Assembly (NCBI GenBank): GCA_015494465.1
Contig: WGBD01000002.1
Coordinates: 3,683 to 67,682 of the forward strand
DNA: 64,000 bases
Source of the DNA: Candidatus Omnitrophota bacterium
GTDB lineage: Bacteria; Omnitrophota; Gorgyraeia; S143-82
Reading direction: 5' to 3'
Shown: one piece after another, positions 1 through 64,000 of the stretch
How positions within the stretch are numbered: position 1 is the first letter of the stretch
How the letters are laid out: each line of letters opens with the position of its first letter
Program-made: the position numbers and the translations under genes
The notes under the pieces: generated by a model
What the model was told of the DNA's origin: nothing
What the model saw: the letters and a program-made list of their open reading frames with translations, nothing else
Databases searched by the model: none

Positions 1-548
1 ACTCTGTCCAGTACCGCGTAGACCTTTGGTATAACCTTAAGCTTGTCCTCTTGAGCGGAGGTAGAAAGAAAGACTATACAGGATGTGGTCTTCCCGTCGG
101 GGGAAACGAAGTTTCGGACCAGGATTGGATTGGCCAAGACCCGTTTCTTTATCTCCTCCAAGGTGGATGGATCCACATCCTCGCTGAAAGGCGGTTGGGC
201 GTAGAAGTCCTCCCCCTCTCCCCATATGTCGCTCACCGTGGACAGGCCCTTGACCTCGTCTACGAAGTCTAGCGCCTCCAGGGCCTGGCTAACCTCCTGG
301 ACCTGCCTAATCCCCTCGGGTGAGAAGACCGAAGGATCTACCTTCCAGGCAACGATTATGCGATCGTCGCTACCAAACTGCCCTTTCCAGACCTCGAAGT
401 CGCGATAAGTCTTACTGGTCTTATCGTAGAATATGTCGATGGTCTTCTGGACCTGGATGCGAGGGAGAAAAGAGGCGAACAAGGCGGTAACGGAGAAGGC
501 TACCGCCAATATCAGAAGTGGCCTGATCTTTCTACCCCCCTGCCCCAT
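1..548 (-). CDS. RND/MMPL-family exporter, N-terminal fragment running off the left edge
   Basis: Manual minus-strand translation from ATG at 548 gives MGQGGRKIRPLLILAVAFSVTALFASFLPRIQ... (TM helix then large periplasmic loop), with no stop before position 1. It is absent from the ORF track because it is open at the window edge. Confidence 0.45.
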   Translation of the reverse strand, partial: MGQGGRKIRPLLILAVAFSVTALFASFLPRIQVQKTIDIFYDKTSKTYRDFEVWKGQFGSDDRIIVAWKVDPSVFSPEGIRQVQEVSQALEALDFVDEVKGLSTVSDIWGEGEDFYAQPPFSEDVDPSTLEEIKKRVLANPILVRNFVSPDGKTTSCIVFLSTSAQEDKLKVIPKVYAVLDR

Positions 549-560
549 GCAATTATTCTA

Positions 561-2216
561 TCACATCCGTTCGGGGGCAGAAACACCTAAAAGATTCAGT
601 CCCTCTTTAAGGGTGATACGCACCGCCCTTACCAGTCCCAGCCTAAAGAGGGAGAGATTGATCTCCTCTCCCAAGACGCGACACCTCTCGTAAAAGCGAT
701 GGAACTGCCCTGCCAGGGTTCTAAGGTATTCCACCATGGGATAGGGATCGAGGTCGAACAGACAGGCCTCCAAGGTATCGCGGAAGCGAAGTAAGGAGTT
801 GATCAGCTCCTGCTCTGCCTCGCTCTTGCTCACCGCAAAGACCTCTCGGAACTCGTCCGCGGAGGCCTGAAGATTGGCGGACTCCGCCATTTCGAGGATA
901 CGGCAGGCCCGGGCGTGGGCGTACTGCACATAATAAACGGGATTTTCGGGCGCCTGCCTCTTGGCCAGATCCATATCAAAGTCCAAGTGGCTGTCGGTCC
1001 TGCGCATCAACAAGAAGAAACGGGAGGCATCCACGCCCACCTCGTCCATCAGTTCGTCGATCGTGATGTACTGCCCCTGTCGGGTGGACATTGGCACGGG
1101 TTGGCCGTTCTTGTACAGGGTGACCAACTGCACTATTATCACCTTCAAGGCGGAGGGATCGTACCCCAAGGCGGACAGGACCGCCTTCACCCGCGGGATG
1201 TAGCCGTGGTGATCTGGTCCCCACATGTCTATGAGGAGCTCGTATCCCCTCTCGAACTTATCCCGGTGGTAACCGATGTCGGCGGTAAAGTAGGTGGGAT
1301 TGCCGTCGCTCTTTATCACCACCCTGTCCTTGTCGTCTCCGAAGCGGGAGGATGCAAACCAGATCGCACCGTCCTTCTCGTAGAGCAGGCCCTTCTCCCG
1401 GAGTTCTTCCAAAGCGGATTCTACCTTGCCCTGCTTCTCCATCAGCTCCTGAGAATACCAGTTGTCGAACTGCACGCCAAACCTCTCCAGTTCCTGCTTT
1501 ATTATCCCCAGTATCTCCCCCACTGCAAACCGGGAAAACTCCTCCAGAGGCACGGAATCAAGGTCCTCTATCCTGTCCCTCCAAACGCTCAGGAACTTGC
1601 TTGCGATGTCCTTTAGGTATTCGCCTCTATAGCCGCCCTCGGGTATCGTACAGCCCTGACCCAGCATCTCCTTGCACCGCTCCTTGAGGGACTCTCCCAA
1701 CAGACGGATCTGCACGCCCACATCGTTCAGGTAGTACTCCGTGGTCACCGAATGACCCGCATACCGCATTATCCGAGCCAAGGCATCGCCCACCGCAGCC
1801 TGTCGGGCGTGGGCCACCGAAAGGGGCCCGGTGGGATTGGCGCTTACGAATTCCAGAAGGACCTTCTTCCTCTCCACCTCGGGCAGGAAACCTGCCACCG
1901 GGACCTTTTTCAGCCTCAAGAGGTCGCACAGGTAATCCAGGACGAAAGAAGAAGACAGGAATATGTTGACAAACCCCGGTGGCTTTACCTCTATACGGGC
2001 GATAAGATCCTTTAACTCCGAACTCAACAGACGCCTGCGCAACTCCTCCCCTATCTCCACCGCAGGCCTGCCTAGGGCCTTTGCGTACTTCATCGCAACC
2101 GGGGTGTAAAGGTCACCGTGCTCGCGGGTCTTAGTAGGGAAGACCTCCACCTGAGGCGAGGGTTGCCCCATCTCCTCAAGGGCCTCGGCTATGGCCTTCT
2201 TCAACCTATCCTTCAT
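561..2216 (-). CDS. argS: arginyl-tRNA synthetase
   Basis: 551 aa. Class I aaRS with ArgS N-terminal domain and C-terminal anticodon-binding ...YYVQYAHARACRILE. Confidence 0.95.
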   Translation of the reverse strand: MKDRLKKAIAEALEEMGQPSPQVEVFPTKTREHGDLYTPVAMKYAKALGRPAVEIGEELRRRLLSSELKDLIARIEVKPPGFVNIFLSSSFVLDYLCDLLRLKKVPVAGFLPEVERKKVLLEFVSANPTGPLSVAHARQAAVGDALARIMRYAGHSVTTEYYLNDVGVQIRLLGESLKERCKEMLGQGCTIPEGGYRGEYLKDIASKFLSVWRDRIEDLDSVPLEEFSRFAVGEILGIIKQELERFGVQFDNWYSQELMEKQGKVESALEELREKGLLYEKDGAIWFASSRFGDDKDRVVIKSDGNPTYFTADIGYHRDKFERGYELLIDMWGPDHHGYIPRVKAVLSALGYDPSALKVIIVQLVTLYKNGQPVPMSTRQGQYITIDELMDEVGVDASRFFLLMRRTDSHLDFDMDLAKRQAPENPVYYVQYAHARACRILEMAESANLQASADEFREVFAVSKSEAEQELINSLLRFRDTLEACLFDLDPYPMVEYLRTLAGQFHRFYERCRVLGEEINLSLFRLGLVRAVRITLKEGLNLLGVSAPERM

Positions 2217-2583
2217 CCCCCACTCCCGACTCTATCCTCTCGGGATTCCTCCAGAGTCTCTCCAGATTGTAAAATGCACGAGCCTCCGGATCAAATATGT
2301 GTATCACCACATCCAGACAGTCCAAGACGACCCAGTTGTCGTCTCCGCCGGTGCGGGTATTCTTGAATATCCTGATCCCACGGCGTTTTAGATTCTCCTC
2401 GAGGTGCTCGCTTATCGTCTTTATCTGACGCAGACTCTCACCGGTGCATATCACGAAAAAGTCGGTGAAGTTGCACAGACCCCGAACATCCAGTACGGTG
2501 ATGTCCTGTGCCTTCTTCTCCTCAAGGAGCGACTTTATTATCCCTACCTTTTCCTCTGCGGGAAGGTTCCTGTACCTTGCCAT
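2206..2583 (-). CDS. rsfS: ribosomal silencing factor RsfS (Iojap)
   Basis: 125 aa. DFFVICTGESLRQ...NWVVLDCLDVVIHIF is typical RsfS. Confidence 0.9.
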   Translation of the reverse strand: MARYRNLPAEEKVGIIKSLLEEKKAQDITVLDVRGLCNFTDFFVICTGESLRQIKTISEHLEENLKRRGIRIFKNTRTGGDDNWVVLDCLDVVIHIFDPEARAFYNLERLWRNPERIESGVGDEG

Positions 2584-2591
2584 TCAGCCAG

Positions 2592-2735
2592 TTATTTCTT
2601 GCCAAGTATCTTGAACATCGCGGTGCCGCAATCCGGGCACTTACCTTTTACCGCCTTCCTCCCGTTCTTCATCGTTACCTCTTGGGCATCCACCATCTCT
2701 TTCTTTGCCTTGCACTTGACGCAATATCCCTCCAT
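2592..2735 (-). CDS. small zinc-ribbon protein (two CxxC pairs), 47 aa
   Basis: Manual translation gives MEGYCVKCKAKKEMVDAQEVTMKNGRKAVKGKCPDCGTAMFKILGKK. It is below the track's 60-aa cutoff and sits in the rsfS-lepB gap. Confidence 0.5.
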   Translation of the reverse strand: MEGYCVKCKAKKEMVDAQEVTMKNGRKAVKGKCPDCGTAMFKILGKK

Positions 2736-2750
2736 ACTTACCTCCTATAC

Positions 2751-3332
2751 TTACCTGATCTTCCCAATGCGGTTAGGAGGCCAGAAACGAAATACGACCT
2801 TCCCAACCAGGTTCTCTTCCGGCACGAACCCCCAATACCTGCTGTCCTTTGAATACAGGCTGTTGTCGCCGAGGACATAGTAGTGATGGGGAGGTACCTT
2901 TATCTTCATCCCCTCTCCCCCGTAGGGGCCCATGTTGTAATAGGTTATGTCCCTGAATGGCCCCTCCAGCAGGGGCTTGCCGTCCACGAATACCGTCCCG
3001 CTCTTTATCTCTACCGTCTCTCCGCCCTTGGCTATCAGGCGCTTTACGAAGTGCTTCTTGGGATCCAGAGGATAAAGGAACACTATTACATCCCCCCTTT
3101 GAGGATCCTTCCACTTGGGCAGTTTTATGTGGGTGAAGGGTATGCGAGGTCCGTACGGGAGTTTCCAGGCGATGACCCTGTCGCCTATCTTGAGGGTGGG
3201 AATCATAGACCCCGACGGTATCTTGTAGACTTGAAAGATAAAGGTGCGGATCAGTATCGCAAGGACCGCAGCGATTACTATCGCCTCGGTCCACTCCTTT
3301 ATCTCCCTTATAAGCCATTCTTTAAAGGACAT
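2751..3332 (-). CDS. lepB: signal peptidase I
   Basis: 193 aa. N-terminal TM, SGSMIPTL (Ser box), KRLIA (Lys box), GDNSLYSKDSRYWG. Confidence 0.9.
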   Translation of the reverse strand: MSFKEWLIREIKEWTEAIVIAAVLAILIRTFIFQVYKIPSGSMIPTLKIGDRVIAWKLPYGPRIPFTHIKLPKWKDPQRGDVIVFLYPLDPKKHFVKRLIAKGGETVEIKSGTVFVDGKPLLEGPFRDITYYNMGPYGGEGMKIKVPPHHYYVLGDNSLYSKDSRYWGFVPEENLVGKVVFRFWPPNRIGKIR

Positions 3333-3343
3333 ACCGGATGTCT

Positions 3344-4414
3344 TCAGCAGAGCTCCCTGATGTACTCCACCACCAGATCCCCCACCTCGCTGGTGGAGTA
3401 TCCCATCTTCCCTGCGGATAGGCTCTTCAACTTCTCCGCAGTGACCTTCATCACCGCCTTCTCAAGGCATTGGCTGGCCTCTTCCTCGCCCAACCACTCC
3501 AGCATCATCCCCCCTGCGCATATCGCAGCGAGGGGATTGATCACATTCTTGCCGGTGTACTTGGGCGCAGATCCCCCGATGGGCTCAAACATGGAGACCC
3601 CTTCGGGATTGATGTTTCCTCCTGCCGCAATACCCATCCCCCCTTGTATGATTGCACCCAGATCGGTGATGATGTCCCCGAACATGTTGTCGGTCACTAT
3701 CACATCAAACCACTCGGGATTCTTCACCATCCACATACAGGTCGCATCCACGTGGGCGTAGTCCCTCTGCACATCGGGATACTCCCGTCCCACCTCGTGG
3801 AACACCCTCTCCCAGAGGTCAAATGCATAGGTCAGGACATTCGTTTTACCGCAGAGGGTCAACTTCTTCTTTTTGTTGCGCTTACGGGTGTAATCAAAGG
3901 CATAACGGATGCACCTCTCCACCCCCTTGCGGGTGTTTATGCTCTCCTGTATGGCCACCTCGTCCTTGGTGCCCTTCCTCAGGAATCCACCCGCTCCACA
4001 GTAGAGGCCCTCGGTGTTTTCCCGCACTACTACGAAGTCTATGTCCTCCGGTCCCTTGTCCTTCAGAGGCGTCCACACCCCGGGATACAACTTCACCGGC
4101 CTCAGGTTGATGTACTGATCCAACTCAAACCGCAGGCGCAGGAGTATTCCCCGCTCCAGTATGCCGGGCTTTACATCGGGATGACCTATCGCACCCAGGT
4201 ATATCGCCGAGACCTTCTTCAACTCCTCCAGCACCGAATCCGGCAGGGTCTCGCCGGTGCGCAGGTACCTCTCTCCTCCCAGATCGTAATCTATGAAGTT
4301 GAGTTTGAACCCGAACTTATCCGCAAGGGCGGAAAGGACCTTCTTGCCCTCTCTGATCACCTCCGGCCCGGTCCCATCGCCGGGTATGACCGCTATATCG
4401 TAAGACCTCGCCAT
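3344..4414 (-). CDS. leuB: 3-isopropylmalate dehydrogenase (isocitrate/isopropylmalate DH family)
   Basis: 356 aa. GDGTGPEV..., NLRP, GSAPKYTGKNVINP. Its position next to leuC supports the call. Confidence 0.8.
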   Translation of the reverse strand: MARSYDIAVIPGDGTGPEVIREGKKVLSALADKFGFKLNFIDYDLGGERYLRTGETLPDSVLEELKKVSAIYLGAIGHPDVKPGILERGILLRLRFELDQYINLRPVKLYPGVWTPLKDKGPEDIDFVVVRENTEGLYCGAGGFLRKGTKDEVAIQESINTRKGVERCIRYAFDYTRKRNKKKKLTLCGKTNVLTYAFDLWERVFHEVGREYPDVQRDYAHVDATCMWMVKNPEWFDVIVTDNMFGDIITDLGAIIQGGMGIAAGGNINPEGVSMFEPIGGSAPKYTGKNVINPLAAICAGGMMLEWLGEEEASQCLEKAVMKVTAEKLKSLSAGKMGYSTSEVGDLVVEYIRELC

Positions 4415-4512
4415 AAACGACCTCCTTGAAACATCAGAGACCTATTTTACTTCACAACCACCCCAAACACAAACCATTATTACAACCCTACCGGATACAG
4501 AGGGTTATGACC

Positions 4513-5769
4513 TTAATTGAGGTACTTCCGCGGATCTGCTATTCGGCCTTCCAAGGCGGTCGCAGCTGCAACCAGAGGTGAACCGAGGTAGATAAAGGCA
4601 TTGGGATTGCCCATACGCCCTTTGAAGTTGCGGTTGGCGGTTGAGAGGACCCGCTCCCCGTCGGCAGGTACACCGTTGTGCGTGCCCACGCACGGCCCGC
4701 AACCGGGAGTCACCACTGCAGCGCCTGCCTCCACGAAGGTCCTGATTATACCATCGTCTATCGCCCTGATAAGGACCTCCCGGGAGGCAGGTGCAACGAT
4801 GAACCTCACATTCGGAGAGACGCGCCTGCCCTTGAGGAGCTCCGCAGCCATCTTGAGGTCCGAGTATCGCCCGTTGGTGCAGGTGCCGATGTAGACCTCG
4901 TCTATTGGTGTGCCCTCTACCTCGGAGATGTCCACCACATTGTCCACCGCGTGCGGACAGGCTATCTGGGGCACGAGACTGCTTATATCAAACTCGTACT
5001 CAGCGCAGTACTCCGCATCCGGATCGGCATATACCTTCTCGTAAGGCCGTCTCGCCCTGCCGGACAGAAACTCGTCCACCACCTCGTTGGGCGGGAGGAT
5101 AGCGGCCTTTGCTCCCATCTCAACGCCCATATTCGCTATAGTAAACCTCCCCTCCATGTCCAGCGCATCTATTACCTCACCGTAAAACTCCACCACCTTG
5201 TAGGTGGCACCGTTCACCGTGAGTTTCCTTATTATGTGCAGGATAACATCCTTGGCAGTGACGCCTTTAGGGAGTTTCCCCTTTACGGTTATCTTTATCG
5301 TCTCCGGCACCTTGAACCAGTTCTTACCGCTGGCCAAGGTGACTGCCAGATCCGTGGAACCCACACCCGAGGCAAACGCCCCCAATGCCCCATAGGTACA
5401 AGTGTGGGAATCCGCCCCCAAGACCAGATCCCCGGGCAGGACCGCACCCGACTCCGGTACCACCGCGTGGCAGACCCCGTCGCCTATCTCAAACAGTTTC
5501 ACCCCGTACTCCTTGGCAAACCTGCGCATCTTGTCGTGCACCCGGGAGACGCCCAGATTGGGTGAGGGCGCGCTGTGGTCTATCACCATAGAGAACCTGT
5601 CCTTCAAGGCGAGGTCCTTTATCCCCCACTCCCTTATCCGGTCTATGATTATCATACTGGTGCCGTCCTGACCGAAACAGTAATCCACATCGCATATCAC
5701 GAAGTCCCCAGCCTTGACATCCTGACCACTGTGCGCAGACAGTATCTTCTCAGCGATAGTCTTACCCAT
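4513..5769 (-). CDS. leuC: 3-isopropylmalate dehydratase large subunit (aconitase family, archaeal-type LeuC/HacA)
   Basis: 418 aa. MGKTIAEKILSAHSG... aconitase_C-less large-subunit architecture with Fe-S ligand cysteines. Confidence 0.85.
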   Translation of the reverse strand: MGKTIAEKILSAHSGQDVKAGDFVICDVDYCFGQDGTSMIIIDRIREWGIKDLALKDRFSMVIDHSAPSPNLGVSRVHDKMRRFAKEYGVKLFEIGDGVCHAVVPESGAVLPGDLVLGADSHTCTYGALGAFASGVGSTDLAVTLASGKNWFKVPETIKITVKGKLPKGVTAKDVILHIIRKLTVNGATYKVVEFYGEVIDALDMEGRFTIANMGVEMGAKAAILPPNEVVDEFLSGRARRPYEKVYADPDAEYCAEYEFDISSLVPQIACPHAVDNVVDISEVEGTPIDEVYIGTCTNGRYSDLKMAAELLKGRRVSPNVRFIVAPASREVLIRAIDDGIIRTFVEAGAAVVTPGCGPCVGTHNGVPADGERVLSTANRNFKGRMGNPNAFIYLGSPLVAAATALEGRIADPRKYLN

Positions 5770-5855
5770 AATCCCTCCCGTAGATTAGGCTCCACCTACA
5801 CCAAGCAGGACGCAAGGGATTTTATCCCAAGAGAAAGGCGTCGGTCAAGTGCGGA

Positions 5856-7157
5856 TTAAAAGCTGTACCGCACCCTCACATAGACGTTGCTGTTCCGGTC
5901 CACCTGTCCGAAGTCGGTCCAGTTGTCCTTACCCCACATAAAGTTCGCCCCCACCGTGACCGTCCAGTTGTCGTTGACATCGTAGGAAACCGAGGGCCTC
6001 CAGTAGGTGTCCTCCTCATCCGGTGACCAGAACACGAACAAACTCAGGGTAAGGGTCTGCTGCCACAGTTGCTTGGTGAGGCGCAGGGTGAGGGTGTGCT
6101 TATCCACATCCGAAGGGATGTCCCCGGGCATAAGGGAGTGCAGGTACTCGTCGTAGTCCAGCATGTATTCGTACTGCCACTGCATCCCTATCCGGAAGTC
6201 GTGGCCCATGTCCTTCTCGTATCCCAGCAAGAGCTTCACCTTGGAGTTGGGTATCTCCCGTATCTCCCCGTCTTCGTCTTCCTTGCTGTAATAATAACCG
6301 AATTCCACATTTCCGATACCCCTAAAGACAGGACCCCTGAAACTCGCACCGTATACCTCCAGATTGGGATAATACACCTCGTAGTTGGACTGGTCGGCAA
6401 ATCCGGTGGGATTCTTGTAAAAGCCGTCAAAGTAGTATAGGGCCCACTCGTAACTGCCGACACTCCCGTACAGCCGCGCTGCGTACTCGCTGTTGCTTAT
6501 CTTCCGGGACCTGTCCACTATGGTCATCACCGAATCCCTTCCCGCAACCCTCTGGAGGTAGGGATCCCAGAAGGAGACCCTCTCTCCTATCGGAACGGTA
6601 TCGGGGATGAACTCCGGTATCCAGACTATGTCCAATGAGGCCCTGTCCCAGAACATAGACACCCTTATCGCATCCGATGGCTTCTTTAGATACTCGTCGT
6701 CCCGGCCGATGTAAAAGGAGACATAGTCCTTGGGGAACAGGTCGTTTATGAACAGGTAATCCCCCGTACCCCAGGTGAGTATCTGCCTTCCCGCCTTGAC
6801 ATCCATCCAGTCAAACGGACTAAACGAGACATTCAATTCCCTCACCTTGTAATTCATCGTGGTGTCGAAGTACTCGTCCAATACGCCTTCCAGTTTCACA
6901 TTCAACTGGGCGCCCCAATCCGCAAGGAGATCGTTGGCGTCCAGATCCATACGGGTCTTTAACTGGAAGTGTATCTCCGCCAGATTGTATTCGTCGTGCT
7001 TGGTGTCGTCCTCGTGGAGTTTTAGCCCATAACTGCCTTCTACAAAGCCCCTTATCCACGGCCCGGAGCCGAACAGCCTGAAGGCAGACCACCCATCGAG
7101 ACCAATGCCCAGGATTAATAAAGAGACCAATCCCGCGATAAACAAACCTCTACCCAA
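5856..7157 (-). CDS. outer-membrane beta-barrel protein (hypothetical)
   Basis: 433 aa. Signal peptide, alternating amphipathic strands rich in Y/W/F, C-terminal ...RVRYSF (terminal Phe). TTG start preceded by AAGGAGG. Confidence 0.5.
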   Translation of the reverse strand: MGRGLFIAGLVSLLILGIGLDGWSAFRLFGSGPWIRGFVEGSYGLKLHEDDTKHDEYNLAEIHFQLKTRMDLDANDLLADWGAQLNVKLEGVLDEYFDTTMNYKVRELNVSFSPFDWMDVKAGRQILTWGTGDYLFINDLFPKDYVSFYIGRDDEYLKKPSDAIRVSMFWDRASLDIVWIPEFIPDTVPIGERVSFWDPYLQRVAGRDSVMTIVDRSRKISNSEYAARLYGSVGSYEWALYYFDGFYKNPTGFADQSNYEVYYPNLEVYGASFRGPVFRGIGNVEFGYYYSKEDEDGEIREIPNSKVKLLLGYEKDMGHDFRIGMQWQYEYMLDYDEYLHSLMPGDIPSDVDKHTLTLRLTKQLWQQTLTLSLFVFWSPDEEDTYWRPSVSYDVNDNWTVTVGANFMWGKDNWTDFGQVDRNSNVYVRVRYSF

Positions 7158-7197
7158 AGTCTACCTCCTTTTTTCTCTAAGGATATCGAGGCAAAGA

Positions 7198-7998
7198 TTA
7201 CAGTTTTATCCACTTCTTCGGCGGACGGCGCAGATACCGCTCGGTGAATATGTTCTCAGGGATGCCCAGATTGTACTCCACGGACTTGTAGTCCAGATCG
7301 GTATGCCCACCCGTCTCAAGGTTCGTTGCCCGGGCCTTGGTTACCGTTGGATAGCCCTGTATGTCCTTTATCTCCAGTACCTCTATCGTGCGGAAGAGTT
7401 TTCCAGTACCGTCGTAATACTCAAACTTCACCGGGACGAAGTTGTCCTTTCTTATCTGCACTATGTAATAGGCGAACTCAACCGTCTCCGGTCGCTTGGG
7501 AACACACTTTATCACATAGACATCGTCTTTTTCCTCAACGAGCTCGTGGGTATCCTGATCCCTTGTTCTTCCCGAGATGTCCTCATAAACGAAGTCCGAC
7601 CCCACGAAACTGGACCTCTTATCCGTGGCCGCGATCCGCCTCACCAGATCCAATGCCGGCAGGTACAGCCACCTGTCGTCGTCCCTGCCGAGGTGCTTCC
7701 AGACCATGTAAACCATACCCTCAACATCGGGGGGTTCTAAGAAATACACATAGTATTTCTGTTCCTTATCCTCCTCTATATCTTTTCGCAACATAACGAT
7801 GTTTCGCTTTCTAACCCTGCCTTGGGAATCTACTATCTTCATAATTACATTGACCTTCATGTCGTCACCCTGATAGAAGGCGACATGGATTGCCTTGTCC
7901 ACTATCTCATCCGCGGTAAGGGCGAGGCCTCTCCCGGAATAGACTATTCCCAACATCATCGCCATCCCCAACATAAGCAAAATCCTCTTACCCATCAT
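7198..7998 (-). CDS. LolA-like outer-membrane lipoprotein-sorting family protein
   Basis: 266 aa. Signal peptide and a LolA-like fold signature (SDFVYEDISGR...). The family is usually the partner of MMPL/RND exporters. Confidence 0.55.
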   Translation of the reverse strand: MMGKRILLMLGMAMMLGIVYSGRGLALTADEIVDKAIHVAFYQGDDMKVNVIMKIVDSQGRVRKRNIVMLRKDIEEDKEQKYYVYFLEPPDVEGMVYMVWKHLGRDDDRWLYLPALDLVRRIAATDKRSSFVGSDFVYEDISGRTRDQDTHELVEEKDDVYVIKCVPKRPETVEFAYYIVQIRKDNFVPVKFEYYDGTGKLFRTIEVLEIKDIQGYPTVTKARATNLETGGHTDLDYKSVEYNLGIPENIFTERYLRRPPKKWIKL

Positions 7999-9299
7999 TC
8001 CACCTCCCCTGCTTTATCCTCCACCGATACGCTTTTAATCTTTACCGACACCTTCGCCTGTTTAGTCTCTGATTCTTCTTTAGAGCCTGTCTTCTTCACT
8101 ATCCTATCTACCGTATCGTCGTCGCCCTTGTAATAGAAGTCGTTCCACAGGACCCGCTGTATTCTGGGGCCCTTGTCCTTTACGCAGAAGAGTCCTACAC
8201 CCAACGGGATTCTGTGCAATACCGGTGAAAAGCGCACAGGTTTATCCAATCCCACATCTATAGGCGTGGCTTCCGCCAAAGTGAATATCTTGAACACCGA
8301 GGTCCCCTTTGCCTTGCGCAGTATCTCCACCATAAGTTTTGCAGCGATGTATCCGTGCAGGGAGATGAAGCAGGGCTTTATGTCGGGTGAAAACCGATGA
8401 ATTGCCTCCAGATACTCTCTGACCACCTCGTATCGCAGATCCTTGGGATGGGGAACCACCTGCGTAAAATAGAATTTACACCCGACGATCTTATCGGCTA
8501 TCTTCTTTATATAACTCCAGGGGAACACCGAGGAAAATGCCACTACATAGGGAAACCTCTTTGCATCTATCTTTTTTATCATCTCCTCAAAAAAAACCAT
8601 AGATTCGTCTGTGCTTGCCGCCAATACTATAAGATCCGGATGGAACTCTATAAGTTGGGTGCGGGCCATCGTATCGTTGACATTCACCATTATAGGTTTT
8701 ACCCCAAACTTAGAAATGTAGTATTTGACCTCATCGGCCAGGAACTTAGATGTACAAGTATCGTCATATACTATCCCCATATTGTATATCCCCTTTTCAC
8801 GCATAAAATAAGTGAGCATTAATTCTATTTCATCGAAATAGAAAGGATCTATAGAATAAAGCTTATCTTTTATGTCCTCTTTTATAAATCTCTCAGAGGT
8901 GAGCGGGAAGAAGAAGGCTACCTCTTCCCCTTCTCTTTCTATGTAATCCACCGCTGCCCGAACGGCCGGCCCACCCACATAACCGGCAAGGACATCTGCC
9001 CCCCAATCAATTAACGACTTGGTGTTGGATTCGGCCTTGGCCTCTTCCCCTCCGTCGTCCAAGACCTTCCACTCTATCCTCTTCCCGTTTATTCCCCCCT
9101 CACTATTTGCCTTCTTGAAGTACAATTCCCATCCCTCAAGGTATCCCTTACCTATTTTGGACAAAGGGCCGGTCAACGGGCAGGATATACCAACCTTGAC
9201 GCTATCCTTATTACCACTATCGGCAGAGGCTCCAAATCCCGCTACAGATAGGATAAACCCCACGAGAACGAAAATTAGACCCCAATACTTACACCTCAT
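7995..9299 (-). CDS. ABC transporter substrate-binding protein (LivK/Peripla_BP_6-like)
   Basis: 434 aa. Signal peptide, GISCPLTGPLSKIGKG... is typical of branched-chain amino acid-type SBPs. Confidence 0.7.
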   Translation of the reverse strand: MRCKYWGLIFVLVGFILSVAGFGASADSGNKDSVKVGISCPLTGPLSKIGKGYLEGWELYFKKANSEGGINGKRIEWKVLDDGGEEAKAESNTKSLIDWGADVLAGYVGGPAVRAAVDYIEREGEEVAFFFPLTSERFIKEDIKDKLYSIDPFYFDEIELMLTYFMREKGIYNMGIVYDDTCTSKFLADEVKYYISKFGVKPIMVNVNDTMARTQLIEFHPDLIVLAASTDESMVFFEEMIKKIDAKRFPYVVAFSSVFPWSYIKKIADKIVGCKFYFTQVVPHPKDLRYEVVREYLEAIHRFSPDIKPCFISLHGYIAAKLMVEILRKAKGTSVFKIFTLAEATPIDVGLDKPVRFSPVLHRIPLGVGLFCVKDKGPRIQRVLWNDFYYKGDDDTVDRIVKKTGSKEESETKQAKVSVKIKSVSVEDKAGEVE

Positions 9300-9312
9300 A
9301 CCTGCCCTCCCA

Positions 9313-11253
9313 TCAGAGTTTAAATCTATCCACCTGTGCCTTGATCTCGTTCACAACATCTGCCAGATCCTCCACCACCTTCCTGGACTGAGAAGTTATC
9401 TCCGACACCTTACTGGAAAGGAGGGTTATGCCCTCTATGCTCTGGGTTATCTCCTCGGTGGCCCGGCTCTGTTCCCGGGTGGCATTGGCAATCTGGCCTA
9501 TCATCGCGCTAACCGTCTCGGCAGAGGTCTTTATCTCCTCAAGTGCCTGTCCGGATGCACTTGCCAGCTCCCTGCCCCGCTCTACCTCCTGCTTGCTCTG
9601 CTCCATAGACTCCACCGCAAAGTGGGTCTCCTCCTGAATCGTCTTTATGGTATCCGCCACCTCTTTGGTGGCCTGAGAGGTCCTCTCCGCGAGTTTCCTT
9701 ACCTCATCCGCGACCACTGCAAATCCCCGCCCCTGCTCCCCTGCCCGGGCCGCCTCTATAGCGGCGTTCAGGGCGAGGAGGTTGGTCTGATCCGCAATGT
9801 CGTTTATCACCCCGATTATCTCGCTTATCTGGGCACTCTTTTCTCCCAGACTATTGATGGCATCTGCCGCCTTGTCAACCACCTCGGCGATGCGGTTCAT
9901 CCCGTCCACGGTCTTGTTCACCACTTCCGCCCCCGCCACCGCTTTTTCTGATGCCTCACTGGAGTACTGCACCGCAGATTCCGCGTTGTTGGCGATCTCG
10001 GCAACCGTGGAGTTCATCTCCTCAACCGCAGTGGCAACCCGGTTTATGTGGTCGTTCTGCTCACTGGAACTGCGGTCCACTTCGGCCATCTGGGAGACCA
10101 ACTCACCCATACGAGCGAGAAGCGACTCTACGCTCTGCTTAATCTGGCTTATCATCGCATGCTGCTTGTCTATGAATTGATTGAAGCCCTTGGCGAGTTG
10201 ACCTATCTCGTCGTCGGACTGGACATCTATTTTTTTGGTGAGATCACCTTCTCCACTGGCCACTTCCTCAATCATCTTGGTAATCTTGACCACAGGGTAA
10301 AGCGAGTGGTTGATGTACCAGAGGGAGACGACGGACATTATTATCAACAAGACAAGGGATATCGCCACGGTCTTCAATATCACCATCCTCATCGTCTGTT
10401 TCAGGGCCGAGGGCTTGACCTGAACGAAGGCAAACCTGACCTTACCGGAGAAGTCCTTCATGGGTATAAAGGTAATCATCTTCGTCCCGGTCTCATCAAA
10501 CCTGGACGAGACCTTCCCGGACTTCAGGCCCTTCAACACATCATCGGAAAGATTGGCTTTTACCAGGTCAACAGCGGCCTGTGAGGTCTCTGCGAGGACT
10601 TTTGGGCTGTCCAGTAGGGTCAAGCTGCCGTCCTTTTCTAATCGCACAAACGACAACAGGGCCCAATCGCCACCTAAACTATCCTTAAAGTCCCTAAGCA
10701 TCTCATCGCCCACCTTAAGTCCCAGCTCCACCGAACCCGCGTGCCTACCTATGTAGAACACTGGGAAGACGATACGATATCCCAGACCCGCCCGTCCAAT
10801 CTCAAAACCCATCACCGGTTTGCGAGTCGTATTACAGGTCAAGACGGTCTTGCGGAACTTGGAGAGGTCGTCACCGTACTTGCGTAGTTTGTGAAGGCGC
10901 AAAAAAGACCTGGCCGGTGGTGTGTGGAACTGGAACTGGGCTACCCCCTCTTTTTTGAGGTATTCCCACAGCCCAGCAGATAAAAATGCTAATCGTTCCC
11001 GCTGGCGAAGATAAAAGGCCTCCTGTATCTCGGCATTCGACACTATGGAATACAGAGCAAGAGCCCCTACTCGTTTGAGCGAATCGAATTTATTTTCTAC
11101 GGAGCGCTGGGCAATCTCCTTGTCGGCCTGTAACTCACGGAGTTTTTCCTTATAGACATCCCGAAAGTAAACGACCCCGTAGACTATCTGGCCAAGTATC
11201 AGGACCGCAAGGATCCGGAGAAATATCTTTACCGATAGACGCCCCTTTGCCAT
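9313..11253 (-). CDS. methyl-accepting chemotaxis protein with periplasmic Cache-like sensor, HAMP and MCP signalling domain
   Basis: 646 aa. Two TM segments flank a ~280 aa periplasmic domain, followed by HAMP and a conserved MCP hairpin ([30 protein letters not shown]). Confidence 0.9.
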
Positions 11254-11289
11254 CTCCCCCCTCCAATTTTTGGCGTTTAGGCCCTCAAC

Positions 11290-11757
11290 CTAAAACGGTG
11301 GAGACCACTTGCCACCCTTTCCCGGTTGCCACCTGACAGTGCCACCTACATAAAGGACATTGCCTCCCCTACCCCCGTGATTCTCCGGCCTATCGCAGAC
11401 TATCGGGGTAGTAGAAGGCGCCGATTCCGTAAGCCCTGAATTATACAGGTAATCCCCCTGATCTGCGTTGGTTATAGAGGTCTTTCCCGAACTGGGACAG
11501 ATGAAGACATTTATGTCGTCTATGTAGCCCTCGTCCACCAGTGCCTGAAGGTTGGGAGGGAAGTGCTCGTTGTGGTCGGCGGCGTACATGTGCAGGGCAG
11601 CGCTTATCTGTTTGAGGTTGTTGACGCACTTGGCCCGCCTGCCCTGCTCCCTCGCCCCCCGAAGGGCAGGAAAGAGCATCGCCGCCAAGAGCAGGATTAT
11701 CCCGATTACTACCAGAAGTTCTATAAGAGTAAAGCCACTTCGCCCCGAAGTGCGCAT
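11290..11757 (-). CDS. prepilin-type N-terminal cleavage/methylation domain protein (H-X9-DG/DUF1559-like pseudopilin)
   Basis: [25 protein letters not shown] prepilin motif. C-terminal H-x9-VGG...W element. Start moved to the ATG at 11757 ([15 protein letters not shown]), which is preceded by GGAGGAGGGG. The track ORF starts at 11802. Confidence 0.75.
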
Positions 11758-11809
11758 CCCCTCCTCCGGTTGGAGAATAGTATACCATAAACGCCATCTC
11801 AAAATAAGA

Positions 11810-12439
11810 CTAAAAAATCCGCCCCAAGACAGACCGGCCCATTACTATGTAGTCCGCCCCTGCCCTCTGGGCGTCCTGGGGGGTGGCCACCCTGCGTTGA
11901 TCACCGGTCTCATCGCCCGCCAGTCTTATCCCCGGGCAGACGGTTATGAAATCGCTGCCACAGGCGCCTTTCACCGCCTCCACCTCCCAAACCGAACACA
12001 CCACCCCGTCCAGGCCGACCGACCTAGCGACCTCCGCCATCGCAACCACCTGCGAGACATCTGATTCCTGACTGGTCAGCCGGGTAACCCCCACGCAGAT
12101 GGGCCTAGGTCTCGCCTCGTCCAACGCCCGTCTCACCGCTCTTAAGGACTCCTCTCCGGCAGAGATGTGCACATTCACCATATCTGCCCCCAATCGGACC
12201 GAACTCAACACCGCATGGTACATCGTATTCGGTATGTCGTGGAACTTGAGGTCCAGGAAGACCTTCTTTCCCCGCGACTTTAGATAGTGCACCACCTCAG
12301 GGCCGGCCTGTAGGAAGAGACGATAGCCCACCTTATACCAGACCTGTCCCTCCCCCAAACGCTCCAAGACCTTATCGACCCGCTCCCTATCCACATCCAA
12401 GGCGACGATTAACTCAGGCCTCTTTTTACCCCCCATCAC
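11810..12439 (-). CDS. pyrF: orotidine 5'-phosphate decarboxylase
   Basis: 209 aa. LIVALDV...KVGYRLF...[12 protein letters not shown] is the PyrF signature. Confidence 0.9.
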
Positions 12440-13085
12440 TTCCCTCCACGCCTATCTTAGGGCACACATCCCTGAACTCACATCCTTCACAGTCCGGCCT
12501 TCTGGCCTTGCACCTCCTCCTCCCGTGGAGGATTAGGCCGTTGGACATCGTCGTCCAACTGTCTTTCGGCCAGACTTCCATCAGATCGTACTCTATCTTA
12601 GTAGGATCAGTATGCTCTGTAAACCCGAGCCTGCGGCTCAACCTCCTCACATGGGTATCCACGGTAATCGTATCCTGCCCGTAGAGATTGGCCAAGAGGA
12701 CATTTGCGCTCTTTCTGCCTATGCCCGGCAGGGTCACAAGGTCGTCCATATTATCGGGGATCCGTCCTCCAAAACGCTCTACTATCCCCCTACAGCAGGC
12801 AATTATGTTCCTCGCCTTGGCCCGGTAGAGACCTATCTCTCGGATGTAGGGTATCAGGTCCTCCTCCCGTGCGCCAGCCATTGCCTCGATACTCGGAAAA
12901 CGGGAAAAGAGATTTGGCGTGATCTCATTAACCTTCTTATCGGTGGATTGGGCAGAGAGTATAACCGCAACTAGGAGTTGGTAGGGATTCGCGTAGACCA
13001 GTTCTATCCCCGGATCGCCGTAGACCGCCTTTATCCTCCTGAGAACCTCCCGAGCCCGGGCCCTTCTTCCGTTCAGGCTATCCAC
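12426..13085 (-). CDS. nth: endonuclease III
   Basis: 219 aa. HhH-GPD (LPGIGRKSANVLL) and a 4Fe-4S Cys cluster CKARRPDCEGCEFRDVC. Confidence 0.9.
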   Translation of the reverse strand: MDSLNGRRARAREVLRRIKAVYGDPGIELVYANPYQLLVAVILSAQSTDKKVNEITPNLFSRFPSIEAMAGAREEDLIPYIREIGLYRAKARNIIACCRGIVERFGGRIPDNMDDLVTLPGIGRKSANVLLANLYGQDTITVDTHVRRLSRRLGFTEHTDPTKIEYDLMEVWPKDSWTTMSNGLILHGRRRCKARRPDCEGCEFRDVCPKIGVEGSDGG

Positions 13086-13734
13086 TTAACAATTCCTCCT
13101 TTATGGCGGATATGAGGCGCAACCGTCCCCCCTCTGGCAGGGGCAGATTGGTCAGGAACTCATCGTGCGAACGCCCTTTTCTATACTCAGGAACACGATC
13201 CGGTATGGGGAGCAGGCTTTCTATCAGGGATATGTCAAAGCCGTACAACATCGTCCCGTGGACATAAAAGCGATCTCTAAGCCTGCGCTGGGCATTTCCG
13301 GAGAACTTCCTGTCCCCGAGACACAGATCGGACACGCCCCTGCGCGCAACCTCTATCCCCGTTACCTTTTCTATCGCCGAGGATATCCTTTCCAATACCC
13401 AGGCAAATGTCTCCTCAATCCCCCTCTTCCCGGGCCCTGCCCAGTCCACATAGGTATAATTAAGGCATCCCGGCCCCTGCAGGACCGTCCCCCCGCCCGA
13501 ACGCCGACGCAATATCGGGATCCCTAGCCTTCGTGCGGTCTCCTCAGACACATCACTCATCGGTCTGCCCCTGCCCAAAACGACGAAGTATTCCCTACTC
13601 TCCCAGAACCGCAACACGGGGAACCTATGGCCCAACTCCAACAGATCCTCGTCCAACTGCAGGCACAGATGAGGCGGAAGGGCCAAATCGTCTAAGACAA
13701 CAAGACCCATCTCCTGCCCTTCTCTATCCTCCAC
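13078..13734 (-). CDS. lipoate-protein ligase / octanoyltransferase family protein (BPL_LPL catalytic domain)
   Basis: 218 aa. RRRSGGGTVLQGPG and GDRKFSGNAQRR match LplA/LipM catalytic motifs. Confidence 0.75.
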   Translation of the reverse strand: MEDREGQEMGLVVLDDLALPPHLCLQLDEDLLELGHRFPVLRFWESREYFVVLGRGRPMSDVSEETARRLGIPILRRRSGGGTVLQGPGCLNYTYVDWAGPGKRGIEETFAWVLERISSAIEKVTGIEVARRGVSDLCLGDRKFSGNAQRRLRDRFYVHGTMLYGFDISLIESLLPIPDRVPEYRKGRSHDEFLTNLPLPEGGRLRLISAIKEELLSG

Positions 13735-14330
13735 TTGCGGGTAAGGACCAGGTTGACTGCCTCGGGATAGAGTCTGTGTTCCAGTCGGTGGATCCTCTCC
13801 TCCAGTGAGGCGAGGTCCTCGCCCTCCCGTATCTTCACACAGCCCTGCAGGACGATAGGGCCGTGGTCCACTTCCTCGTCTACGAAGTGTATCGTCACGC
13901 CCGTGACCTTCACCCCGTATTCGAAGGCGTCCTTTATACCCGAACGCCCCTTAAACGCGGGCAATAAAGAGGGGTGGATGTTGAGTATCCTGTGCCTATA
14001 GCGACGCACGAATACGGGCGAGAGTATGCGCATAAAACCCGCCAGTAGTATCCAATCCACCTTCCACAGGCGCAGTTCCTTTAATAGGGCCCTTTCGTAC
14101 TCCTCCTTGGAGGCAAAGGCGGAGGGATCCACGAACAACACCGGCACCCCCAGGCGTTTGGCCCGCTCTATGGCAAAGGCATTCGGATTATCGGTGACCA
14201 TAACCGTTATCCTCCCCGGGAACCTGCCCCTGCGATTGGCCCTTACCAAGGCCTCAAAGTTGGAACCGTTCCCGGAGCAAAAGACCGCAATCGAGGGCCT
14301 TATAGGTCCAGTACCACCTCTGCTTCCCAC
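13692..14330 (-). CDS. purN: phosphoribosylglycinamide formyltransferase
   Basis: 212 aa. IAVFCSGNGSNFEAL..., NIHPSLLPAFKG. Confidence 0.9.
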   Translation of the reverse strand: MGSRGGTGPIRPSIAVFCSGNGSNFEALVRANRRGRFPGRITVMVTDNPNAFAIERAKRLGVPVLFVDPSAFASKEEYERALLKELRLWKVDWILLAGFMRILSPVFVRRYRHRILNIHPSLLPAFKGRSGIKDAFEYGVKVTGVTIHFVDEEVDHGPIVLQGCVKIREGEDLASLEERIHRLEHRLYPEAVNLVLTRKWRIEKGRRWVLLS

Positions 14331-14725
14331 GCCTCCTCCCTTCTCTCGAATCGCAAGCGGTGATAGGTAATGGCCTTCACCTCCCGCACATCCTCAAGTT
14401 TTTCCTGCTCCAACCTCACGAATTCCAATTCTGCAGTTATGGAATCATCCCTTACCGTCAACTGCTTGACCCCAATCGGGACGATTAATTCCTCTTCGAA
14501 TAAATACAGCAGTTCCTCGAGGAGGTCGTGCAGGGATAGACTCAGATCTGGCCCAGAAATCTTTACCCGCCTCGTGAACCGTTCCTCAGGACCTGCCTGC
14601 AGGAAGGCATTTGGGTACTTTTCGCCAAGTATTGCCAGGAACAAGGCGTAGATTGCCTGGGAGACCACCTCTTCCGGGGTATCTCCCCAGACGATAAAAC
14701 CAAGATCTGCGGTATGCTGTATAAA
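14300..14725 (-). CDS. archease (RtcB-ligase cofactor family)
   Basis: The HTADLGFIVWGDTPEEV N-terminal signature and overall ~140 aa length fit archease. The track ORF (ATG at 14815) reads through tRNA-Lys. The true start must lie at or below 14725, where no ATG/GTG/TTG is present. Confidence 0.65.
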   Translation of the reverse strand, partial: FIQHTADLGFIVWGDTPEEVVSQAIYALFLAILGEKYPNAFLQAGPEERFTRRVKISGPDLSLSLHDLLEELLYLFEEELIVPIGVKQLTVRDDSITAELEFVRLEQEKLEDVREVKAITYHRLRFERREEAWEAEVVLDL

Positions 14726-14727
14726 CC

Positions 14728-14800
14728 TGAGCCGCCTGGGACTCGAACCCAGGACACCCGGCTTAAAAGGCCGGTGCTCTACCTGCTGAGCTAGCGGCTC
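14728..14800 (-). tRNA. tRNA-Lys (anticodon UUU)
   Basis: Manual cloverleaf: GAGCCGC-TA-GCTC AGCAGGTA GAGC-A-CCGGC CTTTTAA GCCGG-GTGTC-CTGGG TTCGAGT CCCAG-GCGGCTC-A. No encoded CCA. Confidence 0.85.
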
Positions 14801-14801
14801 G

Positions 14802-15293
14802 TTAGGCTTCTTCACCCTTTTTCTCGGAGTCCGGACAGAGTTTGCCCTCCGCCCGCAGCCTCTCTAGTTTATCACACATGTGGTTTATCCACGCAGCGAC
14901 ATCGTGGAATTCGTCAGCCTTGCGCAGGTTGATCCTCAAAGAGAAGTTGCCGTTGCCTATCTCTTCCAGCATCCTGCGGATTCTGACCCAGGGCCCCACT
15001 ATCTTGTGGGTCATGTAAAGACCCTCCCAGTAGATAAACACCGCTGCGGTAATGATCTGGACCACCATTGTAAGGAAAATCGCCAAGGCAAGCAAGCGAA
15101 ATTCGTCTATGTAGGTGGTGAGACCCCGCTTTATGAATATCAGGGTGGTGAACAAGAAGGCGAAGACTCCACCTAAAACGATCATACCCACTGTGAACCA
15201 GAACACCTTTGCGACATACTTGAGCTGAAACTCCTTGTCCACCAAGATGTTTCTACGCTTTTTTGCACCCAGGAACGGAAACAGCAGAGACAT
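14802..15293 (-). CDS. small membrane protein with two TM helices and a HAMP-like domain only
   Basis: 163 aa. Two hydrophobic helices, then IVGPWVRIRRMLEEIGNGNFSLRINLRKADEFHDVAAWINHMCDKL (HAMP pattern). No output domain. Confidence 0.5.
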   Translation of the reverse strand: MSLLFPFLGAKKRRNILVDKEFQLKYVAKVFWFTVGMIVLGGVFAFLFTTLIFIKRGLTTYIDEFRLLALAIFLTMVVQIITAAVFIYWEGLYMTHKIVGPWVRIRRMLEEIGNGNFSLRINLRKADEFHDVAAWINHMCDKLERLRAEGKLCPDSEKKGEEA

Positions 15294-15326
15294 GTCCTTA
15301 CCCCCCTTCTTAAACGGGATGGACGG

Positions 15327-15902
15327 TTAAACTACCTTTAACTCCTTTTCCTTCTCTTTCAGTATCTCCTCTACCTTCTCCACGAATTCGTCGACCAGCT
15401 TCTGTAACTTCTCCTTGGCGTCGAAGGCCTCGTCCTCGCTGATTGCCTTGTTTTTCTCCAGCTTCTCTATGGCCTCTTTTGCCTCCCTGCGTATGGTCCG
15501 TATGGATATCCGGGCGTGCTCCGCTTCTTGCTTGACTATCTTGTCCAGCTCCTTTCTTCGCTCCTCGGAGAGCGGGGGTAAGACCACGCGGATGACCTTT
15601 CCGTCGTCAGTAGGTGTGACTCCCAACTTGGAATTGGCTAAGGCCTTCTCTATGTCGTGTATGGTGTTCGGATCCCACGGCTGGATGACTATAAGGTGGG
15701 CATCGGGGATGCTCACCGAGGCAATCTGTTTCAAGGGCAGGACCTGTCCGTAACAGTGGACCCTGATCTCTTCCACCAGCGAGGCAGAGGCCTTTCCAGT
15801 CCTTATCTCTGCCAATTCCTTCTGGTATATCTCTATGGCCTTCTCCATGTGCTCCCTCGCCCACTTCATTATGTCCTTCACCGAACCGAAATCGTGAGCC
15901 AT
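15327..15902 (-). CDS. frr: ribosome recycling factor
   Basis: 191 aa. IRTGKASASLVEEIRVHCYGQVLPLKQIASVSIPD is classic RRF. Confidence 0.95.
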   Translation of the reverse strand: MAHDFGSVKDIMKWAREHMEKAIEIYQKELAEIRTGKASASLVEEIRVHCYGQVLPLKQIASVSIPDAHLIVIQPWDPNTIHDIEKALANSKLGVTPTDDGKVIRVVLPPLSEERRKELDKIVKQEAEHARISIRTIRREAKEAIEKLEKNKAISEDEAFDAKEKLQKLVDEFVEKVEEILKEKEKELKVV

Positions 15903-15923
15903 ACCTCCCCTCCTTGATGGATC

Positions 15924-16640
15924 TTATTCGTGAATGAAGGTTCCGACCTCTTCTCCCTGGACCACGCGCTTTATGTTCCCTCTCTTGTGGAGGTCCAATA
16001 CCACGATTGGGATGTGGTTCTCCATACACATTGTTATAGCAGTTATGTCCATGACTTGCAATCTCTGTTTGATCACATCTAGGTAGGAGAGCTTCTTGTA
16101 GCGGACGGCGGTGGGATCCTTCCGGGGATCCGCGGAATAGACCCCGTCGACCTTCGTCGCCTTCACCACCAACTCCGCGTGGATCTCCGCAGCCCTCAGG
16201 GAGGCAGCGGTATCAGTGGTAAAGTAGGGGTTCCCCGTACCCGCCACGAATATGACGATCCTGCCCTTTTCAAGGTGCCGTATTGCCCTGCGCCTGATGT
16301 AGGGCTCTGCTACCTGCTTGATCTCAAGGGCACTCATCACCCGGGTGGGCACGCCGAGTTTTTCCAGGGCGTTCTGGATAGCTAGACCGTTTATGACGGT
16401 GGCAAGCATCCCCATGTAGTCGGCCACTGCCCTGTCCAGGCCAAAGACCGCGAACTTCTCCCCACCCCGAAAGATGTTCCCCCCACCTACGACCACCGCA
16501 ACCTGACAGCCGATTTCCCAGACGGACTTTATCTCCGAGCAGACATAGGAGAGGGTATCCAAAGATATACCGGAGGGCTCCTCCCCTTGAAGGGCCTCTC
16601 CGCTCATCTTTATGACTATTCGGTTGTACTTAACCGGCAT
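15924..16640 (-). CDS. pyrH: UMP kinase
   Basis: 238 aa. [10 protein letters not shown]...[10 protein letters not shown]. Confidence 0.95.
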
Positions 16641-16663
16641 AGAGCCTACGGGGCTTCTTAGGA

Positions 16664-17197
16664 CTAGGCCCCGACCTCGAATCGGACGAATCGTTTCAGT
16701 ACTATGTTCTCTCCGGTCTTGGCAACGAGTTCGGTAATGTAATCCTTTATAGTCTTGCTCTCGTCCTTTATAAACGGCTGGGACAGGAGAACCTTCTCCT
16801 TCAAGAACTCATCCTTGTCCTCTGCTTCTGCCAATAGATCTGCGGGGACATCCTCCTCAGAAAGGTACTCTGGGGCCATCGCTGCGATGTGCATCGCGAT
16901 GTCTTTACAGGCCTGCTTAAACAGGTCGTTGTTGGCCACGAAGTCGGTCTCGCAGTCCAATTCCACCAATACCCCGATCTTGCCGCCCATGTGTATGTAG
17001 GCCTCTATTCGCCCCTGGCCGGTGGCCCGAGAGGCCTTCTTCTCCGCAATAGCGATCCCCCTTTTCTTCAAGATCTCTATCGCCTTCTTCATGTCCCCCT
17101 CTGCCTCTTCCAAGGCCTTTTTACACTCGATCACACCGGCAGAGGTCATCTCGCGAAGTTCCTTTATCTTGTCAGCGCTGATCTGTGCCATAATCAC
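16664..17197 (-). CDS. tsf: elongation factor Ts
   Basis: 177 aa. [19 protein letters not shown]...[15 protein letters not shown]. Confidence 0.95.
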
Positions 17198-18054
17198 CCC
17201 TCTCCTCTTTCCTTCGTCTTCTCAACCACAGGTTCCTCTTCTAATTCCTCAACCCCTTTTGTCTCCTCCGCTATCTTCTCCGCCTCTTCCTTCAGTTTCC
17301 GCATCTCTTCCTCTTGCTGCTCTGAAGAGGCCGATTCAGACCCCTCCTCCGACTGTACCTCCGCAGTGGTGAGGGTCACCTTGGCCGGTTCTACCACCGA
17401 AAGGAGTTCCTCCAAAAGGAAGCGTATCGACCTGAAGGCATCGTCGTTGCCCGGGATAGGATAGTCCACATCCTCGGGATTACAATTCGTATCCACGATA
17501 CCTATCGTCGGTATCCCCAGCCTCTTGGTCTCACGAACGGCGTTCTTTTCGTGCTCAGTGTCGACGATAATAACCACATCCGGGAGTTTTGCCATCTCCT
17601 TGATACCGGCAAAGTTCTTTATCTTTTTGTTGTACATCCGGGTCAGACGAGACCTCTCCTTTTTCCTCAACCGCTCCGAGCCCTCTCCAAACAGGCGTTC
17701 TTCTAGCTCCTTCATCTTCTCTATACTCCTGCGCACCGTGGCAAAGTTGGTGAGAGTCCCACCAAGCCAGCGGTGATTCACATAGAATACGCCGTGCTTG
17801 TTTGCCAACTCACCCACTATGTCCCGGGCGTGTTTCTTGGTCCCTACCAATAATATCGTGGCCCGCTTGGCGACCATAGAGGAAAGGAAGTTCTTTGCCT
17901 CCTCCAACTGGGCAACCGTCTTCTCAAGATCTATTATGTATATGTTCTTCCTCCGACCAAAGATAAAGCGCTTCATCTTGGGATTCCACTTCTTGGTCTG
18001 GTGCCCGAAGTGGACGCCCGCTGCCAGCATTTTCTTTATTATTTCACTCGCCAA
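17194..18054 (-). CDS. rpsB: 30S ribosomal protein S2 (acidic C-terminal extension)
   Basis: 286 aa. VHFGHQTKKWNPKM..., GGTLTNF. Confidence 0.95.
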   Translation of the reverse strand: MASEIIKKMLAAGVHFGHQTKKWNPKMKRFIFGRRKNIYIIDLEKTVAQLEEAKNFLSSMVAKRATILLVGTKKHARDIVGELANKHGVFYVNHRWLGGTLTNFATVRRSIEKMKELEERLFGEGSERLRKKERSRLTRMYNKKIKNFAGIKEMAKLPDVVIIVDTEHEKNAVRETKRLGIPTIGIVDTNCNPEDVDYPIPGNDDAFRSIRFLLEELLSVVEPAKVTLTTAEVQSEEGSESASSEQQEEEMRKLKEEAEKIAEETKGVEELEEEPVVEKTKERGEG

Positions 18055-18132
18055 CTCCTTACCTCCTGTGGTTTAGACCTATCTCGTAATACCTCGCCTA
18101 CCCAATCCGTAACCGAAACATTTGAAGTTTGC

Positions 18133-18161
18133 ATTATATCACAAATTTATCCAGACTGGAA
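18133..18161 (-). promoter_or_regulatory. sigma70-type promoter with extended -10 (TGaTATAAT) for the rpsB-tsf-pyrH-frr operon
   Basis: Minus strand reads ...ttccag-N17-tgaTATAATgc about 80 nt upstream of the rpsB ATG. It overlaps the 3' end of tgt. Confidence 0.45.
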
Positions 18162-19231
18162 TCCATAATAGCCTCGCGAATGCGCCTCATCAGATTGGAG
18201 TAAAAATATAAGTTGTGAAGCGTCAACAACCTTATACCTAGGACCTCGCCTGCAGTGAAGAGATGGCGCAGATAGGCCCTGCTGAATCCCCCTTTACAGG
18301 CAGGGCAATTGCAGGCAGGATCCAGTACTGCTTCGTCGGTCCTGTGCCTGCTGTGGCGGATGTTGAGCTTGCCCTGACTGGTAAACACCACGCCCGTCCT
18401 CCCGTAGCGGGTGGGTATCACGCAATCAAACATGTCCACGCCCAGTCTGACCGCATTCACTATGTCCTGGGGAGTCCCCACCCCCATAAGGTACCTTGGC
18501 CTGTCCTCGGGAAGGAGCTCGGTACACACCTGAGTCATCTCCCAGCGCACATCCTCCGGCTCCCCTACGCTGAGCCCCCCTATTGCGTACCCCGGCAGAT
18601 CCCATTGTATGGCCCTTTCCACCGCCTCCTTCCTGAGATCGGGATAGTGGGCCCCCTGGACTATGCCAAAGAGCATCTGCCCTCTATCCTCACCACGCCT
18701 TTCTCTCCACCTCCTCACCGTCCTTGCTAACCAGAGATTCGTCAGGGCCAAGGAATCCCGTGCCTGCTTTTTGCCTACCGGATAGGTAAGGCACTCGTCC
18801 AACGGCATGATGATGTCCGAACGGATTCCTTCCAACTGGAAGTCCAGCACCGCCTCGGGCGAGAGGAATATCGGCGATCCGTCTATGTGGGAAGAGAATT
18901 CCACCCCCTCTTCCGAGACCCTCCTCAGTTTGGCCAGAGAGAATACCTGATAGCCTCCGCTATCGGTAAGGAGGGCGTAAGGCCAGCGCATAAACTCGTG
19001 CAGGTCTGGTTGTTCGGCAAAGAATTCCCTGCCCGGCCTGAGCATGAGGTGATAGGTGTTGGAAAGGATGAGGCGATACCCCATCTCCTCCAGCTCCCAA
19101 GGGGCAACGGTCTTGACGGTCGCCTGCGTGCCTACAGGCATAAAGACCGGGGTGGGGATCTCCAGACCCCGAATCTTCAACACCCCTACCCTCGCTCGAG
19201 ATGTCTCGTCTTTGGCTATAACCCTAAACAT
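18134..19231 (-). CDS. tgt: queuine tRNA-ribosyltransferase
   Basis: 365 aa. PVFMPVGTQATVK..., Zn site CNCPACKGGFSRAYLRHL. Confidence 0.95.
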   Translation of the reverse strand: MFRVIAKDETSRARVGVLKIRGLEIPTPVFMPVGTQATVKTVAPWELEEMGYRLILSNTYHLMLRPGREFFAEQPDLHEFMRWPYALLTDSGGYQVFSLAKLRRVSEEGVEFSSHIDGSPIFLSPEAVLDFQLEGIRSDIIMPLDECLTYPVGKKQARDSLALTNLWLARTVRRWRERRGEDRGQMLFGIVQGAHYPDLRKEAVERAIQWDLPGYAIGGLSVGEPEDVRWEMTQVCTELLPEDRPRYLMGVGTPQDIVNAVRLGVDMFDCVIPTRYGRTGVVFTSQGKLNIRHSRHRTDEAVLDPACNCPACKGGFSRAYLRHLFTAGEVLGIRLLTLHNLYFYSNLMRRIREAIMDSSLDKFVI

Positions 19232-19377
19232 ATCAAGAGGTTTTAAGTCGAATTTGCTAACTTGGCGAACCCAGACCGCCCCATAATTTTACCCGACCCC
19301 GCTCCCAAAGTATAGCCCAAATGCGTCGGGGGACAGATTCCTTCTGGAAGATTTTCTCTCACAAGGTAAAATAAGCT

Positions 19378-19725
19378 ATGGACTGTTCGGAAGTGAAGGC
19401 GCTCATACCAGACTACGCCCAAGGGAGACTTGCCCCTGATAAGGCCGAGAAGCTCAAAGAACACCTGAGGCAATGCGACACCTGTAGGACCTACTGGGAA
19501 GACTTCCAACGGAAGGTGCTTCCGTTCTTAGGGGCAAGGGTCTATCCGATCCCTGCTGGGGAAAAGGACCTCATGCGCAGACAGCGGATGGGACAAAGGA
19601 AGAGCAGGAAGTTGGACAAACAACACTGGCTGATCCGCATCCTCCCCAATCTGCTGACTGCGGTATCGCTGCTCCTGATAATAATCGGGTTGGTCATAGC
19701 CCAAAGGCGCCTAACCGGAAGATGA
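19378..19725 (+). CDS. putative zinc-finger (zf-HC2) anti-sigma factor with C-terminal TM anchor
   Basis: 115 aa. MDCSEVKALIPDYAQGRL...EHLRQCDTCR (H-x3-C-x2-C), hydrophobic helix near the C-terminus. Confidence 0.65.
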   Translation: MDCSEVKALIPDYAQGRLAPDKAEKLKEHLRQCDTCRTYWEDFQRKVLPFLGARVYPIPAGEKDLMRRQRMGQRKSRKLDKQHWLIRILPNLLTAVSLLLIIIGLVIAQRRLTGR

Positions 19726-20729
19726 AGGATAGGTACGAATACATATTTGGTCCGGTCCTCTCGCGCAGGTTGGGCAGATCACTGGGAATAGATCTGCTGC
19801 CTTACAAGACCTGTTCCCTCAACTGCCTATATTGTGAATGCGGACCAACTACGAACCTCACCCTGGAGAGGAAGGAATATGTACCGACGAGAGAGGTGCT
19901 GCGGGAACTGGAGGAGTTCCTAAAACAAAACGACCTGCCCATAGAGGTGATAACCTTCTCGGGATCGGGTGAGCCTACACTCCACTCGGGTATCGGAGAG
20001 ATAATACACTGGATAAAGGGACACACTCCGTATCCGGTGTGCGTACTGACCAACGGGACCTTGCTGTATCGAAGTGATGTACAAAAGGATCTTTTACCTG
20101 CGGACATAGTAATCCCCTCCTTGGATGCGGGAGACGAGGAGACCTTTAGACGGATCAATCGGCCACATCCTGGACTATCTCTATCCCAATTGGTGGAGGG
20201 AATACGCACCTTCCGTCAAGCATTCAGGGGAAACATGCCCTTGGAGGTCTTCGTCCTGCCCGGGATCAACGACTCCTGGGAGTCCGTAAAGAAATTGGGA
20301 GAGAGAATAAGATACATAAAACCAGATACGGTCCAACTGAACAGCCTCGATCGTCCGGGCACCGAACCAGATCTAAAACCCGAACCCATAGAGGCACTAC
20401 GGGACATCAAGGTGGCGTTGGAAAGTCAGACCGGGATACCGGTGCACATCGTCGTATCTCAACCCAAACAACACCGGCTCAAAACCACAGTCTCCCCCTC
20501 CCTCCGGGGCAAGATCCTATCCCTCATCCGCCGAAGGCCTTCTACCCTGGATCAGATATCCCGGGTCTTTCTCGTGGATCCAGAGACCGTAGAACAACTT
20601 TTGGAAGAACTGCAAGGGCAAGGATTGATTCGAAAGGTAGAGACAAACAGAGGCGAATTCTTCACTACAAAGGAAGGATGCAGCAAACGGTCCGGTGCAG
20701 AAAGAAACACGCAAACGACTTCCGAATAG
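19722..20729 (+). CDS. radical SAM protein with C-terminal winged-helix domain
   Basis: 335 aa. GPVLSRRLGRSLGIDL then CSLNCLYCEC (CxxxCxxC). C-terminal ...LIRRRPSTLDQISR...ELQGQGLIRKVE is wHTH-like. Its start overlaps the upstream stop (ATGA). Confidence 0.8.
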   Translation: MKDRYEYIFGPVLSRRLGRSLGIDLLPYKTCSLNCLYCECGPTTNLTLERKEYVPTREVLRELEEFLKQNDLPIEVITFSGSGEPTLHSGIGEIIHWIKGHTPYPVCVLTNGTLLYRSDVQKDLLPADIVIPSLDAGDEETFRRINRPHPGLSLSQLVEGIRTFRQAFRGNMPLEVFVLPGINDSWESVKKLGERIRYIKPDTVQLNSLDRPGTEPDLKPEPIEALRDIKVALESQTGIPVHIVVSQPKQHRLKTTVSPSLRGKILSLIRRRPSTLDQISRVFLVDPETVEQLLEELQGQGLIRKVETNRGEFFTTKEGCSKRSGAERNTQTTSE

Positions 20730-20795
20730 TTATCCAGAAACTAATCGACGAAGCGCCCTAGTCTGATCTTCTCACAGCGAAAAGCTCTGCCCTAA

Positions 20796-21677
20796 TTACT
20801 CCACCTCCATCGAGACATCCACTGACGGGGCAGAGTGAGTGATCGCACCTACGGAGATGTAATCGGGCCGTAGGCGGGCGAGCTGACGGACCTTGGCAAG
20901 CGTCATCTTTCCGGATATCTCTATCTTCGCAGAAGGCAGGCTTTCGCGGATCATACCTATCGCCTTCTCCATCTGGCCCGGTCCCATGTTGTCCAGCATT
21001 ATTATGTCCGGGCGGGCCTCCAGGGCACCCTTTAACGAGACCAGGTCCTCTACTTCCACCTCTACCTTCACCTTTAACCGCTTCTCCTTCACGAAGGCCT
21101 TGGCCCTCTGGATCGCGATGGTGGTGGCCTTCCTCCGGGTCACTCCCATCTCCTTCATTATGGCCCGTATGTGGTTGTCCTTTATCAGAATCTGATCGTA
21201 AAGCCCCATGCGGTGATTAATCCCTCCTCCACACCTGACCGCATATCGCTCCAGGGCGCGCCAGCCGGGGGCAGTCTTGCGGGTATCGGCTATACGGGTC
21301 TTGCCCCCGCAGGCCTGAACGAATTCTGCGGTCAGGGCGGCTATCCCGGACAGACGGGAGATGAAGTTGAGAACTATCCTCTCCCCAGACAGGACGGAGC
21401 GAGCAGGGCCTGAGACCCTCGCAATCTCCTGCCCCTTAACCACAACCTCACCGTCGCGAGCCAACAACTGCACCTTCACCGACGGGGCTATAAGGGAATA
21501 GGTCAGTTTTATCGCATCTATCCCGCACAAGACGAACCTTTCTCTGGCTATCACCTTGGCAACCACGCGAGACTTTTCAGGAAGCACCGCGAGCGAAGTG
21601 ATGTCACCGGAACCGATGTCCTCTTCTATGGCAAGGGATATGAGCCTGAGGTAGGATTCCTTAACCCTTGAGACCAT
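20796..21677 (-). CDS. nadC: nicotinate-nucleotide pyrophosphorylase (carboxylating)
   Basis: 293 aa. QPRT family, ...[30 protein letters not shown]. Confidence 0.9.
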
Positions 21678-24342
21678 TGCGCAAGGCCTCCAATCTCTTC
21701 AAGGTATCTTTGAGATCTTCCAACTTCCTCTTCTCTCCCTCTACCACCTGGGCGGGGGCGCGTTTAAGGAAGTTCTCGTTAGACAAAAGGCGCTCCTTCT
21801 TCTCTATCGCATCCCGGCTCTGGCGGATCTGCTCTTCTATCCGCCTGAGTTCCTGATCCACATCTATCAACCCTTCCAGTATCAGGTAGGTCTCAACCCC
21901 GGGCAGTACTCCTGCCAACGCCTGGCGGGGTCTCTCCTTCAGGAAGGTCTCTATCTCTATCTTTCCCAATCTCGCCAAGAACCTTACCGTCTCTTTTTGT
22001 TGCTCGAACAGAACCGCCCACCTCTCCGTCACCACGACGAGATCCGGTCTATCTGCGGGTTTGAGCCCTACCTCTGCCCGCTGGTTGCGAAGGAGGGCAA
22101 TCAAGGACTTCACCTGCTCAAATTCCTCCTCCGCCTCTTCGTCCAACCTGCCCGCCTTCCGGGGATAGTCTGCCCTCATTACCGTCTCGTAAGGCAAGGC
22201 AAACCTCTCCTTCAGGAGTTGATATATCTCCTCGGTGATGAAGGGCATAAACGGATGTAATAACCGCAGAAAGACCTCCAATACATAGGCCAAGATCCTC
22301 TCCTGATTGCGCTGGACCTCTTCGGGTTTTCCCTCGCTTATCTTGGTCACCTCCAGATACCAGTCGCAGAACTGGTGCCAGAAGAAGTCGTATATGTTGT
22401 TGGCGGCCTCGTTAAATCGATAATTAGCCAGAGAGCGGTTTACCCCCTCCACCAACCTGTGCAGGCGGGAGAGTATCCACCTGTCTTCCAAGAGCAAGAG
22501 GTCTTCTATCCAATTCAGGTCCTTTACCGCCTCGTCCAGTCGGCTCAATATGTACCTGCTGGCATTCCATATCTTGTTGGTGAAGTTCCGTCCCAGTTCA
22601 AACTTGCTCCGGGACAGGTACACATCCTGCCCTACCGCAGTGATGGAGATCAGACTGAAGCGGAGGGCATCTGCGCCCATCTCCTCTATTATCTCCAAGG
22701 GATCTATGATGTTCCCCAAGGACTTGGACATCTTTCGGCCGGTGTCGTCTCGAACGGTCCCGTGCAGGTAGACATCTGAGAACGGGATCTCTCCCATGAA
22801 CTCCAATCCCGCCATTATCATCCGTGCCACCCAGAAGAAGAGTATCTCCGGCGCGGTGACGAGGGTGTTGGTTGGGTAGAAGTAATCGAGGTCCGCCTTC
22901 ACCTCGGGATCGTCCTTCGGCCAATAGAATGTAGCAAACGGCCACAGCCACGAGGAGAACCAGGTGTCCAAGACATCCTCATCCTGAACCAGGTTGGTGT
23001 TTCCGCAATTGGGGCAGGCCTTGGGATCCTTCATCTCCACGATCGGGGGACAATCGGTGCGCTCTCCGTCCTTTACGCAGTACCAGACGGGTATCCTGTG
23101 CCCCCACCATATCTGACGGGATATGCACCAGTCCTGTATGTTCTCCATCCAGTTGAGGTAGACCTTCGTCCAGCGGGAAGGGATGAATCTTATCTTCCCT
23201 TCCTTGACCACTTTAATCGCAGGCTCAGCGAGCGGTTTCATCTTTACGAACCACTGCCTTGAAAGATAGGGCTCTATCACGGTATCACAGCGATAACAAT
23301 GGCCGACATTGTGGACATAATCCTCCACCTTTTCCAAGAGGCCCTCTTTTTTCAGGTCCTCCACTATCTTCTTCCGGCACTCGAACCGATCCATACCCGC
23401 ATACGGGCCTGCCAGTTCGGTCATCCTTCCGTGGGAGTCTATCACTACCGGGGCCTCAAGATGGTGGCGTTTGCCCACCCAGAAGTCGTCGGGATCGTGG
23501 GCAGGCGTGATCTTCACCGCTCCGGTGCCGAATTCGGGATCTACATAGTCGTCAGCGATTATGGGTATCTCCCGCTTCAATACGGGCAAGATCGCCTTCT
23601 TGCCTACGAGGTCCTTGTACCGCTCGTCGTTTGGGTTTACCGCCACCGCGGTGTCACCGAGTATGGTCTCGGGTCGGGTGGTGGCGACGGTGATGAACCT
23701 GCCCTCTTCCCCTGCTATCGGATAGCGCACATAGTAAAGTTTTCCGGCGGTCTCTTTCTTGGGGGCCTCTTCGTCTGCAAGTGCGGTATGACAGCGGGGA
23801 CACCAATTGATTATGTAGTTGCCCTGATAGATAAGGCCCTTCTTGTAAAGGTGCACGAAGACATACCTGACCGCGTAAGAGTAATCCTCGTCCATCGTAA
23901 AGCGGGTGCGTCTCCAGTCGCAGGATGCCCCCAACCTCTTTAGCTGGCGGATTATGGTGGAGCCGTACTCCTCCTTCCACTTCCAGACCTCTTCCAAAAA
24001 CTTCTCCCTCCCGAGGTCCTGCCGCCTCAGGCCCTGTTTTGCCAGTTTGCGCTCTACCACATTCTGGGTGGCTATACCTGCGTGGTCGGTGCCGGGCATC
24101 CAAAGGGCGTTGTAACCGAGCATCCGGTGATAGCGAATCAGGATGTCCTGATAGGTGTTATTCAGGGCGTGGCCCATGTGAAGGATGCCGGTCACATTCG
24201 GCGGAGGTATCACGATGGTATAGGGCTTACGGGAGGGATCCCTGTCCGCGTTGAAGTAGCCCCGCTCCTCCCAGACCTTATACCAGCGGGACTCCACCTC
24301 CCCGGGACGATAACGCGAACTCATCTCCTTGGTGCCGGCCAT
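21661..24342 (-). CDS. valS: valyl-tRNA synthetase
   Basis: HMGH and KMSKS motifs, coiled-coil C-terminus. Start trimmed to the ATG at 24342 ([22 protein letters not shown]), which removes 80 low-complexity codons that would overlap infB. Confidence 0.95.
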
Positions 24343-24347
24343 AGATC

Positions 24348-26414
24348 TCACACCTTGAGTTTGCGCAGTATCTTCTCTTCCTGATAGCACTCTATTATGT
24401 CGCCCACCATTATCTGGGAAAAGCCGTCCAAGGCAATACCGCACTCGTAACCCTCTGCTACCTCCCGGACATCGTCCTTGAATCGCTTGAGCGAGGCTAT
24501 CTTCCCGCTCCAGACCTCCTGCCCGTTGCGGAGCAACTTGGCCTTGGCAGAGCGGACCACCTTGCCTTTCTTTACATAGCAACCGGCAACAGTCCCCGCC
24601 TTGGAGAGTTTAAAGACCTGACGGACCTCTGCGGTCCCTATCCACACATCCCTTATTACCGGCTCGAGCATGCCCTCAATGGCAGACTTGATCTGATCTA
24701 TCAACTCGTAGATTATCTTGTATATCCTGACATCGAGGCGCTTTTCCTCTATGTACTTCTTGGCCCGGTTATTTATGCCCACATTAAATCCGACGACGAT
24801 CGCCTTTGAGGCCTCCGCTAGCAGGACATCGGAGTGGCTCACCTCCCCAACGCCTGCGTGTATCACCTCCACCCGGACCTCGTCGTTGGAGAGCTTCTCC
24901 AGAGAGGCCCTTATCGCCTCCAGCGTCCCCTGCACATCGGCCTTTAATATGATGCGCAGGACCTTTTCCTCCTCCTTCTGCATCTGTTCGAATATATTCT
25001 CAAGACTTATCGGACGGGCGGTGGTCTGGGCCTTTTTCCTCTCCTTGCGCTCCTCGGATATCCGTCTAGCCTCCTTCTCCGAAGGCACCACGAAGAACAT
25101 ATCGCCTGCCTGAGGTACCTCCTCTATACCCAACACCTCACCTGCCTCTGAGGGAAGGAGTTCCTTTATCCTTTCACCCCTGTCGTTGGTTATGGACTTT
25201 ATCTTGCCGTAGGTATCCCCCACTATGATCGCATCCCCAACCCGCAATCTTCCGCTCTGCACCAACAAGGTGGCAACCACGCCCTTGAAGGGATGGAGCT
25301 GGGCCTCCAACACGACACCGTGTGCGGGCTTGTCGTAATTCGTCTTCAACTCCAGCATCTCACCTTCCAAGACCACCATCTCCAGCAGGTCGTCCACACC
25401 CTGCCCGGTCCTTGCGGACACCGGCACCATGATGGTCTTCCCGCCCCACTCCTCGGGCATAAGGCCGTGCTCCATCAACTGGCGTTTCACCCTGTCCACA
25501 TCCACGCCGGGTTTATCCACCTTGTTTATCGCCACCACGATGGGCACACCTGCTGCCTTGGCGTGATTTATCGCCTCAACGGTCTGGGGCATTACGCCGT
25601 CGTCAGCCGCCACCACCAATATCACTATGTCGGTCACATTCGCTCCTCTGGCCCGCATCGCAGTAAAGGCCTCGTGCCCGGGGGTGTCCAGGAAGGTGAG
25701 TTTACCGTATGGGGTCTGAACCACATAGGCCCCTATGTGCTGGGTGATACCACCGTATTCTTTGTCAGTGATGTTGCTCTTGCGGATGTAATCCAACAGA
25801 GAGGTCTTACCGTGGTCAACATGCCCCATAAGGGTCACCACTGGATGCCTTGGCCTGGGATTCTGTCTGGCGAGCTCCTCGTGTTCCAAGCGAATGCGCT
25901 CGTCCTCAGGGACTGGCTCCTTCAATATCACCCCATACCAACTACCTATCTCTTCGCCCAACTCTTTATCTATGGAACTGTTGATGTTTAAGACCATCTT
26001 CTTCGCCAAGGCCTTCATCAATATGTCCGCAGGTTTGACCCCTATGGCCTCGGCGAATTCTCTCAAGGATGTCGGTAGGCTGATCTCTACCTCTTTTATC
26101 TCGGAGAACTCCTCTTCTACCTTTGCCTCTTCCTTTTCCTCGGTTCTCTCCTCTTCCTGACCTCTCTCTTCCTTGGTTTCTCCCTCCACCCTCTCCTTGG
26201 CCTTTTCCTTCTTTTTCTTCTTCTTGGCGACCTCTTGAGGCGGAGGAGTCTCCTTCTTCTCTTTAGAAGGCAACTTCTCCTCTATCTGCTTTACCTGTTC
26301 CTCGGTCAGCGAGCTCATGTGGCTCTTGACCTCTATACCCACCTTTTCCCTGATGAAGTTCACCAGGGACTTACTGCTCACCCCGAGTTGTTTTGCCAGT
26401 TCGTAAACCCGCAT
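24348..26414 (-). CDS. infB: translation initiation factor IF-2
   Basis: 688 aa. G domain [29 protein letters not shown]. Confidence 0.95.
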
Positions 26415-26416
26415 CC

Positions 26417-27592
26417 TTATTCCTCATCTCCCTTCGCCAGATACTCTCTGGCCTTGTTGATAAGATTCTCCGCAATCTCTTTGTCTATGCCCTCAACCTC
26501 TATAAGGTCGTCCACCGACGCCATCGCCAAGGAATTCAGGTCGTTGAATCCCGCCTCTTTCAGGTTGTTTACCACATCCTGATCTACATCCTGCACCTCT
26601 AACAGTATCTTTTCCAGGGACTTGTCCGCCTCCTCGCTGGTCATCTGCGAGCCCTCTGCGGTGCGGATGTCCAGCTCCCAGCCGGTCAGCTTGGAGGCCA
26701 GGCGCACATTCTGTCCCCGTCTGCCTATCGCCAAAGAGAGTTGGGATTCGTCAACCAAGACCTCCGCGTGCTTCTTCTCCGCATCCAGTATCTTTACCTC
26801 CTCCACCTTAGCCGGTTTAAGGGCCTCCTTTATAAACTCTATTGGATCTTCGGACCAGCGCACTACATCTATCCTCTCTCCCTGAAGTTCGTTGACGATG
26901 TTCTTTATCCGGGTGCCCCGCATACCCACGCAGGCCCCCATAGGATCTATCTTGTCGTTGCTGGAGGCAACTGCTATCTTGGTGTGCTCACCTGCCTCCC
27001 TGACGATGCCCTTTATTATCACTATCCCATCCTTTATCTCCGGCACCTCCAACTCAAACAACTGCTTCACCAGATCGGGATGCCTGCGCGAAAGCAGAAG
27101 GACCGGACCCTTTGGTTCTCTGGTCACCGAAAGGAGTATCGCCTTTATCCTGTCACCCTGACGATAGTTGTCCCTAAAGGACTGCTCCCTGCGCGGCAGG
27201 ATCCCCTCCGCCTTGCCGACATCCACGATTATCTGCCTCCTGTCCACCTTGTATACCGTGCCACTTACGAGTTTGCCCACCAGATTCTGGAACTCCCTAA
27301 AGACGACATCCTTCTCCGCCTCCCTTATCTTCTGGATTATCACCTGGCGGGCGGTCTGGGCAGCGATCCTGCCCAACTCCGCAGCGGGGATCCTTTCTCC
27401 GTTTATCGTCACTATTATGTCCTTGTTCTCCTCGTCCACCCGGGCCTCTATCCCCTCGGCGCTCTTGAGCTGAAAGGCCTTCTTAGTAGCGCTGATAAGG
27501 GCAGACTCCAGCGCGGAGTAGAGGGTCTGCTTGTCTATCCCCTTGTCCATGCATATCTGGTTTATGATCATGAATATCTCTGCGTTGTTCAT
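26417..27592 (-). CDS. nusA: transcription termination/antitermination factor NusA
   Basis: 391 aa. NusA_N, S1 and KH domains. Confidence 0.95.
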   Translation of the reverse strand: MNNAEIFMIINQICMDKGIDKQTLYSALESALISATKKAFQLKSAEGIEARVDEENKDIIVTINGERIPAAELGRIAAQTARQVIIQKIREAEKDVVFREFQNLVGKLVSGTVYKVDRRQIIVDVGKAEGILPRREQSFRDNYRQGDRIKAILLSVTREPKGPVLLLSRRHPDLVKQLFELEVPEIKDGIVIIKGIVREAGEHTKIAVASSNDKIDPMGACVGMRGTRIKNIVNELQGERIDVVRWSEDPIEFIKEALKPAKVEEVKILDAEKKHAEVLVDESQLSLAIGRRGQNVRLASKLTGWELDIRTAEGSQMTSEEADKSLEKILLEVQDVDQDVVNNLKEAGFNDLNSLAMASVDDLIEVEGIDKEIAENLINKAREYLAKGDEE

Positions 27593-27597
27593 CTACA

Positions 27598-29238
27598 TCA
27601 CTCCTTTCCCTGCGACCATTTTTTGAAGTTCTCAGGGGTTAACACATCAGGAGAAGGTACGAAGACCTGGTTGTTCTCGAACAAGATCAATCCTGGTGTG
27701 GTGATGTTGAGCTCTTGAGTAAGGTTGGAGGAGCTCACCAACAGGTATCCCAACTCCCCGTTGTTGGTGACACAGGAGTTCACCTTCTCGGTATCGATCC
27801 CCAACCTCACCTCGCAGAAGTCGTCCTGGGCGTAGCGATTCTCGTACCTACACAGGAGGTAATCCAGGTACTTATCCGGATGGTACTTCCGCACGCACAA
27901 TTGCCTCAACACCTCCGCTAGGTCGTTGGGGCCAAAGGGCGAGCTCCATACCCCATTGACCAAAGAGATCAGGTAGTGAAACCGAATCTTCCAATCCGCC
28001 ATCTCAGGGGAGTCCTTGAGTTTCTTCAGCTGAGCCAATATCTGATAGGTCTTCTCGTCTAGGATCCCCGCTATGAAAACATCCACCTTCCTGGGGATCA
28101 CCGGGCGGGAGATGTAGACCGACACCCCACTCACCTGGGGCTTTATCACATAGCCCAGATCCGTCTTCACCAGCATGTCCTCTATGTTATCAAAACCGGG
28201 GCTCTTTTTTATCCCTTCCGAGAGGACGAAAACCGGAAGCATGTCCGCCCCCAACTTTTTCAACCATTCCTGTCCCTTCGGATCATCAGCGTAGACGACC
28301 TTAAGCTCCAGACTCGGCACGAACCCCTTGATCCAATCGTATATCTCCTCTTCATTGCAAGATATGCAAGCCCGCGGTCTTATAACGGTCAAGGTGACCT
28401 TTTTTTCGTCATTTTTCTGCTGACAGCTACCGTTTATACACTTACCATCCAGACAATCTGCATCGCAAGTGCAGTCAGGAAGGCCCTTCAGCAAGGGAGC
28501 GGACGGATCCAGAAACGATATCACCTCCACCGTCCCAAAAGAGACCCCGTCTTCTCCCTTCTCCACCGAGACCTTGATCCCGCCTATGCCGTCCAAGGGT
28601 GGACACACGATCAACCTGCCATCGGAAAGGGGAGAATACCAGCCCTGGGCACCCGGGAGGAGGTAGGCCTTAGAAGGCACCAATAAGAGGTCTATCTCCT
28701 TGTGCACCTCCATGAGTTTGGGGCCAGCCTCCATAGGTAGATCTGGTCCCAGGGCACAGATCAAGACATCCACCTCGCCAATCTGCTTTAGGGCCTCTCC
28801 ATACCTCCTAGGATCTGCGCTCATGTCCTTATCTATAAACACGAATCCGATCTTGAGGCCCCCCTTCTCTATCTTCTTGGGTTTGAAGCTCTTACTGGAA
28901 TCGCTGATGTCCCATACCACATCGTAGCCCAAAGTTTCCCTAACGATTCGCCGATAGATGCGCGTCCTCTCTTGTTGTTGGGTCTTGGTGGCCTTGAGGA
29001 CATCACCTTTGCTCCCTGCCTGGATGTAACCGTACTCTACTAACAGAAGGCCTTTGCCCCCCTTGCGCAGGTAATCTATAACCTGGGCGCGGGCACAAGG
29101 CAAACAGAGCTTTTTCCCGTTGTTTATCAAGTAGATACGACTGTGGCTATTACCGGTGATAAGGATGTCCTCTGCCAACGAGGAAGAAACGATCCCCAGA
29201 AATATGCCAACCACCAGGGCAAGGATCCTGTAACCCAT
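27598..29238 (-). CDS. secreted hypothetical protein with Cys-rich linker and C-terminal DsbA-like (CxxC-less) domain
   Basis: Signal peptide MGYRILALVVGIFLGIVSSSLA, CTCDADCLDGKCINGSCQQ cluster, and a C-terminal DsbA-like sequence lacking the active-site Cys pair. Start set to the ATG at 29238 (GAGGAGG SD). The track TTG at 29253 lies in a terminator T-tract. Confidence 0.55.
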   Translation of the reverse strand: MGYRILALVVGIFLGIVSSSLAEDILITGNSHSRIYLINNGKKLCLPCARAQVIDYLRKGGKGLLLVEYGYIQAGSKGDVLKATKTQQQERTRIYRRIVRETLGYDVVWDISDSSKSFKPKKIEKGGLKIGFVFIDKDMSADPRRYGEALKQIGEVDVLICALGPDLPMEAGPKLMEVHKEIDLLLVPSKAYLLPGAQGWYSPLSDGRLIVCPPLDGIGGIKVSVEKGEDGVSFGTVEVISFLDPSAPLLKGLPDCTCDADCLDGKCINGSCQQKNDEKKVTLTVIRPRACISCNEEEIYDWIKGFVPSLELKVVYADDPKGQEWLKKLGADMLPVFVLSEGIKKSPGFDNIEDMLVKTDLGYVIKPQVSGVSVYISRPVIPRKVDVFIAGILDEKTYQILAQLKKLKDSPEMADWKIRFHYLISLVNGVWSSPFGPNDLAEVLRQLCVRKYHPDKYLDYLLCRYENRYAQDDFCEVRLGIDTEKVNSCVTNNGELGYLLVSSSNLTQELNITTPGLILFENNQVFVPSPDVLTPENFKKWSQGKE

Positions 29239-29251
29239 CTTAAACCTCCTC

Positions 29252-29290
29252 AAAATAAAAAATAGAGCGTGCCTTCACCAGCTGACGCTC
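29252..29290 (-). terminator. Rho-independent terminator candidate downstream of the methyltransferase gene
   Basis: Minus strand: GAGCGT-loop-ACGCTC stem followed by UAUUUUUUAUUUUG. Confidence 0.4.
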
Positions 29291-29322
29291 CTAAATCGAA
29301 TTGGTATTATAACCAAAAACTA

Positions 29323-29982
29323 TTAGACCTTCAAGGCCTTTATTCCCACAAACCCCCCTTCCCCATGGCCGGGCCTGATGTCGTCCAGGTGGGACATAGA
29401 GGAGAGATCGGTAGTAAATAAGGTCTGGAGGGTCTCTTTCACCTCAAATCCTGTTTTCCGGAGGAGATCCATCACCTCGTTTGCAGAAAAGAACCGGGCA
29501 TAGCGGTAAAATGGGCTCCTTGCCTTCTTCTCCAAGTACACCTGGCCCAAAGGGCTTGCCTTATCCACGATCCCCACCACCAAGATCCCTCCGGGCGCAA
29601 GGACCCGGTGTATCTGCCTGAGAACCCTCTCCGGATCCTCCACGAAGCATATAGTGACCATCAAAAGGGCATAATCAAAACTGCCGTCTCCAAAGGGCAG
29701 GTCGTGGGCATCCGCAACGATCGCCTCCACCCCCCGCTCCTTAGCCAGGGCAAGCATGCCCTCGGAGATGTCCACCCCGGTCTTAATCCCCAGAGGACCG
29801 GCGAACCTGCCCGTACCCACGCCAACCTCAAGGCCTCTACCCCCCTTCGGCAAGAGCCTGCGCAGGAGCTCCAGCTCGCTGAGGTAGGCCCAACGGTTCC
29901 GCTCAAACCACTCCTCGTACTCCCCAACCCGCAAATCAAAGACCTCTCTATTACCCTCCACAGTCACTCCTCCAAGAAACAC
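29323..29982 (-). CDS. class I SAM-dependent methyltransferase (Methyltransf_11-like)
   Basis: 219 aa. LEVGVGTGRFAG (motif I), ...FDYALLMVTICFV. Apparent GTG start. Confidence 0.8.
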   Translation of the reverse strand: MFLGGVTVEGNREVFDLRVGEYEEWFERNRWAYLSELELLRRLLPKGGRGLEVGVGTGRFAGPLGIKTGVDISEGMLALAKERGVEAIVADAHDLPFGDGSFDYALLMVTICFVEDPERVLRQIHRVLAPGGILVVGIVDKASPLGQVYLEKKARSPFYRYARFFSANEVMDLLRKTGFEVKETLQTLFTTDLSSMSHLDDIRPGHGEGGFVGIKALKV

Positions 29983-29995
29983 TTCCTCAACCCAT

Positions 29996-31159
29996 TTAGG
30001 CTAGCTTCTCCTTAGCCAGCCACTTCCTATCCTTTGGATCTATCTCAGATAGGATCCCGACTATGCGCTTACCCGCATACCCATCACCGAAAGGATTGGG
30101 CAGATTTCGCACCCGCTCTCTATAGGACTCGTCAAAACAGGCCCTCTGCAAGGCCTTCGCTATTGCCTCCGCTTGATGCCCCACGAACTCCACATTTCCC
30201 GCATGAAATCTGCCAGTCTGCCTCTCACCTATATTTACCACAGGCAATTTATAGAACGGAGATTCCAAAATCCCCATGCTAGAGTTGCCCACTAACGCCC
30301 GCGCGTTTCTTAAAACATTTACGAAAATATTTTGAGAAAGATTCGGATAAAAGTGGATCAACCTGCCATCGTCAAATTCTTTTATTACCTCAATCATGTA
30401 CGAGGCTCCAGGATCTGTGTTGGGAAATATTCCCAATACCTTGAACCCCGTCTTCCGAGCAAACTCCTTAACCCCTTCCAAAGCCATTCGCATCTCCTCT
30501 CCGGCTTGTTCGTAAGACAACGAAAAGGGATGTTTTATAAACACGATGTACCCCTGAGGTTCTATATCCCACTTTAAGGCCTTTCTTACCTCCTCCCACG
30601 GCATATCGGGAACCTTACGAATACCATCCAAGGCGGGGTTTCCAACATTGAAGACCCGAAAAGGCTCCTCTCCCACCTTCAACAGATTCTCGGCCGATGG
30701 TTGAGAAGTAGCAAAGTGGAGATGCGCCAATTTCGACACCGCAAACCTTATCGGATCGTCATCAGTCAAAACAGAGGTATCTCCACCTGCGATGTGGGCT
30801 ACTATTACCTTCATATAATTACCTACCAAGGCAGTAGCAATGGACTCCTCTCTATCACCTACCACCAGGAGAAAATCCGGCGACATTCTTTCTACAGTTT
30901 GGGATAATCCTAACAACAACAGGCCAACGCCTTTCACCCTCTGCGTAGATCTATCCGTCATCAACAGGGAATCCACCTTATCCCAGATAGGGAACCCGTC
31001 TTCTATAACTGATTTCAATGTAAACCCGTGCCAAGTTGAAAGGTGGGCCCCACTGCACACAACACCAACCTCAAAGCCGGCATCCCTCAATTCCTGGAGC
31101 ACGGGACGGAGTATGTAGTATTCAGAGCGTATCCCAGTAACCGCAAGGACCTTTTTCAT
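29996..31159 (-). CDS. UDP-N-acetylglucosamine 2-epimerase family (NeuC/LegG/WecB-like, probably hydrolysing)
   Basis: 387 aa. Epimerase_2 fold, MKKVLAVTGIRSEYYILRPV...VVGDREESIATAL. GC (~48%) is lower than neighbouring core genes. Confidence 0.85.
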   Translation of the reverse strand: MKKVLAVTGIRSEYYILRPVLQELRDAGFEVGVVCSGAHLSTWHGFTLKSVIEDGFPIWDKVDSLLMTDRSTQRVKGVGLLLLGLSQTVERMSPDFLLVVGDREESIATALVGNYMKVIVAHIAGGDTSVLTDDDPIRFAVSKLAHLHFATSQPSAENLLKVGEEPFRVFNVGNPALDGIRKVPDMPWEEVRKALKWDIEPQGYIVFIKHPFSLSYEQAGEEMRMALEGVKEFARKTGFKVLGIFPNTDPGASYMIEVIKEFDDGRLIHFYPNLSQNIFVNVLRNARALVGNSSMGILESPFYKLPVVNIGERQTGRFHAGNVEFVGHQAEAIAKALQRACFDESYRERVRNLPNPFGDGYAGKRIVGILSEIDPKDRKWLAKEKLA

Positions 31160-31263
31160 AATCCTGCCATTACCTCCTGATCAGACGGGTTTTGCTCTTA
31201 CACTTCTTTCTGCATATCCCTTGACATCCTCCAGCGATAAGATAGAATTGTATAAACTCTTCG

Positions 31264-31336
31264 GCCGGGATAGCTCAGGTGGTAGAGCGCAGGCCTGAAA
31301 AGCCTGGCGTCCCCAGTTCGACTCTGGGTCCCGGCA
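31264..31336 (+). tRNA. tRNA-Phe (anticodon GAA)
   Basis: GCCGGGA-TA-GCTC AGGTGGT AGAGC-G-CAGGC CTGAAAA GCCTG-GCGTC-CCCAG TTCGACT CTGGG-TCCCGGC-A, followed by a TTTTTT tract. Confidence 0.9.
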
Positions 31337-32423
31337 CTTTTTCATTTAGGACTGCTTCCATCCACTCCCTTGCTTGGCGTATCTTTTCTCGCCATTTAGA
31401 AGTTTCAGCGAAGTGCTGATACATGGATCTTTGGATCTCCACCCTTTTATAAGGATCCTTAAACTCCGAAATGAAATCGCGCAAGTCATCCCAGTTAGAC
31501 AGGGTGCCACTGATAGAATTGTCCCAGCCACCCCAGGAAGGCAACAGAGGAATACTGCCTAATCTGAGACCCAACCACGAGAATCTATCCAATACGCCCC
31601 CTAAAAACGAGTTCTGGTCTCCCACAACCAAAACAAATTCTTTAGCCAGATTCAAGAAATCAACAAACGAACTAATAGCGAATCGCGAGACCACTTCCAA
31701 TCCAACCTTCTCCAAATGTCTTACTGCATCTTCGTACCATTCAATTTGTCTTTGGGCATGTATCTCCTCCATTACTATAAGAGATAACAAGTTCCGTCTC
31801 AAATACTCTGGAAGGAGATTCAATGCTTCCACAAAAGACCCCTGGAAGGATATCAAGTTTTTTTTGAACTCTTCTATCTCTTGGGAGATAAAGCAATAAT
31901 CGTAATCCAAGTCTTTTTTGTACCGATCGATATTCTTAACCAAAACGCTGGAACGCACCTTTAATTTCTCAGGTCTTATGGCTAATTCTGGAAAGGTATA
32001 TCCGACATCAATACACGGCTTGTGCATAAAAACTCTCATCAAATCCACATATCCTTCCTCACAAATCATCGCACCCTTAAAATTAGGGAAAAAGCGAATA
32101 GGAGAAATAAGGGCGTGTATGATGTGGAAATAATCTCCGGTAAAGATTGAAAAATACGGCACCTTCAATTCTTCCATTATCGGCTTATGGAGGATCTTGT
32201 GTTCTATAGTAAATCCCATAAAGTAGAGATCAAACCCGAGTATTGCGTCTGGTTTTTGGTCTAGGATTATTTCTCTGATTCGTTGAGTCTTGCCTTGCAG
32301 ATCACCAAATCCTTCCGAGAAACCCACGACTTGGGTATATTCAACCTCCTTTAAAGCGTTCAACCAGTCCAGATAAAGCATGTATACTTCTAAATTTGGG
32401 GGAGGAAAGAACAATATCTTCAA
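31275..32423 (-). CDS. hypothetical protein, possibly GT-B-like/CgeB-like glycosyltransferase, low GC
   Basis: 382 aa. TTG start with AAGGAGG SD immediately after the maf stop. The C-terminal ~20 codons are antisense to tRNA-Phe. No firm motif. Confidence 0.4.
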   Translation of the reverse strand: MKILFFPPPNLEVYMLYLDWLNALKEVEYTQVVGFSEGFGDLQGKTQRIREIILDQKPDAILGFDLYFMGFTIEHKILHKPIMEELKVPYFSIFTGDYFHIIHALISPIRFFPNFKGAMICEEGYVDLMRVFMHKPCIDVGYTFPELAIRPEKLKVRSSVLVKNIDRYKKDLDYDYCFISQEIEEFKKNLISFQGSFVEALNLLPEYLRRNLLSLIVMEEIHAQRQIEWYEDAVRHLEKVGLEVVSRFAISSFVDFLNLAKEFVLVVGDQNSFLGGVLDRFSWLGLRLGSIPLLPSWGGWDNSISGTLSNWDDLRDFISEFKDPYKRVEIQRSMYQHFAETSKWREKIRQAREWMEAVLNEKVPGPRVELGTPGFSGLRSTT

Positions 32424-34351
32424 AGCAGGCCCTCCTTCTCGTAGTAAGTAGTAAGCCTATCCAACAGATCTTTCACATCTTCCCCTGCCTTTATCAAGGC
32501 CTCCAATACCGCTAATATGGTCTCCAGTCTCTCCATATCCCCTACATTTGGCTTAAGCATGAAAAATTTCTTCACCATAACCATCACTGCGCCAGAAAAA
32601 TTCTGCATCAACCGCATCGCCAGGGAAAGGGAGTCGTCAAATATCTTATCTATCCAGGTATTTATTTCTAACATCTCCTCCCGGGAAAGGACGGAATCCT
32701 TTCCTTTCCTTTTGTGCAAAGAATCCAACACGGCAAACGATTCTCTACAGAGTTCCGTCAGTTTTAGTACCTGATCTTGCAGTTCCGACCAACGCCTACG
32801 AAATTCACTTTTTCTAAACCTTACATTTCTTGCTCTGGCAATTCTATGCAAATCCTTCTTAACGCGTCTTATCTCTTCTCTCTTTTCCCCAAGAATATTT
32901 AGCAATGCCTCCTTAGACACATATTCGGCACCATTTATTTTTGCGCCCTTGGTCTTGAAATCTATTATCCGCATGGGCATCACATCTATCATCCGCTCGA
33001 AGTCTCTGAGATAAGAAACGAATATATCCTCCGTTACGACTTCTCCCCCATCTACTGCCGGAACCTTTCTAGCCCAAAAATAAGAAAAAGTATCCCCCCT
33101 CCTCTTAACGAGGATCAATTGCCCTGTAGAATCTTTCACCAGCTGCAACTTTTGGTAATTAGAGGTGCCTTCTACATGTGAATTTTCGAGATCAGGATAG
33201 GAAAGATCCAACCCCAAAAACACAATCGGATTACCCCCTGCGAATACCGAGAACAAAAATGCAGTATGGGCAGTGGTTATGCCTTTGAACAACTTATACT
33301 TGAGGAAAAAGAGGTCTTCAAACAAGTGGCTATAAGCAAAAACAGTCAACGGACCTTTCCACATAGGGAGAATATCCTTATGCACATCGACCGCTGCAAC
33401 GAGTACGGTCTCTTTTAATCTATTCATATCCATCGATTCATAGTGTCGTTTATTTGCTTCAGAGAAGTCCAAACCCACTACTACATCCGGGCATATACCG
33501 GCTTTTTGGATAACAGGGACAGCGGTATCAACTGCGACAAGGATCGCCTTATCCTGATGCTCCCTCAAAAACTCGAGGTTATCTTTAAGAGAAGGCCCTG
33601 GAGCTATACAGAACACAGGCAATCCTCTAAACTGGTCGTACCACACCTCCATGCCCGGAGAATCCAGGAGAAAGGGGAAGTTGTACAACGAATTCTCTAT
33701 TTGCTGGCCAATGATAGAGACATTCGTGACTACGCATACTCGAGCATTTATGAAGCTATCCCTCACCAACGCACGGTATCGCTCTACCTCCTCCCCAAAC
33801 TGCGCGGCAATAGGAGGATAAACCACGATAAGCGGGCGGGACAATACCTTATCCACGAAAAACTTATCGTTTAGCCGATTCAAAAACTCCACATGGGACA
33901 GGCCCACCAACAACTCTACACCGTTTTCAATCCACGGCTTTATATCCCTCAAATACAGCAGGACCTTGAATAGTTCCAAATCCAACTCTACCGCAAAGAC
34001 ATTGCCCGCTAACCTCTCCTTTAATTCGTCTATGTGGTATCCTGAGCCTATCCCTATTACGTACGCATCCAAGCGATCTTTTAGATCCAGCGAATCCACC
34101 CACTTCTTGGCAGACTCCCTGGGATTATAGAGGCTGTCCAACCTTATAAGGTCCTCCCCTCTCTTGATACATATGACCGGATCACCGCTTTTGGCGGAGA
34201 GGACCTGATACTTACCGGTAAAGGAGGTCTCCTCCAACCTTTTGGCAAGGTCCCAATACTTCCTAAGGGACCGCAGTAGGGCTAGGTTATTGCGATATAA
34301 TTCCTCTCCTAATTGGATATCAATCCCAACCAGCCCTGTTTCAGCGCCCAC
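32420..34351 (-). CDS. motility accessory factor (Maf / DUF115) flagellin glycosyltransferase family protein
   Basis: 643 aa. DUF115/MptE-like core (FCIAPGPSLKDNLEFLREH...ILVAVDTAVPVIQKAGICPDVVVGLD). GTG start, ~40% GC. Confidence 0.8.
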   Translation of the reverse strand: MGAETGLVGIDIQLGEELYRNNLALLRSLRKYWDLAKRLEETSFTGKYQVLSAKSGDPVICIKRGEDLIRLDSLYNPRESAKKWVDSLDLKDRLDAYVIGIGSGYHIDELKERLAGNVFAVELDLELFKVLLYLRDIKPWIENGVELLVGLSHVEFLNRLNDKFFVDKVLSRPLIVVYPPIAAQFGEEVERYRALVRDSFINARVCVVTNVSIIGQQIENSLYNFPFLLDSPGMEVWYDQFRGLPVFCIAPGPSLKDNLEFLREHQDKAILVAVDTAVPVIQKAGICPDVVVGLDFSEANKRHYESMDMNRLKETVLVAAVDVHKDILPMWKGPLTVFAYSHLFEDLFFLKYKLFKGITTAHTAFLFSVFAGGNPIVFLGLDLSYPDLENSHVEGTSNYQKLQLVKDSTGQLILVKRRGDTFSYFWARKVPAVDGGEVVTEDIFVSYLRDFERMIDVMPMRIIDFKTKGAKINGAEYVSKEALLNILGEKREEIRRVKKDLHRIARARNVRFRKSEFRRRWSELQDQVLKLTELCRESFAVLDSLHKRKGKDSVLSREEMLEINTWIDKIFDDSLSLAMRLMQNFSGAVMVMVKKFFMLKPNVGDMERLETILAVLEALIKAGEDVKDLLDRLTTYYEKEGLL

Positions 34352-35814
34352 ATCATCTCCCCTTTGGTAAGGCCAAACCGCTCAACCAGTTCGCTAATAG
34401 ATCCCTCAAAACCGCAAGCCAACACCCTCTTAATCTTATCCCCATCCATCACATCGCGCAACCAGGGATGGAGTCCCAATCCCTTGGGGAGCAGGTCCAA
34501 ATCCCTAACTCGCAGTCTATATTTTACCCTTGCGTCAATCCTGCGCGAAGGATAAATGCGATAAAAGATCTCCCCCAAAGACCCTTTCCATTCCACGCAA
34601 TCCCTGTCCACCGACATTTCTGGCCGATACCTGCGCAATTGCTCTTCCCAAAGGCCCTCCCACGCACCTACTATCTCATTCCAACTCGGTATCTCCCGCT
34701 GGATTCCATACCTACACCTGCCTTCCAAACAATCCTCCATAGCCTGCTCCAACTCTGCCAGATCAAGCGCGATGGTACTGGCCCAGAATAGGTGGAGTTT
34801 GGGCTCGTAGGAAATGGATTCGTAGACCGCCATCTCATCCTCTATCCCCTCGACGGTAAAGGTTGGGATGAGACGGACACCTTCGTGCCCTGCCACCACA
34901 TCCCTGAAGCCTCCCCAATCGCTCACTATCACGAACAGGCCCCAGGCCAAGGCCTCCAGCACCGCTATCCCAAAGGTCTCCTGAAAGTTGTCGCTTAGCC
35001 CCAGAAAGGCATCGCTTACCGCAAACAGGGCATACTTATCCCCCTCAGCAGGATCCGGCACGATCCTAACTACATCTGAGACACCCCAAGCCTTGGCGAG
35101 ATCCTGAAGAAACCGATGATAATCACTCTCTCCAGTTGCTCCCGCAATCAGTACCAAAAAGTCCCTGCGCCTGCGGTAAATCCGATAAACCACCTTAAAC
35201 AGGCCCATGAGATCCGCCTTGGAAAACTCGGATATCCTGCCGAAAGAGAGAAAGACCGTCTTATTCGCCAATCCCAGTTCCCTCCGCAAGGCCTGGCGTC
35301 TTCTCTTGTATTCACCGATGTGGGCATTGGAGAGCCACGGGGGACCAAGGGGTATCTTCACCAACTCCGGTCCCCTAATCCCTACTCTCTCCAAGACGGC
35401 CGACATAACCCTAAAGGCACTATCCGAAGAGCAGACCACCACATCTCCTCGCTGGACATAAGGCAGGGCGGAGACGAACGAACGAATGAGGTGGGGATAA
35501 CTTAAAGAATGGGTAAAGGCACACACAGGAAATCGCAATGCCAGACGATCCCTCAAACGCAAGACTCCAGCCCAGTCCAGATCGGGCTGATAGACTACCG
35601 CATCTCCAAAAGGCAACCCTGGAAGCGACTCCCGAGGCAGGATTTCAAACCTACCCCTTTTCATCCAGTCCGCTACAGAACCAGGGTAGGGGATTAACAG
35701 GGACCTCCGCCCCAGTTTCTTGGAATACCTACCCAATGCCCGAAAAAACCACTCGTTGGCAATAGACCTCCCTTGCAAAATAGGCGGAGAGTCCCAGAAG
35801 GATATCCAGTTCAT
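34309..35814 (-). CDS. glycosyltransferase family 4 (GT-B, Glycos_transf_1)
   Basis: 501 aa. ETFGIAVLEALAWGLFVIVSDWGGFRDVV is the E-x7-E GT4 signature. Confidence 0.8.
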   Translation of the reverse strand: MNWISFWDSPPILQGRSIANEWFFRALGRYSKKLGRRSLLIPYPGSVADWMKRGRFEILPRESLPGLPFGDAVVYQPDLDWAGVLRLRDRLALRFPVCAFTHSLSYPHLIRSFVSALPYVQRGDVVVCSSDSAFRVMSAVLERVGIRGPELVKIPLGPPWLSNAHIGEYKRRRQALRRELGLANKTVFLSFGRISEFSKADLMGLFKVVYRIYRRRRDFLVLIAGATGESDYHRFLQDLAKAWGVSDVVRIVPDPAEGDKYALFAVSDAFLGLSDNFQETFGIAVLEALAWGLFVIVSDWGGFRDVVAGHEGVRLIPTFTVEGIEDEMAVYESISYEPKLHLFWASTIALDLAELEQAMEDCLEGRCRYGIQREIPSWNEIVGAWEGLWEEQLRRYRPEMSVDRDCVEWKGSLGEIFYRIYPSRRIDARVKYRLRVRDLDLLPKGLGLHPWLRDVMDGDKIKRVLACGFEGSISELVERFGLTKGEMMWALKQGWLGLISN

Positions 35815-36224
35815 GCAATCTGCTCTTCCAGAGACCCCTGAACCGCGGGTTCGGATTCCTGCTTCAAGGCCTTGAGGCCCTCTTCCCAGGCAGAGACCAA
35901 GGGCTCGAGGAGAGAAATCACTTCTTCTAAGATGGCAGGATCCCTTCTCAGATTCGCTTCGATCGTCCGACGATAACAGAAGTTGTATAAGGCCCTGAAG
36001 TTATCTGCCAGTTCACCCGCCTCATCGTTCAAGCCCAAGGTCAACTCCGACAGCAATCTCCTTGCCCGGAATATCTTCTCCCCACAGGAGGGATAATCCC
36101 CACGCTTCATATCTTCTTTCGCCCCTTCCAAGTATCTTACGATTCCCCTATAAGCCAGAATCACCGCCTCCTGGGGCGTTGCGGTCTCCATCTTCACCTT
36201 CTTGTAGGCCTTCCATGGATTCAT
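35811..36224 (-). CDS. fliS: flagellin-specific chaperone FliS
   Basis: 137 aa. Four-helix FliS-like pattern (ILAYRGIVRYLEGAKEDM...) and position directly downstream of fliD. Confidence 0.7.
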   Translation of the reverse strand: MNPWKAYKKVKMETATPQEAVILAYRGIVRYLEGAKEDMKRGDYPSCGEKIFRARRLLSELTLGLNDEAGELADNFRALYNFCYRRTIEANLRRDPAILEEVISLLEPLVSAWEEGLKALKQESEPAVQGSLEEQIA

Positions 36225-36236
36225 AGGCTCCCCCCT

Positions 36237-39200
36237 TTATTTAGTAGCAGTTATCCCCTGCGCCTGCGATGCCAACCACGAACTCAGGGCATTCATCTGT
36301 CCCAGCAATTCCTCCATGCGGGTAAACTGTCTATACAAGAACTCTCGCCGTTTGTCCAACCGGGCCTGCAGGTTCTTTATCTGATAATCGTAGACATCGA
36401 CATTTTCCTCTATGTTGTTTATCTCCCCGGCGATCAAGCCCACTTCCGGATCGGTGAGATAGGCCAGGCGATTGTTTACTCTCAGCCCCACCCCTCGGGC
36501 CTCAGTGGCCTCCAGTTCCACGATCCGGGCATAGCCGTCTTCACCCTCCAGACCGTAGAGCCGAATCTTATCCGTATAATAAGGAAGGGTGAAGAAGTGC
36601 AGGATCTCCGACTTGGTATTACCGCTCACCACCCGATAGTCGTTCCACTTGTCGTTATACCAGTACTGAAGCCTGTATCCGGTGAGCCGTTTGCCCGTCT
36701 CCGAGAGGGTGTGCACCCTAATCTTGTACAGGGAAACCCTCCGGGCGAAGTCCACCTCAAACCAGGCCCCGGTCTCGCCGTTTATCCCATTCATCCAACC
36801 GTTGGAATCAGGGCCAAACTCATCCTCTGAGGTGTTCCCGTTGATGGCCCTGGAGGGAGAATATCCCGAGGCAGTAGAAGAGGCGGAGGCGACTCCTCCG
36901 TTATCCCCCAAGGCCATGTTGACCTCGTAATTGAATAGCCTTGCAACCGCCTCTGGATCCTCCTTGAGTTTGCTCACCAACTTGGACTCGTCCAGACTAA
37001 GGTGCCCCTCGGAATCAAAGGATATACCAACCGCAGATATGTGGTTCATGTCCGAAGGCAGGCCCTCCACTGCACTGGTAACCATGGAGTACAACTCGTT
37101 CTGGAGGTTCATCAGGGCGACATTTCCCAACAGTACCCCGGCCTCTTTGGTCTCCGGGTTATACGCCATCTGCTCGGCGATGTAGTCCACGATGTCGTTA
37201 TAGGTATCTATGAACTGGTTCACCGCACTGACTACATCCTCGGTGTTCTGCTCCACCTTCACCGTCACCGGGGTGTCGCTGGTGGATATCAGGTGCAGGG
37301 TAAGGCCCTGTATCGCATTCTCCACATCGTTGGAACTGCTCACGATGGACACGCCGTTTTCACCCCCAACCAGAACCAACGCATCCACTGGATCTATCGC
37401 AGTAGAAAAGGAGAGGTCGTTAAGGGTAGAATAGGCCACCAACTGCCCCCGGGTCCCGCTGAACTTGCTGGACAATACGAGCTTATAGGGGTTCACTCCC
37501 GAGCCGTCGTTCAATACGAAGGCGTTGAACCTGTCGCTTACATCCGCGGAGTTGATGGCATTGGCCACATCGGACAGGGTGTCGTTCTCCCCTATGGTGA
37601 TGGTCCAGGAGAAGGCACCGTCGTAACCGGTGTTAGCGATACCCTCGGTCTCCTCTATGCCCAAGGACTGAGAGACAGCGTTGTCGTCTACATATATCCT
37701 GCCTTCCTGACCGGTGGTGTCCTTTATTACCAAGCCCCGACCGTCCTCTGCGACCCTTGCGGACAGGCCAATCCCTGCGGAATTAATCTTGTCCACTATG
37801 TCCGCCAAAGAACGGTCCACGGTGGTTACGCTTATCGTAGCAGTACTTCCTGACCTGTCAGTGACGGTGAATGATCCGGTGGTGATTCCCGAAAAGTCGT
37901 TGAGACTCAAGAGGATCCTATCACCAAGCCTGCCAATCAAATCCCCACCGTTCAAGGTGGCAGAGGAGACGCTCTTCGCAAGGCCCAGGTCCTCAGCAGC
38001 ACTCGATCCGTTTATACTCTCAACAGACAGACTCCCGGTCCCTCCGGTATTGTCGGTGATAACGATGTACATGCCGTCGGAGGAAAGGGAGGCGGAGACT
38101 TTGCCCCCGTTGTCCGCATCGTTGTTTATCGCCGATATCACATCTCCGATAGTAGAGACGCCGTCCAGATTCACATCTATCAGCGAACCGTCTCTGGCAG
38201 TAATCCTCAGGTCGTCCAGCCCGGCAACGGTGCCTAAGCCCTTACCGTCCGCCACTACACTTACCGCAGTAGTAGAACTAACATACAGTATCTGGTCCCC
38301 GGTAAGGACCGTCCCCGAAGCAGATACATTCAACCCCAAGGAGTTTGCCGCACCGTCCCCTTCGTTAACGGTCAATGTGCCCGTGCCACCGGCGTTATCC
38401 GTCAGTTTCAACCGCAAGCCATCGGAATCAAACTCCGCCTGAACCTGCAGGGCGGTGTTGCCGTTTATCGTCTCCAGCACATCCTGTATCGTCCGGGCGC
38501 CGGATATGTCTATGGTGGCAGAATAACCCGCGGAGTTGGTGATAACGAACCACGACCCCGAGACCCCTGAAAATCCGTTCAGGGAATCCAGCATCCTGTC
38601 GTCCACATCGCTCAAGATGGGCTTGCCAGATATGGTGGAGGAATTTATCCCCGAGGCATTGAGGATACCGAGATCCTCAGCGGTCGTGGAATCCAGATCC
38701 TCCACCTTAAAGGCACCTCCCCCACCGGATGTGTCCACGAGGTCTATTGCGTTTCCCGTGACATCTATGGTGGCGGTAACCGATATATTCGTATTGCTGT
38801 TGATTGCGGACAAGACATCCTGAATCGTCGTGGCGCTGGTCAGATCTATCGTCGCGGAATTGCCCGCCCTATCGGTTATCCTTATGTGCCCACCCGCCAC
38901 GCCAAGGCCGTCGTTTAGACGAGAGAGCAATGTGGCGGTGGTGACGTAGGCAAGATCGTCCCCGTGTTTCTGCTGTTCCTCAGAGGTGGCACCGTATATG
39001 TTCAGGTCTTTGGCCATCCTACCGCCTGCCAGATCCTCTATTCTCAACGGGCTGGTCTCCTCACCGGTGAGGTCCACGACCACTATACCGTCTCCGGTGT
39101 CGTTCACCCGGGCCAATACGGAGACACCGCTCGCGGAGTTGATAGCGGATATGACATCGCCAATCGTCTTTATGTCGCTGGAGGTCAGGTCTATGCTCAC

Positions 39201-40706
39201 GCTATTGCCTGCCCTGTCGGTTATCTTGATGCGCCCCTTTTGTACCCCCGTCCCGCCGTTTAAGGAATCCAAGCGAGTGTATTCGGAGATGAACTGAAGG
39301 TGCACATCGCTTCCCTCTATAACCCCTGAGGAACTGCTTCCCAGGATCCCCAGATCGCTGGCAGTCGTACCACCCGCCTCGCTGACCACCAGCGGGCCAG
39401 TTCCTCCGGAGGTATCGGTTATCCTTATGCCGGTGCGTGCACTGTTAATCTCTGCCTGAACGGATATCCCCGAGGCAGAGTTTATCGCCGAGAGGACATC
39501 CGAAAGGGTCTCCGCAGAACTTATGTCTATGGTAGCAACCGCTCCCGAACGATCCTGTATCACGAACCTACCCAGATCCACGCCTCGACCACCGTTGAAA
39601 CGGGAGAGGAGGACATCGTTTAGCCCGGCTATAAGAGCCCTGCCAACGACTGAAGATGTGGCATAGGTGCCAGAAAGACCGAGATCCTCGGCGGTATAAC
39701 TGGAGTTCAGACTCTCTATAGTAAGATTACCGCTTCCCCCGGTGTTATCCGTAAGCTCCAGACGATTCCCGTCAGAGGAGATCTGGACCACCACCTTGCC
39801 CGCATTGCCCGAGGCATTGTTTATCGCGGAGATCACATCTCCCACCGTCTCCGCATTGCCTATGTCCACCTCTATCACCGATCCATCCCGGGCAGTAATC
39901 CGCAAGTCTGCCCCCGAGGAGTACCTGCGCACACCGGTATTCTCGTTCAACAGCTCCAGTGCGGTGGTCTCTACTATGTCGTTTACATCGCTTCCGACGA
40001 TCTGCGTCCCGGAGGTGCTCCCCAGTATCCCCAAGGACTGCGCAGTATTCCCACCCGAGACCTCCTCTACTACCAACAGACCGGAACCACCCGAGGTATC
40101 CGTCAGGACGAGCCTGTCCCCGTCCACACTGGCGGTCACCTGCACGGTGTTATTCCTGTTTATCGCCTCCACCACATCCTCTACGGTTATGGCCCTTGAC
40201 AAATCTATCGTGGCGGAGTGCCCCGCCTTATCGGTAATCTTTATACTCCCCCTGCTAAACCCTGATTGACCGTTCAGGAAGGCCAAGGGGGTCTCCTTAT
40301 CTACATATCCACCCAATTTTATAGTAAGGGTGCCGGAACCTACCGTAGAGGAACTGTCTGCAAATCCCGAACTCATCAACTGATGGGTGCTGGCGAGTTG
40401 TTTCACGACCAGCTGATAGTTTCCGACCTGGGCATTTGCGTTGGCGGTGGCGGTCAGGACCGATTCGTTGCTGGAGGAGACATCCTTTACCCTGTAGAGG
40501 GTCGGGCGGGCCAACGCGTAAGCCTGGAGCTTAAATGTGAGCAACTTCGTCTGTATAGTGCGCCAGGCCTCTTTCTTCTTGAGTTCCAGTTCCCGTTTGG
40601 CCTGAAGCAGTTTGAGCGGATAACTCTCTAACTCTATAAGCTGATCGACTATGTTCTGGGTGTCCAGACCCGAAACTATCCCCGAAATACTGCTAGTGCC
40701 CGGCAT
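36237..40706 (-). CDS. fliD: flagellar filament cap protein FliD (hook-associated protein 2), giant 1489-aa form
   Basis: N-terminal SGLDTQNIVDQLIELESYPL (FliD_N). C-terminal ...NLQARLDKRREFLYRQFTRMEELLGQMNALSSWL (FliD_C). The central part holds ~9 tandem ~95-aa repeats with (I/L)xITDxAGxSxTIDLSxAxTxxDVxxAINSASG...LxLTDxSGGxG (flagellin IN motif). A discoidin-like segment (YSPSRAINGNTSEDEFGPDSNGWMNGINGETGAWFEVDF...YARIVELEA) is inserted before the C-terminal helix. Confidence 0.85.
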   Translation of the reverse strand: MPGTSSISGIVSGLDTQNIVDQLIELESYPLKLLQAKRELELKKKEAWRTIQTKLLTFKLQAYALARPTLYRVKDVSSSNESVLTATANANAQVGNYQLVVKQLASTHQLMSSGFADSSSTVGSGTLTIKLGGYVDKETPLAFLNGQSGFSRGSIKITDKAGHSATIDLSRAITVEDVVEAINRNNTVQVTASVDGDRLVLTDTSGGSGLLVVEEVSGGNTAQSLGILGSTSGTQIVGSDVNDIVETTALELLNENTGVRRYSSGADLRITARDGSVIEVDIGNAETVGDVISAINNASGNAGKVVVQISSDGNRLELTDNTGGSGNLTIESLNSSYTAEDLGLSGTYATSSVVGRALIAGLNDVLLSRFNGGRGVDLGRFVIQDRSGAVATIDISSAETLSDVLSAINSASGISVQAEINSARTGIRITDTSGGTGPLVVSEAGGTTASDLGILGSSSSGVIEGSDVHLQFISEYTRLDSLNGGTGVQKGRIKITDRAGNSVSIDLTSSDIKTIGDVISAINSASGVSVLARVNDTGDGIVVVDLTGEETSPLRIEDLAGGRMAKDLNIYGATSEEQQKHGDDLAYVTTATLLSRLNDGLGVAGGHIRITDRAGNSATIDLTSATTIQDVLSAINSNTNISVTATIDVTGNAIDLVDTSGGGGAFKVEDLDSTTAEDLGILNASGINSSTISGKPILSDVDDRMLDSLNGFSGVSGSWFVITNSAGYSATIDISGARTIQDVLETINGNTALQVQAEFDSDGLRLKLTDNAGGTGTLTVNEGDGAANSLGLNVSASGTVLTGDQILYVSSTTAVSVVADGKGLGTVAGLDDLRITARDGSLIDVNLDGVSTIGDVISAINNDADNGGKVSASLSSDGMYIVITDNTGGTGSLSVESINGSSAAEDLGLAKSVSSATLNGGDLIGRLGDRILLSLNDFSGITTGSFTVTDRSGSTATISVTTVDRSLADIVDKINSAGIGLSARVAEDGRGLVIKDTTGQEGRIYVDDNAVSQSLGIEETEGIANTGYDGAFSWTITIGENDTLSDVANAINSADVSDRFNAFVLNDGSGVNPYKLVLSSKFSGTRGQLVAYSTLNDLSFSTAIDPVDALVLVGGENGVSIVSSSNDVENAIQGLTLHLISTSDTPVTVKVEQNTEDVVSAVNQFIDTYNDIVDYIAEQMAYNPETKEAGVLLGNVALMNLQNELYSMVTSAVEGLPSDMNHISAVGISFDSEGHLSLDESKLVSKLKEDPEAVARLFNYEVNMALGDNGGVASASSTASGYSPSRAINGNTSEDEFGPDSNGWMNGINGETGAWFEVDFARRVSLYKIRVHTLSETGKRLTGYRLQYWYNDKWNDYRVVSGNTKSEILHFFTLPYYTDKIRLYGLEGEDGYARIVELEATEARGVGLRVNNRLAYLTDPEVGLIAGEINNIEENVDVYDYQIKNLQARLDKRREFLYRQFTRMEELLGQMNALSSWLASQAQGITATK
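37680..40260 (-). repeat. about 9 tandem in-frame coding repeats (~285 nt each) inside fliD encoding flagellin-IN motif modules
   Basis: Recurrent AINRNN/AINNASG/AINSASG/AINSASG/AINSNTN/TINGNT/AINNDAD/KINSAG/AINSAD anchors with conserved ITDRAGNS.TIDL and LTDNTGGTG blocks. The approximate span is derived from amino-acid positions 150-1010. Confidence 0.6.
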
Positions 40707-40723
40707 AGCGCCCCTCTTTAGAT

Positions 40724-41107
40724 TTATAGGTACCTATCTAGTATCAACCCCAAGGCGTTGTGTATCCTCAATAGGGCCTCTATCAACTGCTCCGGTGGAA
40801 CCGTGGTTATCGTCTCGTTGGTCCTAGGGTTTATCACCTCAACATATGCAAGATCCGTGCCACCTACGAAGAGGTGAAACCTAAGATCCTTCTGGAGGCT
40901 CTTCATTATCTCGTTGAGCTGTTTGATGATGTCCTCCATAGCGCTCATTGCATCCTTCTTGAAGGCAGATAAGAGCTCCTTCTCCCGTTCGGATAGCCCT
41001 GATTCCGCAACCGAGAATCCCTTTGTAAATGTCTCTTTGAGGTGTTCGAAGTAGCGCTCCACACCGGGCATGTCAGGATTAAAATTGTTTATCCCGTTGG
41101 TCTCCAT
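40724..41107 (-). CDS. flaG: flagellar protein FlaG
   Basis: 127 aa. ...LRFHLFVGGTDLAYVEVINPRTNETITTVPPEQLIEALLRIHNALGLILD matches the FlaG family C-terminal consensus. It lies between flagellin and fliD, as in Bacillus and Campylobacter-type loci. Confidence 0.75.
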   Translation of the reverse strand: METNGINNFNPDMPGVERYFEHLKETFTKGFSVAESGLSEREKELLSAFKKDAMSAMEDIIKQLNEIMKSLQKDLRFHLFVGGTDLAYVEVINPRTNETITTVPPEQLIEALLRIHNALGLILDRYL

Positions 41108-41201
41108 CTCCGCTCACCCCTTTATTATCCGTTTTTAAAACCTTTCGGTTTTAGGAGAGGGGCTAGCAGGGAACCTTCCCTGCCGCCCCTTTATGTCGTA
41201 C

Positions 41202-42602
41202 TTATCCCAACAACTGCAAGATAGCCTGAGGTGCGACGTTTGCGTGGGCAAGCATCGCAGTACCTGCCTGCATCAGTATCTGGAGCCTGGTGAACTCCAC
41301 CATCTCCTTTGCCATATCCACATCCCGGATACGGCTCTCAGAGGACTGGATGTTCTCACGGGTGACACCCAAGTTGGATATGGTGCTCTCCAAGGTGTTC
41401 TTCTGGAAGGCACCAAGGGTTGCCCTCTGAGTGGAGACGTCGTTTATCGCCTCGTCGATTATCTGCACTGCCATCGCTGCGTTGTTGGTCAGGTCGTAGG
41501 TGCCACCGGACTTGATGGCCAACAGACCCTGAGAACCAGCGGTGCTGGTGCCCAGCTGATTGGCCCTCATGGAGTTGATGGAGATGGTGGCTATCTCGTT
41601 GCTGTCCGCATTGGCACCGAGCACGAACCGGAGCAGACCAGCGGTCACATAGATGTCGTACTGAGGATGCGTACCGGTGGTATTGTAGCCCTCGTTGATG
41701 GTTATGGTCATGTTCTTGAAGGTCCCAGTCGCAGCTATGAGGGTCAGACCGCTACCGGTAGCAGATCCCCCGTGGATGGTACCCGCTATGTCCTGACCGA
41801 CATCAGCAGCTACACCCCCGCTTACCGCAGACCCGGTGACCACCAAAGAGGCCTCGGTACCGTAGGCTACCGTCTTTATAAAGATGTAATCCGTACCGGA
41901 TCCACCAGCGGAAGTCCATGCGATCACCCCACTAACAGTGGCATTTATCGCTGAGACGATCTGTCCAGCACTATAAGAACTGGCAATGTCGACCGTAACA
42001 CCGTTTATGACCAGATCACCGTATCCCCAAGCACTGGTTGCTCCCGTACCCAACGATACCAACGCCTGAGATGCCTTTTGAGTGATCTGATAGGACACAA
42101 ATCCGGTGCTCGCATAGTTACCGATGCTCGCAGCCACAACCCTATTGCTGTTCTTTATCTCCACCGAGTTACCGGCTGCACCGTTGAGGAGGTACTTACC
42201 GGCGTACTTGGTGGTGTTGGCGATCCTGTCGATGGAGTCCACCGCCGAATCCACCTGTGCCTGGTCGGCAGCAATGGCCTCGGCATCGTTAGCACCTTCG
42301 TTGGCTGCGTGAAGTGCCAATGCCCGGATGGAGTTCAACAGGGTGTTCATCTCGGTCAAGGCACCTTCCGCAGTCTGCACCATGGAGATCGCGTCCTCAG
42401 CGTTGCGGATCGCCTGGTCCAGACCGACGATGTTGGCACGCAGTTTCTCGGAAATGACCAGACCTGCCGGATCGTCCCCGGCGCGATTGATACGATAACC
42501 AGAGGAGAGTTTCTCCAGAGACTTGCGTATTGCGCTGTCCGTCTTGGTGAGGTTCCACCACGCGTTGAGCGCTGCGATGTTGTGGTTAATCCTTACTCCC
42601 AT
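41202..42602 (-). CDS. fliC: flagellin
   Basis: 466 aa. Flagellin_N (INHNIAALNAWWNLTKTDSAIRKSLEKLSSGYRINRAGDDPAGL) and Flagellin_C (...LAHANVAPQAILQLLG). The variable central domain is rich in Ser/Thr/Gly, so it is a plausible O-glycosylation target. Confidence 0.95.
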   Translation of the reverse strand: MGVRINHNIAALNAWWNLTKTDSAIRKSLEKLSSGYRINRAGDDPAGLVISEKLRANIVGLDQAIRNAEDAISMVQTAEGALTEMNTLLNSIRALALHAANEGANDAEAIAADQAQVDSAVDSIDRIANTTKYAGKYLLNGAAGNSVEIKNSNRVVAASIGNYASTGFVSYQITQKASQALVSLGTGATSAWGYGDLVINGVTVDIASSYSAGQIVSAINATVSGVIAWTSAGGSGTDYIFIKTVAYGTEASLVVTGSAVSGGVAADVGQDIAGTIHGGSATGSGLTLIAATGTFKNMTITINEGYNTTGTHPQYDIYVTAGLLRFVLGANADSNEIATISINSMRANQLGTSTAGSQGLLAIKSGGTYDLTNNAAMAVQIIDEAINDVSTQRATLGAFQKNTLESTISNLGVTRENIQSSESRIRDVDMAKEMVEFTRLQILMQAGTAMLAHANVAPQAILQLLG

Positions 42603-42756
42603 CTTCTGCCTCCTTGCAGTTTAACCCCACTTTAGCGTCCCTGCTAAAGCCAAGGCTGAATATTTGTATAGCGGTCCAGCCTCCAGACCGCTTGCCTCTT
42701 TGGTGCGCCCCTTTTTACCGACTATCACCCCCCTTCTTCAAAGAACTCTACTATAT

Positions 42757-42783
42757 TTATCGTCGCTGTAGGGAAAAACTTTA
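42757..42783 (-). promoter_or_regulatory. sigma28 (FliA)-type promoter for flagellin
   Basis: Minus strand TAAAGTTT-N11-GACGATAA (consensus TAAAGTTT-N11-GCCGATAA), ~155 nt upstream of the flagellin ATG. Confidence 0.7.
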
Positions 42784-42932
42784 GTTTTTTAGGATCGGCG
42801 AGGGGAAATGGGCACAGGCACCCTTTATCACCCAGCAATACGAGAAGTCACATAAGATCTATCATCCGGATTTAAAGCAAAACATACTGGGAGGCAAGGG
42901 GTTATGTCTTAACGAAAGAGAGCCACGAACGA

Positions 42933-43838
42933 TTACCTCAAACGCCTATAAAGCAGGGAAAGGAACTCAGACTTGTCAATCTCCCAGCGAGGGGCCACTA
43001 ACAAAGAGGGAGGACAATCGCTGACCAGCCTATGGACGACTATCCGGGGATCCAGATGGGGCAGGAGATAGAGAAGGAGGTCCATGTATTCCCGCCAGTC
43101 CATTACCGGCAGTTTTCCTTCACGGTACCATCGCTCAAAAACGGTACCCTTTACCACCTGAAGGTGGTGTATCTTGATCCCGTCCAGTCCCAATCGGTTC
43201 ACCCACTCTATGGTATTCAACATATCCTCCCTCGTCTCACCCGGCAGGCCAAGTATCACATGGGCACAGGTGAGAATCCCATCGAAGCCTTTGGCCCTCT
43301 CTACCGCGTCCCGGAAGGTGGCAAAATCGTGTCCGCGGTTAATCAACCTCAAGGTCCGATCGTTGGCGCTCTGCAGGCCTATCTCCAGCCAGAGCATCAT
43401 GTCCTTTGCGTAGCGGGAAAGCAGGGCCAAGATCTCCTCTCCCAGACAATCCGGACGGGTGGATACGGAAAGGCCCACCACATCCCCGGCAAACTCGTAG
43501 GCCACATCAAACTGCCTCTTCAACTCCTCAATCGGGGCAAAGGTGTTGGTGTAGGTCTGGAAGTAGAGGATGAATTTTCCCCTAAAGCCCCTCTGCCTTG
43601 CCCTTTCTATTCCCAATCGGACCTGTTCCCTGACATCTAGCGAGCGTACCTCATCTAGCAAGGCAAAGGAGGCGTTGTTGCAGTAGAAGCACCCGCCCTT
43701 CCCTGTCCTACCCTCCCGGTGGGGACAGCCGAGAAAGGTGTGGATGGGGAGCTTCTTTACCGGGAATGGGAACCTCTCCCTAAGATAGGCCCTAAAGGTC
43801 CTTATCCTCATGCCTCCCGCAGGAACGACAGTTCCCAC
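42933..43838 (-). CDS. radical SAM protein, TIGR01212/YhcC-like family
   Basis: 301 aa. CPHREGRTGKGGCFYC atypical Cys cluster, FILYFQTYTNT, Elp3-like TIM barrel. Confidence 0.7.
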   Translation of the reverse strand: MGTVVPAGGMRIRTFRAYLRERFPFPVKKLPIHTFLGCPHREGRTGKGGCFYCNNASFALLDEVRSLDVREQVRLGIERARQRGFRGKFILYFQTYTNTFAPIEELKRQFDVAYEFAGDVVGLSVSTRPDCLGEEILALLSRYAKDMMLWLEIGLQSANDRTLRLINRGHDFATFRDAVERAKGFDGILTCAHVILGLPGETREDMLNTIEWVNRLGLDGIKIHHLQVVKGTVFERWYREGKLPVMDWREYMDLLLYLLPHLDPRIVVHRLVSDCPPSLLVAPRWEIDKSEFLSLLYRRLR

Positions 43839-43926
43839 TGCAACCTATCCCTTTCCCCGACAGGTAATAGGAAAGGGCGAACACCACGGCCAACAGGAAC
43901 AGCAACCCAAAGGCCTTGAGCACATC

Positions 43927-44760
43927 CTACCTCCTCCTCGCCACTAATACTCGGGGTCTTTCGTTGAGATCGGGGACCACCTTAACGACCTCAAAACCCC
44001 CCTCCTCCCCAAGGGCCCTGACCTGCTCTGCCCTTTCTTCCGTCCCCGGCAGTTCCATAAAGAGCCACCCCCCGGGCGACAGCAGGACCACCCCTTTTTC
44101 AAACAGCACCCGGTAGAAGAAGTTCCCTCCCTCTCCGGCAAACAGGGCCACCGGAGGCTCCTTCTTGACATCCTCGGGCAAGGTGGGAAATTGGGAAAAG
44201 TCTATGTAAGGCGGATTGCTCACCAATACATCGTAGTGTTCCTGAGAGAGAGGTGCGGATTCTATCTCCAAGAAATCCCCCAACACGAACCTCACCCTCC
44301 CCAGCAACTCCCCCTTCTCGTGCAGGTCGTTGCGGTTCTCCGTAGCCACACTTATGGCCAGAGAGGATATGTCCAGACCGTCTATCTCCCACCTCCTCTC
44401 TCTGGCCAAGGCAAGGGCGATGGCCCCGCATCCCGTGCCCACATCCAGCACCCGAAGACCAGTTTTCCTCTTTATCGTGGACAAAACCGTATCCACCAGC
44501 ACCTCGGTCTCGGGCCGGGGGACGAACACCCCCGGCACCACCTTCAACTTCATACCCATAAACCAGGCGACCCCCAACAGGTACTGCAGGGGATAGCCGG
44601 ACAACCTTCTCTGTTCCAAGGCCAAAAACGAGGAGTAAATAGCAGGGCGTATGTTCGTCTGGTAAAGTTCGCTTCGGGGCAGGCCCAACAACTCCTCGAA
44701 GATGAACTCGACCTCGTGGGCAGGCAGTCGGGATCCCTTTATTATCTGGGCGAGTTTCAT
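43927..44760 (-). CDS. prmC: peptide chain release factor N5-glutamine methyltransferase
   Basis: 277 aa. [15 protein letters not shown] (motif I), VLVSNPPYI (NPPY). Translationally coupled to prfA. Confidence 0.9.
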
Positions 44761-45812
44761 GTCTTACTGCGGGCCAGTTCCTTTTCCGCCTTCAAAAGGG
44801 CCTCTATTATCTCGTCCAAATCGCCCTGAAGGACCTCCTCCAGGCGATAGGTGGTAAAGCCTATACGATGATCGGTGACCCGGTGATCTGGGAAGTTGTA
44901 GGTCCGTATCTTCTCGCTCCTGTCCCCACTGCCGATGCTCTTTTTGCGCTGGGACGATAGTTTCTGCTCCTGCTCCCGTTTCTTCATGTCCAACAGGCGG
45001 GCCTTTAACACCCGCAGGGCCTTTTCCTTGTTCTTCAACTGGGATCGCTCGTCCTGACAGGTGACGACTATGCCCGTAGGGATGTGGGTAATCCTCACCG
45101 CTGAATCGGAGGTATTTACGGATTGGCCCCCGGGGCCGCTGGAGCGGAAGACATCTATCCTGAGGTCTTTGGGGTCTATCTGTATCTCTATCTCCTCGGG
45201 TTCGGTCATGACTACCACCGAGGCTGCGGAGGTGTGGATCCGTCCGCCGGTCTCGGTGACCGGCACGCGCTGGACCCTGTGGACCCCGCTCTCGTATCTC
45301 AGGAAGTAGTAGACCCTGTCGCCGGAGATGGAGAAGACTATCTCCTTATACCCTCCTATCTCACTGGGGTGGCTGTCCAAGACCTCCACCTTCCAGCCCT
45401 TCTTCTCCGCGTACTTGGTGTACATACGAAAGAGGTCAGCGGCAAACAGGGTTGCCTCCAGTCCCCCGGTCCCTGCCCTTATCTCCACTATTACATCCTT
45501 GTTGGCATCGGGGATGTCGGAAAGGAGGAGATCCTCGGCCTTCTTCTCCAGTTCCTCCAGTTCCCGCTGTAGATTCTTCTTTTCCTCCTCCACCAGCCCC
45601 TTGACCTCAGGATCTCCCTCCATCTCCTGGAGGTCAGAGAGGGTCTTGGTGAGGTAGGCGTAGCGCTCGTATATCTGGGCCTTCTCTTTGAGGTTGGCCA
45701 TCTCCTTGACCACCCGCTGATAGGCCTGCCTGTCCCCTATCACCCGGGGATCGGAGATCCTCTTCTCCAGTTCCTTGTACTGGGCGTGCCAATCCCTAAA
45801 CTTATCCCACAT
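44757..45812 (-). CDS. prfA: peptide chain release factor 1
   Basis: 351 aa. [26 protein letters not shown] (GGQ motif) and the PxT region. Confidence 0.95.
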
Positions 45813-47076
45813 ATACCTTCCGGATCTCGTCCTCGTAGTCTTGCGCGGGACCTATAACGGCGAGGTTGTACCTATTGGGATTGAACAGGTCCCGAGCAAC
45901 CGCGCGCACATCCTCCAAAGAGACCTCGCTGATTCGCTTCATCACCTCGCGGGGATCCTCGGCTATCCCCTGATTGAGGAGTTTGCCCCCCAAAAGGAGC
46001 ATGTTCTCCATCGTGTCTTCCAGATGGAGTACCACCTGCCCGAGGAGATACTCCTTCCCCCGCCTGAACTCACCCGCGGAAATTTTGCCCCCTGCCATCT
46101 TCTCCAACTCCCGCAGTATGACCTTAAGGGTATCCGGCAGTCTCTTATGTTCTGTGCCCGCCTTTATAAACAGGCCTCCCGTCTCCTTCATCTTGCTCAA
46201 GGAGGAAGAGATGTGGTAGGCAAGACCGCGTTTTTCTCTGACCTCGTTGAATAGCCTACTGGACATATTACCGCCCAGTATTATGTTGAGGACCTCCTGT
46301 GCGTACCGGCGCTCGTCGCTGTAGGAATAGGCTGGCATACACAGACACAGGTGGCTCTGCTCGGTGGGCTTGGCAAGGAGTTTCAACTTGGGACGAGCCT
46401 GCTTCCCAGAGAAGGGGTTGTCCACCACCCGCGCGCCCTTGGGCACGGATTCGAATTCCTCTCGTATCCAATCTATCACCGGACCCTCTATCTTCCCCGC
46501 AAGGGCAACCACTATATTGTTGGGACGATAATACCTCTCTTGAAACTTGGTCATCACTTCGCAGGTGATCCGGCTCACGGTCTCAATCGTCCCCGCCAAC
46601 GGCTGGCCGAGGGGATGGCCCTCCCAGAGGAGTTCCTGGGCCAGTTCCACCACATAGGCCTGAGGCAGGTCCATGTACATCCTTATCTCCTCAAATATCA
46701 CCAGACGCTCCCTCTCCAGTTCGTCTTCAGGAAGGAGCGGGAACAAGACCATATCCGACAACACCCTTATCGCCCTGCGCATGTGCCGTGCGGGTATCTT
46801 CACCAGATAACAGGTGTTCTCCTCAGAGGTGAAGGCGTTGAGGGATCCCCCAACCCCCTCTAACTCCTCCTTTATCCTCCGGCAGGAATACCTGCGCGAT
46901 CCCTTGAATACCATGTGCTCCAGAAAGTGGGAGATGCCTTTGTATCTTACGCTCTCAAACCTCCCCCCCATCTTCACCCATATCCCGACGGAGACGGATT
47001 CCATCTCGGACATGGGATAGAGTACGATACGCAATCCGTTGTTGAGCCTCTCTAAGACAACCCTTCTCTCATCCAC
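45802..47076 (-). CDS. M16-family zinc peptidase (insulinase/pitrilysin-like)
   Basis: 424 aa. [14 protein letters not shown] inverted zincin HxxEH motif. GTG start. Confidence 0.85.
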
Positions 47077-47804
47077 TCTATCTTCCTCCTCACCCTCTCT
47101 ATGTTCTCCTCGACCGGCAGCGAGGGATCTATCTCCTTTATTAGGGCGCTCCCCACAATCACTCCGTCGGCGACCTTCGTGGCGGAACGGACATGGTCCG
47201 GGCTGGATATCCCAAACCCCAGCATTATCGGCAGGGATACCCCCAAATCCCGCTTGAGTCGGCCTATGTGTCTCAGGGCAAAGCGATTCACCTCCCTGCG
47301 TTCACCGGTCACCCCGGTAACTGAGACATAATAAAGGAAACCGCTTCCCCGCCGAGCTACCTCGACTGCCCGCTCGTCGGGCGTGGTCGGGGTGATGAAC
47401 ATAATGGAATGGATACTCGCCTTGCGGGTTGCGGAGAGGAGTTCCCCAGACTCCTCCAACGGCACATCCGGGACGATCAATCCGCTTATCCCCGCCTCCT
47501 TGGCATCCTCGGCAAACTTCCCTACTCCCCGATGGTATAGGAGGTTGTAGTAGGTCATGTAATAGAGAGGGACCGAGACCCTCTTGCTCAACTGCCGGGT
47601 ACGATCAAAAACCTCTCTCACCCGCAATCCCCGGGAAAGGGCATAGGAGGAGGCGCGCTGTATAACCGGACCGTCGGCGATGGGATCGGTGAACGGGATA
47701 CCTATCTCTATCCCGCTTACCAGATCGGCGATAGCCTCCATTATACGAAAACCATCCTCCAGCGAGGGATAGCCCGCGGTCAGATAGACGATAAAGTCTT
47801 TCAT
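47052..47804 (-). CDS. trpA: tryptophan synthase alpha subunit
   Basis: 250 aa. YLTAGYPSLE, GIPFTDPIADGPVIQ. Confidence 0.9.
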   Translation of the reverse strand: MKDFIVYLTAGYPSLEDGFRIMEAIADLVSGIEIGIPFTDPIADGPVIQRASSYALSRGLRVREVFDRTRQLSKRVSVPLYYMTYYNLLYHRGVGKFAEDAKEAGISGLIVPDVPLEESGELLSATRKASIHSIMFITPTTPDERAVEVARRGSGFLYYVSVTGVTGERREVNRFALRHIGRLKRDLGVSLPIMLGFGISSPDHVRSATKVADGVIVGSALIKEIDPSLPVEENIERVRRKIEWMREGLS

Positions 47805-48409
47805 AACCTTATACAGATGCCCTTTTCAAACCGACTCTGATAACGGTAGACCTGACTGCCGGGAAAGAAGTCAATGGCCTTATCTACATCATCGTTCTCC
47901 ACCGGATGAGGTTCACCGTAGAGATCCCTGTGCACCGCATCCACCAGCTCAAATCCTTCCGGAGAAAAATCTACTATCCCGATTAACCCACCGGGACGAA
48001 TCACCCTCTTTATCTCGTGGAGCATCAGAGATGGCTCCTTTACATGATGCCAGAGATTGAAGAGTAGCACCGATCCCACCGAATTATCCGGCAAGGGTAT
48101 CCGTTCACCGGAACTACGCACGAACTTCACATTGGCCTGACCCAGCATACCCTCCAAGAGAGAGGACGCGAACTCTATCGCATCGGGATCGGGATCGAGG
48201 GATATCACATCCAAGCCCATTTCCGCCAAGGCAAGGGTGAAGTACCCCCTCCCGGTCCCTATCTCCAGCACCGGCTCGGGTATCACCTCCAGGAACCTCA
48301 AAAACGCCCTGCGCTCGCCCATAACATCGTATCCCCAGCGCAGGTAGAGTTCTATCTTGTCCCTGAAGTATTCACAGGCAAGTTCAGGAGAAAATAATCT
48401 CATCCCCAC
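47801..48409 (-). CDS. class I SAM-dependent methyltransferase
   Basis: 202 aa. VLEIGTGRGYFTLALAEMGLDVISLDPD (motif I and II). Confidence 0.75.
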   Translation of the reverse strand: MGMRLFSPELACEYFRDKIELYLRWGYDVMGERRAFLRFLEVIPEPVLEIGTGRGYFTLALAEMGLDVISLDPDPDAIEFASSLLEGMLGQANVKFVRSSGERIPLPDNSVGSVLLFNLWHHVKEPSLMLHEIKRVIRPGGLIGIVDFSPEGFELVDAVHRDLYGEPHPVENDDVDKAIDFFPGSQVYRYQSRFEKGICIRL

Positions 48410-49205
48410 AACTCCTTATCTCACAGACCCCGGAAAACCTCTCCCTGAGCCTGCATATCTCATCCATCCCACTGCAGTGCATCGGGTAGAGCTCCTTTAC
48501 TCCCATCGCGTTAAACCCTTCCCCTATCTCGTCCACCAGATCCACACCCTTCTGGTGGAGGTGAAATCCGCCTATAACCGCCCGCACCGGAAGGTTGAGA
48601 GAGCGTCGCGCGTGTTCAACGATGTTCAACACGCCCCGGTGGGAACATCCGGTTATCACCACCACCTCCCCGTTGACCACCAGAAATACCGCCACCTCGT
48701 CCTTGAACTCGTCTTCGTCCCCGTTCTCCAGGACATACTGCTCCGACAGGGACATGGGATAGCCGTAATCAGGTATCTCCCCGGATACGTATATCCCCTC
48801 GTCCACCTGCCTTAACCTGTAGGCAAAGTCCACCATAAACCTCTCCGCCACCTCGTCCCACGGGGCCTTGCCCACACCTATGTACTGCATAAGACTACCC
48901 TGTTTGCGGTACTTGCCGACCCGGACCATGGGGTGGGCGTAGATCACCGTATCCTTCTTCACCACCTCGGAAACCGTAAGCAGGGCACCGGTGTGATCGT
49001 AATGCCCGTGGGAGAGGACGATGAAGGATATGGACTCCAGATCTACACCCATCTGAGAGGCGTTGGAGAAAAAGACATCCTCGGTCTGGCCGAGGTCGAA
49101 CAGGAAGTTCCTGCGGTCGGTCTTCACGAATAGGCTCAGGCCGTGCTCTGCCTTAAGGCCGGAACGAAACACCTTATTCTCCACCAGAACCTTCAGTACT
49201 ACCAT
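48384..49205 (-). CDS. MBL-fold metallo-hydrolase
   Basis: 273 aa. VLSHGHYDHTGAL (HxHxDH). Confidence 0.75.
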   Translation of the reverse strand: MVVLKVLVENKVFRSGLKAEHGLSLFVKTDRRNFLFDLGQTEDVFFSNASQMGVDLESISFIVLSHGHYDHTGALLTVSEVVKKDTVIYAHPMVRVGKYRKQGSLMQYIGVGKAPWDEVAERFMVDFAYRLRQVDEGIYVSGEIPDYGYPMSLSEQYVLENGDEDEFKDEVAVFLVVNGEVVVITGCSHRGVLNIVEHARRSLNLPVRAVIGGFHLHQKGVDLVDEIGEGFNAMGVKELYPMHCSGMDEICRLRERFSGVCEIRSCGDEIIFS

Positions 49206-49277
49206 AATCCACCACCTTTCAATCCGGACGACCCGTTAGAAAAAGCACAACGACTCCGCAGAAATTTTTATTATACC

Positions 49278-50489
49278 TCAACGGGATAGTTCCAGCCAGA
49301 CCTTGAAGGCCTGCTGGTGCTCTGCCACATCGTGGACCCTGAAGATAGACGCCCCCCGGGAATAGGCAAAGAGATTACCGGCAATCGTGCCCGGCAGGCG
49401 ATAAGGGACCTCGCTTCCGGTAAGATAGCCGATAAAGGACTTGCGGGAGATCCCCACCAGTACCGGGCGAACTGTGGAAAAGAGGCCCACGAACCTGAGG
49501 AGTCTATAATTATCCTCCCAGCGTTTGCCGAACCCTATCCCCGGATCCACCACCAGCTGATCCTCGGATATACCCTCCCTCAAGGCCTCTTCCACCCGTT
49601 TGCGCAGGAATTCGTAGACCCGACCCACCACATCGCCCTTCAAGGGATTTCTCTGCATAGTGGTAGGCCTGCCCTTCATGTGCATGATCACCGCGCCCAG
49701 TCGGTGGCGCTTTATCAGGGCCCTCATCCGTGGAGAGCCCACACCGGTGATGTCGTTTATCACATCCGCCCCTTCCTCTACCGCTGCCTTTGCGACATCC
49801 ACTTTATAGGTGTCCACGGAGAGGATTACATCCTTTGCCTCCTTGCGCAGTCTCTTTAGCACCGGCAGGAGCCGTGCCATCTCCTCTTTCGCAGATACCG
49901 GTCGGGCACCGGGCCGGGAGGACTCTGCTCCCAGATCCAATACCCTAGCACCAGCCTCTACCATCCGCATAGCCTTCTCCACCGCCGAATCTGGATCCAG
50001 AACCCCATCCCCGCTGAAGGAATCTGGGGTAAGGTTCACTATCCCCATAATCACCGGCTCACCCAAGGCCAATTCCTTGTCCCGACAGCGCCAGATCTTC
50101 CTTTCATCCTGCCGGCAGAACTCCACCAACGCCTTCAATCCCGCAAAACCTTGCTCCTCCAGTTTCTTGACCAGTCTGCCCAATTGCTTCTCCGTCACCA
50201 AAAGGAGGGCCTTCTCACACCTGCGGTTCTTCAGTATTGCACCTCTGCTTATCCCCAGATCTCCACCGACCGAGAGGGCCTCCTGCTTGAGTATGTTGGC
50301 CTCGTAACTGGTGAGCCCCTCTATAAACAAGACCCTCAACCCCGCCTTGGGGAGCATCCGGTTCACCCCGACGGGGTCTGCCTTGACCTGATTGGTGAGG
50401 ATGTAATAGATTACCTCCCTATCGGGCTGGATAGGTGTAATCTTCACCCGGCGGGTAAATGTAGTGCAACCGGCCTTCTTATCCACCAT
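49278..50489 (-). CDS. folP: dihydropteroate synthase with ~125-aa N-terminal extension of unknown function
   Basis: 403 aa. The Pterin_bind domain starts near residue 130 (IMGIVNLTPDSFSGDG...). Residues 1-125 have no recognisable HPPK (FolK) or DHNA (FolB) motifs. Confidence 0.85.
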   Translation of the reverse strand: MVDKKAGCTTFTRRVKITPIQPDREVIYYILTNQVKADPVGVNRMLPKAGLRVLFIEGLTSYEANILKQEALSVGGDLGISRGAILKNRRCEKALLLVTEKQLGRLVKKLEEQGFAGLKALVEFCRQDERKIWRCRDKELALGEPVIMGIVNLTPDSFSGDGVLDPDSAVEKAMRMVEAGARVLDLGAESSRPGARPVSAKEEMARLLPVLKRLRKEAKDVILSVDTYKVDVAKAAVEEGADVINDITGVGSPRMRALIKRHRLGAVIMHMKGRPTTMQRNPLKGDVVGRVYEFLRKRVEEALREGISEDQLVVDPGIGFGKRWEDNYRLLRFVGLFSTVRPVLVGISRKSFIGYLTGSEVPYRLPGTIAGNLFAYSRGASIFRVHDVAEHQQAFKVWLELSR

Positions 50490-50491
50490 CT

Positions 50492-52375
50492 TCAGCCTGC
50501 CTTATCTTCGGACTCCTCTTCTCCCGCTGGGACTGAGTCCTCCATCCCCAGCAACTGCTTTACCTCTTCCACGGAGAGGGTCTCTTTCTCCAGAAGGTAG
50601 TTTGCCAGACGGTGCAACTCGTCAATGTGCCCCTCCAGTATCGCCTTTGCTTCGTTATAGGCCTCGTCTATTATCTTTTTTACCTCCTCGTCTATCTCCC
50701 TGCCGGTCTCGGTGCTGTACAACCTCTCCACATACCCGTCCACATCCCACATGGGCAAGCCTCCAGGATGCTCCCAGACCACATTCCCAAGGCGTTCGCT
50801 CATACCGTACTGACAGACCATCCTCCTGGCTATCGCCGTGGCCACCTCCAGATCGTTGTGGGCCCCGGTGGTGACCTCGTTGAAGACCAGTTTCTCGGCG
50901 ATCCTGCCCCCGAGGAGGACCTTTATCCTCCCCAGTAACTCGTTCTTCTTTATGAGGTAGCGGTCCTCGGTGGGCCTCTGCAGGGTATACCCGAGGGCGG
51001 CCACACCCCTCGGCACTATGGAGACCTTGTGCAGGGGATCCACCACATCCTTCAGGTAGAGAGACAAGAGGGCGTGACCGGATTCGTGATAGGCCACCAC
51101 CTTCTTCTCCTTGGGGCTTATCGCCCGGGACCTCCTCTGGGGACCGGCCATAACCCTCTCTATGGACTCCTCGAGTTCCTCCATACCCACCGCATCCTTG
51201 TTTCGTCTCGCCGCCAACAGCGCAGCCTCGTTTATTAGGTTGGCCAGATCTGCACCCGAGAACCCCGGCGTCTGCTGGGCTATCCTGCGCAGGTCCACAT
51301 CCGGGGCGAGTTTCACATTCCGGGCGTGGACCTTCAATATCGCCTCCCTACCGTTCATGTCCGGCAGGTCCACCACTATACGCCTATCAAACCTCCCGGG
51401 CCTGAGCAGGGCAGGATCCAGAACATCCGGACGATTTGTGGATGCCATCACGATGATGCCCCGTGAACTGTCAAACCCGTCCATCTCTACCAGCAACTGG
51501 TTAAGGGTCTGCTGACGCTCCTCGTGGGCACCGTAGACCACACCAGCCCGTTTCCCTCCGACCGCATCTATCTCGTCTATGTAGATGATGCACCCCTTGT
51601 TAGTGGCCTGGGCAGCCTTTTTTGCCTGTTCGAAGAGGTCCCTCACCCGGGCAGCGCCCACGCCCACGAACATCTCCACGAAGTCCGATCCGCTTATGCT
51701 GAAGAACGGGACATCCGCCTCTCCCGCGACTGCCTTGGCCAACAGGGTCTTACCGGTACCGGGAGGCCCCACCAAAAGGACCCCCTTGGGTATCTTGCCC
51801 CCGAGACGCTGGTACTTCTGAGGATCCTTGAGAAAGTCTATCACCTCCTTCAATTCTTCCTTGGCCTCGTCGACCCCTGCCACATCGTCGAAGGTCACCC
51901 GCTCGGTAGGATTAGGTGGCCTGGTCCTGGCCCGGCCGAACGACCATATCTTGCCCCCGCCTTGCGCGCTCCGGAAGGCAAAGAACCAGTAGAACAGGAC
52001 TAGGACCAGCACCGGACCGAAGTAATAAAAGACCGAAGACAGGAATGTCTGGGCAGGCCTTATCTCCACCTCTGCCCCGGAGTCTCGCAGGAGTTTCAGT
52101 ATCTCCCTGTCCTCGGGATCCACATACAGGTAAAACCGCCTGCCGTCGGCAAACTTGCCGGTGATAAACCCCTCCTTCTTCACCACCGAGACTATCCTCG
52201 GCTCTCCGGACTTCAGGATGGAGTAGAATTCGGAATAAGAGAGTTCCTTGGGAATACCCTCTGTCCCTAACTCCATAAAGAGGTTGACCAGCAGCCATAT
52301 CGTCATCAGTATCACGAACAGGGCCAAGGGCCCGGGCAGTCTGGGTCTTCTTTGTCCCGGCGTAGGATTTCTCAT
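50492..52375 (-). CDS. ftsH: ATP-dependent zinc metalloprotease FtsH
   Basis: 627 aa. [18 protein letters not shown] Walker A, SRF, HESGHAL zinc motif. Confidence 0.95.
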
Positions 52376-52379
52376 GTGA

Positions 52380-53357
52380 TCACCCCTCTCGTAAGAAAAA
52401 CCTGTACAGTCTCGCCTTCTTTTCTACAGAGACTCCCAATGGCAGGTCGAGGACCGATCCATCGGGCCAACTCCTCATCATTTTAACAAATTCCTTATAA
52501 TGGCGGAAATCTATTTGCCTCAAGTCCCCTCTTAGCCTCCGAATGAGTTCCCTGAAGACCCCCCTGCGCAGGGCCTCATGGAGACTTTCCACAAGGGTCC
52601 GACTGAACACGATTTCGGTATCCGAGGAGAAGACGATACCGCCCGAACATATCCGCCGTACCACCTCGGAGATAAACGCAAAGTCCTCCTGCACCACCTC
52701 CGCCAGGTCCGCCAAGCGCTGTTTTACCTTGGGGTTAAACTCCTTTTCTATCAAGGGCATAAGGATGTGCCTGACCTTGTTTCGGGTAAAGTCAAGGGAC
52801 CTGTTGGTAGGATCCTCCCGCCAAGGTATCCCCCTGCCTTTCAGGTATTCCTCTATCTCCCTGCGGGTTACCCGCAAAAGGGGCCTTATCACCCTTACCC
52901 CCCTTTCTTCCCTGAGGACGCGCATGGCCCTCAATCCCTGAAGGCCACATCCCCGGATGATGTTCAGGAGGACGGTCTCCGCCTGATCGTCCAGATTGTG
53001 GGCAACCGCCAGCCAGCCCGCATTTAAGGACTTTGCCAAACCGAACAAGAATTCGTAGCGTGCCTTTCTCAATACCGCCTCCTTTCCCAGACCCGAGGGA
53101 AAGGTCCCATCAAAGCTGGCGGAATAGAACTCAAGGCCGTACCTCTCGGCCAGGTCGCGGACGAAGGCCTCGTCCTCATCGGACTCTGGCCTCTGTTTGT
53201 GGTTGTAGTGGGCCACGATCGGATCAAGGGAGAACTCCTCCGCAAGGCAGGAAATCGCATCCAGCATCGCCACCGAATCAGGTCCTCCGGAGACGGCTAG
53301 GATCCCCCTACCCTTTAGACCCAGCTCGGAAAGGACCTCTATGACCTTTTCCAGCAT
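52380..53357 (-). CDS. tilS: tRNA(Ile)-lysidine synthetase (short form)
   Basis: 325 aa. PP-loop ILAVSGGPDSVAML. 4 nt from ftsH. Confidence 0.85.
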   Translation of the reverse strand: MLEKVIEVLSELGLKGRGILAVSGGPDSVAMLDAISCLAEEFSLDPIVAHYNHKQRPESDEDEAFVRDLAERYGLEFYSASFDGTFPSGLGKEAVLRKARYEFLFGLAKSLNAGWLAVAHNLDDQAETVLLNIIRGCGLQGLRAMRVLREERGVRVIRPLLRVTRREIEEYLKGRGIPWREDPTNRSLDFTRNKVRHILMPLIEKEFNPKVKQRLADLAEVVQEDFAFISEVVRRICSGGIVFSSDTEIVFSRTLVESLHEALRRGVFRELIRRLRGDLRQIDFRHYKEFVKMMRSWPDGSVLDLPLGVSVEKKARLYRFFLREG

Positions 53358-53398
53358 AAAAGGATTGATCCCACAAACGCGGGAAGGAAATCTCTAAG

Positions 53399-53472
53399 TG
53401 GCGGTGACTGGACTCGAACCAGTGACTCCGCGGGTATGAGCCGCGTGCTCTAACCACCTGAGCTACACCGCC
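53399..53472 (-). tRNA. tRNA with CAU anticodon (elongator Met or tRNA-Ile2/lysidine type)
   Basis: GGCGGTG-TA-GCTC AGGTGGTTA GAGC-A-CGCGG CTCATAC CCGCG-GAGTC-ACTGG TTCGAGT CCAGT-CACCGCC-A. G1-C72 is paired and there is no GGG/CCC anticodon stem, so it is not an initiator. Confidence 0.8.
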
Positions 53473-53513
53473 ATCTTTAGAAATTTATATAGCACAAAAC
53501 CCGTCTAAATCCA

Positions 53514-53545
53514 ACAAAAAAGCCGACAGGCAAACGCCTGCCGGC
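53514..53545 (-). terminator. Rho-independent terminator downstream of the PEP-CTERM protein gene
   Basis: Minus strand GCCGGCAGGC-GTTT-GCCTGTCGGC hairpin followed by TTTTTTG. Confidence 0.5.
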
Positions 53546-53569
53546 CGGGATCTCGCAACCTCAAACGCC

Positions 53570-54439
53570 TCAGGCCCTCTTGCGCCTGCGGACCACACCC
53601 AGACCGACCAGCCCGATACCAAGCAAAACCAAGGAAGAGGGCTCAGGCACCATGTCCCCGGAACCGGTGGCACCACCGTCCTTGATGGTCCAGTTCCAGG
53701 TAGAGGCGTCGTCAGGATCGCCGTCGCTGAAGTCCGGACGACTGGTGCTGTTGAAGGAGAAGGATATGTCCGCACCGTTGTGCTGGGTATTGGTGTCGAA
53801 GTACGGGGCCCAGGCACCACCTATCACATCGAACAGCATCTCCGAATACACCGCAGTTTGAGTAGCAAACCCATAATAAGTGTAGGGGGAACCGGCTATA
53901 GTTCCCATAGGTGCACCTATCAGACGGAGGACTAAGGTCCCGTTAGTGATGGGGGGGAAGGTGCGATTCCCAGTCCTATCAGTAACCGCTGGTGCAGAGG
54001 AGGGATACTGACCGTAGCCCGTAGGCGGATGCATGTAGACGTCTACGACACCGCCCCAACCGTAGTGGAACTGGATACCGCCTACCTCCTGGACCGCTAT
54101 GTGATCCAGACCGTAGAAGAAGGCAGTGAGCTCGTAATCGGCAGTCGCTGCATCGTAAAACCCGGTGATACTGGTGATCCTCAGGATGGAGTAGGCATCC
54201 TCCTTCCCGTCAGCAAAACCATCCCAGACACCGTCGTCGTATACACCAAAGACATTATCTTGGGGATTGAAGTGATAGAAGGGGTTGGTATTCAACGCAG
54301 TGCAACTGCTTCCACTGCAGTCGTACCCCCTACCCCAGTCATAAAGCCAGTCCATGTTGATGGTCACCGGAGTAGCACTGGCCCTCAGGCCGAACAGGAG
54401 CATCATCACCAACAGCGCGTACAGCCTTCCGAGTCTCAT
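53570..54439 (-). CDS. PEP-CTERM sorting-domain secreted protein
   Basis: 289 aa. Signal peptide. C-terminal ...VPEPSSLVLLGIGLVGLGVVRRRKRA (PEP motif, TM helix, Arg cluster). Y/W/G/D-rich body. Confidence 0.75.
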   Translation of the reverse strand: MRLGRLYALLVMMLLFGLRASATPVTINMDWLYDWGRGYDCSGSSCTALNTNPFYHFNPQDNVFGVYDDGVWDGFADGKEDAYSILRITSITGFYDAATADYELTAFFYGLDHIAVQEVGGIQFHYGWGGVVDVYMHPPTGYGQYPSSAPAVTDRTGNRTFPPITNGTLVLRLIGAPMGTIAGSPYTYYGFATQTAVYSEMLFDVIGGAWAPYFDTNTQHNGADISFSFNSTSRPDFSDGDPDDASTWNWTIKDGGATGSGDMVPEPSSLVLLGIGLVGLGVVRRRKRA

Positions 54440-54499
54440 CCTTCCTACCTCCTTGACTTATAGATGCCTCCAATTTTCGTTCCTTGGCACCAAATTATT

Positions 54500-54516
54500 A
54501 TGCCACAGGTGTGCCA
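54500..54516 (-). promoter_or_regulatory. sigma54-type promoter candidate for the PEP-CTERM protein gene
   Basis: Minus strand TGGCAC-acctg-TGGCAT (consensus TGGCAC-N5-TTGCW, one mismatch), ~65 nt upstream of the ATG. Confidence 0.5.
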
Positions 54517-54602
54517 ACTTGCAAATTATCTAAAGCTCATTAATTGGCAATAGGTTAGGACTTTGATCATTTTCCATTGGGGCCGTCCTGCTGTAAAAAA
54601 TC

Positions 54603-54627
54603 TTGACACCTGTCAAAAAAGTTGACA
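54603..54627. promoter_or_regulatory. palindromic upstream activator site (three TTGACA/TGTCAA half-sites) ~100 bp upstream of the sigma54 -24 element
   Basis: TTGACAccTGTCAAaaaagTTGACA. TGTCAA-N5-TTGACA is a perfect inverted repeat (TGT-N11-ACA, NifA/NtrC-like bEBP site geometry). Confidence 0.4.
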
Positions 54628-54650
54628 CCCCCTCAGCGCGAATGAGGGGA
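54628..54650 (-). terminator. hairpin (7-bp stem CCCCTCA/TGAGGGG) at the gspH-like stop codon, weak terminator candidate
   Basis: A perfect inverted repeat overlaps the stop codon. The U-tract is displaced (GUGUCAACUUUUUU), so efficiency is uncertain. Confidence 0.3.
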
Positions 54651-55102
54651 GACAACGCTGATCTTTCCCGACAAAGAAGAGGCACAGACATCCTTTTGCT
54701 TCCCCAAGTCGTTCCACAGGTGCACGCAGGTCCGTTCCTTGGCCTCTCCGGTGTGGAGGAACTCCACTGGCTGGTCTAAGCGGGCCGAGACACCGCTGGG
54801 CAGGCAAAACTCCTCGCCGACGGGATTCCACTTGCCATTCTGTCGAATCGCTATCCTTAGACAATCCCCTTCTAACCACACCCTGGACTGGGTGCGATCC
54901 AACTGGGCCAGGGATCGGGCCCGGCCGAGGACCTCTATAACCCCCCGCAAGGCAGACTTCAACCTCGCCCGCTGGCTGGCCCCTCTAAAAAAAGGGACCG
55001 CCACTCCCAACATAAGCGAGATTATCACCAGAACGACCAGGACCTCTATAAGGGTGAAGGCCCTCTTACCAGTTGGTGATGTCGTCAGCCACGCCACCGT
55101 CG
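54633..55102 (-). CDS. type II secretion/type IV pilus minor pseudopilin (GspH/FimT-like)
   Basis: KRAFTLIEVLVVLVIISLMLGVAVP prepilin N-terminus. Start set to the ATG at 55102 (MEKTT...). The track ORF starts further upstream and overlaps gspG more. Confidence 0.7.
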
Positions 55103-55497
55103 TCTTTTCCATTGGGACCAAAGGAATACAGGTCAAACTTATACTTGCGATGCACACCCGGATAGCGGTACTGATAGGGATTGCCCCACGGATCCAGAAA
55201 CCGCCCCTCCTGGTCTAACTGGTCTTCCTTGAGCTCCAGATAGGGCCCGTACCAGTTGGGATCGTCGGAATCGGTGAGGGCGGAGACGACTGCCTTTATG
55301 TCCCCCTTGGGATAGCTGCCCATGTCCTGCTGGTACTGCTCCAGCGCGGACTCCAAGGCAGCGATCTCCGCCTTTGCCCGGGATATGCTCGCCCGCCTGC
55401 GCGCGGTCTGATTGGCGGTCATTATAAATCCCGCCAGTATCCCGATAATCGCGATTACCACCAATAGCTCTATAAGGGTAAAACCGCCTCGCCTCAT
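55066..55497 (-). CDS. gspG: type II secretion system major pseudopilin GspG
   Basis: 143 aa. [23 protein letters not shown]..., DPWGNPYQY is the GspG hallmark. Confidence 0.9.
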   Translation of the reverse strand: MRRGGFTLIELLVVIAIIGILAGFIMTANQTARRRASISRAKAEIAALESALEQYQQDMGSYPKGDIKAVVSALTDSDDPNWYGPYLELKEDQLDQEGRFLDPWGNPYQYRYPGVHRKYKFDLYSFGPNGKDDGGVADDITNW

Positions 55498-56354
55498 ACT
55501 GCCTCCCCCCTCAAGGCCTCCAAAATAGGAAGCACCAGCCTAACACCCTTTATCGGCATAAGGTGAACACCTGCACAAAAAGGCCTTAGATCCTCTATAA
55601 GCCTCAGGGCCTGATCTATGCCGTATTTTATCTTATCCTGTGGGTTGTCCAACCTCTCTATCTCGTCTATCATCCATCCCGGCACCTCTATGCCCGGGAT
55701 GTTGGCGTTCATAAATCTGGCCATCCTCTCCGAGCGCAACGGGATAATCCCTACCAGTATGGGCAGACCCAGATCTCCAACTTTGTCCAAAAATCTCAAA
55801 AACACCTCTTTCGTATAGACCGCCTGGGTCTGGAAGAACCTCGCCCCGGCAGAGACCTTGGCAAGGCACTTCTGTCTCTCCACCTCCAGGTCCTCGGCGC
55901 CGGGATTCGTTGCAGCGCCTACGCACAGACTGGTATTCTTGCTTATCCAACCTATAAACGAGACGGTATCCAGATCGTACACCGCCTTGGCCTCAGGTTC
56001 GGTTCCCATGTCGGGCGGATCGCCTCCCAGCACCAAAACATTCCTTATCCCAAAGCTCTCCAAGGCGTAAACATCACCCTTTAAGGCCAAGCGGTTCCTG
56101 TCCCTGCAGGTGTATTGGACTATGGGGTTGGCCCCTGACCGCAGTGCCCATAACCCCGCCCCCCAAGGGCTCATCTTGAGGTTCGCCCCGGGCATGTCGG
56201 TGATGTTGACCGCATCTGCCCAACCTGCGACCGCCTTCACCTCATCCAGAAACGCCGATACATCCGAGGAACCGGGGGGGTTCACCTCCAGCGTGACGAG
56301 AAACGGCCTTTCTTTGGAGAGCTCCTCAATGGACTTCACCCGGGCTCCTATCAT
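55494..56354 (-). CDS. metF: 5,10-methylenetetrahydrofolate reductase
   Basis: 286 aa. MTHFR TIM barrel (VTLEVNPP...NITDMPGANLKMSPW...). Confidence 0.9.
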   Translation of the reverse strand: MIGARVKSIEELSKERPFLVTLEVNPPGSSDVSAFLDEVKAVAGWADAVNITDMPGANLKMSPWGAGLWALRSGANPIVQYTCRDRNRLALKGDVYALESFGIRNVLVLGGDPPDMGTEPEAKAVYDLDTVSFIGWISKNTSLCVGAATNPGAEDLEVERQKCLAKVSAGARFFQTQAVYTKEVFLRFLDKVGDLGLPILVGIIPLRSERMARFMNANIPGIEVPGWMIDEIERLDNPQDKIKYGIDQALRLIEDLRPFCAGVHLMPIKGVRLVLPILEALRGEAV

Positions 56355-57220
56355 CTGCCCTCCAGTCTCCTCTTCAAGAGCAGGTACAGGTTCTCCATAA
56401 GCATGACCGTGGTAACCGGGCCAACCCCTCCCGGAACCGGGGTTATCAGCCCTGCCCTTGCCCTGGCGGTCTCGAACTCAACATCCCCAACTATCTTAGA
56501 CCCCACCACATTTATCCCTACGTCTATAACCACTGCGGACTCCCTAATCCAATCCCCCTTTATCAACCTCGCCTTGCCCACCGCAGAGATCACTATCTCC
56601 GCCCGGGATATGTGTTCCGCCAAGAGTCCCCTTTCGGATGTGGCAAGGTGGCACACCGTTACCGTTGCCCCCCTCTGCAAGAGCATCAGGGCCAAGGGCC
56701 GACCTACCACCGCCCCTTCACCTATCACCACGCACTCCTTGCCCCTTAGAGAGACATCACAGCGGTCCAATATACGCATCACCGCCCGTGGCGTTGGGGG
56801 GTATATCGTATCCTCCTGCCGGAAAAACATACCGTATATGTGATAGGGGCTCATGCCTTCCACATCCTTATCTGGTGAAAGGAACCTCAAGGCATCGTAG
56901 ACATCCACCCCTTCGGGAAAGGGGGTATGCAGGATTATCCCATCTATAGTCTCGTCCCGACAGGCCATCTTTACCGCGGAGTTGAGGTCCTCCTGATAGG
57001 GCCGAACCTGTCGGTGTTTGTACTCTATACCCAATCGCTGACAGAGCCTTTGCTGGGCCCGGATGTAGGCCTGGGACTGGGGATTTATCCCCGACTCTAT
57101 ACCTAATAGCACCGGGGCCCGCCCGAGGTCCTTGCGGAGCTCCTCGAAGGCCCGCTCCAAGGACTGGGCAATCTCCTCGGCAATCAGCCGGCCGTTTATC
57201 ACATTACCCTCTATAACCAT
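56351..57220 (-). CDS. folD: bifunctional methylenetetrahydrofolate dehydrogenase/cyclohydrolase
   Basis: 289 aa. ...VIDVGINVV...PVPGGVGPVTTVMLMENL. Confidence 0.95.
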   Translation of the reverse strand: MVIEGNVINGRLIAEEIAQSLERAFEELRKDLGRAPVLLGIESGINPQSQAYIRAQQRLCQRLGIEYKHRQVRPYQEDLNSAVKMACRDETIDGIILHTPFPEGVDVYDALRFLSPDKDVEGMSPYHIYGMFFRQEDTIYPPTPRAVMRILDRCDVSLRGKECVVIGEGAVVGRPLALMLLQRGATVTVCHLATSERGLLAEHISRAEIVISAVGKARLIKGDWIRESAVVIDVGINVVGSKIVGDVEFETARARAGLITPVPGGVGPVTTVMLMENLYLLLKRRLEGR

Positions 57221-57292
57221 CTTCTCTTCTCCTCACAGGTCAAAACCACAACTCTGCATAGTATCACGCCCTACGGGAATTTCAACACCCTA

Positions 57293-58183
57293 TTAGGCCC
57301 GAGGATGAAACCTCTTGTAAGTCTCCACGATTCGCCTCTCCTGTAGATGGGTGTATATCTGGGTGGTGGCAATAGAACTGTGGCCGAGGAGTTCCTGTAC
57401 CACCCTGAGATCCGCACCTCCGGACAGCAGTTCGGTGGCGAAGGTGTGACGCAGGGCGTGGGGGCCCTTTCCCTCCGATCGTATCCCCGCCTTCGCCATG
57501 GCCTTCTTCACTATACCCCAGAGGGACTGCCGGCACAGCCTTTTGCCTCTCAACGAAAGGAAGACGACCCCGCTCTCCCTCCCCTTCAACAAGGCCGGCC
57601 GTTCCTGCTCCAGATAGGCACGCAACAACCTCTCCGCCCTCCTGCCAAAGGGGACCACCCGCTCCTTGCCTCCCTTGCCTACCACCCGCAGGAACCGGGA
57701 ATAGAAGTTGACCTCAGGCAGGGTCAGGGAACACAGCTCCGAGGCCCGCAATCCCGTCGAGAATAAGAGCTCTATACAACTGGCATCGCGCCAGCGTACC
57801 GGAGATTTACCATCCACGCAGGCACCTATCATCCTATCCACATCCTCTGCGGACAGGGTAGAAGGCAGGTCCACCGGCAGTTTCAACCCCGGAAAAGAAG
57901 AGATCGGATTTCTTTTGAGGACACCCTCCCGGTACAAAAAACGGAAGAAACCCCTTATCGCAGAGAGACACCTGTTTACCGACCTCGGGGATCTGCGCAC
58001 CCTTCTCAAATATTCCAGGAATTCACCCAAGACATCGCCGTCGACATCGGTATAATCTCGTCGGGTAGACTGCAAAAAATCAGCGAACAATTGCAGATCC
58101 CGTTGATAGGCGATCAGGCTGTTCACCGATAGGCCCCGCTCCACGCTCAAGTAGTCAAGAAAGGCATCTATCAGATCTCGCAT
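57293..58183 (-). CDS. xerC: tyrosine site-specific recombinase XerC/XerD
   Basis: 296 aa. R...HxxR...Y catalytic residues (ALRHTFATELLSGGADLRVVQELLGHSSIATTQIYTHL). Confidence 0.9.
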   Translation of the reverse strand: MRDLIDAFLDYLSVERGLSVNSLIAYQRDLQLFADFLQSTRRDYTDVDGDVLGEFLEYLRRVRRSPRSVNRCLSAIRGFFRFLYREGVLKRNPISSFPGLKLPVDLPSTLSAEDVDRMIGACVDGKSPVRWRDASCIELLFSTGLRASELCSLTLPEVNFYSRFLRVVGKGGKERVVPFGRRAERLLRAYLEQERPALLKGRESGVVFLSLRGKRLCRQSLWGIVKKAMAKAGIRSEGKGPHALRHTFATELLSGGADLRVVQELLGHSSIATTQIYTHLQERRIVETYKRFHPRA

Positions 58184-58803
58184 AGGAAAGGATTCGTTCT
58201 CCTCTCTTCACCTATGGTGGTGCTCTCACCGTGCCCTGGACATACCCGTATCTCATCCGGCAGTTCTAACAACCTCACCAGGGAAGTTTGAAGAGATTCG
58301 TAATCGCTCCCCGGCAGATCCGTGCGCCCTACACTTCCTCTAAAAAGTGTGTCGCCAGAGAAGAGGATTCCCTCTACCGCGAGACAAACGCTACCCTTAG
58401 TATGACCTGGCGTGTGCAGGACGGTAACCTCTATAGGCCCAATACTTACCCTGCCCTCTTTCAACGGAAAACTCATGGGAGGAGACGTTACCTCCATACC
58501 AAACATAGTAGAGAGGTTGAGCTCCGGATCGAGCAACATGTCCGCATCGTAGGGGTGGATGTAAATCGGAGCGGAGAAAAGCCGGTTTCCCGAGATGTGA
58601 TCGAAGTGACCATGCGTGTTCAGGACTGCCACTACCGACAGTCCAAGCTCCTCCACCAGATCCAGCACATCCCTGCTGGCGGGATCTATCACTAGGCATT
58701 CCTCTCCCGAGATGACCAGGTAAGAGTTGGTCTCCAGCGGGCCGTTTATCAGTGTCTCTACCTTAATCATATCTACAGTTATTCCACCACTAACCTCTCC
58801 CAC
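58171..58803 (-). CDS. MBL-fold hydrolase (hydroxyacylglutathione hydrolase-like)
   Basis: 210 aa. VLNTHGHFDHISGN. Confidence 0.75.
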   Translation of the reverse strand: MGEVSGGITVDMIKVETLINGPLETNSYLVISGEECLVIDPASRDVLDLVEELGLSVVAVLNTHGHFDHISGNRLFSAPIYIHPYDADMLLDPELNLSTMFGMEVTSPPMSFPLKEGRVSIGPIEVTVLHTPGHTKGSVCLAVEGILFSGDTLFRGSVGRTDLPGSDYESLQTSLVRLLELPDEIRVCPGHGESTTIGEERRTNPFLCEI

Positions 58804-59279
58804 AGCTCTGGAGGCTGTTTGCTAGGCAAAAATCGATTGTGGAACCTACGCCTTATCTCGTCCACCTTCTTTTTGGCCCTGGTAATCGGGAGGTTGGCCT
58901 CCTTTAACTTCAAGACCTCCTTGTATATGGCCCTTAACTGGTTAGCGTACCGCTCGATCTCTTTCTTCTCTTCTTCGTAGTCTGAAGGCAGATAATCCGC
59001 AAGGATCTCTAGGTTATACACCGCCTGCTCCATGCTCTTTTTGAGACGCTTTCGACTGTCCGAGTCCATCGCAGACTTGAACTCGTCCATCCACACCTTC
59101 GCAAACACGAAGTGGCGCTCGTAAACCACCTTGGGGTCGACGCTGTATTCCTCAGATGGGGCTCGCACCGTGGTCTTTTCCTTCTTGGGCTCCCTCACGA
59201 ACTTCTTGGCCAGGGAGCCACAGCCCGCCAACAAGAGCCCTGCCAAAACGACGAGAGCAATTTGCCTTAACATCGTCAT
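58779..59279 (-). CDS. lipoprotein, hypothetical
   Basis: 166 aa. Lipobox LLLAGC. Lys/Glu-rich. Translationally coupled (4-nt overlap) to the upstream GspE ATPase gene. Confidence 0.55.
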   Translation of the reverse strand: MTMLRQIALVVLAGLLLAGCGSLAKKFVREPKKEKTTVRAPSEEYSVDPKVVYERHFVFAKVWMDEFKSAMDSDSRKRLKKSMEQAVYNLEILADYLPSDYEEEKKEIERYANQLRAIYKEVLKLKEANLPITRAKKKVDEIRRRFHNRFLPSKQPPELWERLVVE

Positions 59280-60961
59280 TCCTCTGCGGTTACTCTTAAG
59301 ACCTCCTCAAAAGTGGTAATCCCCTGGAGAAAGAGTTCAAAGGTATTTTGCCTCAATGTGCGCATCCCACAGTGTTTGACTGCAAACTCCTTTATCTGAT
59401 CCGATGTGGCACCGTCCAAGACCATCTGTCTGATCTCATCGTTCATAGTCAGCGTCTCTATGGTGGCTATCCTCCCAAGATATCCGGTCTTCCTGCACTT
59501 CTCACAGCCCTTTCCCCTATAGAATATCACCCCTTCGGGATATTCAAAACCCTCTTTCTCAAATACCTCTCTAGGTATGTCCACCGGCTCCTTACAATGA
59601 GGGCATATCCTTCGGCAGAGACGCTGGGCAGAAGTCAATACCAAAGAAGAGGCGACCAAGAACGGTTCCACCCCCATGTCCACGAGCCTGGTAATCGCCC
59701 CTGCTGCGTCGTTGGTGTGGAGGGTGCTCAAGACCAAGTGCCCAGTCAAGGAAGCCTTGACCGCTATGTCCGCGGTTTCGGAGTCTCGTATCTCTCCCAC
59801 CAAGACGATGTCAGGGCTTTGTCTCAGTATCGCCCTCAACGCCGAGGCAAAGGTTAGACCTATGTCGTGATTGACCTGAATCTGGGTCAACCCCTCCACC
59901 TGATACTCAACCGGATCCTCTACGGTGATTATGTGCACCTCCGGTCGGTTTAGCTCCTGCAACACCGAATACAGCGTAGTAGACTTACCGCTACCAGTAG
60001 GTCCGGTAACCAATATGAGTCCGTAAGGATGCTTTATCGCCCGCTTAAACTCCTCTAGAGGCTGGGGTAAAAACCCTAACTTATCCAATCCTACTTGGAG
60101 GTTGCTCTTGTCCAAGACCCTCAAGACGAACTTCTCCCCAAAGACCGTTGGGAGGGACGAGACGCGGAAGTCTATCAACTTATCTTTGTGGCGCATCCTA
60201 AATCTGCCGTCTTGAGGCACGCGCCACTCAGTGATGTCCATACCCGACATTATCTTAAGCCTGGTCAAGATAGCGGGTTGGCGGTTCTTAGGGAGGGTGA
60301 AGAACTCGTGTAGGGCACCGTCTATCCTATAACGCAGGCGTATACAGTCCTCCATGGGCTCTATGTGGATGTCGCTAGCGCGTTGGTTTAATCCCTCCTT
60401 TATGACCAAGTTGACCATCCTCACTATCGGGGCCTGCTCGCTCTCGTCCACCACCGTTGAAGAGGCCATAAGCTCGTCGACATTGTCCATCAGGGCTTCT
60501 ATATCCTCGTCTAAGAAGTCCTCATCTCTAGAAGCGGTCCTCAGACTGGATAGAAACTCCTCGATGTCTGGTGGAAAGGCCAAGACCGGCACGATCTCGT
60601 AACCAGTTATCGCCGAGATCTCATCTTTTACCAAGACATCTAGCACATCCATCATCACCAAAGACATCGTATCCCCTAGGGACCCTAGAGGAATAACTTT
60701 TTTCTCCCACATAAGGTTAAAAGGAATGAGATCTGAACGAATGTTCTCCACCTTCAACTTAGTGATGTCTATCCAAGGAATCTGGAGCTCGTCGGATATC
60801 GTCTCCATGAGAGTGATCTTCTGGAGTGGTGTCTTCTCTACGATAACCGTAAACAGATCCTTATCCGATTCGAAACTCCGTATCTCGTTGACCAGATTCG
60901 AGCCAAACCGCCTCTCCAGTATCTCCAATACCCGTCTATCTATAAACTTTTGCCTAGCCAT
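59276..60961 (-). CDS. gspE: GspE/PilB-family secretion ATPase (type II secretion / type IV pilus assembly)
   Basis: 561 aa. N-terminal T2SSE_N domain, Walker A VTGPTGSGKSTTLYS, Asp/His boxes, C-terminal CxxC...CxxC zinc motif. Confidence 0.9.
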   Translation of the reverse strand: MARQKFIDRRVLEILERRFGSNLVNEIRSFESDKDLFTVIVEKTPLQKITLMETISDELQIPWIDITKLKVENIRSDLIPFNLMWEKKVIPLGSLGDTMSLVMMDVLDVLVKDEISAITGYEIVPVLAFPPDIEEFLSSLRTASRDEDFLDEDIEALMDNVDELMASSTVVDESEQAPIVRMVNLVIKEGLNQRASDIHIEPMEDCIRLRYRIDGALHEFFTLPKNRQPAILTRLKIMSGMDITEWRVPQDGRFRMRHKDKLIDFRVSSLPTVFGEKFVLRVLDKSNLQVGLDKLGFLPQPLEEFKRAIKHPYGLILVTGPTGSGKSTTLYSVLQELNRPEVHIITVEDPVEYQVEGLTQIQVNHDIGLTFASALRAILRQSPDIVLVGEIRDSETADIAVKASLTGHLVLSTLHTNDAAGAITRLVDMGVEPFLVASSLVLTSAQRLCRRICPHCKEPVDIPREVFEKEGFEYPEGVIFYRGKGCEKCRKTGYLGRIATIETLTMNDEIRQMVLDGATSDQIKEFAVKHCGMRTLRQNTFELFLQGITTFEEVLRVTAEE

Positions 60962-60965
60962 AACA

Positions 60966-62675
60966 TCACTTAGCGGTTACCCTGAAGACCTCTTCCAGAC
61001 TGGTTATACCTTCGGCTGCCTTCTTTATCGCATCCTCCCGCATCGTCCTCATACCTTCCGCAACAGCAGCCTCACGGATCTCCGGTTCCTCTGCGCCCTT
61101 GGCGATCAACTCTCTTATCTTCGGGGTGAGGATCATGATCTCCGCAACGTTGGTTCTACCCTTGTAACCTATCTGGAGGCACTTGTTACATCCCTTTGGT
61201 CGATAAAATGTCGTTCCCACATACTCTTTGTTAATCCTCAGCCTCTCAGCCATCTCTTCGGTGAGAGTATAAGGCTCCTTACAGTTCTCACAGAGCTTCC
61301 TCAACAACCTCTGTCCCATAATCCCTATCACCGAGGCGGTTATCAAGAAAGGCTCAACCCCCATGTTCACCATCCTCACTACGGCACCGGGAGCGGTGTT
61401 AGTATGTAGAGTGGTCAATACGAGGTGCCCGGTCAAGGCAGCCTTTATGGCTATGTCCATCGTCTCGTGATCGCGGATCTCACCTATCAGGATTATGTCC
61501 GGATCCTGCCTTAGTATGGACCTCAAGGCGGATGCAAATGTCAATCCCACCTCGTGGTTTACTTGTACCTGGTTGATGCCTCTCAATTGATACTCTACCG
61601 GATCCTCGACGGTGATTATGTTCTTCTCTGGAGCATCGATGTAGCGCAGTACTGAGTAGAGTGTAGTCGACTTACCACTTCCCGTGGGACCGGTTACTAT
61701 AAACATCCCGTGAGGTCTTCTCACCGCCCGCTTTATCTTTTCCAGGGTATCGGGATAGAACCCAAGGTTGTCCAGATCCAGCATCACCGCACCCTTGTCC
61801 AATATGCGCAAACAGGCCTTTTCCCCAAAGGCCGACGGTACTATAGAGATCCTGAAGTCCACGATCCTGCCACCGATCTTCATGCGGAACTTGCCATCTT
61901 GAGGAAGGCGGTGTTCGGATATGTCCATCCTTCCCAAGACCTTGATACGAGATATTATCGCCTCGTGCAAGTACCTAGGGGGAGATTCCACCTCCTGAAG
62001 GATCCCGTCGACCCTATACCTTACCCGCATGTGCTTCTCGAACGGCTCTATGAATATGTCACTGGCCTTCAGCTTCACTCCGGTCTCCACGATCTTGTTC
62101 ACCGCCCGCACCGCGGGCGCCATCTGCAGTTCTACATTCTCAACGCCTTCCTCTTCCTCTTTTTTCTCTGGAACCAGCTCTATATCCTCCTCACCGAAGT
62201 CCTCCAACAGTCCCTGGAGTGCCTCGGCGCTGTTCTCGTCCTCTTCCTCTCCCAGTTTCCCAATCAATTCTTTAACCTCTTCTTCAGAGGTAAGACACAC
62301 CGCCACCTGCTTACCAGTGCGCAGTCGCACATCGTCCACTGCTATGTAATTCCAAGGATCCACCATGGCTAGGGTAAGGACATCCTTCACCAAGGATATT
62401 GGGACCACGCGGTAGCGTTTGATCACATCTATAGGTATAAGTTCCAATATCTCGCTGGAGAGCTTGAGCCTAGAGAGCTTGAAGAAGGGCACCCCAAGTC
62501 CCTTCGCCAAGACCATGGTGAGCATCTCTTTTTCGACGATGTTCAGCTGGATTATCGCATCAAAAAAGTCTATGTTCTTCTCCCTAGCGTACCCGACTAT
62601 CTTCGGGATGTCTGCACGGGAGATAATCTCCTCTTTTATGAGGATGTTAACCAGTTCCTCCTTAAGCCAGGCCAT
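60966..62675 (-). CDS. GspE/PilB-family secretion ATPase, second tandem paralogue
   Basis: 569 aa. T2SSE_N + VTGPTGSGKSTTLYS + CENCKEP...GCNKC tetracysteine. An acidic linker separates the domains. Confidence 0.9.
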   Translation of the reverse strand: MAWLKEELVNILIKEEIISRADIPKIVGYAREKNIDFFDAIIQLNIVEKEMLTMVLAKGLGVPFFKLSRLKLSSEILELIPIDVIKRYRVVPISLVKDVLTLAMVDPWNYIAVDDVRLRTGKQVAVCLTSEEEVKELIGKLGEEEDENSAEALQGLLEDFGEEDIELVPEKKEEEEGVENVELQMAPAVRAVNKIVETGVKLKASDIFIEPFEKHMRVRYRVDGILQEVESPPRYLHEAIISRIKVLGRMDISEHRLPQDGKFRMKIGGRIVDFRISIVPSAFGEKACLRILDKGAVMLDLDNLGFYPDTLEKIKRAVRRPHGMFIVTGPTGSGKSTTLYSVLRYIDAPEKNIITVEDPVEYQLRGINQVQVNHEVGLTFASALRSILRQDPDIILIGEIRDHETMDIAIKAALTGHLVLTTLHTNTAPGAVVRMVNMGVEPFLITASVIGIMGQRLLRKLCENCKEPYTLTEEMAERLRINKEYVGTTFYRPKGCNKCLQIGYKGRTNVAEIMILTPKIRELIAKGAEEPEIREAAVAEGMRTMREDAIKKAAEGITSLEEVFRVTAK

Positions 62676-63117
62676 AGCTCTCCTTATACCTGTTCAGGAC
62701 TTCCTTTATCTCGCTTGGTGTGGCGATGAAACTCACCACATCCAAACCCGCCTCTTCCTTTATGTAGCCGGCTATGGAATCGTCCAAAGGATTAGCAGCG
62801 GAAATGGTCACTACCGATCCTATTAGGTAGACAGGGACGAACTCCCGGCTTTCCATCTCAAACACTGGAAAGCGCATGAACAATTCGAAATCTAGTTCGT
62901 AATCATCTAAGGGAAGATAAGGGATCTCGTACTGGGACATCAAGGCGAACATTATGTCCCGCTCGGTTGCGTAACCCTTGCGGATGAGCAATTCCCCTGT
63001 CAGCCCGCCCTCTTTCTCCCTGAGCTCGAGCACCTCGCGAAGTTGCTCTGGAGAAACGACTCCCTTCTCGATAAGGATCTTGCCTAGTGGCTTGTGGACG
63101 ATTCGCTTGTAGAACAT
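62662..63117 (-). CDS. standalone GspE N-terminal (T2SSE_N / MshEN-like) domain protein
   Basis: 151 aa. Homologous to the N-domains of the two downstream ATPases (...LIEKGVVSPEQLREVLELREKEG...). No ATPase core. Confidence 0.7.
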   Translation of the reverse strand: MFYKRIVHKPLGKILIEKGVVSPEQLREVLELREKEGGLTGELLIRKGYATERDIMFALMSQYEIPYLPLDDYELDFELFMRFPVFEMESREFVPVYLIGSVVTISAANPLDDSIAGYIKEEAGLDVVSFIATPSEIKEVLNRYKESYGLA

Positions 63118-63953
63118 CAGTCCACCTTTATCTCCGTCCCGACGCCCTTTTTGGTGAATATCTCTAACAATAGCGCGTGTTTGTGCTTTGCGTTCACCAC
63201 GTGGACCTTCTTTACCCCCCTCTCGAGTGCGGATAGACCTGCCTCCACCTTAGGTAGCATCCCCCCGCTAATCACGCCGGTGGAGACGAAACGCCTTATC
63301 CTATTGGCGTCAACCGAAGACAACAACCTGTCTTTATACATTATACCGTCCACATTGGTCAAAAACACCAATTTCTCAACTCCCAAGGCCACCGATATCT
63401 CCGCAGCAGACAGATCCGCATTCACATTGTAGAGCTTCCCCTTGCGATCTACCCCAAAAGGGGCTATTACTGGGATGATCCCTTTGGACAGGAGGGAGAA
63501 TATCGGATTGGCATTTATCCCGATTATCTCCCCGACGTATCCCAATTCCTCCGACCTCTGCCTGGCCTTTATTACCGCATCCTTATCTATGAGACCGAGG
63601 GCAGGGCACCTCAACTCCCTAAGTTCCCTTACGATCTGGGCATTTATCTTCTTCAGCTCCCGCACTACCACCTTTAAGACCCTGGAATTCGTCTTCCGGA
63701 GCCCGTTTACGAACTCCGGGACGATCCCTTTTGCCCTCAAGGCCTTATTTATGCTCGGTCCTCCACCATGGACCAAGACCGGCCTAATGCCCACATAGTG
63801 CATAAACACGATGTCCTGAAGCACGGACCTGCGGATCGAGGCATCCTCCAAGGAGCTCCCACCGTACTTTATCACGAAGACCTTCCCGTGAAAGGCCTGT
63901 ATGTAAGGTAAGGCCTCCAACAAGACCTTGGCCTTATCTACCGCGGTCTTCAT
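63117..63953 (-). CDS. argB: acetylglutamate kinase
   Basis: 278 aa. VIKYGGSSL...VLVHGGGPSINKAL. Confidence 0.95.
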   Translation of the reverse strand: MKTAVDKAKVLLEALPYIQAFHGKVFVIKYGGSSLEDASIRRSVLQDIVFMHYVGIRPVLVHGGGPSINKALRAKGIVPEFVNGLRKTNSRVLKVVVRELKKINAQIVRELRELRCPALGLIDKDAVIKARQRSEELGYVGEIIGINANPIFSLLSKGIIPVIAPFGVDRKGKLYNVNADLSAAEISVALGVEKLVFLTNVDGIMYKDRLLSSVDANRIRRFVSTGVISGGMLPKVEAGLSALERGVKKVHVVNAKHKHALLLEIFTKKGVGTEIKVD

Positions 63954-64000
63954 CCCTCACTGCCTCCTTCACAATCTCTGCGCTCTGTGGTATATTTAAA

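What the first reader, a model, noticed from the sequence alone, without database searches (positions are those of the whole stretch)
29323..35814. Lower-GC flagellin-glycosylation island split by tRNA-Phe (Maf + GT4 + CgeB-like ORF + NeuC/LegG-like epimerase + methyltransferase)
The four ORFs at 29996-35814 drop to about 40-48% GC against ~58% in flanking genes. They sit immediately downstream of fliS/fliD/flaG/flagellin. They encode a DUF115 motility-accessory-factor protein, a GT4 transferase, an uncharacterised GT-B-like protein and a hydrolysing-type UDP-GlcNAc 2-epimerase, plus the SAM methyltransferase at 29323-29982 outside the low-GC span. A tRNA is embedded in the block. This is the hallmark of horizontally acquired flagellin O-glycosylation loci. 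The usual pse/leg nonulosonate synthesis genes (PseB/C/H/I/F) are not present in the window. So the sugar made here may be different or partly encoded elsewhere.
Basis: partly seen in the sequence, partly recalled or inferred. Interest (0 to 1): 0.6.

Follow-up and report, generated by a model that had tools for sequence, protein, structure and literature searches.

The report
Flagellin sugar-coating genes, conserved, not island
This is a fairly ordinary set of genes for attaching sugars to the flagellar filament protein in an uncultured Omnitrophota-type bacterium; the genes and the tRNA among them are an old, conserved part of the flagellar operon, not a recently acquired island, although part of the block has an odd composition and its own history.

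Summary
GT4 glycosyltransferase, Maf (DUF115/MptE-like; model matches the solved Maf 5MU5), a NeuC/LegG-type hydrolysing 2-epimerase, a SAM methyltransferase and tRNA-Phe(GAA) all pass profile or fold tests.

The GC drop is real but narrower. The stretch 29996-34351 is 45.3% GC against 54.1% elsewhere, 6 SD below equal-sized windows. Only three ORFs are low; GT4 is 53.3%. Flanks are about 54%, not 58%.

The "tRNA-marked acquired island" reading does not hold. Nine related loci, mostly labelled Candidatus Omnitrophota, carry the same flagellin-flaG-giant fliD-fliS-GT4-Maf-ORFx array. Where the contig reaches it, they also carry a near-identical antisense tRNA-Phe. There is no integrase and no att-like repeat.

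The 382-aa ORF belongs to a clade-restricted orphan family with a GT-B-like predicted fold. It always lies just downstream of Maf.

The low GC and a Maf-specific tree conflict suggest that a lower-GC relative replaced the Maf-to-NeuC segment.

No NeuB, CMP-synthetase or Pse/Leg genes occur in the window, so the sugar is unresolved.

Verdict: an ordinary kind of system and a new member, with modest interest.

The parts
41202..42602 (-). Flagellin (466 aa), the presumed glycosylation target
   Evidence: Flagellin_N and Flagellin_C domains. The central domain is 22% Ser+Thr. It is 72-91% identical to the flagellin of relatives.
40724..41107 (-). flaG
   Evidence: PF03646 at 46.3 bits.
36237..40706 (-). 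Giant fliD filament cap (1489 aa) with an F5/8 type C domain
   Evidence: FliD_N, FliD_C, Flagellin_IN and F5_F8_type_C domains. Length is conserved at 1487-1495 aa in relatives.
35811..36224 (-). fliS flagellin chaperone; its stop codon overlaps the GT4 start (ATGA)
   Evidence: PF02561 at 106.7 bits; TIGR00208 above its cut-off. Junction sequence read.
34309..35814 (-). GT4-family glycosyltransferase (501 aa) with normal GC
   Evidence: PF00534 at 60.8 bits and PF13692. E279 and E287 are invariant, giving E-x7-E spacing. GC is 0.533. The gene tree agrees with FliD.
32420..34351 (-). Maf (motility accessory factor, 643 aa), the presumed flagellin nonulosonate transferase; overlaps GT4 by 43 nt
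   Evidence: PF01973 at 111.9 bits. The model has pLDDT 84.6. Its top PDB match is 5MU5, a Maf glycosyltransferase, at E 1e-19 and TM 0.54. GC is 0.454.
31275..32423 (-). ORFx (382 aa), an orphan GT-B-like protein. Its TTG start overlaps the Maf stop (TTGA). About its last 20 codons are antisense to tRNA-Phe.
   Evidence: No Pfam or NCBIfam hit. Only 6 clusters match among 1.84e9 representatives. The model has pLDDT 80 and pTM 0.82. Foldseek hits are GT-B enzymes. Homologues end near residue 358-362.
31264..31337 (+). tRNA-Phe(GAA), convergent with the operon and native to the clade
   Evidence: ARAGORN. Rfam 65.8 bits. 73 of 74 aligned positions are invariant in 8 lineages.
31221..31248 (+). 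Sigma-70-like promoter (TTGACA-16-TAGAAT) just upstream of tRNA-Phe
   Evidence: Best-scoring site (11 of 12) in 27000-43200. Consensus match only.
29996..31159 (-). NeuC/LegG-type hydrolysing UDP/GDP-HexNAc 2-epimerase (387 aa)
   Evidence: TIGR03568 at 335.7 bits against a cut-off of 235.9. Best PDB matches are 5XVS and 5ZLR, a hydrolysing diacetylbacillosamine 2-epimerase, at 191 bits. GC is 0.480.
29323..29982 (-). Class I SAM methyltransferase (219 aa), 13 nt downstream of NeuC, with normal GC. Its link to the glycan is inferred only.
   Evidence: PF08241 at 84.9 bits. GC is 0.573 and GC3 is 0.70. It is not specifically related to the methyltransferases of the Leg cluster in L018 or the Maf locus in L019.
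29947..33611 (.). Low-GC3 segment from the maximum-likelihood change-point fit. By plain GC the low block is 29996-34351.
   Evidence: GC3 is 0.489 inside and 0.649 outside, with a log-likelihood gain of 36. GC is 0.453 against 0.541 for the rest.

Best explanation
The region is the tail of the flagellar filament operon of an uncultured bacterium whose relatives are labelled Candidatus Omnitrophota. The source is GCA_027052805.1, contig JALUEM010000003.1.

Shown:
- flagellin-flaG-fliD-fliS-GT4-maf-orfX are co-directional.
- The last four genes are translationally coupled by overlapping stop and start codons.
- The array runs head-on into the clade's own tRNA-Phe gene.
- Beyond the tRNA lie a NeuC/LegG-type hydrolysing 2-epimerase and a methyltransferase.

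Inferred mechanism, from what is established for Maf proteins in Aeromonas, Clostridium, Campylobacter and Magnetospirillum:
- Maf transfers a CMP-activated sialic-acid-like nonulosonate to Ser/Thr of the flagellin central domain in the cytoplasm, before export.
- GT4, and possibly ORFx, either extend that glycan or assist Maf.
- The epimerase makes the free 2-acetamido-manno-hexose that a NeuB/LegI-type synthase condenses with PEP.
- That synthase and the CMP-transferase must be encoded outside this window.

History:
- The module and the tRNA are ancestral to the clade.
- The low-GC stretch, from Maf to NeuC, is best explained by replacement of the resident segment. The donor would be a lower-GC member of the same clade, acting by recombination.
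- This happened before the split from the L001 lineage and was followed by partial amelioration.
For: Function:
- Profile hits are above curated cut-offs for Maf, GT4, NeuC, FliS, FliD and flagellin.
- The Maf model matches 5MU5 along its full length.
- The best solved relative of NeuC is a LegG-type hydrolysing epimerase.
- Epimerases 59-64% identical to this one sit with a PIG-L gene (L017) or inside a complete Leg-type cluster with NeuB and a CMP-transferase (L018).
- The flagellin central domain is 22% Ser/Thr.
- Published abstracts describe Maf as the flagellin nonulosonate glycosyltransferase (PMC4065374, PMC11339370). They also describe extra glycosyltransferases that extend the glycan (PMC7874193).

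Ancestry:
- Gene order is identical in L001, L003, L005, L007, L009, L010, L011, L012 and L020.
- A complete tRNA-Phe was called in seven of these loci and is near-identical. L020 ends inside it and L009 ends before it.
- Every ORFx family member with known context lies just after Maf.

Replacement:
- The block is 6 SD below equal-sized windows in GC.
- GC3 steps from 0.53 to 0.70 across the 13-nt NeuC/methyltransferase gap.
- In bootstrapped neighbour-joining trees, {window, L010, L020} is monophyletic in 100% of replicates for FliD, 100% for GT4 and 68% for FliS. For Maf the figure is only 4% (similar).
- In L020, another GC-enriched lineage at 50% GC, Maf and ORFx have the same GC3 as FliD. 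These genes therefore do not lag intrinsically.
- The same low-GC pattern is seen in L001, which is 79-91% identical at the protein level. The event therefore predates that split.
Against: - No NeuB, CMP-synthetase, dehydratase, aminotransferase or acetyltransferase is present in 64 kb, nor in 10 kb beyond one end of the window. The donor sugar is therefore unverified.
- No activity has been tested.
- ORFx supports the species-like grouping only ambiguously, at 59%.
- No donor lineage has been sampled. The nearest foreign Maf is about 50% identical.
- Maf and ORFx are 3-7 GC points below their surroundings in low-GC relatives as well. Part of the deficit is therefore gene-intrinsic.
- The GC3 change-point lies inside Maf, yet the two halves of Maf show no difference in relatedness.
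- The trees are neighbour-joining on only 7 taxa.
Confidence: 0.6

Rival explanations
1. This is a genomic island acquired from outside the lineage and integrated next to tRNA-Phe, bringing flagellin glycosylation as a new trait.
For: The block is low in GC and GC3. A tRNA gene lies inside it. The gene content on the far side of the tRNA varies among relatives.
Against: The same array and the same tRNA occur in all relatives examined, including low-GC genomes with little or no compositional anomaly. There is no integrase in or beside the block; the only tyrosine recombinase, at 57293-58183, lies about 21 kb beyond the block. The tRNA 3' end is not repeated. ORFx exists only in this clade. GT4 is compositionally and phylogenetically native.
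Confidence: 0.07
2. No transfer occurred. The genes were inherited vertically, evolve fast and are intrinsically AT-biased (weak expression, relaxed codon selection). They therefore lagged behind when this lineage's genome GC rose from about 42% to 54%. The Maf tree conflict is then an artefact of saturation.
For: Maf and ORFx are 3-7 GC points below their surroundings in L003, L005 and L007. GC3 declines gradually along the operon: 0.67, 0.65, 0.61, 0.52, 0.47. Maf identities among four lineages are star-like at 46-50%. ORFx weakly keeps the species-like grouping.
Against: GC3 steps sharply between NeuC and the methyltransferase 13 nt downstream, which are probably co-transcribed. In L020, also GC-enriched, Maf and ORFx do not lag. 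GT4 evolves as fast as Maf (29-47% identity) yet gives 100% support for the species-like grouping, against 4% for Maf.
Confidence: 0.28
3. NeuC and the methyltransferase do not serve the flagellin. They belong to another pathway, such as cell-surface polysaccharide synthesis or general metabolism, and only happen to lie beyond the tRNA.
For: They form a separate transcription unit beyond a convergent tRNA. They run on into unk551-nusA-infB with short gaps. The methyltransferase has native GC and no specific relative in glycosylation clusters.
Against: In L005, a five-gene sugar cassette (SDR, aminotransferase, WbqC, NeuC, PIG-L) occupies the same position beside the tRNA; L010 begins the same way, with the orthologous SDR gene, before its contig ends. 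The L005 NeuC is 63% identical to the window's. NeuC shares the low-GC signature of Maf and ORFx.
Confidence: 0.15

Closest known systems
Maf-type flagellin nonulosonate glycosylation: Aeromonas caviae Maf1, Clostridium botulinum CbMaf, Campylobacter Maf/PseD family, Magnetospirillum magneticum Maf (PDB 5MU5)
   Same: It has the MptE-like/DUF115 catalytic core. The predicted full-length architecture matches 5MU5. The gene lies next to flagellin and fliS. A NeuC/LegG-type epimerase is nearby.
   Different: Sequence identity to the solved Maf is only about 13%. The protein is far below the PseD model cut-off (59 bits against 670). The gene is translationally coupled inside the fliS operon. There are no poly-G tracts of the Campylobacter kind. 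No nonulosonate synthase or CMP-transferase lies nearby.
Flagellin glycosylation islands carrying extra glycosyltransferases: Aeromonas FGI with Fgi-1 (PMC7874193) and the Geobacillus FGI (PMC5109656)
   Same: Additional glycosyltransferase genes sit beside Maf, between the flagellar filament genes and the sugar-synthesis genes. The sugar-gene content varies between lineages.
   Different: Here the accessory proteins are a 500-aa GT4 with a C-terminal extension of about 170 aa, and an orphan GT-B-like family (ORFx) found only in this clade. A conserved antisense tRNA-Phe is part of the locus.
Legionaminic-acid-type biosynthesis clusters (LegB/C/H/G/I/F), as in locus L018
   Same: The window epimerase is 59% identical to the epimerase in such a cluster. 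The cassette in relative L005 matches part of it gene by gene: 40, 50, 30, 62 and 47% identity.
   Different: The window keeps only the epimerase. The dehydratase, aminotransferase, WbqC, PIG-L, NeuB, NTP-transferase and CMP-transferase are absent from all 64 kb.
tRNA-associated genomic islands
   Same: There is a compositionally deviant block next to a tRNA gene, with variable gene content on one side of it.
   Different: There is no integrase and no att repeat. The tRNA and its neighbours are syntenic across the whole clade. Recombination, if it occurred, looks homologous (allelic replacement) and not site-specific.

Membership tests
Maf (motility accessory factor) flagellin glycosyltransferase | MptE-like/DUF115 domain (PF01973) above the gathering score | tested here: met
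   111.9 bits against a cut-off of 34.6, residues 220-387.
Maf (motility accessory factor) flagellin glycosylation | Full-length three-domain fold of a solved Maf | tested here: met
   The AlphaFold model (pLDDT 84.6) has 5MU5 as its top PDB hit, at E 1e-19 and TM 0.54-0.55 over 709 alignment columns. The next hits are only MptE/HPPK cores.
Maf (motility accessory factor) flagellin glycosyltransferase | Genomic linkage to flagellin and fliS | tested here: met
   The gene is in the same co-directional array, two genes after fliS. This is conserved in 9 related loci.
Maf (motility accessory factor) flagellin glycosyltransferase | Nonulosonate synthase and CMP-nonulosonate synthetase available in the genome | tested here: inconclusive
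   Both are absent from the 64-kb window and from 10 kb beyond one end. The other roughly 485 kb of the 559-kb contig, and the other contigs of the assembly, could not be searched.
Maf (motility accessory factor) flagellin glycosyltransferase | Transfer of a CMP-nonulosonate to flagellin Ser/Thr | not testable with these tools
   This needs biochemistry or glycoproteomics.
PseD (Campylobacter/Helicobacter flagellin modification protein, NF050051) | Score above the NCBIfam cut-off | tested here: not met
   59 bits against a cut-off of 670. It is a Maf-family member, not a PseD orthologue.
NeuC/NnaA/LegG hydrolysing 2-epimerase | TIGR03568 equivalog score above the cut-off and better than the non-hydrolysing WecB model | tested here: met
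   335.7 bits (cut-off 235.9) against 107.2 for wecB (cut-off 210). The best PDB relatives are the hydrolysing 5XVS and 5ZLR.
NeuC/NnaA/LegG hydrolysing 2-epimerase | Substrate identity (UDP-GlcNAc versus UDP/GDP-diacetylbacillosamine) | not testable with these tools
   Homologues at 54-64% identity carry both names. Context in the window gives no dehydratase or aminotransferase.
GT4 glycosyltransferase (Glycos_transf_1) | PF00534 above the cut-off, and an E-x7-E motif | tested here: met
   60.8 bits against a cut-off of 26.4. E279 and E287 are invariant in 7 orthologues.
GT-B glycosyltransferase / CgeB-like (for the 382-aa ORFx) | Profile match to a glycosyltransferase or CgeB family | tested here: not met
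   No Pfam or NCBIfam hit for any of 7 family members, even at E up to 5. There is no PDB sequence hit. hhalign against the neighbouring GT4 gives probability 0.5%.
GT-B glycosyltransferase / CgeB-like (for the 382-aa ORFx) | Two-Rossmann-domain GT-B fold | tested here: inconclusive
   All top Foldseek PDB hits are GT-B enzymes (UGTs, BshA, UDP-GlcNAc 2-epimerases), with E from 1e-6 to 1e-3 and probability about 1. TM-scores are only 0.28-0.46. The C-terminal half has just three predicted strands.
tRNA-integrated genomic island | Integrase gene in or beside the island | tested here: not met
   There is none in 27598-43838. The only tyrosine recombinase in the window (PF00589, with a SAM-like N-terminal domain) is at 57293-58183.
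tRNA-integrated genomic island | Direct repeat of the tRNA 3' end at the far border | tested here: not met
   The 20-nt 3' end of the tRNA occurs once in the window, allowing up to 3 mismatches.
tRNA-integrated genomic island | Patchy presence among close relatives | tested here: not met
   GT4-Maf-ORFx is present in all nine related loci. The tRNA is present wherever the contig reaches it.
tRNA-integrated genomic island | Deviant base composition | tested here: met
   45.3% against 54.1% GC. GC3 is 0.47-0.53 against 0.68 +/- 0.046.

The most novel reading that the evidence does not exclude
The invariant 74-nt tRNA-Phe gene that closes the flagellar filament operon may act as a fixed homology anchor. 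Around it, Omnitrophota lineages would swap flagellin-glycosylation cassettes: Maf-ORFx alleles on one side and sugar-synthesis sets on the other. This would diversify the flagellar surface. On this reading ORFx is a new, clade-specific partner of Maf. It would be a degenerate GT-B protein acting as an adaptor or as a second transferase, so that the glycan or its mode of attachment differs from known Maf systems.
Probability: 0.2. Interest if true: 0.5.

Novelty: new member of a known kind. Interest (0 to 1): 0.3.

Why it matters
It extends Maf-type flagellin glycosylation to an uncultured phylum, Omnitrophota. I found no description of it there: a full-text search for Omnitrophota with flagellin and glycosylation listed no such paper among its top results.

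It defines a small orphan protein family (ORFx) that is strictly coupled to Maf. That family is a concrete candidate for a new Maf accessory factor.

It is also a cautionary case. Low GC plus an embedded tRNA looked like an acquired island, yet comparative genomics shows a conserved locus. At most, a relative replaced one segment. None of this changes current understanding of flagellin glycosylation.

Tried and rejected
- **CgeB or other known family for ORFx.** Pfam and NCBIfam gave nothing, even at E up to 5 for all 7 family members. There was no PDB sequence match and no profile-profile link to the adjacent GT4. Rejected.
- **att-like repeat of the tRNA 3' end.** None found.
- **Campylobacter-style phase-variable homopolymer tracts in maf.** There are no G or C runs of 7 or more in the block.
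- **Mosaic Maf (native N-terminal third, foreign remainder).** The GC3 change-point suggested this. Segment-wise identities to the sister and non-sister lineages do not differ. Not supported.
- **The window methyltransferase as the orthologue of methyltransferases in a Leg cluster (L018) or beside a distant Maf (L019).** Only generic SAM-motif similarity was found: 29-32% identity over 72-86 aa. Not supported.
- **Hidden or decayed NeuB, NeuA or Pse/Leg genes in the window.** A six-frame tblastn with a complete set hit only NeuC.
- **Walking beyond the window.** Only one end could be extended by 10 kb, and it held no sugar genes.
- **Scans that yielded little.** The ORFx alignment was too divergent for a metagenome scan. 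The Maf scans of genome and metagenome collections yielded only 4 and 2 loci.
- **Spurious matches.** The TAL-effector hits of Maf in the PDB sequence search are weak, repetitive matches and were ignored.

Full report
**1. What is in the sequence**

All large genes from 21.6 to 53.4 kb lie on the - strand. In order of transcription the array is:
- flagellin (41202-42602)
- flaG (40724-41107)
- a 1489-aa fliD (36237-40706)
- fliS (35811-36224)
- a 501-aa GT4 glycosyltransferase (34309-35814)
- a 643-aa Maf protein (32420-34351)
- a 382-aa ORF with no family, here called ORFx (31275-32423)
- tRNA-Phe(GAA) on the opposite strand (31264-31337)
- a 387-aa NeuC/LegG-type epimerase (29996-31159)
- a 219-aa SAM methyltransferase (29323-29982)
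- a 551-aa secreted protein of unknown family, followed by nusA-infB-valS

The assignments pass curated thresholds:
- Maf: PF01973, 111.9 bits against 34.6.
- GT4: PF00534, 60.8 bits against 26.4.
- Epimerase: TIGR03568 NeuC_NnaA, 335.7 bits against 235.9, and only 107 bits for the non-hydrolysing WecB model.
- FliS, FliD and flagellin all pass clearly.

The tRNA is genuine: ARAGORN calls it and Rfam scores it at 65.8 bits. The best sigma-70-like promoter match in 16 kb sits just upstream of it.

fliS, GT4, maf and orfX are linked by overlapping stop and start codons: ATGA, a 43-nt overlap, and TTGA. They therefore form one translationally coupled unit.

**2. The compositional observation**

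The GC drop is real but narrower than reported.
- The stretch 29996-34351 is 45.3% GC, against 54.1% for the rest of the window.
- 510 equal-sized windows elsewhere average 54.3 +/- 1.5%, and none is below 50.3%.
- Per gene, NeuC, ORFx and Maf are 48.0, 42.3 and 45.4% GC. Their GC3 values are 0.53, 0.47 and 0.52.
- Forty-eight other genes average GC3 0.68 +/- 0.046, with a minimum of 0.545.
- GT4 (53.3%, GC3 0.61) and the methyltransferase (57.3%, GC3 0.70) are not low.
- Flanks are about 54%, not 58%.

A change-point fit on third codon positions places the low segment at 29947-33611. One edge is sharp, at the NeuC/methyltransferase junction. The other edge lies inside Maf, near codon 247.

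**3. Is it an acquired island marked by a tRNA?**

Comparison with relatives says no.

ORFx has only one close homologue in 5.8 billion proteins. An exhaustive HMMER search of 1.84 billion cluster representatives found six clusters in total.

Fetching the contigs that encode ORFx and Maf homologues gave nine related loci. Those that carry an organism label are called Candidatus Omnitrophota MAGs, except one labelled Planctomycetia. The window itself comes from GCA_027052805.1, contig JALUEM010000003.1.

Each related locus carries the same array, as far as its contig reaches: flagellin-flaG-giant fliD-fliS-GT4-Maf-ORFx.

An antisense tRNA-Phe is present wherever the contig reaches it.
- In L020 the contig ends inside the tRNA.
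- L009 ends before the position where it would lie.
- The tRNA is identical at 73 of 74 aligned positions across eight lineages, counting the window.
- It lies either directly after ORFx (six lineages, counting the window) or between GT4 and Maf (L007 and L012).

No integrase lies near the block. The 3' end of the tRNA is not repeated in the window.

The module and the tRNA are therefore an ancestral, syntenic part of the flagellar filament locus of this clade.

**4. What then explains the low GC?**

The relatives have genome-local GC of 39-50%. The window lineage, at 54%, is the GC-rich extreme.

Three observations favour replacement of the Maf-to-NeuC segment by the homologous segment of a lower-GC clade member.
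- *A sharp step in GC3.* GC3 rises from 0.53 to 0.70 across the 13-nt gap between NeuC and the methyltransferase. These two genes are probably co-transcribed, so expression-linked codon bias is an unlikely cause.
- *A gene-tree conflict.* In bootstrapped neighbour-joining trees the window groups with L010 and L020 in 100% of replicates for FliD and GT4, and in 68% for FliS. For Maf the figure is only 4%, and for ORFx 59% (an earlier run gave a similar result). GT4 diverges as fast as Maf, so speed of evolution alone does not explain the conflict.
- *No lag in a comparable lineage.* In L020, another GC-enriched lineage at 50% GC, Maf and ORFx have the same GC3 as FliD. These genes therefore do not lag intrinsically.

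The same low-GC pattern is present in L001, whose proteins are 79-91% identical. The event is therefore older than that split.

Several points count against replacement.
- Maf and ORFx are 3-7 GC points below their neighbours in low-GC relatives too.
- The ORFx tree is ambiguous.
- No donor has been sampled; the nearest foreign Maf is about 50% identical.
- The change-point inside Maf is not mirrored by any difference in relatedness between the two halves of Maf.

I put replacement at roughly twice the likelihood of a purely vertical, lagging history.

**5. The individual proteins**

*Maf.* An AlphaFold model (pLDDT 84.6) has as its top PDB match the Maf glycosyltransferase of Magnetospirillum magneticum (5MU5). 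The match has E 1e-19 and TM 0.54 over the full length, far ahead of the next hits. The protein is not a PseD orthologue: it scores 59 bits against a cut-off of 670.

*Epimerase.* Its best solved relatives are hydrolysing GDP/UDP-diacetylbacillosamine 2-epimerases (5XVS and 5ZLR, 191 bits). Human GNE follows at 149 bits. The protein is 54-64% identical to homologues from many phyla, and no closer foreign relative exists.

*ORFx.* The model is confident (pLDDT 80, pTM 0.82). All of its significant PDB matches are GT-B enzymes, namely plant UGTs, BshA and UDP-GlcNAc 2-epimerases. TM-scores are only 0.28-0.46, and the C-terminal half is reduced to three predicted strands. There is no Pfam, NCBIfam or PDB sequence similarity, and no profile-profile similarity to the adjacent GT4. 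Invariant residues include D279, R287 and G289. Whether these correspond to the E-x7-E motif of GT4 enzymes is unverified. ORFx is therefore a clade-restricted, GT-B-like protein whose catalytic competence is unknown. The label 'CgeB-like' is not supported.

*The ORFx tail.* In the window and in L001, ORFx has no stop codon at the usual position and reads about 20 codons into the antisense tRNA gene. That tail is absent from all other homologues and is predicted to be disordered. In the other lineages with this layout, the stop codon lies 2-5 nt from the tRNA 3' end.

**6. Which sugar?**

The window contains no nonulosonate synthase, CMP-transferase, 4,6-dehydratase, aminotransferase, acetyltransferase, WbqC or PIG-L gene. 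This rests on Pfam scans of all larger ORFs. It also rests on a six-frame tblastn with a complete Leg-type gene set, which hit only NeuC.

The relatives are informative.
- In L005 the tRNA is followed by SDR, aminotransferase, WbqC, NeuC and PIG-L genes.
- L010 begins the same way, with an SDR gene 53% identical to that of L005, before its contig ends.
- That cassette matches, gene by gene (40, 50, 30, 62 and 47% identity), part of a complete Leg-type cluster in an unrelated contig, L018. L018 also has NeuB, an NTP-transferase and a CMP-transferase.
- The window lineage keeps only the epimerase at this site. L003, L011, L007 and L012 have none of these genes here.

A hydrolysing epimerase releases a free sugar, which is useful only as a substrate for a NeuB-type synthase. 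That is established knowledge of the Neu and Leg pathways. The remaining genes are therefore inferred to lie elsewhere in the genome, but this could not be checked.

With no dehydratase or aminotransferase at hand, a Neu5Ac-like product is as plausible as a legionaminic-acid-like one.

The role of the methyltransferase is unproven. It has native composition and no specific relative in glycosylation clusters.

**7. How it most likely works**

The following is inference from the Maf literature (PMC4065374, PMC11339370, PMC7874193; abstracts seen).
- Flagellin has a central domain that is 22% Ser/Thr. It is O-glycosylated in the cytoplasm by Maf, using a CMP-nonulosonate donor.
- GT4, and perhaps ORFx, extend the glycan or help Maf engage its substrate.
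- The operon ends against a convergent, probably strongly transcribed tRNA gene.

**8. Novelty and verdict**

This is a known kind of system, a Maf-type flagellin glycosylation locus, in a phylum where I found no description of it. The top results of a full-text search for Omnitrophota with flagellin and glycosylation included no such paper.

It has one new accessory family and a tidy example of a conserved tRNA inside the locus. The GC figures were somewhat off, and the 'acquired island' inference is not supported as stated. Interest is modest.

Noticed in passing
window 36237-40706 (-): fliD encodes a 1489-aa filament cap, two to three times the usual length. About 900 aa of weakly beta-grasp/ubiquitin-like repeats lie between FliD_N and FliD_C, and an F5/8 type C (discoidin, lectin-like) domain is inserted in FliD_C. 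The length (1487-1495 aa) and 59-81% identity are conserved in all relatives.
   Followed up: partly
window 27598-29253 (-): A 551-aa protein with an N-terminal signal-peptide-like segment has no Pfam or NCBIfam hit. It ends 5 nt before the nusA start, the position where many bacteria carry rimP (from general knowledge, not checked here). It is also present in L001 at 80% identity.
   Followed up: no
window 31275-31337, both strands: ORFx has no stop codon at the usual position and reads 63 nt into the antisense strand of the tRNA-Phe gene. This adds a tail of about 20 residues that is predicted to be disordered. The same is seen in L001 but in no other lineage.
   Followed up: yes
window 7995-9299 (-): A periplasmic binding protein gene (Peripla_BP_6) is the only other clearly low-GC gene in the window (GC 0.463, GC3 0.545). 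It may have a foreign history of its own.
   Followed up: no
L003 11309-12781; L011 10468-11991; L007 1-1189; L017 6577-8004: An unusual fusion of 475-507 aa combines a biotin/lipoyl-attachment domain with a hexapeptide-repeat acyltransferase. It recurs next to the flagellar locus, or next to a NeuC-PIG-L pair, in relatives. In L017 it sits beside E1 alpha/beta dehydrogenase subunits. It is not present in the window.
   Followed up: no
L003, L005, L009, L010, L020 versus the window: Lineages whose flagellins are 84-91% identical and whose FliD proteins are 72-81% identical span 39-54% GC. Base composition has therefore shifted very fast within this clade.
   Followed up: partly
L012 (CAYXYY010000030.1): This MAG is labelled 'uncultured Planctomycetia'. 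It carries the same Omnitrophota-type locus, with 83% FliD identity to L007. The taxonomic label or the binning may be wrong.
   Followed up: no
window 59276-62675 (-), 54633-55157 and 11290-11802: Two tandem PilB/T2SSE-type ATPase genes, prepilin-type N-methyl proteins and a PEP-CTERM protein (53570-54439) occur in the same window as the flagellar genes.
   Followed up: no

Follow-up and report, generated by a model that had tools for sequence, protein, structure and literature searches.

A predicted sigma-54-dependent PEP-CTERM box with two tandem activator dyads in an uncultured bacterial lineage

Genomic environment of the PEP-CTERM gene

The window analyzed here, i.e. the whole 64,000-nt stretch of DNA, carries on its minus strand a gene encoding a protein with a PEP-CTERM sorting signal, located behind two pseudopilin genes. 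The window corresponds to positions 314156-378155 (reverse strand) of contig JALUEM010000003.1 in assembly GCA_027052805.1. The features of the locus are listed below in the direction of transcription.

55066..55497, minus strand: GspG-type pseudopilin gene (Pfam/NCBIfam matches), a conserved neighbour in every locus
~54633..55115, minus strand: GspH-like minor pseudopilin gene (Pfam/NCBIfam matches), also a conserved neighbour in every locus
54627..54611, minus strand: promoter-distal putative activator dyad, TGTCAActtttTTGACA / TGTCAACTTTTTTGACA, a perfect 6+6 inverted repeat of the form TGT-N11-ACA
54608..54592, minus strand: promoter-proximal putative activator dyad, TGTCAAgatttTTTACA / TGTCAAGATTTTTTACA, 17 nt, ending in TTTACA, with one mismatch
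54545..54575, minus strand: A/T-rich block, GGAAAAT...TAAC-N3-TTG, core at 54557..54548, centre at about -62
54524..54497, minus strand: sigma-70-like promoter, TTGCAA-16-TGgCATAAT with an extended -10, scoring 9/12 plus TG in a consensus scan
54516..54500, minus strand: predicted sigma-54 -24/-12 element, TGGCACacctgTGGCAT, with GG at 54515-54514 and GC at 54503-54502
~54490 (54488..54492), minus strand: predicted transcription start, from the standard -24/-12 geometry with C54502 as -12
54448..54452, minus strand: ribosome-binding site GGAGG, 8 nt before the ATG and kept in orthologs
53570..54439, minus strand: PEP-CTERM target gene, 289 aa, with a signal peptide, a beta-rich domain of a small orphan family and the C-terminal sorting signal VPEPSSLVLLGIGLVGLGVVRRRKRA
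53521..53546, minus strand: intrinsic terminator, 11-bp stem with 8 G-C pairs followed by TTTTTGTT, closing a single-gene transcript

The gspH-like gene ends with a TGA codon at 54635..54633, 5 nt from the distal dyad, and the intergenic gap before the target gene is 193 nt long. The target ORF matches PF07589 (E = 9e-7) and TIGR02595 (28.4 bits, cutoff 16), which confirms the PEP-CTERM ORF that had been proposed downstream of the promoter from the DNA sequence alone. The N terminus of the protein, MRLGRLYALLVMMLLFGLRASA, is a signal peptide, and its tail runs from a P-E-P motif through a hydrophobic helix to a terminal basic cluster. The family is small: only seven close homologs were found, with 35 matches among 1.84e9 representatives, and all 18 inspected members carry PEP-CTERM-type tails. 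The PEP-CTERM tail alone, used as a protein query, returned only a 45-aa fragment, and a remote homolog (P0028) sits on a 994-bp contig without upstream DNA. There is one PEP-CTERM ORF per readable locus. We rejected an identification of the protein as PepA (NF033554, cutoff 80 bits), as the full protein scores 39.3 bits and gives no match once the tail is removed, the match thus being due to the tail alone.

An Rfam search (E <= 1) of the gap and the leader detected no cis-regulatory RNA, the only matches being to tRNA. Over the whole window, the RNA search gave three tRNAs only. Neither rpoN, nor an exosortase gene, nor an activator gene with GAFTGA or Walker A motifs was found in the window, in the 10 kb past its left edge (together ~74 kb of the 559-kb contig) or in the related loci. 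The genome is expected to encode an exosortase, because strict co-occurrence of exosortase and PEP-CTERM proteins has been reported (Haft, Paulsen, Ward & Selengut 2006, PMC1569441).

A predicted sigma-54 promoter with two tandem dyads

The original prediction placed a sigma-54-type element, TGGCAC-N5-TGGCAT, on the minus strand upstream of the PEP-CTERM ORF. This element is indeed present at 54516..54500. The distance to the ORF, given then as ~65 nt, is 60 nt when measured from the end of the element to the ATG at 54439. TGGCACacctgTGGCAT has a single mismatch to TGGCAC-N5-TTGCW (TGGCA for TTGCA), and its GG and GC are one helical turn apart. Matches to TGGCACN5TKGCW are rare by chance, with two found in the 64-kb window versus 0.03 expected from shuffles. 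From the predicted start, the 5' leader would be ~51 nt long. Within the window, fliD is preceded by another canonical sigma-54 element, TGGCACGGATCTTGCA, which suggests that the organism uses sigma-54. No RpoN-box motif was found in the window or the related loci by motif search. The promoter is predicted to depend on sigma-54 in vivo.

Three alternating half-sites had also been described upstream of the promoter. All three exist on the plus strand (TTGACA at 54603-54608, TGTCAA at 54611-54616 and TTGACA at 54622-54627), but the count has to be corrected, as a fourth half-site, TGTAAA at 54592-54597, completes two dyads. These form a tandem of 17-bp dyads separated by 2 bp, with centres 19 bp apart. 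Both lie upstream of TGGCAC, the distal dyad at a distance of 94 nt and the proximal one at 75 nt; relative to the predicted start, their centres are at about -129 and -110. Allowing one mismatch or none, TGTCAAN5TTGACA occurs twice in the window versus 0.12 times expected, and both copies are these dyads, adjacent to each other and at enhancer distance from the sigma-54 element.

Conservation in related loci

The comparison took in eight syntenic loci, seven of which include the upstream region, and locus L132, which encodes an ortholog with 36% protein identity. The eight loci share the gene order folD-metF-gspG-gspH, a gap of 168-249 nt and the PEP-CTERM gene, with tilS-ftsH further on. The pattern TGGCA...T.T.GCATA is invariant in all eight loci and in L132, against a mean column identity of 55% in the rest of the intergenic region. 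This invariance supports the sigma-54 reading of the element. TAAC...TTG is likewise invariant across the alignment of the eight loci.

Each of the seven loci whose sequence extends far enough has a TGT-N11-ACA 17-mer at -109 to -112, counted from the T of TGGCAC. This distance holds while the position of the upstream stop codon varies from -85 to -168 (83 nt), and in three loci (L003, L006 and L008) the distal dyad is located within the coding sequence of the upstream gene. Most relatives have a degenerate form of the proximal dyad, e.g. AGTAAAATTTCTGGTCA. L132 has the promoter, the block at -43 and tandem 17-mers ending in TTTACA, TTTACA and TTGACA with a period of 19-20 bp; its dyad array is shifted by ~6 nt.

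Between the dyads and the promoter, the A/T-rich block has invariant columns (alignment A1) at 54571, 54564, 54560, 54557-54554 (TAAC), 54550-54548 (TTG) and 54545. The offset of the block, -40 to -43, is shared by all loci; L132 has it as well, with the sequence AAACCTGTTGATT. The block may be the site of a bending protein of the IHF/HU type. Naming IHF itself would be a guess from sequence: the conserved TAAC-N3-TTGAAA block matches the IHF core consensus, WATCAANNNNTTR, at 6-8 of nine positions, which 131-342 of 500 shuffles equal, and the statistics do not support an assignment to IHF. Several proteobacterial boxes have all nine IHF-core positions at a similar offset.

The PEP-CTERM box and its candidate activator

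A PEP-CTERM box has been described as a 17-nt motif 1 that ends in TTTACA and is sometimes repeated, combined with a 17-nt -24/-12 motif 2 (PMC1569441). The spacer between the 3'-most motif 1 and the sigma-54 motif is 62.8±10.6 nt (range 32-92), the sigma-54 motif lies 71±38 nt from the start codon, and the genes typically form single-gene operons with upstream gaps of >200 nt (PMC1569441). The box is the predicted target of PrsR (TIGR02915), together with PrsK (TIGR02916) and PrsT, and was said to be confined to Proteobacteria (PMC1569441).

A genome scan with the pattern TGTCAAN5TTNACA-N{65,95}-TGGCACN5TKGCW gave at least 119 loci, versus ~8 calculated for random sequence. Of the 93 downstream ORFs that are complete among the matches listed, at least 14 match TIGR02595, and tails of the PEP-, VPLPA- or VPVP-type were present in 19 of the 119 matches listed, giving at least 19 exosortase-substrate genes. 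The matches listed include a true PepA (L023, NF033554, 146.6 bits) and an XDD4 exosortase-dependent protein. Among these 19 listed loci, the gap between dyad and TGGCAC is 73-76 nt in 13 and 94-95 nt in four, the window having 75 and 94 nt, and the right half-site is TTTACA in 17. The dyads had been read as sites for an enhancer-binding protein; their fixed distance to the promoter, the match to the published PEP-CTERM box and the same spacings before proteobacterial PEP-CTERM genes all support this reading.

Which activator binds there is a separate question, since other NtrC/AtoC-class activators use the same dyad and PrsR cannot be called from the site alone. Among the matches listed, the same dyad and spacing precede 15 TolC-family and nine ADOP/FtsX permease genes of Bacteroidales. 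The pattern also occurs at AtoC-like modules of Desulfuromonadales, where small Zn-ribbon genes stand beside AtoC-like activators and the dyad lies directly downstream of the AtoC-like genes; these activators score 381-453 bits on TIGR02915, below the PrsR cutoff of 502.6. All PEP-CTERM-positive matches listed belong to Alpha-, Beta- or Gammaproteobacteria, except one from Desulfococcaceae (Desulfobacterota), and the lineage studied here shows traits unusual for Proteobacteria, among them a DUF1559 pseudopilin. It is therefore possible, if somewhat doubtful, that the same sigma-54 and enhancer architecture is served here by a non-PrsR activator of the NtrC/AtoC family that uses the common TGTCAA-N5-TTKACA dyad. 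Against this, the target belongs to the PEP-CTERM genes, which share with the TolC-family genes of Bacteroidales the rank of largest functional class among the matches listed. The TTTACA half-site and the 75-nt spacing are also typical of the PEP-CTERM class. A PrsR-like protein, as in the PrsK/PrsR-type system named in the original prediction, is the most likely candidate. A metagenome scan with the lineage-type pattern (-12 as TGGCATA) returned two matches, one at a TolC-type gene and one chance-like, and no member of the lineage.

Overlap with a sigma-70-like promoter

The consensus scan found TTGCAA/CATAAT with an extended -10 TG over the sigma-54 element, and both promoters predict one start near 54490. 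This raises the question whether a sigma-70 promoter is mainly or additionally used, with the palindromes acting as operators or -35-like boxes and TGGCAC being incidental, or a second overlapping promoter as at glmY. The sigma-70-like element is good in the window and in L001, L003 and L006 to L008, and the version in L003, L006, L007 and L008 (TTGAAA-16-TGgCATAAT) is even closer to the consensus. The TTGACA/TTTACA half-sites are -35-like, and the consensus scan gave a further candidate, TTTACA-17-GAAAAT. Still, we regard this explanation as unlikely. Were sigma-70 the only factor, the invariant TGGCA would sit in the spacer, where conservation is unexpected. In addition, the -10 is degraded in L005 (CATATA), L002 (CATATT) and L132 (CATACA): the critical final T is lost in L005 and L132, and L002 lacks the TG and has a 15-nt spacer, while GG and GC remain invariant throughout. 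The dyads, for their part, have the sequence and the placement of known enhancer sites.

The idea that the palindromes are not protein sites at all, but RNA hairpins terminating the gspG-gspH transcript, can draw on their start just past the gspH-like stop codon, on UUGACaggGUCAA followed by GAUUUUUU, which looks like a weak terminator, and on a G+C-rich hairpin (CCCCUCA...UGAGGGG) spanning the stop codon, but it is highly improbable and was rejected: the terminator scan found nothing at the palindromes, their fold is unremarkable (z = -0.96, with 32 of 200 shuffles folding equally well), half-sites change without kept pairing (TGTTAA...ATGACA, TGTAAA...TTAACA), the T-run is not conserved, and the distance is kept to the promoter rather than to the stop codon, with the palindrome lying inside the upstream CDS in the three loci named above.

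Proposed mechanism and significance

The elements are present, are non-random and match known PEP-CTERM boxes, and the orthologous loci preserve both their sequence and their placement. Altogether, we consider it probable (roughly 0.8) that the locus carries a classical enhancer-dependent promoter of a single-gene PEP-CTERM operon, i.e. a PEP-CTERM box.

Under this enhancer-dependent reading, sigma-54 RNA polymerase would bind TGGCAC-N5-TGGCAT (54516..54500) as a closed complex that does not start by itself. A response regulator of the NtrC/AtoC class, most likely PrsR-like and phosphorylated by a PrsK-like kinase, would then occupy, in dimeric form, the pair of neighbouring 17-bp dyads with centres at about -129 and -110 and assemble into an ATPase oligomer. 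Looping of the intervening DNA would allow the activator to reach the polymerase, with the TAAC-N3-TTG block (about -62) and its putative bending protein probably aiding the bend, and ATP hydrolysis would open the promoter. The resulting transcript would start near 54490 and comprise the ~51-nt leader with GGAGG and the 289-codon gene, ending at the terminator at 53546..53521. The product would be exported and its PEP-CTERM tail processed by an exosortase. The candidate activator, the bending protein and the start site in this scheme are predictions from sequence.

The switch is of a known type and well preserved, and its only new point is its occurrence in an uncultured lineage; the result leaves existing knowledge of sigma-54 or PEP-CTERM regulation unchanged. 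It does illustrate that the sigma-54/enhancer module of exosortase substrates is recognizable from sequence alone, and that the module, with both enhancer positions about two helical turns apart, has been kept almost base for base in an uncultured lineage. The target is a protein without characterized relatives, from a small PEP-CTERM family tightly linked to pseudopilin genes, and the cis-element offers a ready query for its cognate activator and for other members of the regulon in a scan of the full genome.

Regarding the host, a DUF1559 pseudopilin, a strong strand bias and a lineage known only from metagenome-assembled genomes are hints of a non-proteobacterial origin. A further hint is that no non-proteobacterial PEP-CTERM match was among the matches listed, apart from the Desulfococcaceae one.

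A broader combined reading would be that the host lies outside Proteobacteria, that the only gene under the box, always behind gspG-gspH, codes for a PEP-CTERM protein of an orphan family, and that sigma-54 and sigma-70 promoters overlap in part of the lineage. Taken as a whole, we consider this combination speculative and rather unlikely. If true, the overlapping promoters would allow basal and inducible expression, as at glmY, and the PrsR-type enhancer module would be older or more mobile than described and would be coupled here to a pseudopilus-type export apparatus.

Comparison with known systems

At glnAp2, NtrC binds TGC-N11-GCA dyads with centres about three helical turns apart. The locus described here resembles enhancers of the NtrC/AtoC class in having two adjacent 17-bp dyads ~100-140 bp upstream of a -24/-12 element, a strong one beside a weaker one, which would suit cooperative oligomerization. 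It differs from glnAp2 in its half-sites, which follow TGT-N11-ACA instead of TGC...GCA, and in the 19-bp distance between the dyad centres.

The glmY gene of E. coli combines GlrR sites (TGTC-N10-GACA), IHF sites and perfectly overlapping sigma-54 and sigma-70 promoters. Our locus likewise has several TGTC...GACA-type dyads, an A/T-rich stretch that may be bent and a sigma-70-like -10 over the -12 with one shared predicted start. However, the dyad of glmY spans 18 bp versus 17 bp here, its target is a small RNA versus a protein gene here, and the sigma-70 overlap described here is not kept in all relatives. The NifA upstream activator sequence, TGT-N10-ACA, also places a symmetrical TGT...ACA dyad before a sigma-54 promoter, but with N10 versus N11 here, and there is no nif context at this locus.

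Among PEP-CTERM genes, pepA of Aquincola tertiaricarbonis RN12 requires RpoN and is transcribed from a mapped site downstream of TGGCAC, and the pepA promoters of floc-forming Betaproteobacteria, including Zoogloea resiniphila, have TGGCAC...-12 with a predicted upstream enhancer (PMC9850573). These systems and ours share a PEP-CTERM gene behind a TGGCAC-type sigma-54 promoter, in our case a predicted one, with a predicted enhancer, whereas the target protein here is not PepA. A DAP-chip assay of DVUA0057, a PrsR-like regulator of D. vulgaris, showed enrichment of five PEP-CTERM promoters (PMC3333781).

The closest counterpart is the published PEP-CTERM box itself. The locus resembles it in a motif ending in TTTACA (TGTCAAGATTTTTTACA) with a repeat (TGTCAACTTTTTTGACA), a 75-nt spacer and a start codon 60 nt past the -24/-12 motif, and its gene forms a monocistronic unit behind a gap of 193 nt. 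The proteobacterial boxes in our scan carry TGTCAA-N5-TTTACA at 73-76 or 94-95 nt, as in the window. Three differences stand beside this likeness: the -12 is TGGCAT here, where TTGCT or TTGCA is usual; the distal dyad (94 nt), and not the proximal one, is better conserved in this lineage; and the host is an uncultured lineage, whereas the published box is proteobacterial.

Genomic organization of the predicted promoter region

All relevant genes of this region are carried by the minus strand. The coding-strand bias of the window (1..64000) is extreme, with about 57 of 60 genes on that strand, including translation genes, flagellar genes and the type II secretion ATPase gene. The target ORF matches PF07589 (E 9e-7) and TIGR02595 (28.4 bits, cutoff 16). 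A gap of 193 nt separates it from the GspH-like gene, and tRNA-Met, tilS and ftsH follow, in this order, beyond its terminator.

Features of the locus and of the flagellar region
55066..55497, minus: GspG-type pseudopilin gene, upstream of the target ORF
54635..54633, minus: stop codon of the GspH-like minor pseudopilin gene, upstream of the target ORF
54627..54611, minus: distal dyad, TGTCAACTTTTTTGACA, as read from the sequence
54608..54592, minus: proximal dyad, TGTCAAGATTTTTTACA, 2 nt after the distal dyad
54516..54500, minus: -24/-12 element of sigma-54 type, TGGCACACCTGTGGCAT
54452..54448, minus: GGAGG, within the 60 nt between the -24/-12 element and the ATG
54439, minus: ATG of the target ORF, 60 nt after the -24/-12 element
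53570..54439, minus: target ORF, 289 aa, with signal peptide and C-terminal PEP-CTERM sorting signal
53546..53521, minus: intrinsic terminator, 3' of the target ORF
40862..40847, minus: second canonical sigma-54 element, TGGCACGGATCTTGCA, inside flaG (40724..41107), 141 nt before the fliD start

The original prediction placed a promoter and palindromic half-sites upstream of the PEP-CTERM gene; both are present and both patterns exceed chance expectation. In the 64-kb window, TGGCACN5TKGCW occurs twice (0.03 expected), as does TGTCAAN5TTGACA with at most one mismatch (0.12 expected), the latter two occurrences being adjacent in this gap. The half-sites had been counted as three, and these exist, but four were found, and they pair into two complete dyads of 17 bp whose centres are 19 bp apart. 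The promoter-to-ATG distance, put at about 65 nt, is corrected to 60 nt. The 75 nt from the proximal dyad to the -24/-12 element contain GGAAAATGATCAAAGTCCTAACCTATTG.

Conservation of the element and alternative readings of the gap

Only 7 close homologs of the target protein were found among 5.8 billion sequences. The gene order folD-metF-gspG-gspH-[gap]-PEP-CTERM gene, with tilS-ftsH later, is common to every homolog on a long enough contig. Eight aligned upstream regions showed 55% mean column identity and two invariant blocks: T-G-G-C-A, T, T and G-C-A-T-A of the -24/-12 element, and A..T..TAAC...TTG about 40 nt upstream of it. When sequences were anchored on TGGCA, a TGT-N11-ACA 17-mer started at -109 to -112 in 7/7 loci reaching that far, and a second, weaker dyad at -89 to -93. 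The end of the upstream gene varies from -85 to -168, and in three syntenic loci (L003, L006 and L008) its final codons extend into the dyads. Since the distance to the promoter stays while the upstream gene end shifts, the dyads belong to the promoter and not to the upstream gene. P0030, a remote homolog 36% identical to the target, shows the same synteny in another assembly; its upstream region retains TGGCACagtttTGGCATA and, at -43, AAAC-N3-TTGATT, along with three 17-mers, spaced with a period of 19-20 bp, whose ends are TTTACA, TTTACA and TTGACA.

A sigma-70 promoter, TTGCAA-16-TGgCATAAT (54524..54497), overlaps the -12 element and would share its start; a dual promoter is possible in part of the lineage. 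The match is good in the window and in the syntenic loci L001, L003 and L006-8, but it is poor in L002, and the final T of the -10 is lost in L005 and in L132, the locus of the distant ortholog, while GG/GC is unchanged throughout. A sigma-70-only model also leaves the invariant TGGCA in the spacer unexplained. The palindromes were rejected as a terminator: the terminator scan was empty there, the fold is unexceptional (z = -0.96), and the half-sites differ among relatives without kept base-pairing, their position being tied to the promoter. A search for cis-regulatory RNA gave no Rfam match in the gap. The predicted sigma-54 promoter with upstream activator sites holds, being conserved in orthologs and matching the PEP-CTERM box.

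The conserved TAAC-N3-TTG block resembles an IHF core no better than shuffles do. As a perfect IHF core stands at much the same offset in several proteobacterial boxes, a DNA-bending role for this block is a reasonable guess.

The target protein and its family

When 1.84 billion representatives were searched in full with HMMER, 35 remote relatives emerged, and every inspected family member carries a PEP-CTERM-type tail. The target is a member of a small PEP-CTERM family, as yet uncharacterised, that includes the remote homologs P0028-P0061 and the product of L132, with the motifs DWGR.Y, EDAYS, ELTAFFYG.DH, TDG.LVLRL and GG.WAPYFDT. Its identification as PepA was rejected, the weak NF033554 match being due to the sorting tail alone. 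The mature domain is predicted to be beta-rich (moderate confidence, pLDDT 69.5) and matched no solved structure. Wherever a locus offers enough context, a gspG-gspH pseudopilin pair lies directly upstream of the family gene, an arrangement hinting at a functional tie to a pseudopilus-type export system.

Elsewhere in the window, a prepilin-type protein with DUF1559 (PF07596; 11290..11802, minus strand) adjoins a chemoreceptor gene, and is also found in locus L128 (460..927). This domain is characteristic of Planctomycetota, Verrucomicrobiota and related candidate phyla, a hint that the host may lie outside the classical proteobacteria.

Sigma-54 use and the putative activator

The second sigma-54 element, which precedes fliD, points to use of sigma-54 by the organism and may be an internal fliD promoter within flaG; no TGT-N11-ACA-type dyad was found upstream of it. 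FliD, the flagellar cap protein (36237..40706, minus strand), is unusually large (1489 aa). In addition to its FliD_N and FliD_C ends, it contains an F5/8 type C (discoidin) domain and two flagellin-IN motifs, a make-up suggesting that the flagellar tip binds carbohydrate.

The pattern found in the window, TGTCAAN5TTNACA-N{65,95}-TGGCACN5TKGCW, was used to scan 596 Gb of sequence, one genome for each species, and at least 119 loci matched, against about 8 calculated for random sequence. Among the matches listed, the same dyad with a 75-77 nt gap occurs in Bacteroidales at no fewer than 15 TolC-family and 9 ADOP/FtsX-permease genes. In Bacteroidales MAG loci including L014, L022, L029, L037, L044, L070, L078, L089, L103, L109 and L117, TolC-family and ADOP/FtsX-type ABC permease genes follow a TGGCAC -24/-12 element that is itself preceded by TGTCAA-N5-TTTACA. 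These sites resemble a widespread efflux regulon under sigma-54 control.

In Desulfuromonadales, the dyad lies just 3' of AtoC-like response-regulator genes scoring 381-453 bits (cutoff 502.6) with TIGR02915, the model of PrsR, a regulator linked to the proteobacterial PEP-CTERM box. At four such loci (L039, L041, L052 and L104), the activator gene ends just before TGTCAA-N5-TTGACA, and a sigma-54 promoter 95 nt past the dyad is followed by a small Zn-ribbon gene (CPNCS...CPxCN), a predicted compact, conserved activator-plus-target module. The TGTCAA-type dyad is not private to PrsR. Because it also occurs at these Bacteroidales and Desulfuromonadales genes, we name the putative activator of the window's promoter only by class: an enhancer-binding response regulator of the NtrC/AtoC class, most probably a PrsR-like one. 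No activator, RpoN or exosortase genes were found in the window, the related loci or the 10 kb past the window's left edge on its 559-kb contig (GCA_027052805.1, JALUEM010000003.1).

Comparison with the PEP-CTERM box

The PEP-CTERM box precedes 99 of 167 proteobacterial PEP-CTERM genes (Haft et al. 2006, PMC1569441). It is a 17-nt motif with TTTACA at its 3' end, repeated in some cases, followed by a spacer of 62.8±10.6 nt (range 32-92) and a 17-nt sigma-54 motif located on average 71 nt before the start codon (PMC1569441). The genes behind it are mostly single-gene operons with preceding gaps >200 nt, and its phylogenetic profile agreed with PrsR, PrsK (TIGR02916) and PrsT (PMC1569441). RpoN is needed for Aquincola pepA, whose transcription start lies 3' of a TGGCAC element (PMC9850573), and five PEP-CTERM promoters were enriched in a DAP-chip assay with the PrsR-like DVUA0057 of D. 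vulgaris (PMC3333781).

Among the scan matches listed, at least 14 of 93 complete first downstream ORFs matched TIGR02595, and further ones matched the VPLPA and PEPxxWA variants. Tail inspection gave at least 19 exosortase substrates among the 119, including a true PepA (NF033554, 146.6 bits) and an XDD4 exosortase-dependent protein. The hosts of the 19 listed are Alpha-, Beta- and Gammaproteobacteria, save one Desulfococcaceae. Their right half-site is TTTACA in 17/19, and the dyad-to-TGGCAC gap is 73-76 nt in 13/19 and 94-95 nt in 4/19.

The window element agrees with the box of Haft et al. 2006 in every DNA-level feature, and is predicted to be a textbook PEP-CTERM box, in which tandem activator dyads lie upstream of a sigma-54 promoter. 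It is a known kind of element, here preserved in an uncultured lineage, and its dyads (75 and 94 nt) occupy the same two positions as in the proteobacterial boxes among the matches listed, about two helical turns apart.

Follow-up and report, generated by a model that had tools for sequence, protein, structure and literature searches.

In Vibrio cholerae MshE, the sensor for c-di-GMP forms the N-terminus of the ATPase, and in Thermus thermophilus PilF three GSPII/MshEN domains lie in cis on one polypeptide with one ATPase. GSPII-A of PilF does not bind the ligand; position 1 is occupied by K and L in GSPII-B, whose c-di-GMP binding is at 6 nM, and by P in GSPII-C, which binds at about 460 nM. 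[quoted passage not shown] Acinetobacter baylyi, in the outline given by a review, serves one type IV pilus (T4P) with two phylogenetically distinct assembly-type ATPases, PilB and TfpB; the review's account mentions no free MshEN partner for them. Tandem GspE-family ATPases, followed by one GspF and PilT, are also encoded on plasmid CP114559 of Ca. Manganitrophus (Nitrospirota). There the first ATPase starts with MRLGEILIDKG..., with the RLG motif and Gly3 in cis, and no free MshEN gene is found nearby. A neighbour-joining tree pairs the two copies as closest relatives, which suggests an independent, more recent duplication.

The Omnitrophota locus described here differs from PilF in that each of its three MshEN-fold domains belongs to a protein of its own, and two of these proteins are ATPases. 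It lies in a 64,000-nucleotide stretch of DNA (the window) and comprises the gene of a free-standing MshEN protein, S, followed by those of two PilB/GspE-class ATPases, A1 and A2 (Table 1). An ORF check of the window placed argB, S, A1, A2 and a lipoprotein gene on the minus strand in tight packing, with overlaps of 1 nt (argB/S), 14 nt (S/A1) and 4 nt (A2/lipoprotein) and a gap of 4 nt between A1 and A2. The initial annotation had reported the N-domain protein, both ATPases with a tetracysteine motif in each, a lipoprotein coupled to the second ATPase gene and a distant DUF1559 prepilin, all of which were found as described; its spacings of 1-5 nt hold for every junction except S/A1. The gspG and gspH genes, which it had put about 4 kb away, lie 3.8 kb downstream. 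None of the window ORFs read or scanned encoded GspF, a secretin, PilMNO or a prepilin peptidase, and the only strong terminator-like site on the minus strand is at 53546..53521.

Table 1 Features of the S-A1-A2 locus and related genes in the window
Feature	Coordinates	Strand	Details
argB	63117..63953	-	AA_kinase, E = 6.6e-46
S, free-standing full-length MshEN-domain protein	62662..63117	-	151 aa; candidate c-di-GMP receptor
Bipartite 24+5+24 c-di-GMP-type motif of S	62932..63090	-	residues 10-62; PLGKILIEKGVVSPEQLREVLELR, spacer EKEGG, LTGELLIRKGYATERDIMFALMSQ
A1, PilB/GspE-class ATPase	60966..62675	-	569 aa; degenerate N1 (MshEN-fold), ATPase core, tetracysteine site
Walker A of A1	61668..61691	-	GPTGSGKS, residues 329-336
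Tetracysteine zinc motif of A1	61179..61292	-	C462xxC465...C496xxC499; all Cys 100% in orthologues
A2, second PilB/GspE-class ATPase	59276..60961	-	561 aa; N1 more degenerate than that of A1
Walker A of A2	59981..60004	-	GPTGSGKS, residues 320-327; 98-100% conserved in 62 orthologues
Tetracysteine zinc motif of A2	59495..59605	-	C453xxC456...C486xxC489; all Cys 100% in orthologues
Lipoprotein	58779..59279	-	lipobox LLAGC; 164-166 aa; clade-specific, A2-coupled
GspG-type major pseudopilin	55066..55497	-	143 aa; TIGR01710 97.6 bits (cut-off 88.85); T2SSG + N_methyl
GspH-like minor pseudopilin	54633..55157	-	N_methyl; TIGR01708 43.8 bits, under cut-off
DUF1559-type prepilin	11290..11802	-	PF07596 + N_methyl

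Pfam matched S to MshEN alone (E = 1.7e-10), and A1 and A2 to both T2SSE (E = 1e-141 and 2e-133) and MshEN (E = 3e-17 and 7.5e-11). These matches are far beyond chance and bear out the fold that had been proposed to be common to the three proteins. The 48 homologues of S have a length of 145-168 aa, those that are named being from Omnitrophota. In the PDB, the best sequence match of S is Thermus thermophilus PilF, and the best Foldseek match of its AF2 model (pLDDT 92.2) is MshE with c-di-GMP (5HTL, TM 0.74-0.79), with which it shares the two-subdomain fold. The model also matched c-di-GMP-bound PilF GSPII-B (TM 0.66-0.72) and, strongly, the Xanthomonas PilB-N/PilZ complex 7LKM (TM 0.75), and gave weak matches to the EpsE-N1/EpsL and GspE/GspL complexes (2BH1, 4PHT). 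Like MshE, S has the 24+5+24 geometry, L2, Gly3, the hydrophobic ladder and Q24 of motif II. The key positions of the motif were matched at 19 of 20, with Gly3 in both halves; T at position 2 of motif II and R instead of Q at position 24 of motif I deviate. The former position is Leu39 in MshE, where it belongs to the guanine-stacking cluster. Unlike MshE, S lacks both position-1 arginines and has P in motif I and L in motif II, the very position-1 substitutions seen in GSPII-C and GSPII-B of PilF; since these two domains bind without Arg there, its absence does not disqualify S. Across the S family, Gly3 is kept in 83/83 (motif I) and 81/83 (motif II) sequences, the five-residue spacer in 81/82 and Q24 of motif II in 82/83. 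We thus predict, from motif and model, a role for S as a sensor of c-di-GMP.

When the c-di-GMP motifs were checked in the three N-domains, as the initial annotation had proposed, only S proved to be intact. It was the one N-domain of the window to pass the NCBIfam c-di-GMP motif model NF053729 (50 bits, cut-off 38) and the only one with Gly3 in both half-sites. The A1 orthologues have T, K or I at Gly3 of motif I and G at Gly3 of motif II in only 3/71 cases; in those of A2, Gly3 is missing from both motifs (62/62). The substitutions G11V and G40L are among the changes that abolish binding in XpsE (Wang et al., 2016). It is mainly Gly3 and Gly10 that separate the intact S from the degenerate ATPases, because the c-di-GMP-motif HMM also matches other Omnitrophota N-domains at E<=1e-3 (A1, 66/70; A2, 52/62). 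As in PilF, only some of the MshEN-fold domains would then be ligand-competent. MshE carries its sensor on the ATPase itself, but in Omnitrophota the sensor would be a separate polypeptide.

A1 and A2 share with canonical GspE (T2SS) and PilB (T4aP) the N1 domain, the core of the ATPase and the zinc site, but both proteins form clades of their own and, for all their high scores on the two models, remain below both equivalog cut-offs: A1 reached 630.6 for TIGR02538 (cut-off 675.65) and 614.4 for TIGR02533 (cut-off 630.25), and A2 597.6 and 569.9. The TfpB model gave 454 bits against a cut-off of 850, and A1 and A2 are therefore not orthologues of TfpB. The top PDB sequence match of both is Geobacter PilB (A1, 502 bits; A2, 488 bits). 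In the ATPase core A1 and A2 are 54% identical to each other and 52-53% identical to Geobacter PilB, so that neither is nearer to its partner than to this PilB. In a neighbour-joining tree with few PilB/GspE references the orthologues of A1 and of A2 were separately monophyletic (bootstrap 94% and 98%), while the deeper nodes were weak (A2+PilB, 61%; A1+A2, 10%). The sequences thus identify A1 and A2 as two old, anciently diverged paralogue clades. Walker A, the Asp box, Walker B (GE.RD), the His box and the four cysteines are kept in both. In the Walker A of 71 A1 orthologues G, P, G, G and K are found in 100% and T and S in 97-98%, with S as the last residue in only 2%. Judged by these motifs, both A1 and A2 look catalytically competent.

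Of 63 loci from Omnitrophota species that offered sufficient sequence, 60 had the order S-A1-A2; the median gaps are 11 nt between S and A1 and 7 nt between A1 and A2. In every one of the listed loci with both ATPases called, the first was closest to A1 of the window and the second to A2, and in 41/43 loci a GspF/PilC gene came next after the trio, followed by pilins. S-A1-A2 is therefore a module conserved across this uncultivated phylum that normally heads an ordinary pilus-type operon, and the tandem, phylum-wide occurrence of its ATPase genes sets it apart from PilB and TfpB of A. baylyi. In the clade of the window, GspF and most pilins are not adjacent to the trio. The initial annotation had noted that no platform gene is adjacent; this does not point to an unusual system, as most relatives have the trio directly before GspF/PilC and pilins, and the isolation is a clade-specific break-up of the operon. 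Its description of the arrangement as non-canonical stands, with a free N-domain and two full assembly-type ATPases. With respect to an assignment of both ATPases to a single well-defined system, relatives do encode the other components in a standard operon, but the ATPases belong to two distinct clades and reach no equivalog cut-off. S, A1 and A2 stay contiguous after the break-up, down to 67% identity and with overlaps or gaps of a few nt. The gene upstream of them varies, being a signal-peptidase-family gene plus DUF5679 in the clade relative L092 and Maf in L093. argB, previously included in the operon, is thus a chance neighbour outside the module, its linkage not being kept in relatives.

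GGDEF-like and HD-GYP genes share the cluster of the module in other Omnitrophota. In 40/74 loci the gene immediately preceding S, or PilT-S, is HAMP-GAF-GGDEF-like. All 40 copies are degenerate (GDNEF/GDDEF, no RxxD) and do not indicate that c-di-GMP is made locally. In 18 loci A2 is followed by a REC-HD-GYP gene whose GYP is intact, and 17 of these loci have it between A2 and GspF. A search of the window yielded neither GGDEF nor HD-GYP nor a c-di-GMP riboswitch; in the clade relatives, canonical GGEEF cyclases lie 3-5 kb upstream (L092) and a GGDEF-domain gene 0.6 kb upstream (L093).

We favour, with moderate confidence, a reading in which the trio drives a type IV filament machine: two ATPases would supply the motor, and c-di-GMP would be sensed in trans by a detached protein. 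S, A1 and A2 would be the cytoplasmic motor module of an Omnitrophota T4P/T2SS-like machine. A1 and A2 most likely work on one platform, since most genomes have a single GspF/PilC beside them, and may form a mixed oligomer or be two motors that divide labour like PilB and TfpB of A. baylyi. The N-domains of the ATPases have lost the glycines that close the motif onto the guanine, and the intact bipartite motif is found in S, with its gene immediately upstream of, and translationally coupled to, those of the motors. On binding c-di-GMP, S may dock on the motor or the platform and so license or tune filament assembly, a control of the MshE/PilF type but supplied in trans. In the clade of the window this module has become separated from GspF and most of the pilins, and the lipoprotein gene now comes next. 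That the system might be gated by c-di-GMP had been suggested before; this is reasonable because, of the three N-domains in the window, S alone passes NF053729 and keeps both Gly3 residues, the role itself being a predicted one.

S might instead be a c-di-GMP-independent mimic of N1, competing with the N1 domains of the two ATPases, or bridging them, at the docking site of the platform or of GspL/PilM-like alignment proteins, and would then be a motor inhibitor or an adaptor for assembly and not a nucleotide sensor. In ATPases of the GspE type, N1 serves for docking to other proteins, the fold matches to 7LKM, 2BH1 and 4PHT are all to docking complexes, and four positions in S of the window do not conform to the strict motif. 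For the A. baylyi T4P, the primary paper is said to describe a motor-inhibitor protein as well. Two extension motors control this pilus according to the review's outline. However, L2, both Gly3, the spacer and Q24 of motif II are near-invariant over about 80 species, but vary without such constraint in the paralogous N-domains of A1 and A2. As this near-invariance hits exactly the ligand-contacting positions, a pure protein-protein role is insufficient, and the HD-GYP and GGDEF-like genes within the cluster of other lineages also speak against it; we consider such a mimic unlikely.

Another division of functions would make A1 and A2 opposite or sequential motors, one for extension and one for retraction, or one for the priming of assembly, rather than a joint motor, with S regulating the switch. 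A PilT-like gene adjoins in only 11/82 loci, so that many lineages may be without a dedicated retraction motor nearby, and replacement of the first His-box histidine by Gln (TGQ) in 57/62 A2 orthologues suggests altered kinetics, although A2 of the window keeps TGH. PilB and TfpB of A. baylyi have likewise been proposed, in the review's outline, to split priming and processivity. Yet both A1 and A2 have PilB as the nearest solved structure and carry the N1 domain and tetracysteine site, which are assembly-type features. PilT-type retraction motors are not known to have either feature. PilT-like genes do occur in the phylum, and absence beside S is not absence from the genome; we hold opposite or sequential roles to be quite improbable. 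Still less credence is given to the trio as a relic of a broken operon, whose adjacency would mean nothing for function in this genome and whose ATPases would serve two different machines encoded elsewhere, e.g. a GspG-based T2SS and a T4P. The separation from GspF and most pilins would fit, as would the presence of both a T2SS-type GspG and separate DUF1559 prepilins in the window and the weak joining of A2 to PilB references, with A1 nearer to those of GspE. But the contiguity of the trio has survived the break-up, one GspF is common to both ATPases across the phylum, and neither the bootstrap of just 61% nor the scores below the equivalog cut-offs argue for two assigned machines.

Finally, the lipoprotein next to the module occurs only in the clade of the window (L001, L092, L093, P0049 and P0050). 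An alternative ATG two codons downstream has a better Shine-Dalgarno spacing and yields the 164 aa of the database gene call P0049. The AF2 model of the lipoprotein (pLDDT 81.8) showed a disordered tether and then a four-helix bundle, for which a fold search gave no specific match (best E = 0.06). The position of gspG is the same in L001 and L092. The GspH-like ORF is listed at its longest; it is called with 150-151 aa in both loci, and the true start is probably downstream, just before the prepilin motif KRAFTLIEVLV. The DUF1559-type prepilin, though unlinked, is a possible substrate.

Open reading frame calls and Pfam searches bore out the initial annotation in its description of an MshEN-only protein (S) and two full T2SSE/MshEN ATPases (A1 and A2), each with a CxxC...CxxC motif. 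On the minus strand, the frames from argB to the lipoprotein gene follow one another with no real gaps between them. The spacings of 1 to 5 nt that had been claimed for this stretch were found at argB/S (1-nt overlap), A1/A2 (4-nt spacer) and A2/lipoprotein (4-nt overlap), but S and A1 overlap by 14 nt. That S and A1 are parts of one gene, split or frameshifted, was ruled out, as this 14-nt overlap and the separate frames recur in three other loci of the window's clade (L001, L092 and L093) and S forms a frame of its own, of about 150 aa, in about 80 species. An alternative lipoprotein start two codons later has a better Shine-Dalgarno spacing and coincides with the start of the database gene call P0049.

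Coordinates of the features discussed (L018, L021 and L064, other related loci; L091, plasmid CP114559)
Feature	Location	Coordinates	Strand	Basis or remark
argB	window	63953..63117	-	ORF call
S, MshEN only, 151 aa	window	63117..62662	-	Pfam
ATPase A1, 569 aa	window	62675..60966	-	Pfam T2SSE + MshEN
ATPase A2, 561 aa	window	60961..59276	-	Pfam T2SSE + MshEN
A2 residue 408	window	~59738-59740		first His-box histidine
Lipoprotein	window	59279..58779	-	ORF call
MBL-fold hydrolase, xerD, folD, methylenetetrahydrofolate reductase gene	window		-	in this order after the lipoprotein gene
gspG	window	55497..55066	-	above its model cut-off
gspH-like gene	window	55157..54633	-	pseudopilin
PEP-CTERM protein gene	window	53521-54439 region	-	ORF call; directly after gspG and gspH
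Terminator-like hairpin	window	53546..53521	-	11 pairs
tRNA	window	53399-53472		
Flagellin gene	window	41202-42602		
Giant FliD flagellar cap protein, 1,489 aa	window	36237-40706	-	adjoins the flagellin gene
Low-GC region	window	29996-35814	-	GC 0.435-0.464 vs ~0.54 elsewhere
DUF1559 prepilin gene and dCache-HAMP methyl-accepting chemotaxis protein gene	window	9313-11802	-	prepilin gene immediately upstream, same strand
HAMP-GAF-GGDEF gene	L018	6556-7998		directly upstream of S
HAMP-GAF-GGDEF gene	L064	5407-6825		directly upstream of S
REC-HD-GYP response-regulator phosphodiesterase gene	L018	11895-12956		after A2
REC-HD-GYP response-regulator phosphodiesterase gene	L021	11880-12950		after A2
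Two tandem GspE-family ATPases, then GspF and PilT	L091	3995-9495		

The reported lack of a platform gene beside the three genes was confirmed for the whole window. GspF/PilC was recognised neither there nor within 10 kb upstream in L001, and reading or scanning the window's ORFs revealed no secretin, PilMNO/GspCLM or prepilin peptidase. Prepilin-type substrates are represented by GspG, which scored above its cut-off, the GspH-like pseudopilin and a DUF1559 prepilin, and the remainder of the window consists of housekeeping genes and a flagellar and flagellin-glycosylation block. Promoter and terminator scans of the window gave counts no higher than in shuffled sequences. The sole strong terminator-like hairpin on the minus strand lies after the PEP-CTERM gene; a tRNA follows, and this gene order is kept in L001 and L092.

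Gene context identical to that of the window was found in L001 and L002 (93%-identical relative). In L001, L092 and L093 the genes for S, A1, A2, the lipoprotein, the MBL hydrolase and XerD are kept together down to 67% identity, and in L001 and L092 they are followed by folD, the reductase gene, gspG, gspH and the PEP-CTERM gene. The gene upstream of S differs among these loci, being argB in the window and L001, a signal-peptidase-family gene and DUF5679 in L092, and Maf in L093. The proposed operon linkage with argB was therefore abandoned and argB is regarded as a chance neighbour. Homologues of the lipoprotein occur in this clade only, and the protein belongs to no Pfam or NCBIfam family; its AF2 model is a tethered four-helix bundle with generic structural matches (best E 0.06).

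Homologues of S numbered 48, all of 145–168 aa, and every named one comes from Candidatus Omnitrophota. In distant members of the phylum (about 40% identity), the gene for an S protein of 149 aa is followed in turn by those for ATPases of 588 and 569 aa, GspF, a protein of about 300 aa, pilins and a DUF4900 protein. Scanning a single genome for each GTDB species yielded at least 466 loci. Among the best 80 of these, from which the labels were taken, 53 were labelled Omnitrophota or Omnitrophica, one Ca. Aceula (an Omnitrophota genus), two were unclassified, one was Ca. Elulimicrobium, and the remaining 23 bore third-party MAG labels of "uncultured Planctomycetales/Planctomycetia". The Ca. Elulimicrobium locus (L063, DYOU01000025.1) shows the full order S, A1, A2, S2 and GspF, S2 being a second free MshEN protein in the slot between A2 and GspF; NCBI places the genus in the Patescibacteria group, so either the module reaches beyond Omnitrophota or the label reflects a difference in taxonomy.

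After ORF calling, loci were scored with the window's proteins and gene order was counted where at least 3.6 kb lay downstream. Among the matches listed, the order S, A1, A2 was found in 60 of 63 such loci and GspF directly after A2 in 41 of the 43 with room for it, with median gaps of 11 nt (S to A1) and 7 nt (A1 to A2). In every listed locus where both ATPases were called, the first best matched A1 of the window and the second A2. Because the order, the presence of GspF and the positions of A1 and A2 are this constant, the trio constitutes a module conserved across the phylum. Most members have it at the head of a type IV filament operon of otherwise ordinary make-up; in the window's clade GspF and most pilins are displaced from it. 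In the literature on type IV pili or PilB of Omnitrophota/Omnitrophica and on stand-alone MshEN, we found no description of the S-A1-A2 combination or of its phylum-wide conservation.

Both ATPases gave strong Pfam matches to T2SSE (PF00437; E 1e-141 for A1, 2e-133 for A2) and to the N-terminal MshEN domain (PF05157; 3.1e-17 and 7.5e-11). The closest solved structure for either is the T4aP protein PilB of Geobacter (502 and 488 bits), with GspE and PilF close behind. Neither reached a family cut-off: A1 and A2 scored 630.6 and 597.6 bits with the PilB model TIGR02538 (cut-off 675.65), 614.4 and 569.9 bits with the GspE model TIGR02533 (630.25), and 453.7 and 453.6 bits with NF053534, the model of the second extension ATPase TfpB (850). 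The cysteines of the C-terminal zinc-binding CxxC...CxxC motif, a feature of assembly-type ATPases, are all 100% conserved in 71 A1 and 62 A2 orthologues, and Walker A, the Asp box, the GE.RD of Walker B and the His box are conserved in both clades. Both proteins are thus predicted to be live ATPases; neither looks dead. The first His-box histidine of A2 is replaced by glutamine (TGQ) in 57 of 62 orthologues; TGH is kept in the window's clade and is invariable in A1. The substitution may be a sign that the second ATPase is kinetically specialised.

A neighbour-joining tree of the ATPase core (378 columns) was built from 30 A1, 30 A2, five local PilT-like outgroups and references. PilB and Vibrio vulnificus GspE were transcribed from PDB alignments, in the case of PilB because the plasmid collection holds mostly GspE; further GspE and HofB came from annotated plasmids. 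A1 and A2 were each monophyletic (bootstrap 94% and 98%), with the window's genes inside both clades. A sister relation of A1 and A2 received 10%, and a grouping of A2 with PilB 61%. Core identity between A1 and A2 is 54%, no closer than that of either to Geobacter PilB (52–53%). Given this identity and the separate clades, the duplication is, as read from these sequences, ancient and no younger than the sampled phylum. The phylogeny suggested earlier as a check thus resolved two clades and assigned the pair to no single known system. On the plasmid of Ca. Manganitrophus (Nitrospirota), tandem GspE-family ATPases likewise precede one GspF, but there each copy has the other as its nearest relative, a sign of independent duplication. 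Upstream of that pair are genes for two very large proteins of prepilin type, of about 400 and 500 aa.

The best PDB sequence matches of S were the GSPII domains of Thermus PilF, the N-termini of Geobacter and Myxococcus PilB, and V. cholerae MshEN. An AF2 model from 28 sequences (pLDDT 92.2) showed the two-subdomain MshEN fold, with a four-helix N-subdomain and an alpha/beta C-subdomain. Its top Foldseek match was 5HTL, MshE with c-di-GMP (E 5.9e-09, TM 0.74–0.79), followed by PilF GSPII domains including c-di-GMP-bound GSPII-B and then by the Xanthomonas PilB-N/PilZ complex. The c-di-GMP receptor motif consists of two 24-residue copies of RLGxx(L/V/I)(L/V/I)xxG(L/V/I)(L/V/I)xxxxLxxxLxxQ joined by five residues. 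The guanine is bound by the backbone NH groups of the glycine at position 3 (Gly3) and the residue after it, with leucines stacked on the base, and the ribose-phosphate is bound by Gln24; Arg at position 1 corresponds to Arg9 and Arg38 of MshE. In the non-binding XpsE, G11V and G40L are named among the responsible changes (Wang et al.).

S of the window carries PLGKILIEKGVVSPEQLREVLELR (residues 10–33), EKEGG and LTGELLIRKGYATERDIMFALMSQ (residues 39–62), in agreement with the motif at 19 of 20 key positions and correctly spaced. Gly3 is present in motif I of 83/83 and in motif II of 81/83 S proteins, position 2 of motif I is L or I in all 83, Gln24 of motif II is found in 82 of 83, that of the window included, and the five-residue spacer in 81 of 82 orthologues. 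Arg was not found at position 1 of S, which is Q, P, H or K in motif I and L in motif II (78/83); the window has P and L. This is not disqualifying, since PilF GSPII-B, with K and L at this position, binds c-di-GMP at 6 nM and GSPII-C, with P, at about 460 nM. Weaker points in the window's clade are T at position 2 of motif II (Leu39 in MshE) and R instead of Q at position 24 of motif I, which only the relaxed motif of Wang et al. allows. The strict and relaxed regular expressions of these authors were dropped as a criterion; proven binders match them once only, which makes them too stringent.

Alignment with hhalign showed clear homology between the S family and the N-domains of A1 (E 1.8e-43) and A2 (E 1.5e-40). 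With the c-di-GMP motif model NF053729 (cut-off 38 bits), S of the window scored 50 bits and its A1 and A2 gave no match. In other Omnitrophota, 66 of 70 A1 and 52 of 62 A2 N-domains match this model at E<=1e-3; it does not discriminate S from the ATPase N-domains phylum-wide and was dropped for this purpose. Residue-level criteria were therefore used, and it is the glycine positions that set S apart from the ATPases. At position 3, A1 has T, K or I in motif I and mostly S in motif II, with G in 3 of 71 orthologues; A2 has I or L in motif I and R, D or E in motif II, with Gly in neither motif in any of 62. Checking the motifs in all three N-domains, as had been proposed, thus showed Gly3 kept in both motifs of S and largely or wholly lost from A1 and A2, whose N-domains may yet retain residual c-di-GMP binding.

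Neither GGDEF nor HD-GYP genes nor c-di-GMP riboswitches were found in the 64-kb window, where the Rfam scan returned three tRNAs only. Within the window's clade, L092 has two canonical GGEEF cyclases 3–5 kb upstream of S, and L093 a GGDEF-domain gene 0.6 kb upstream that does not contain the canonical GG[DE]EF motif. Across the phylum, among the matches listed, a gene for a HAMP-GAF-GGDEF protein of about 475 aa lies upstream in 40 of the 74 loci with upstream room, directly before S in 33 and before a PilT-like gene preceding S in 7. In none of the 40 is its GG[DE]EF site intact, degenerate forms such as GDNEF and GDDEF taking its place, and the RxxD I-site is missing; the protein is probably a sensor or scaffold, not a cyclase. 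A REC-HD-GYP gene (PF13487) with intact GYP follows A2 in 18 of the listed loci, 17 of which have it between A2 and GspF, and in 11 others this slot holds S2, with both glycines. Searching a metagenome library with the S profile gave 35,342 cluster representatives at E<=1e-3, with arrays of 2–7 MshEN domains and many proteins of about 150 aa among the top matches. Since stand-alone and multi-copy MshEN are common in metagenomes, a free MshEN protein is not new in itself. Close relatives of S such as P0171-P0184 have 2–7 tandem MshEN domains in 300–1,345 aa, and some of them, such as one of 464 aa with three copies, apparently lack an ATPase domain.

The best-supported interpretation is a type IV filament motor module in which two anciently diverged, apparently active assembly-type ATPases stand beside a single platform gene. 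The N1 domains of both ATPases have lost the ligand-contacting glycines, and the predicted ligand site is kept by a detached full-length MshEN protein that is putatively translationally coupled to A1. S would bind c-di-GMP and then act in trans on the motor or the platform, and A1 and A2 would cooperate on one machine; the nearest precedent for such cooperation is PilB plus TfpB of A. baylyi. S could instead be a ligand-independent N1 mimic or inhibitor; A1 and A2 could divide extension from retraction, or priming from processive action, or they could serve two unrelated machines. The conservation pattern lowers the weight of all three alternatives, which we consider less probable than the motor module. 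We advance more tentatively, as possible rather than probable, a specific form of this module: the c-di-GMP-sensing MshEN protein would be a diffusible, ligand-dependent "clutch" on a filament machine with two ancient ATPases, possibly a mixed hexamer, to which some lineages add a second MshEN or an HD-GYP before GspF. If true, this would be the first case found of MshEN-type in-trans control of a type IV filament motor and also an extension motor with two obligate ATPases throughout a phylum. Control of PilB by c-di-GMP and the occurrence of several PilB paralogues are already known.

Little is understood so far of how c-di-GMP acts through the N-terminal domain to control type IV pilus and type II secretion motors. 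The sensor is fused to the ATPase in the systems known to us that have been studied, and binding and motor effects are therefore hard to separate. A natural separate sensor of about 150 aa would open both to simple biochemistry, and the main value of the module lies in this naturally split system for MshEN-type control and in the material that it offers on two-ATPase motors. Why some pilus systems need two extension ATPases is likewise an open question, on which the tandem, old and near-universal pair allows comparison on a large scale. The Omnitrophota are nanobacteria that are abundant and for the most part uncultivated. Surface filaments are regarded as central to their host-dependent or predatory way of life, which makes filament regulation ecologically relevant.

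Elsewhere in the window, the DUF1559 prepilin gene shares its strand with the chemotaxis protein gene that it immediately precedes. Between FliD_N and FliD_C the giant FliD contains numerous inserted domains of repeated type, and an F5/8 type C (discoidin) domain is located close to its C-terminal end. In the low-GC region beside the flagellar genes lie genes for glycosyltransferases and an MptE-like protein (PF01973). The region is probably an island for the glycosylation of flagellin, perhaps one gained by horizontal transfer.
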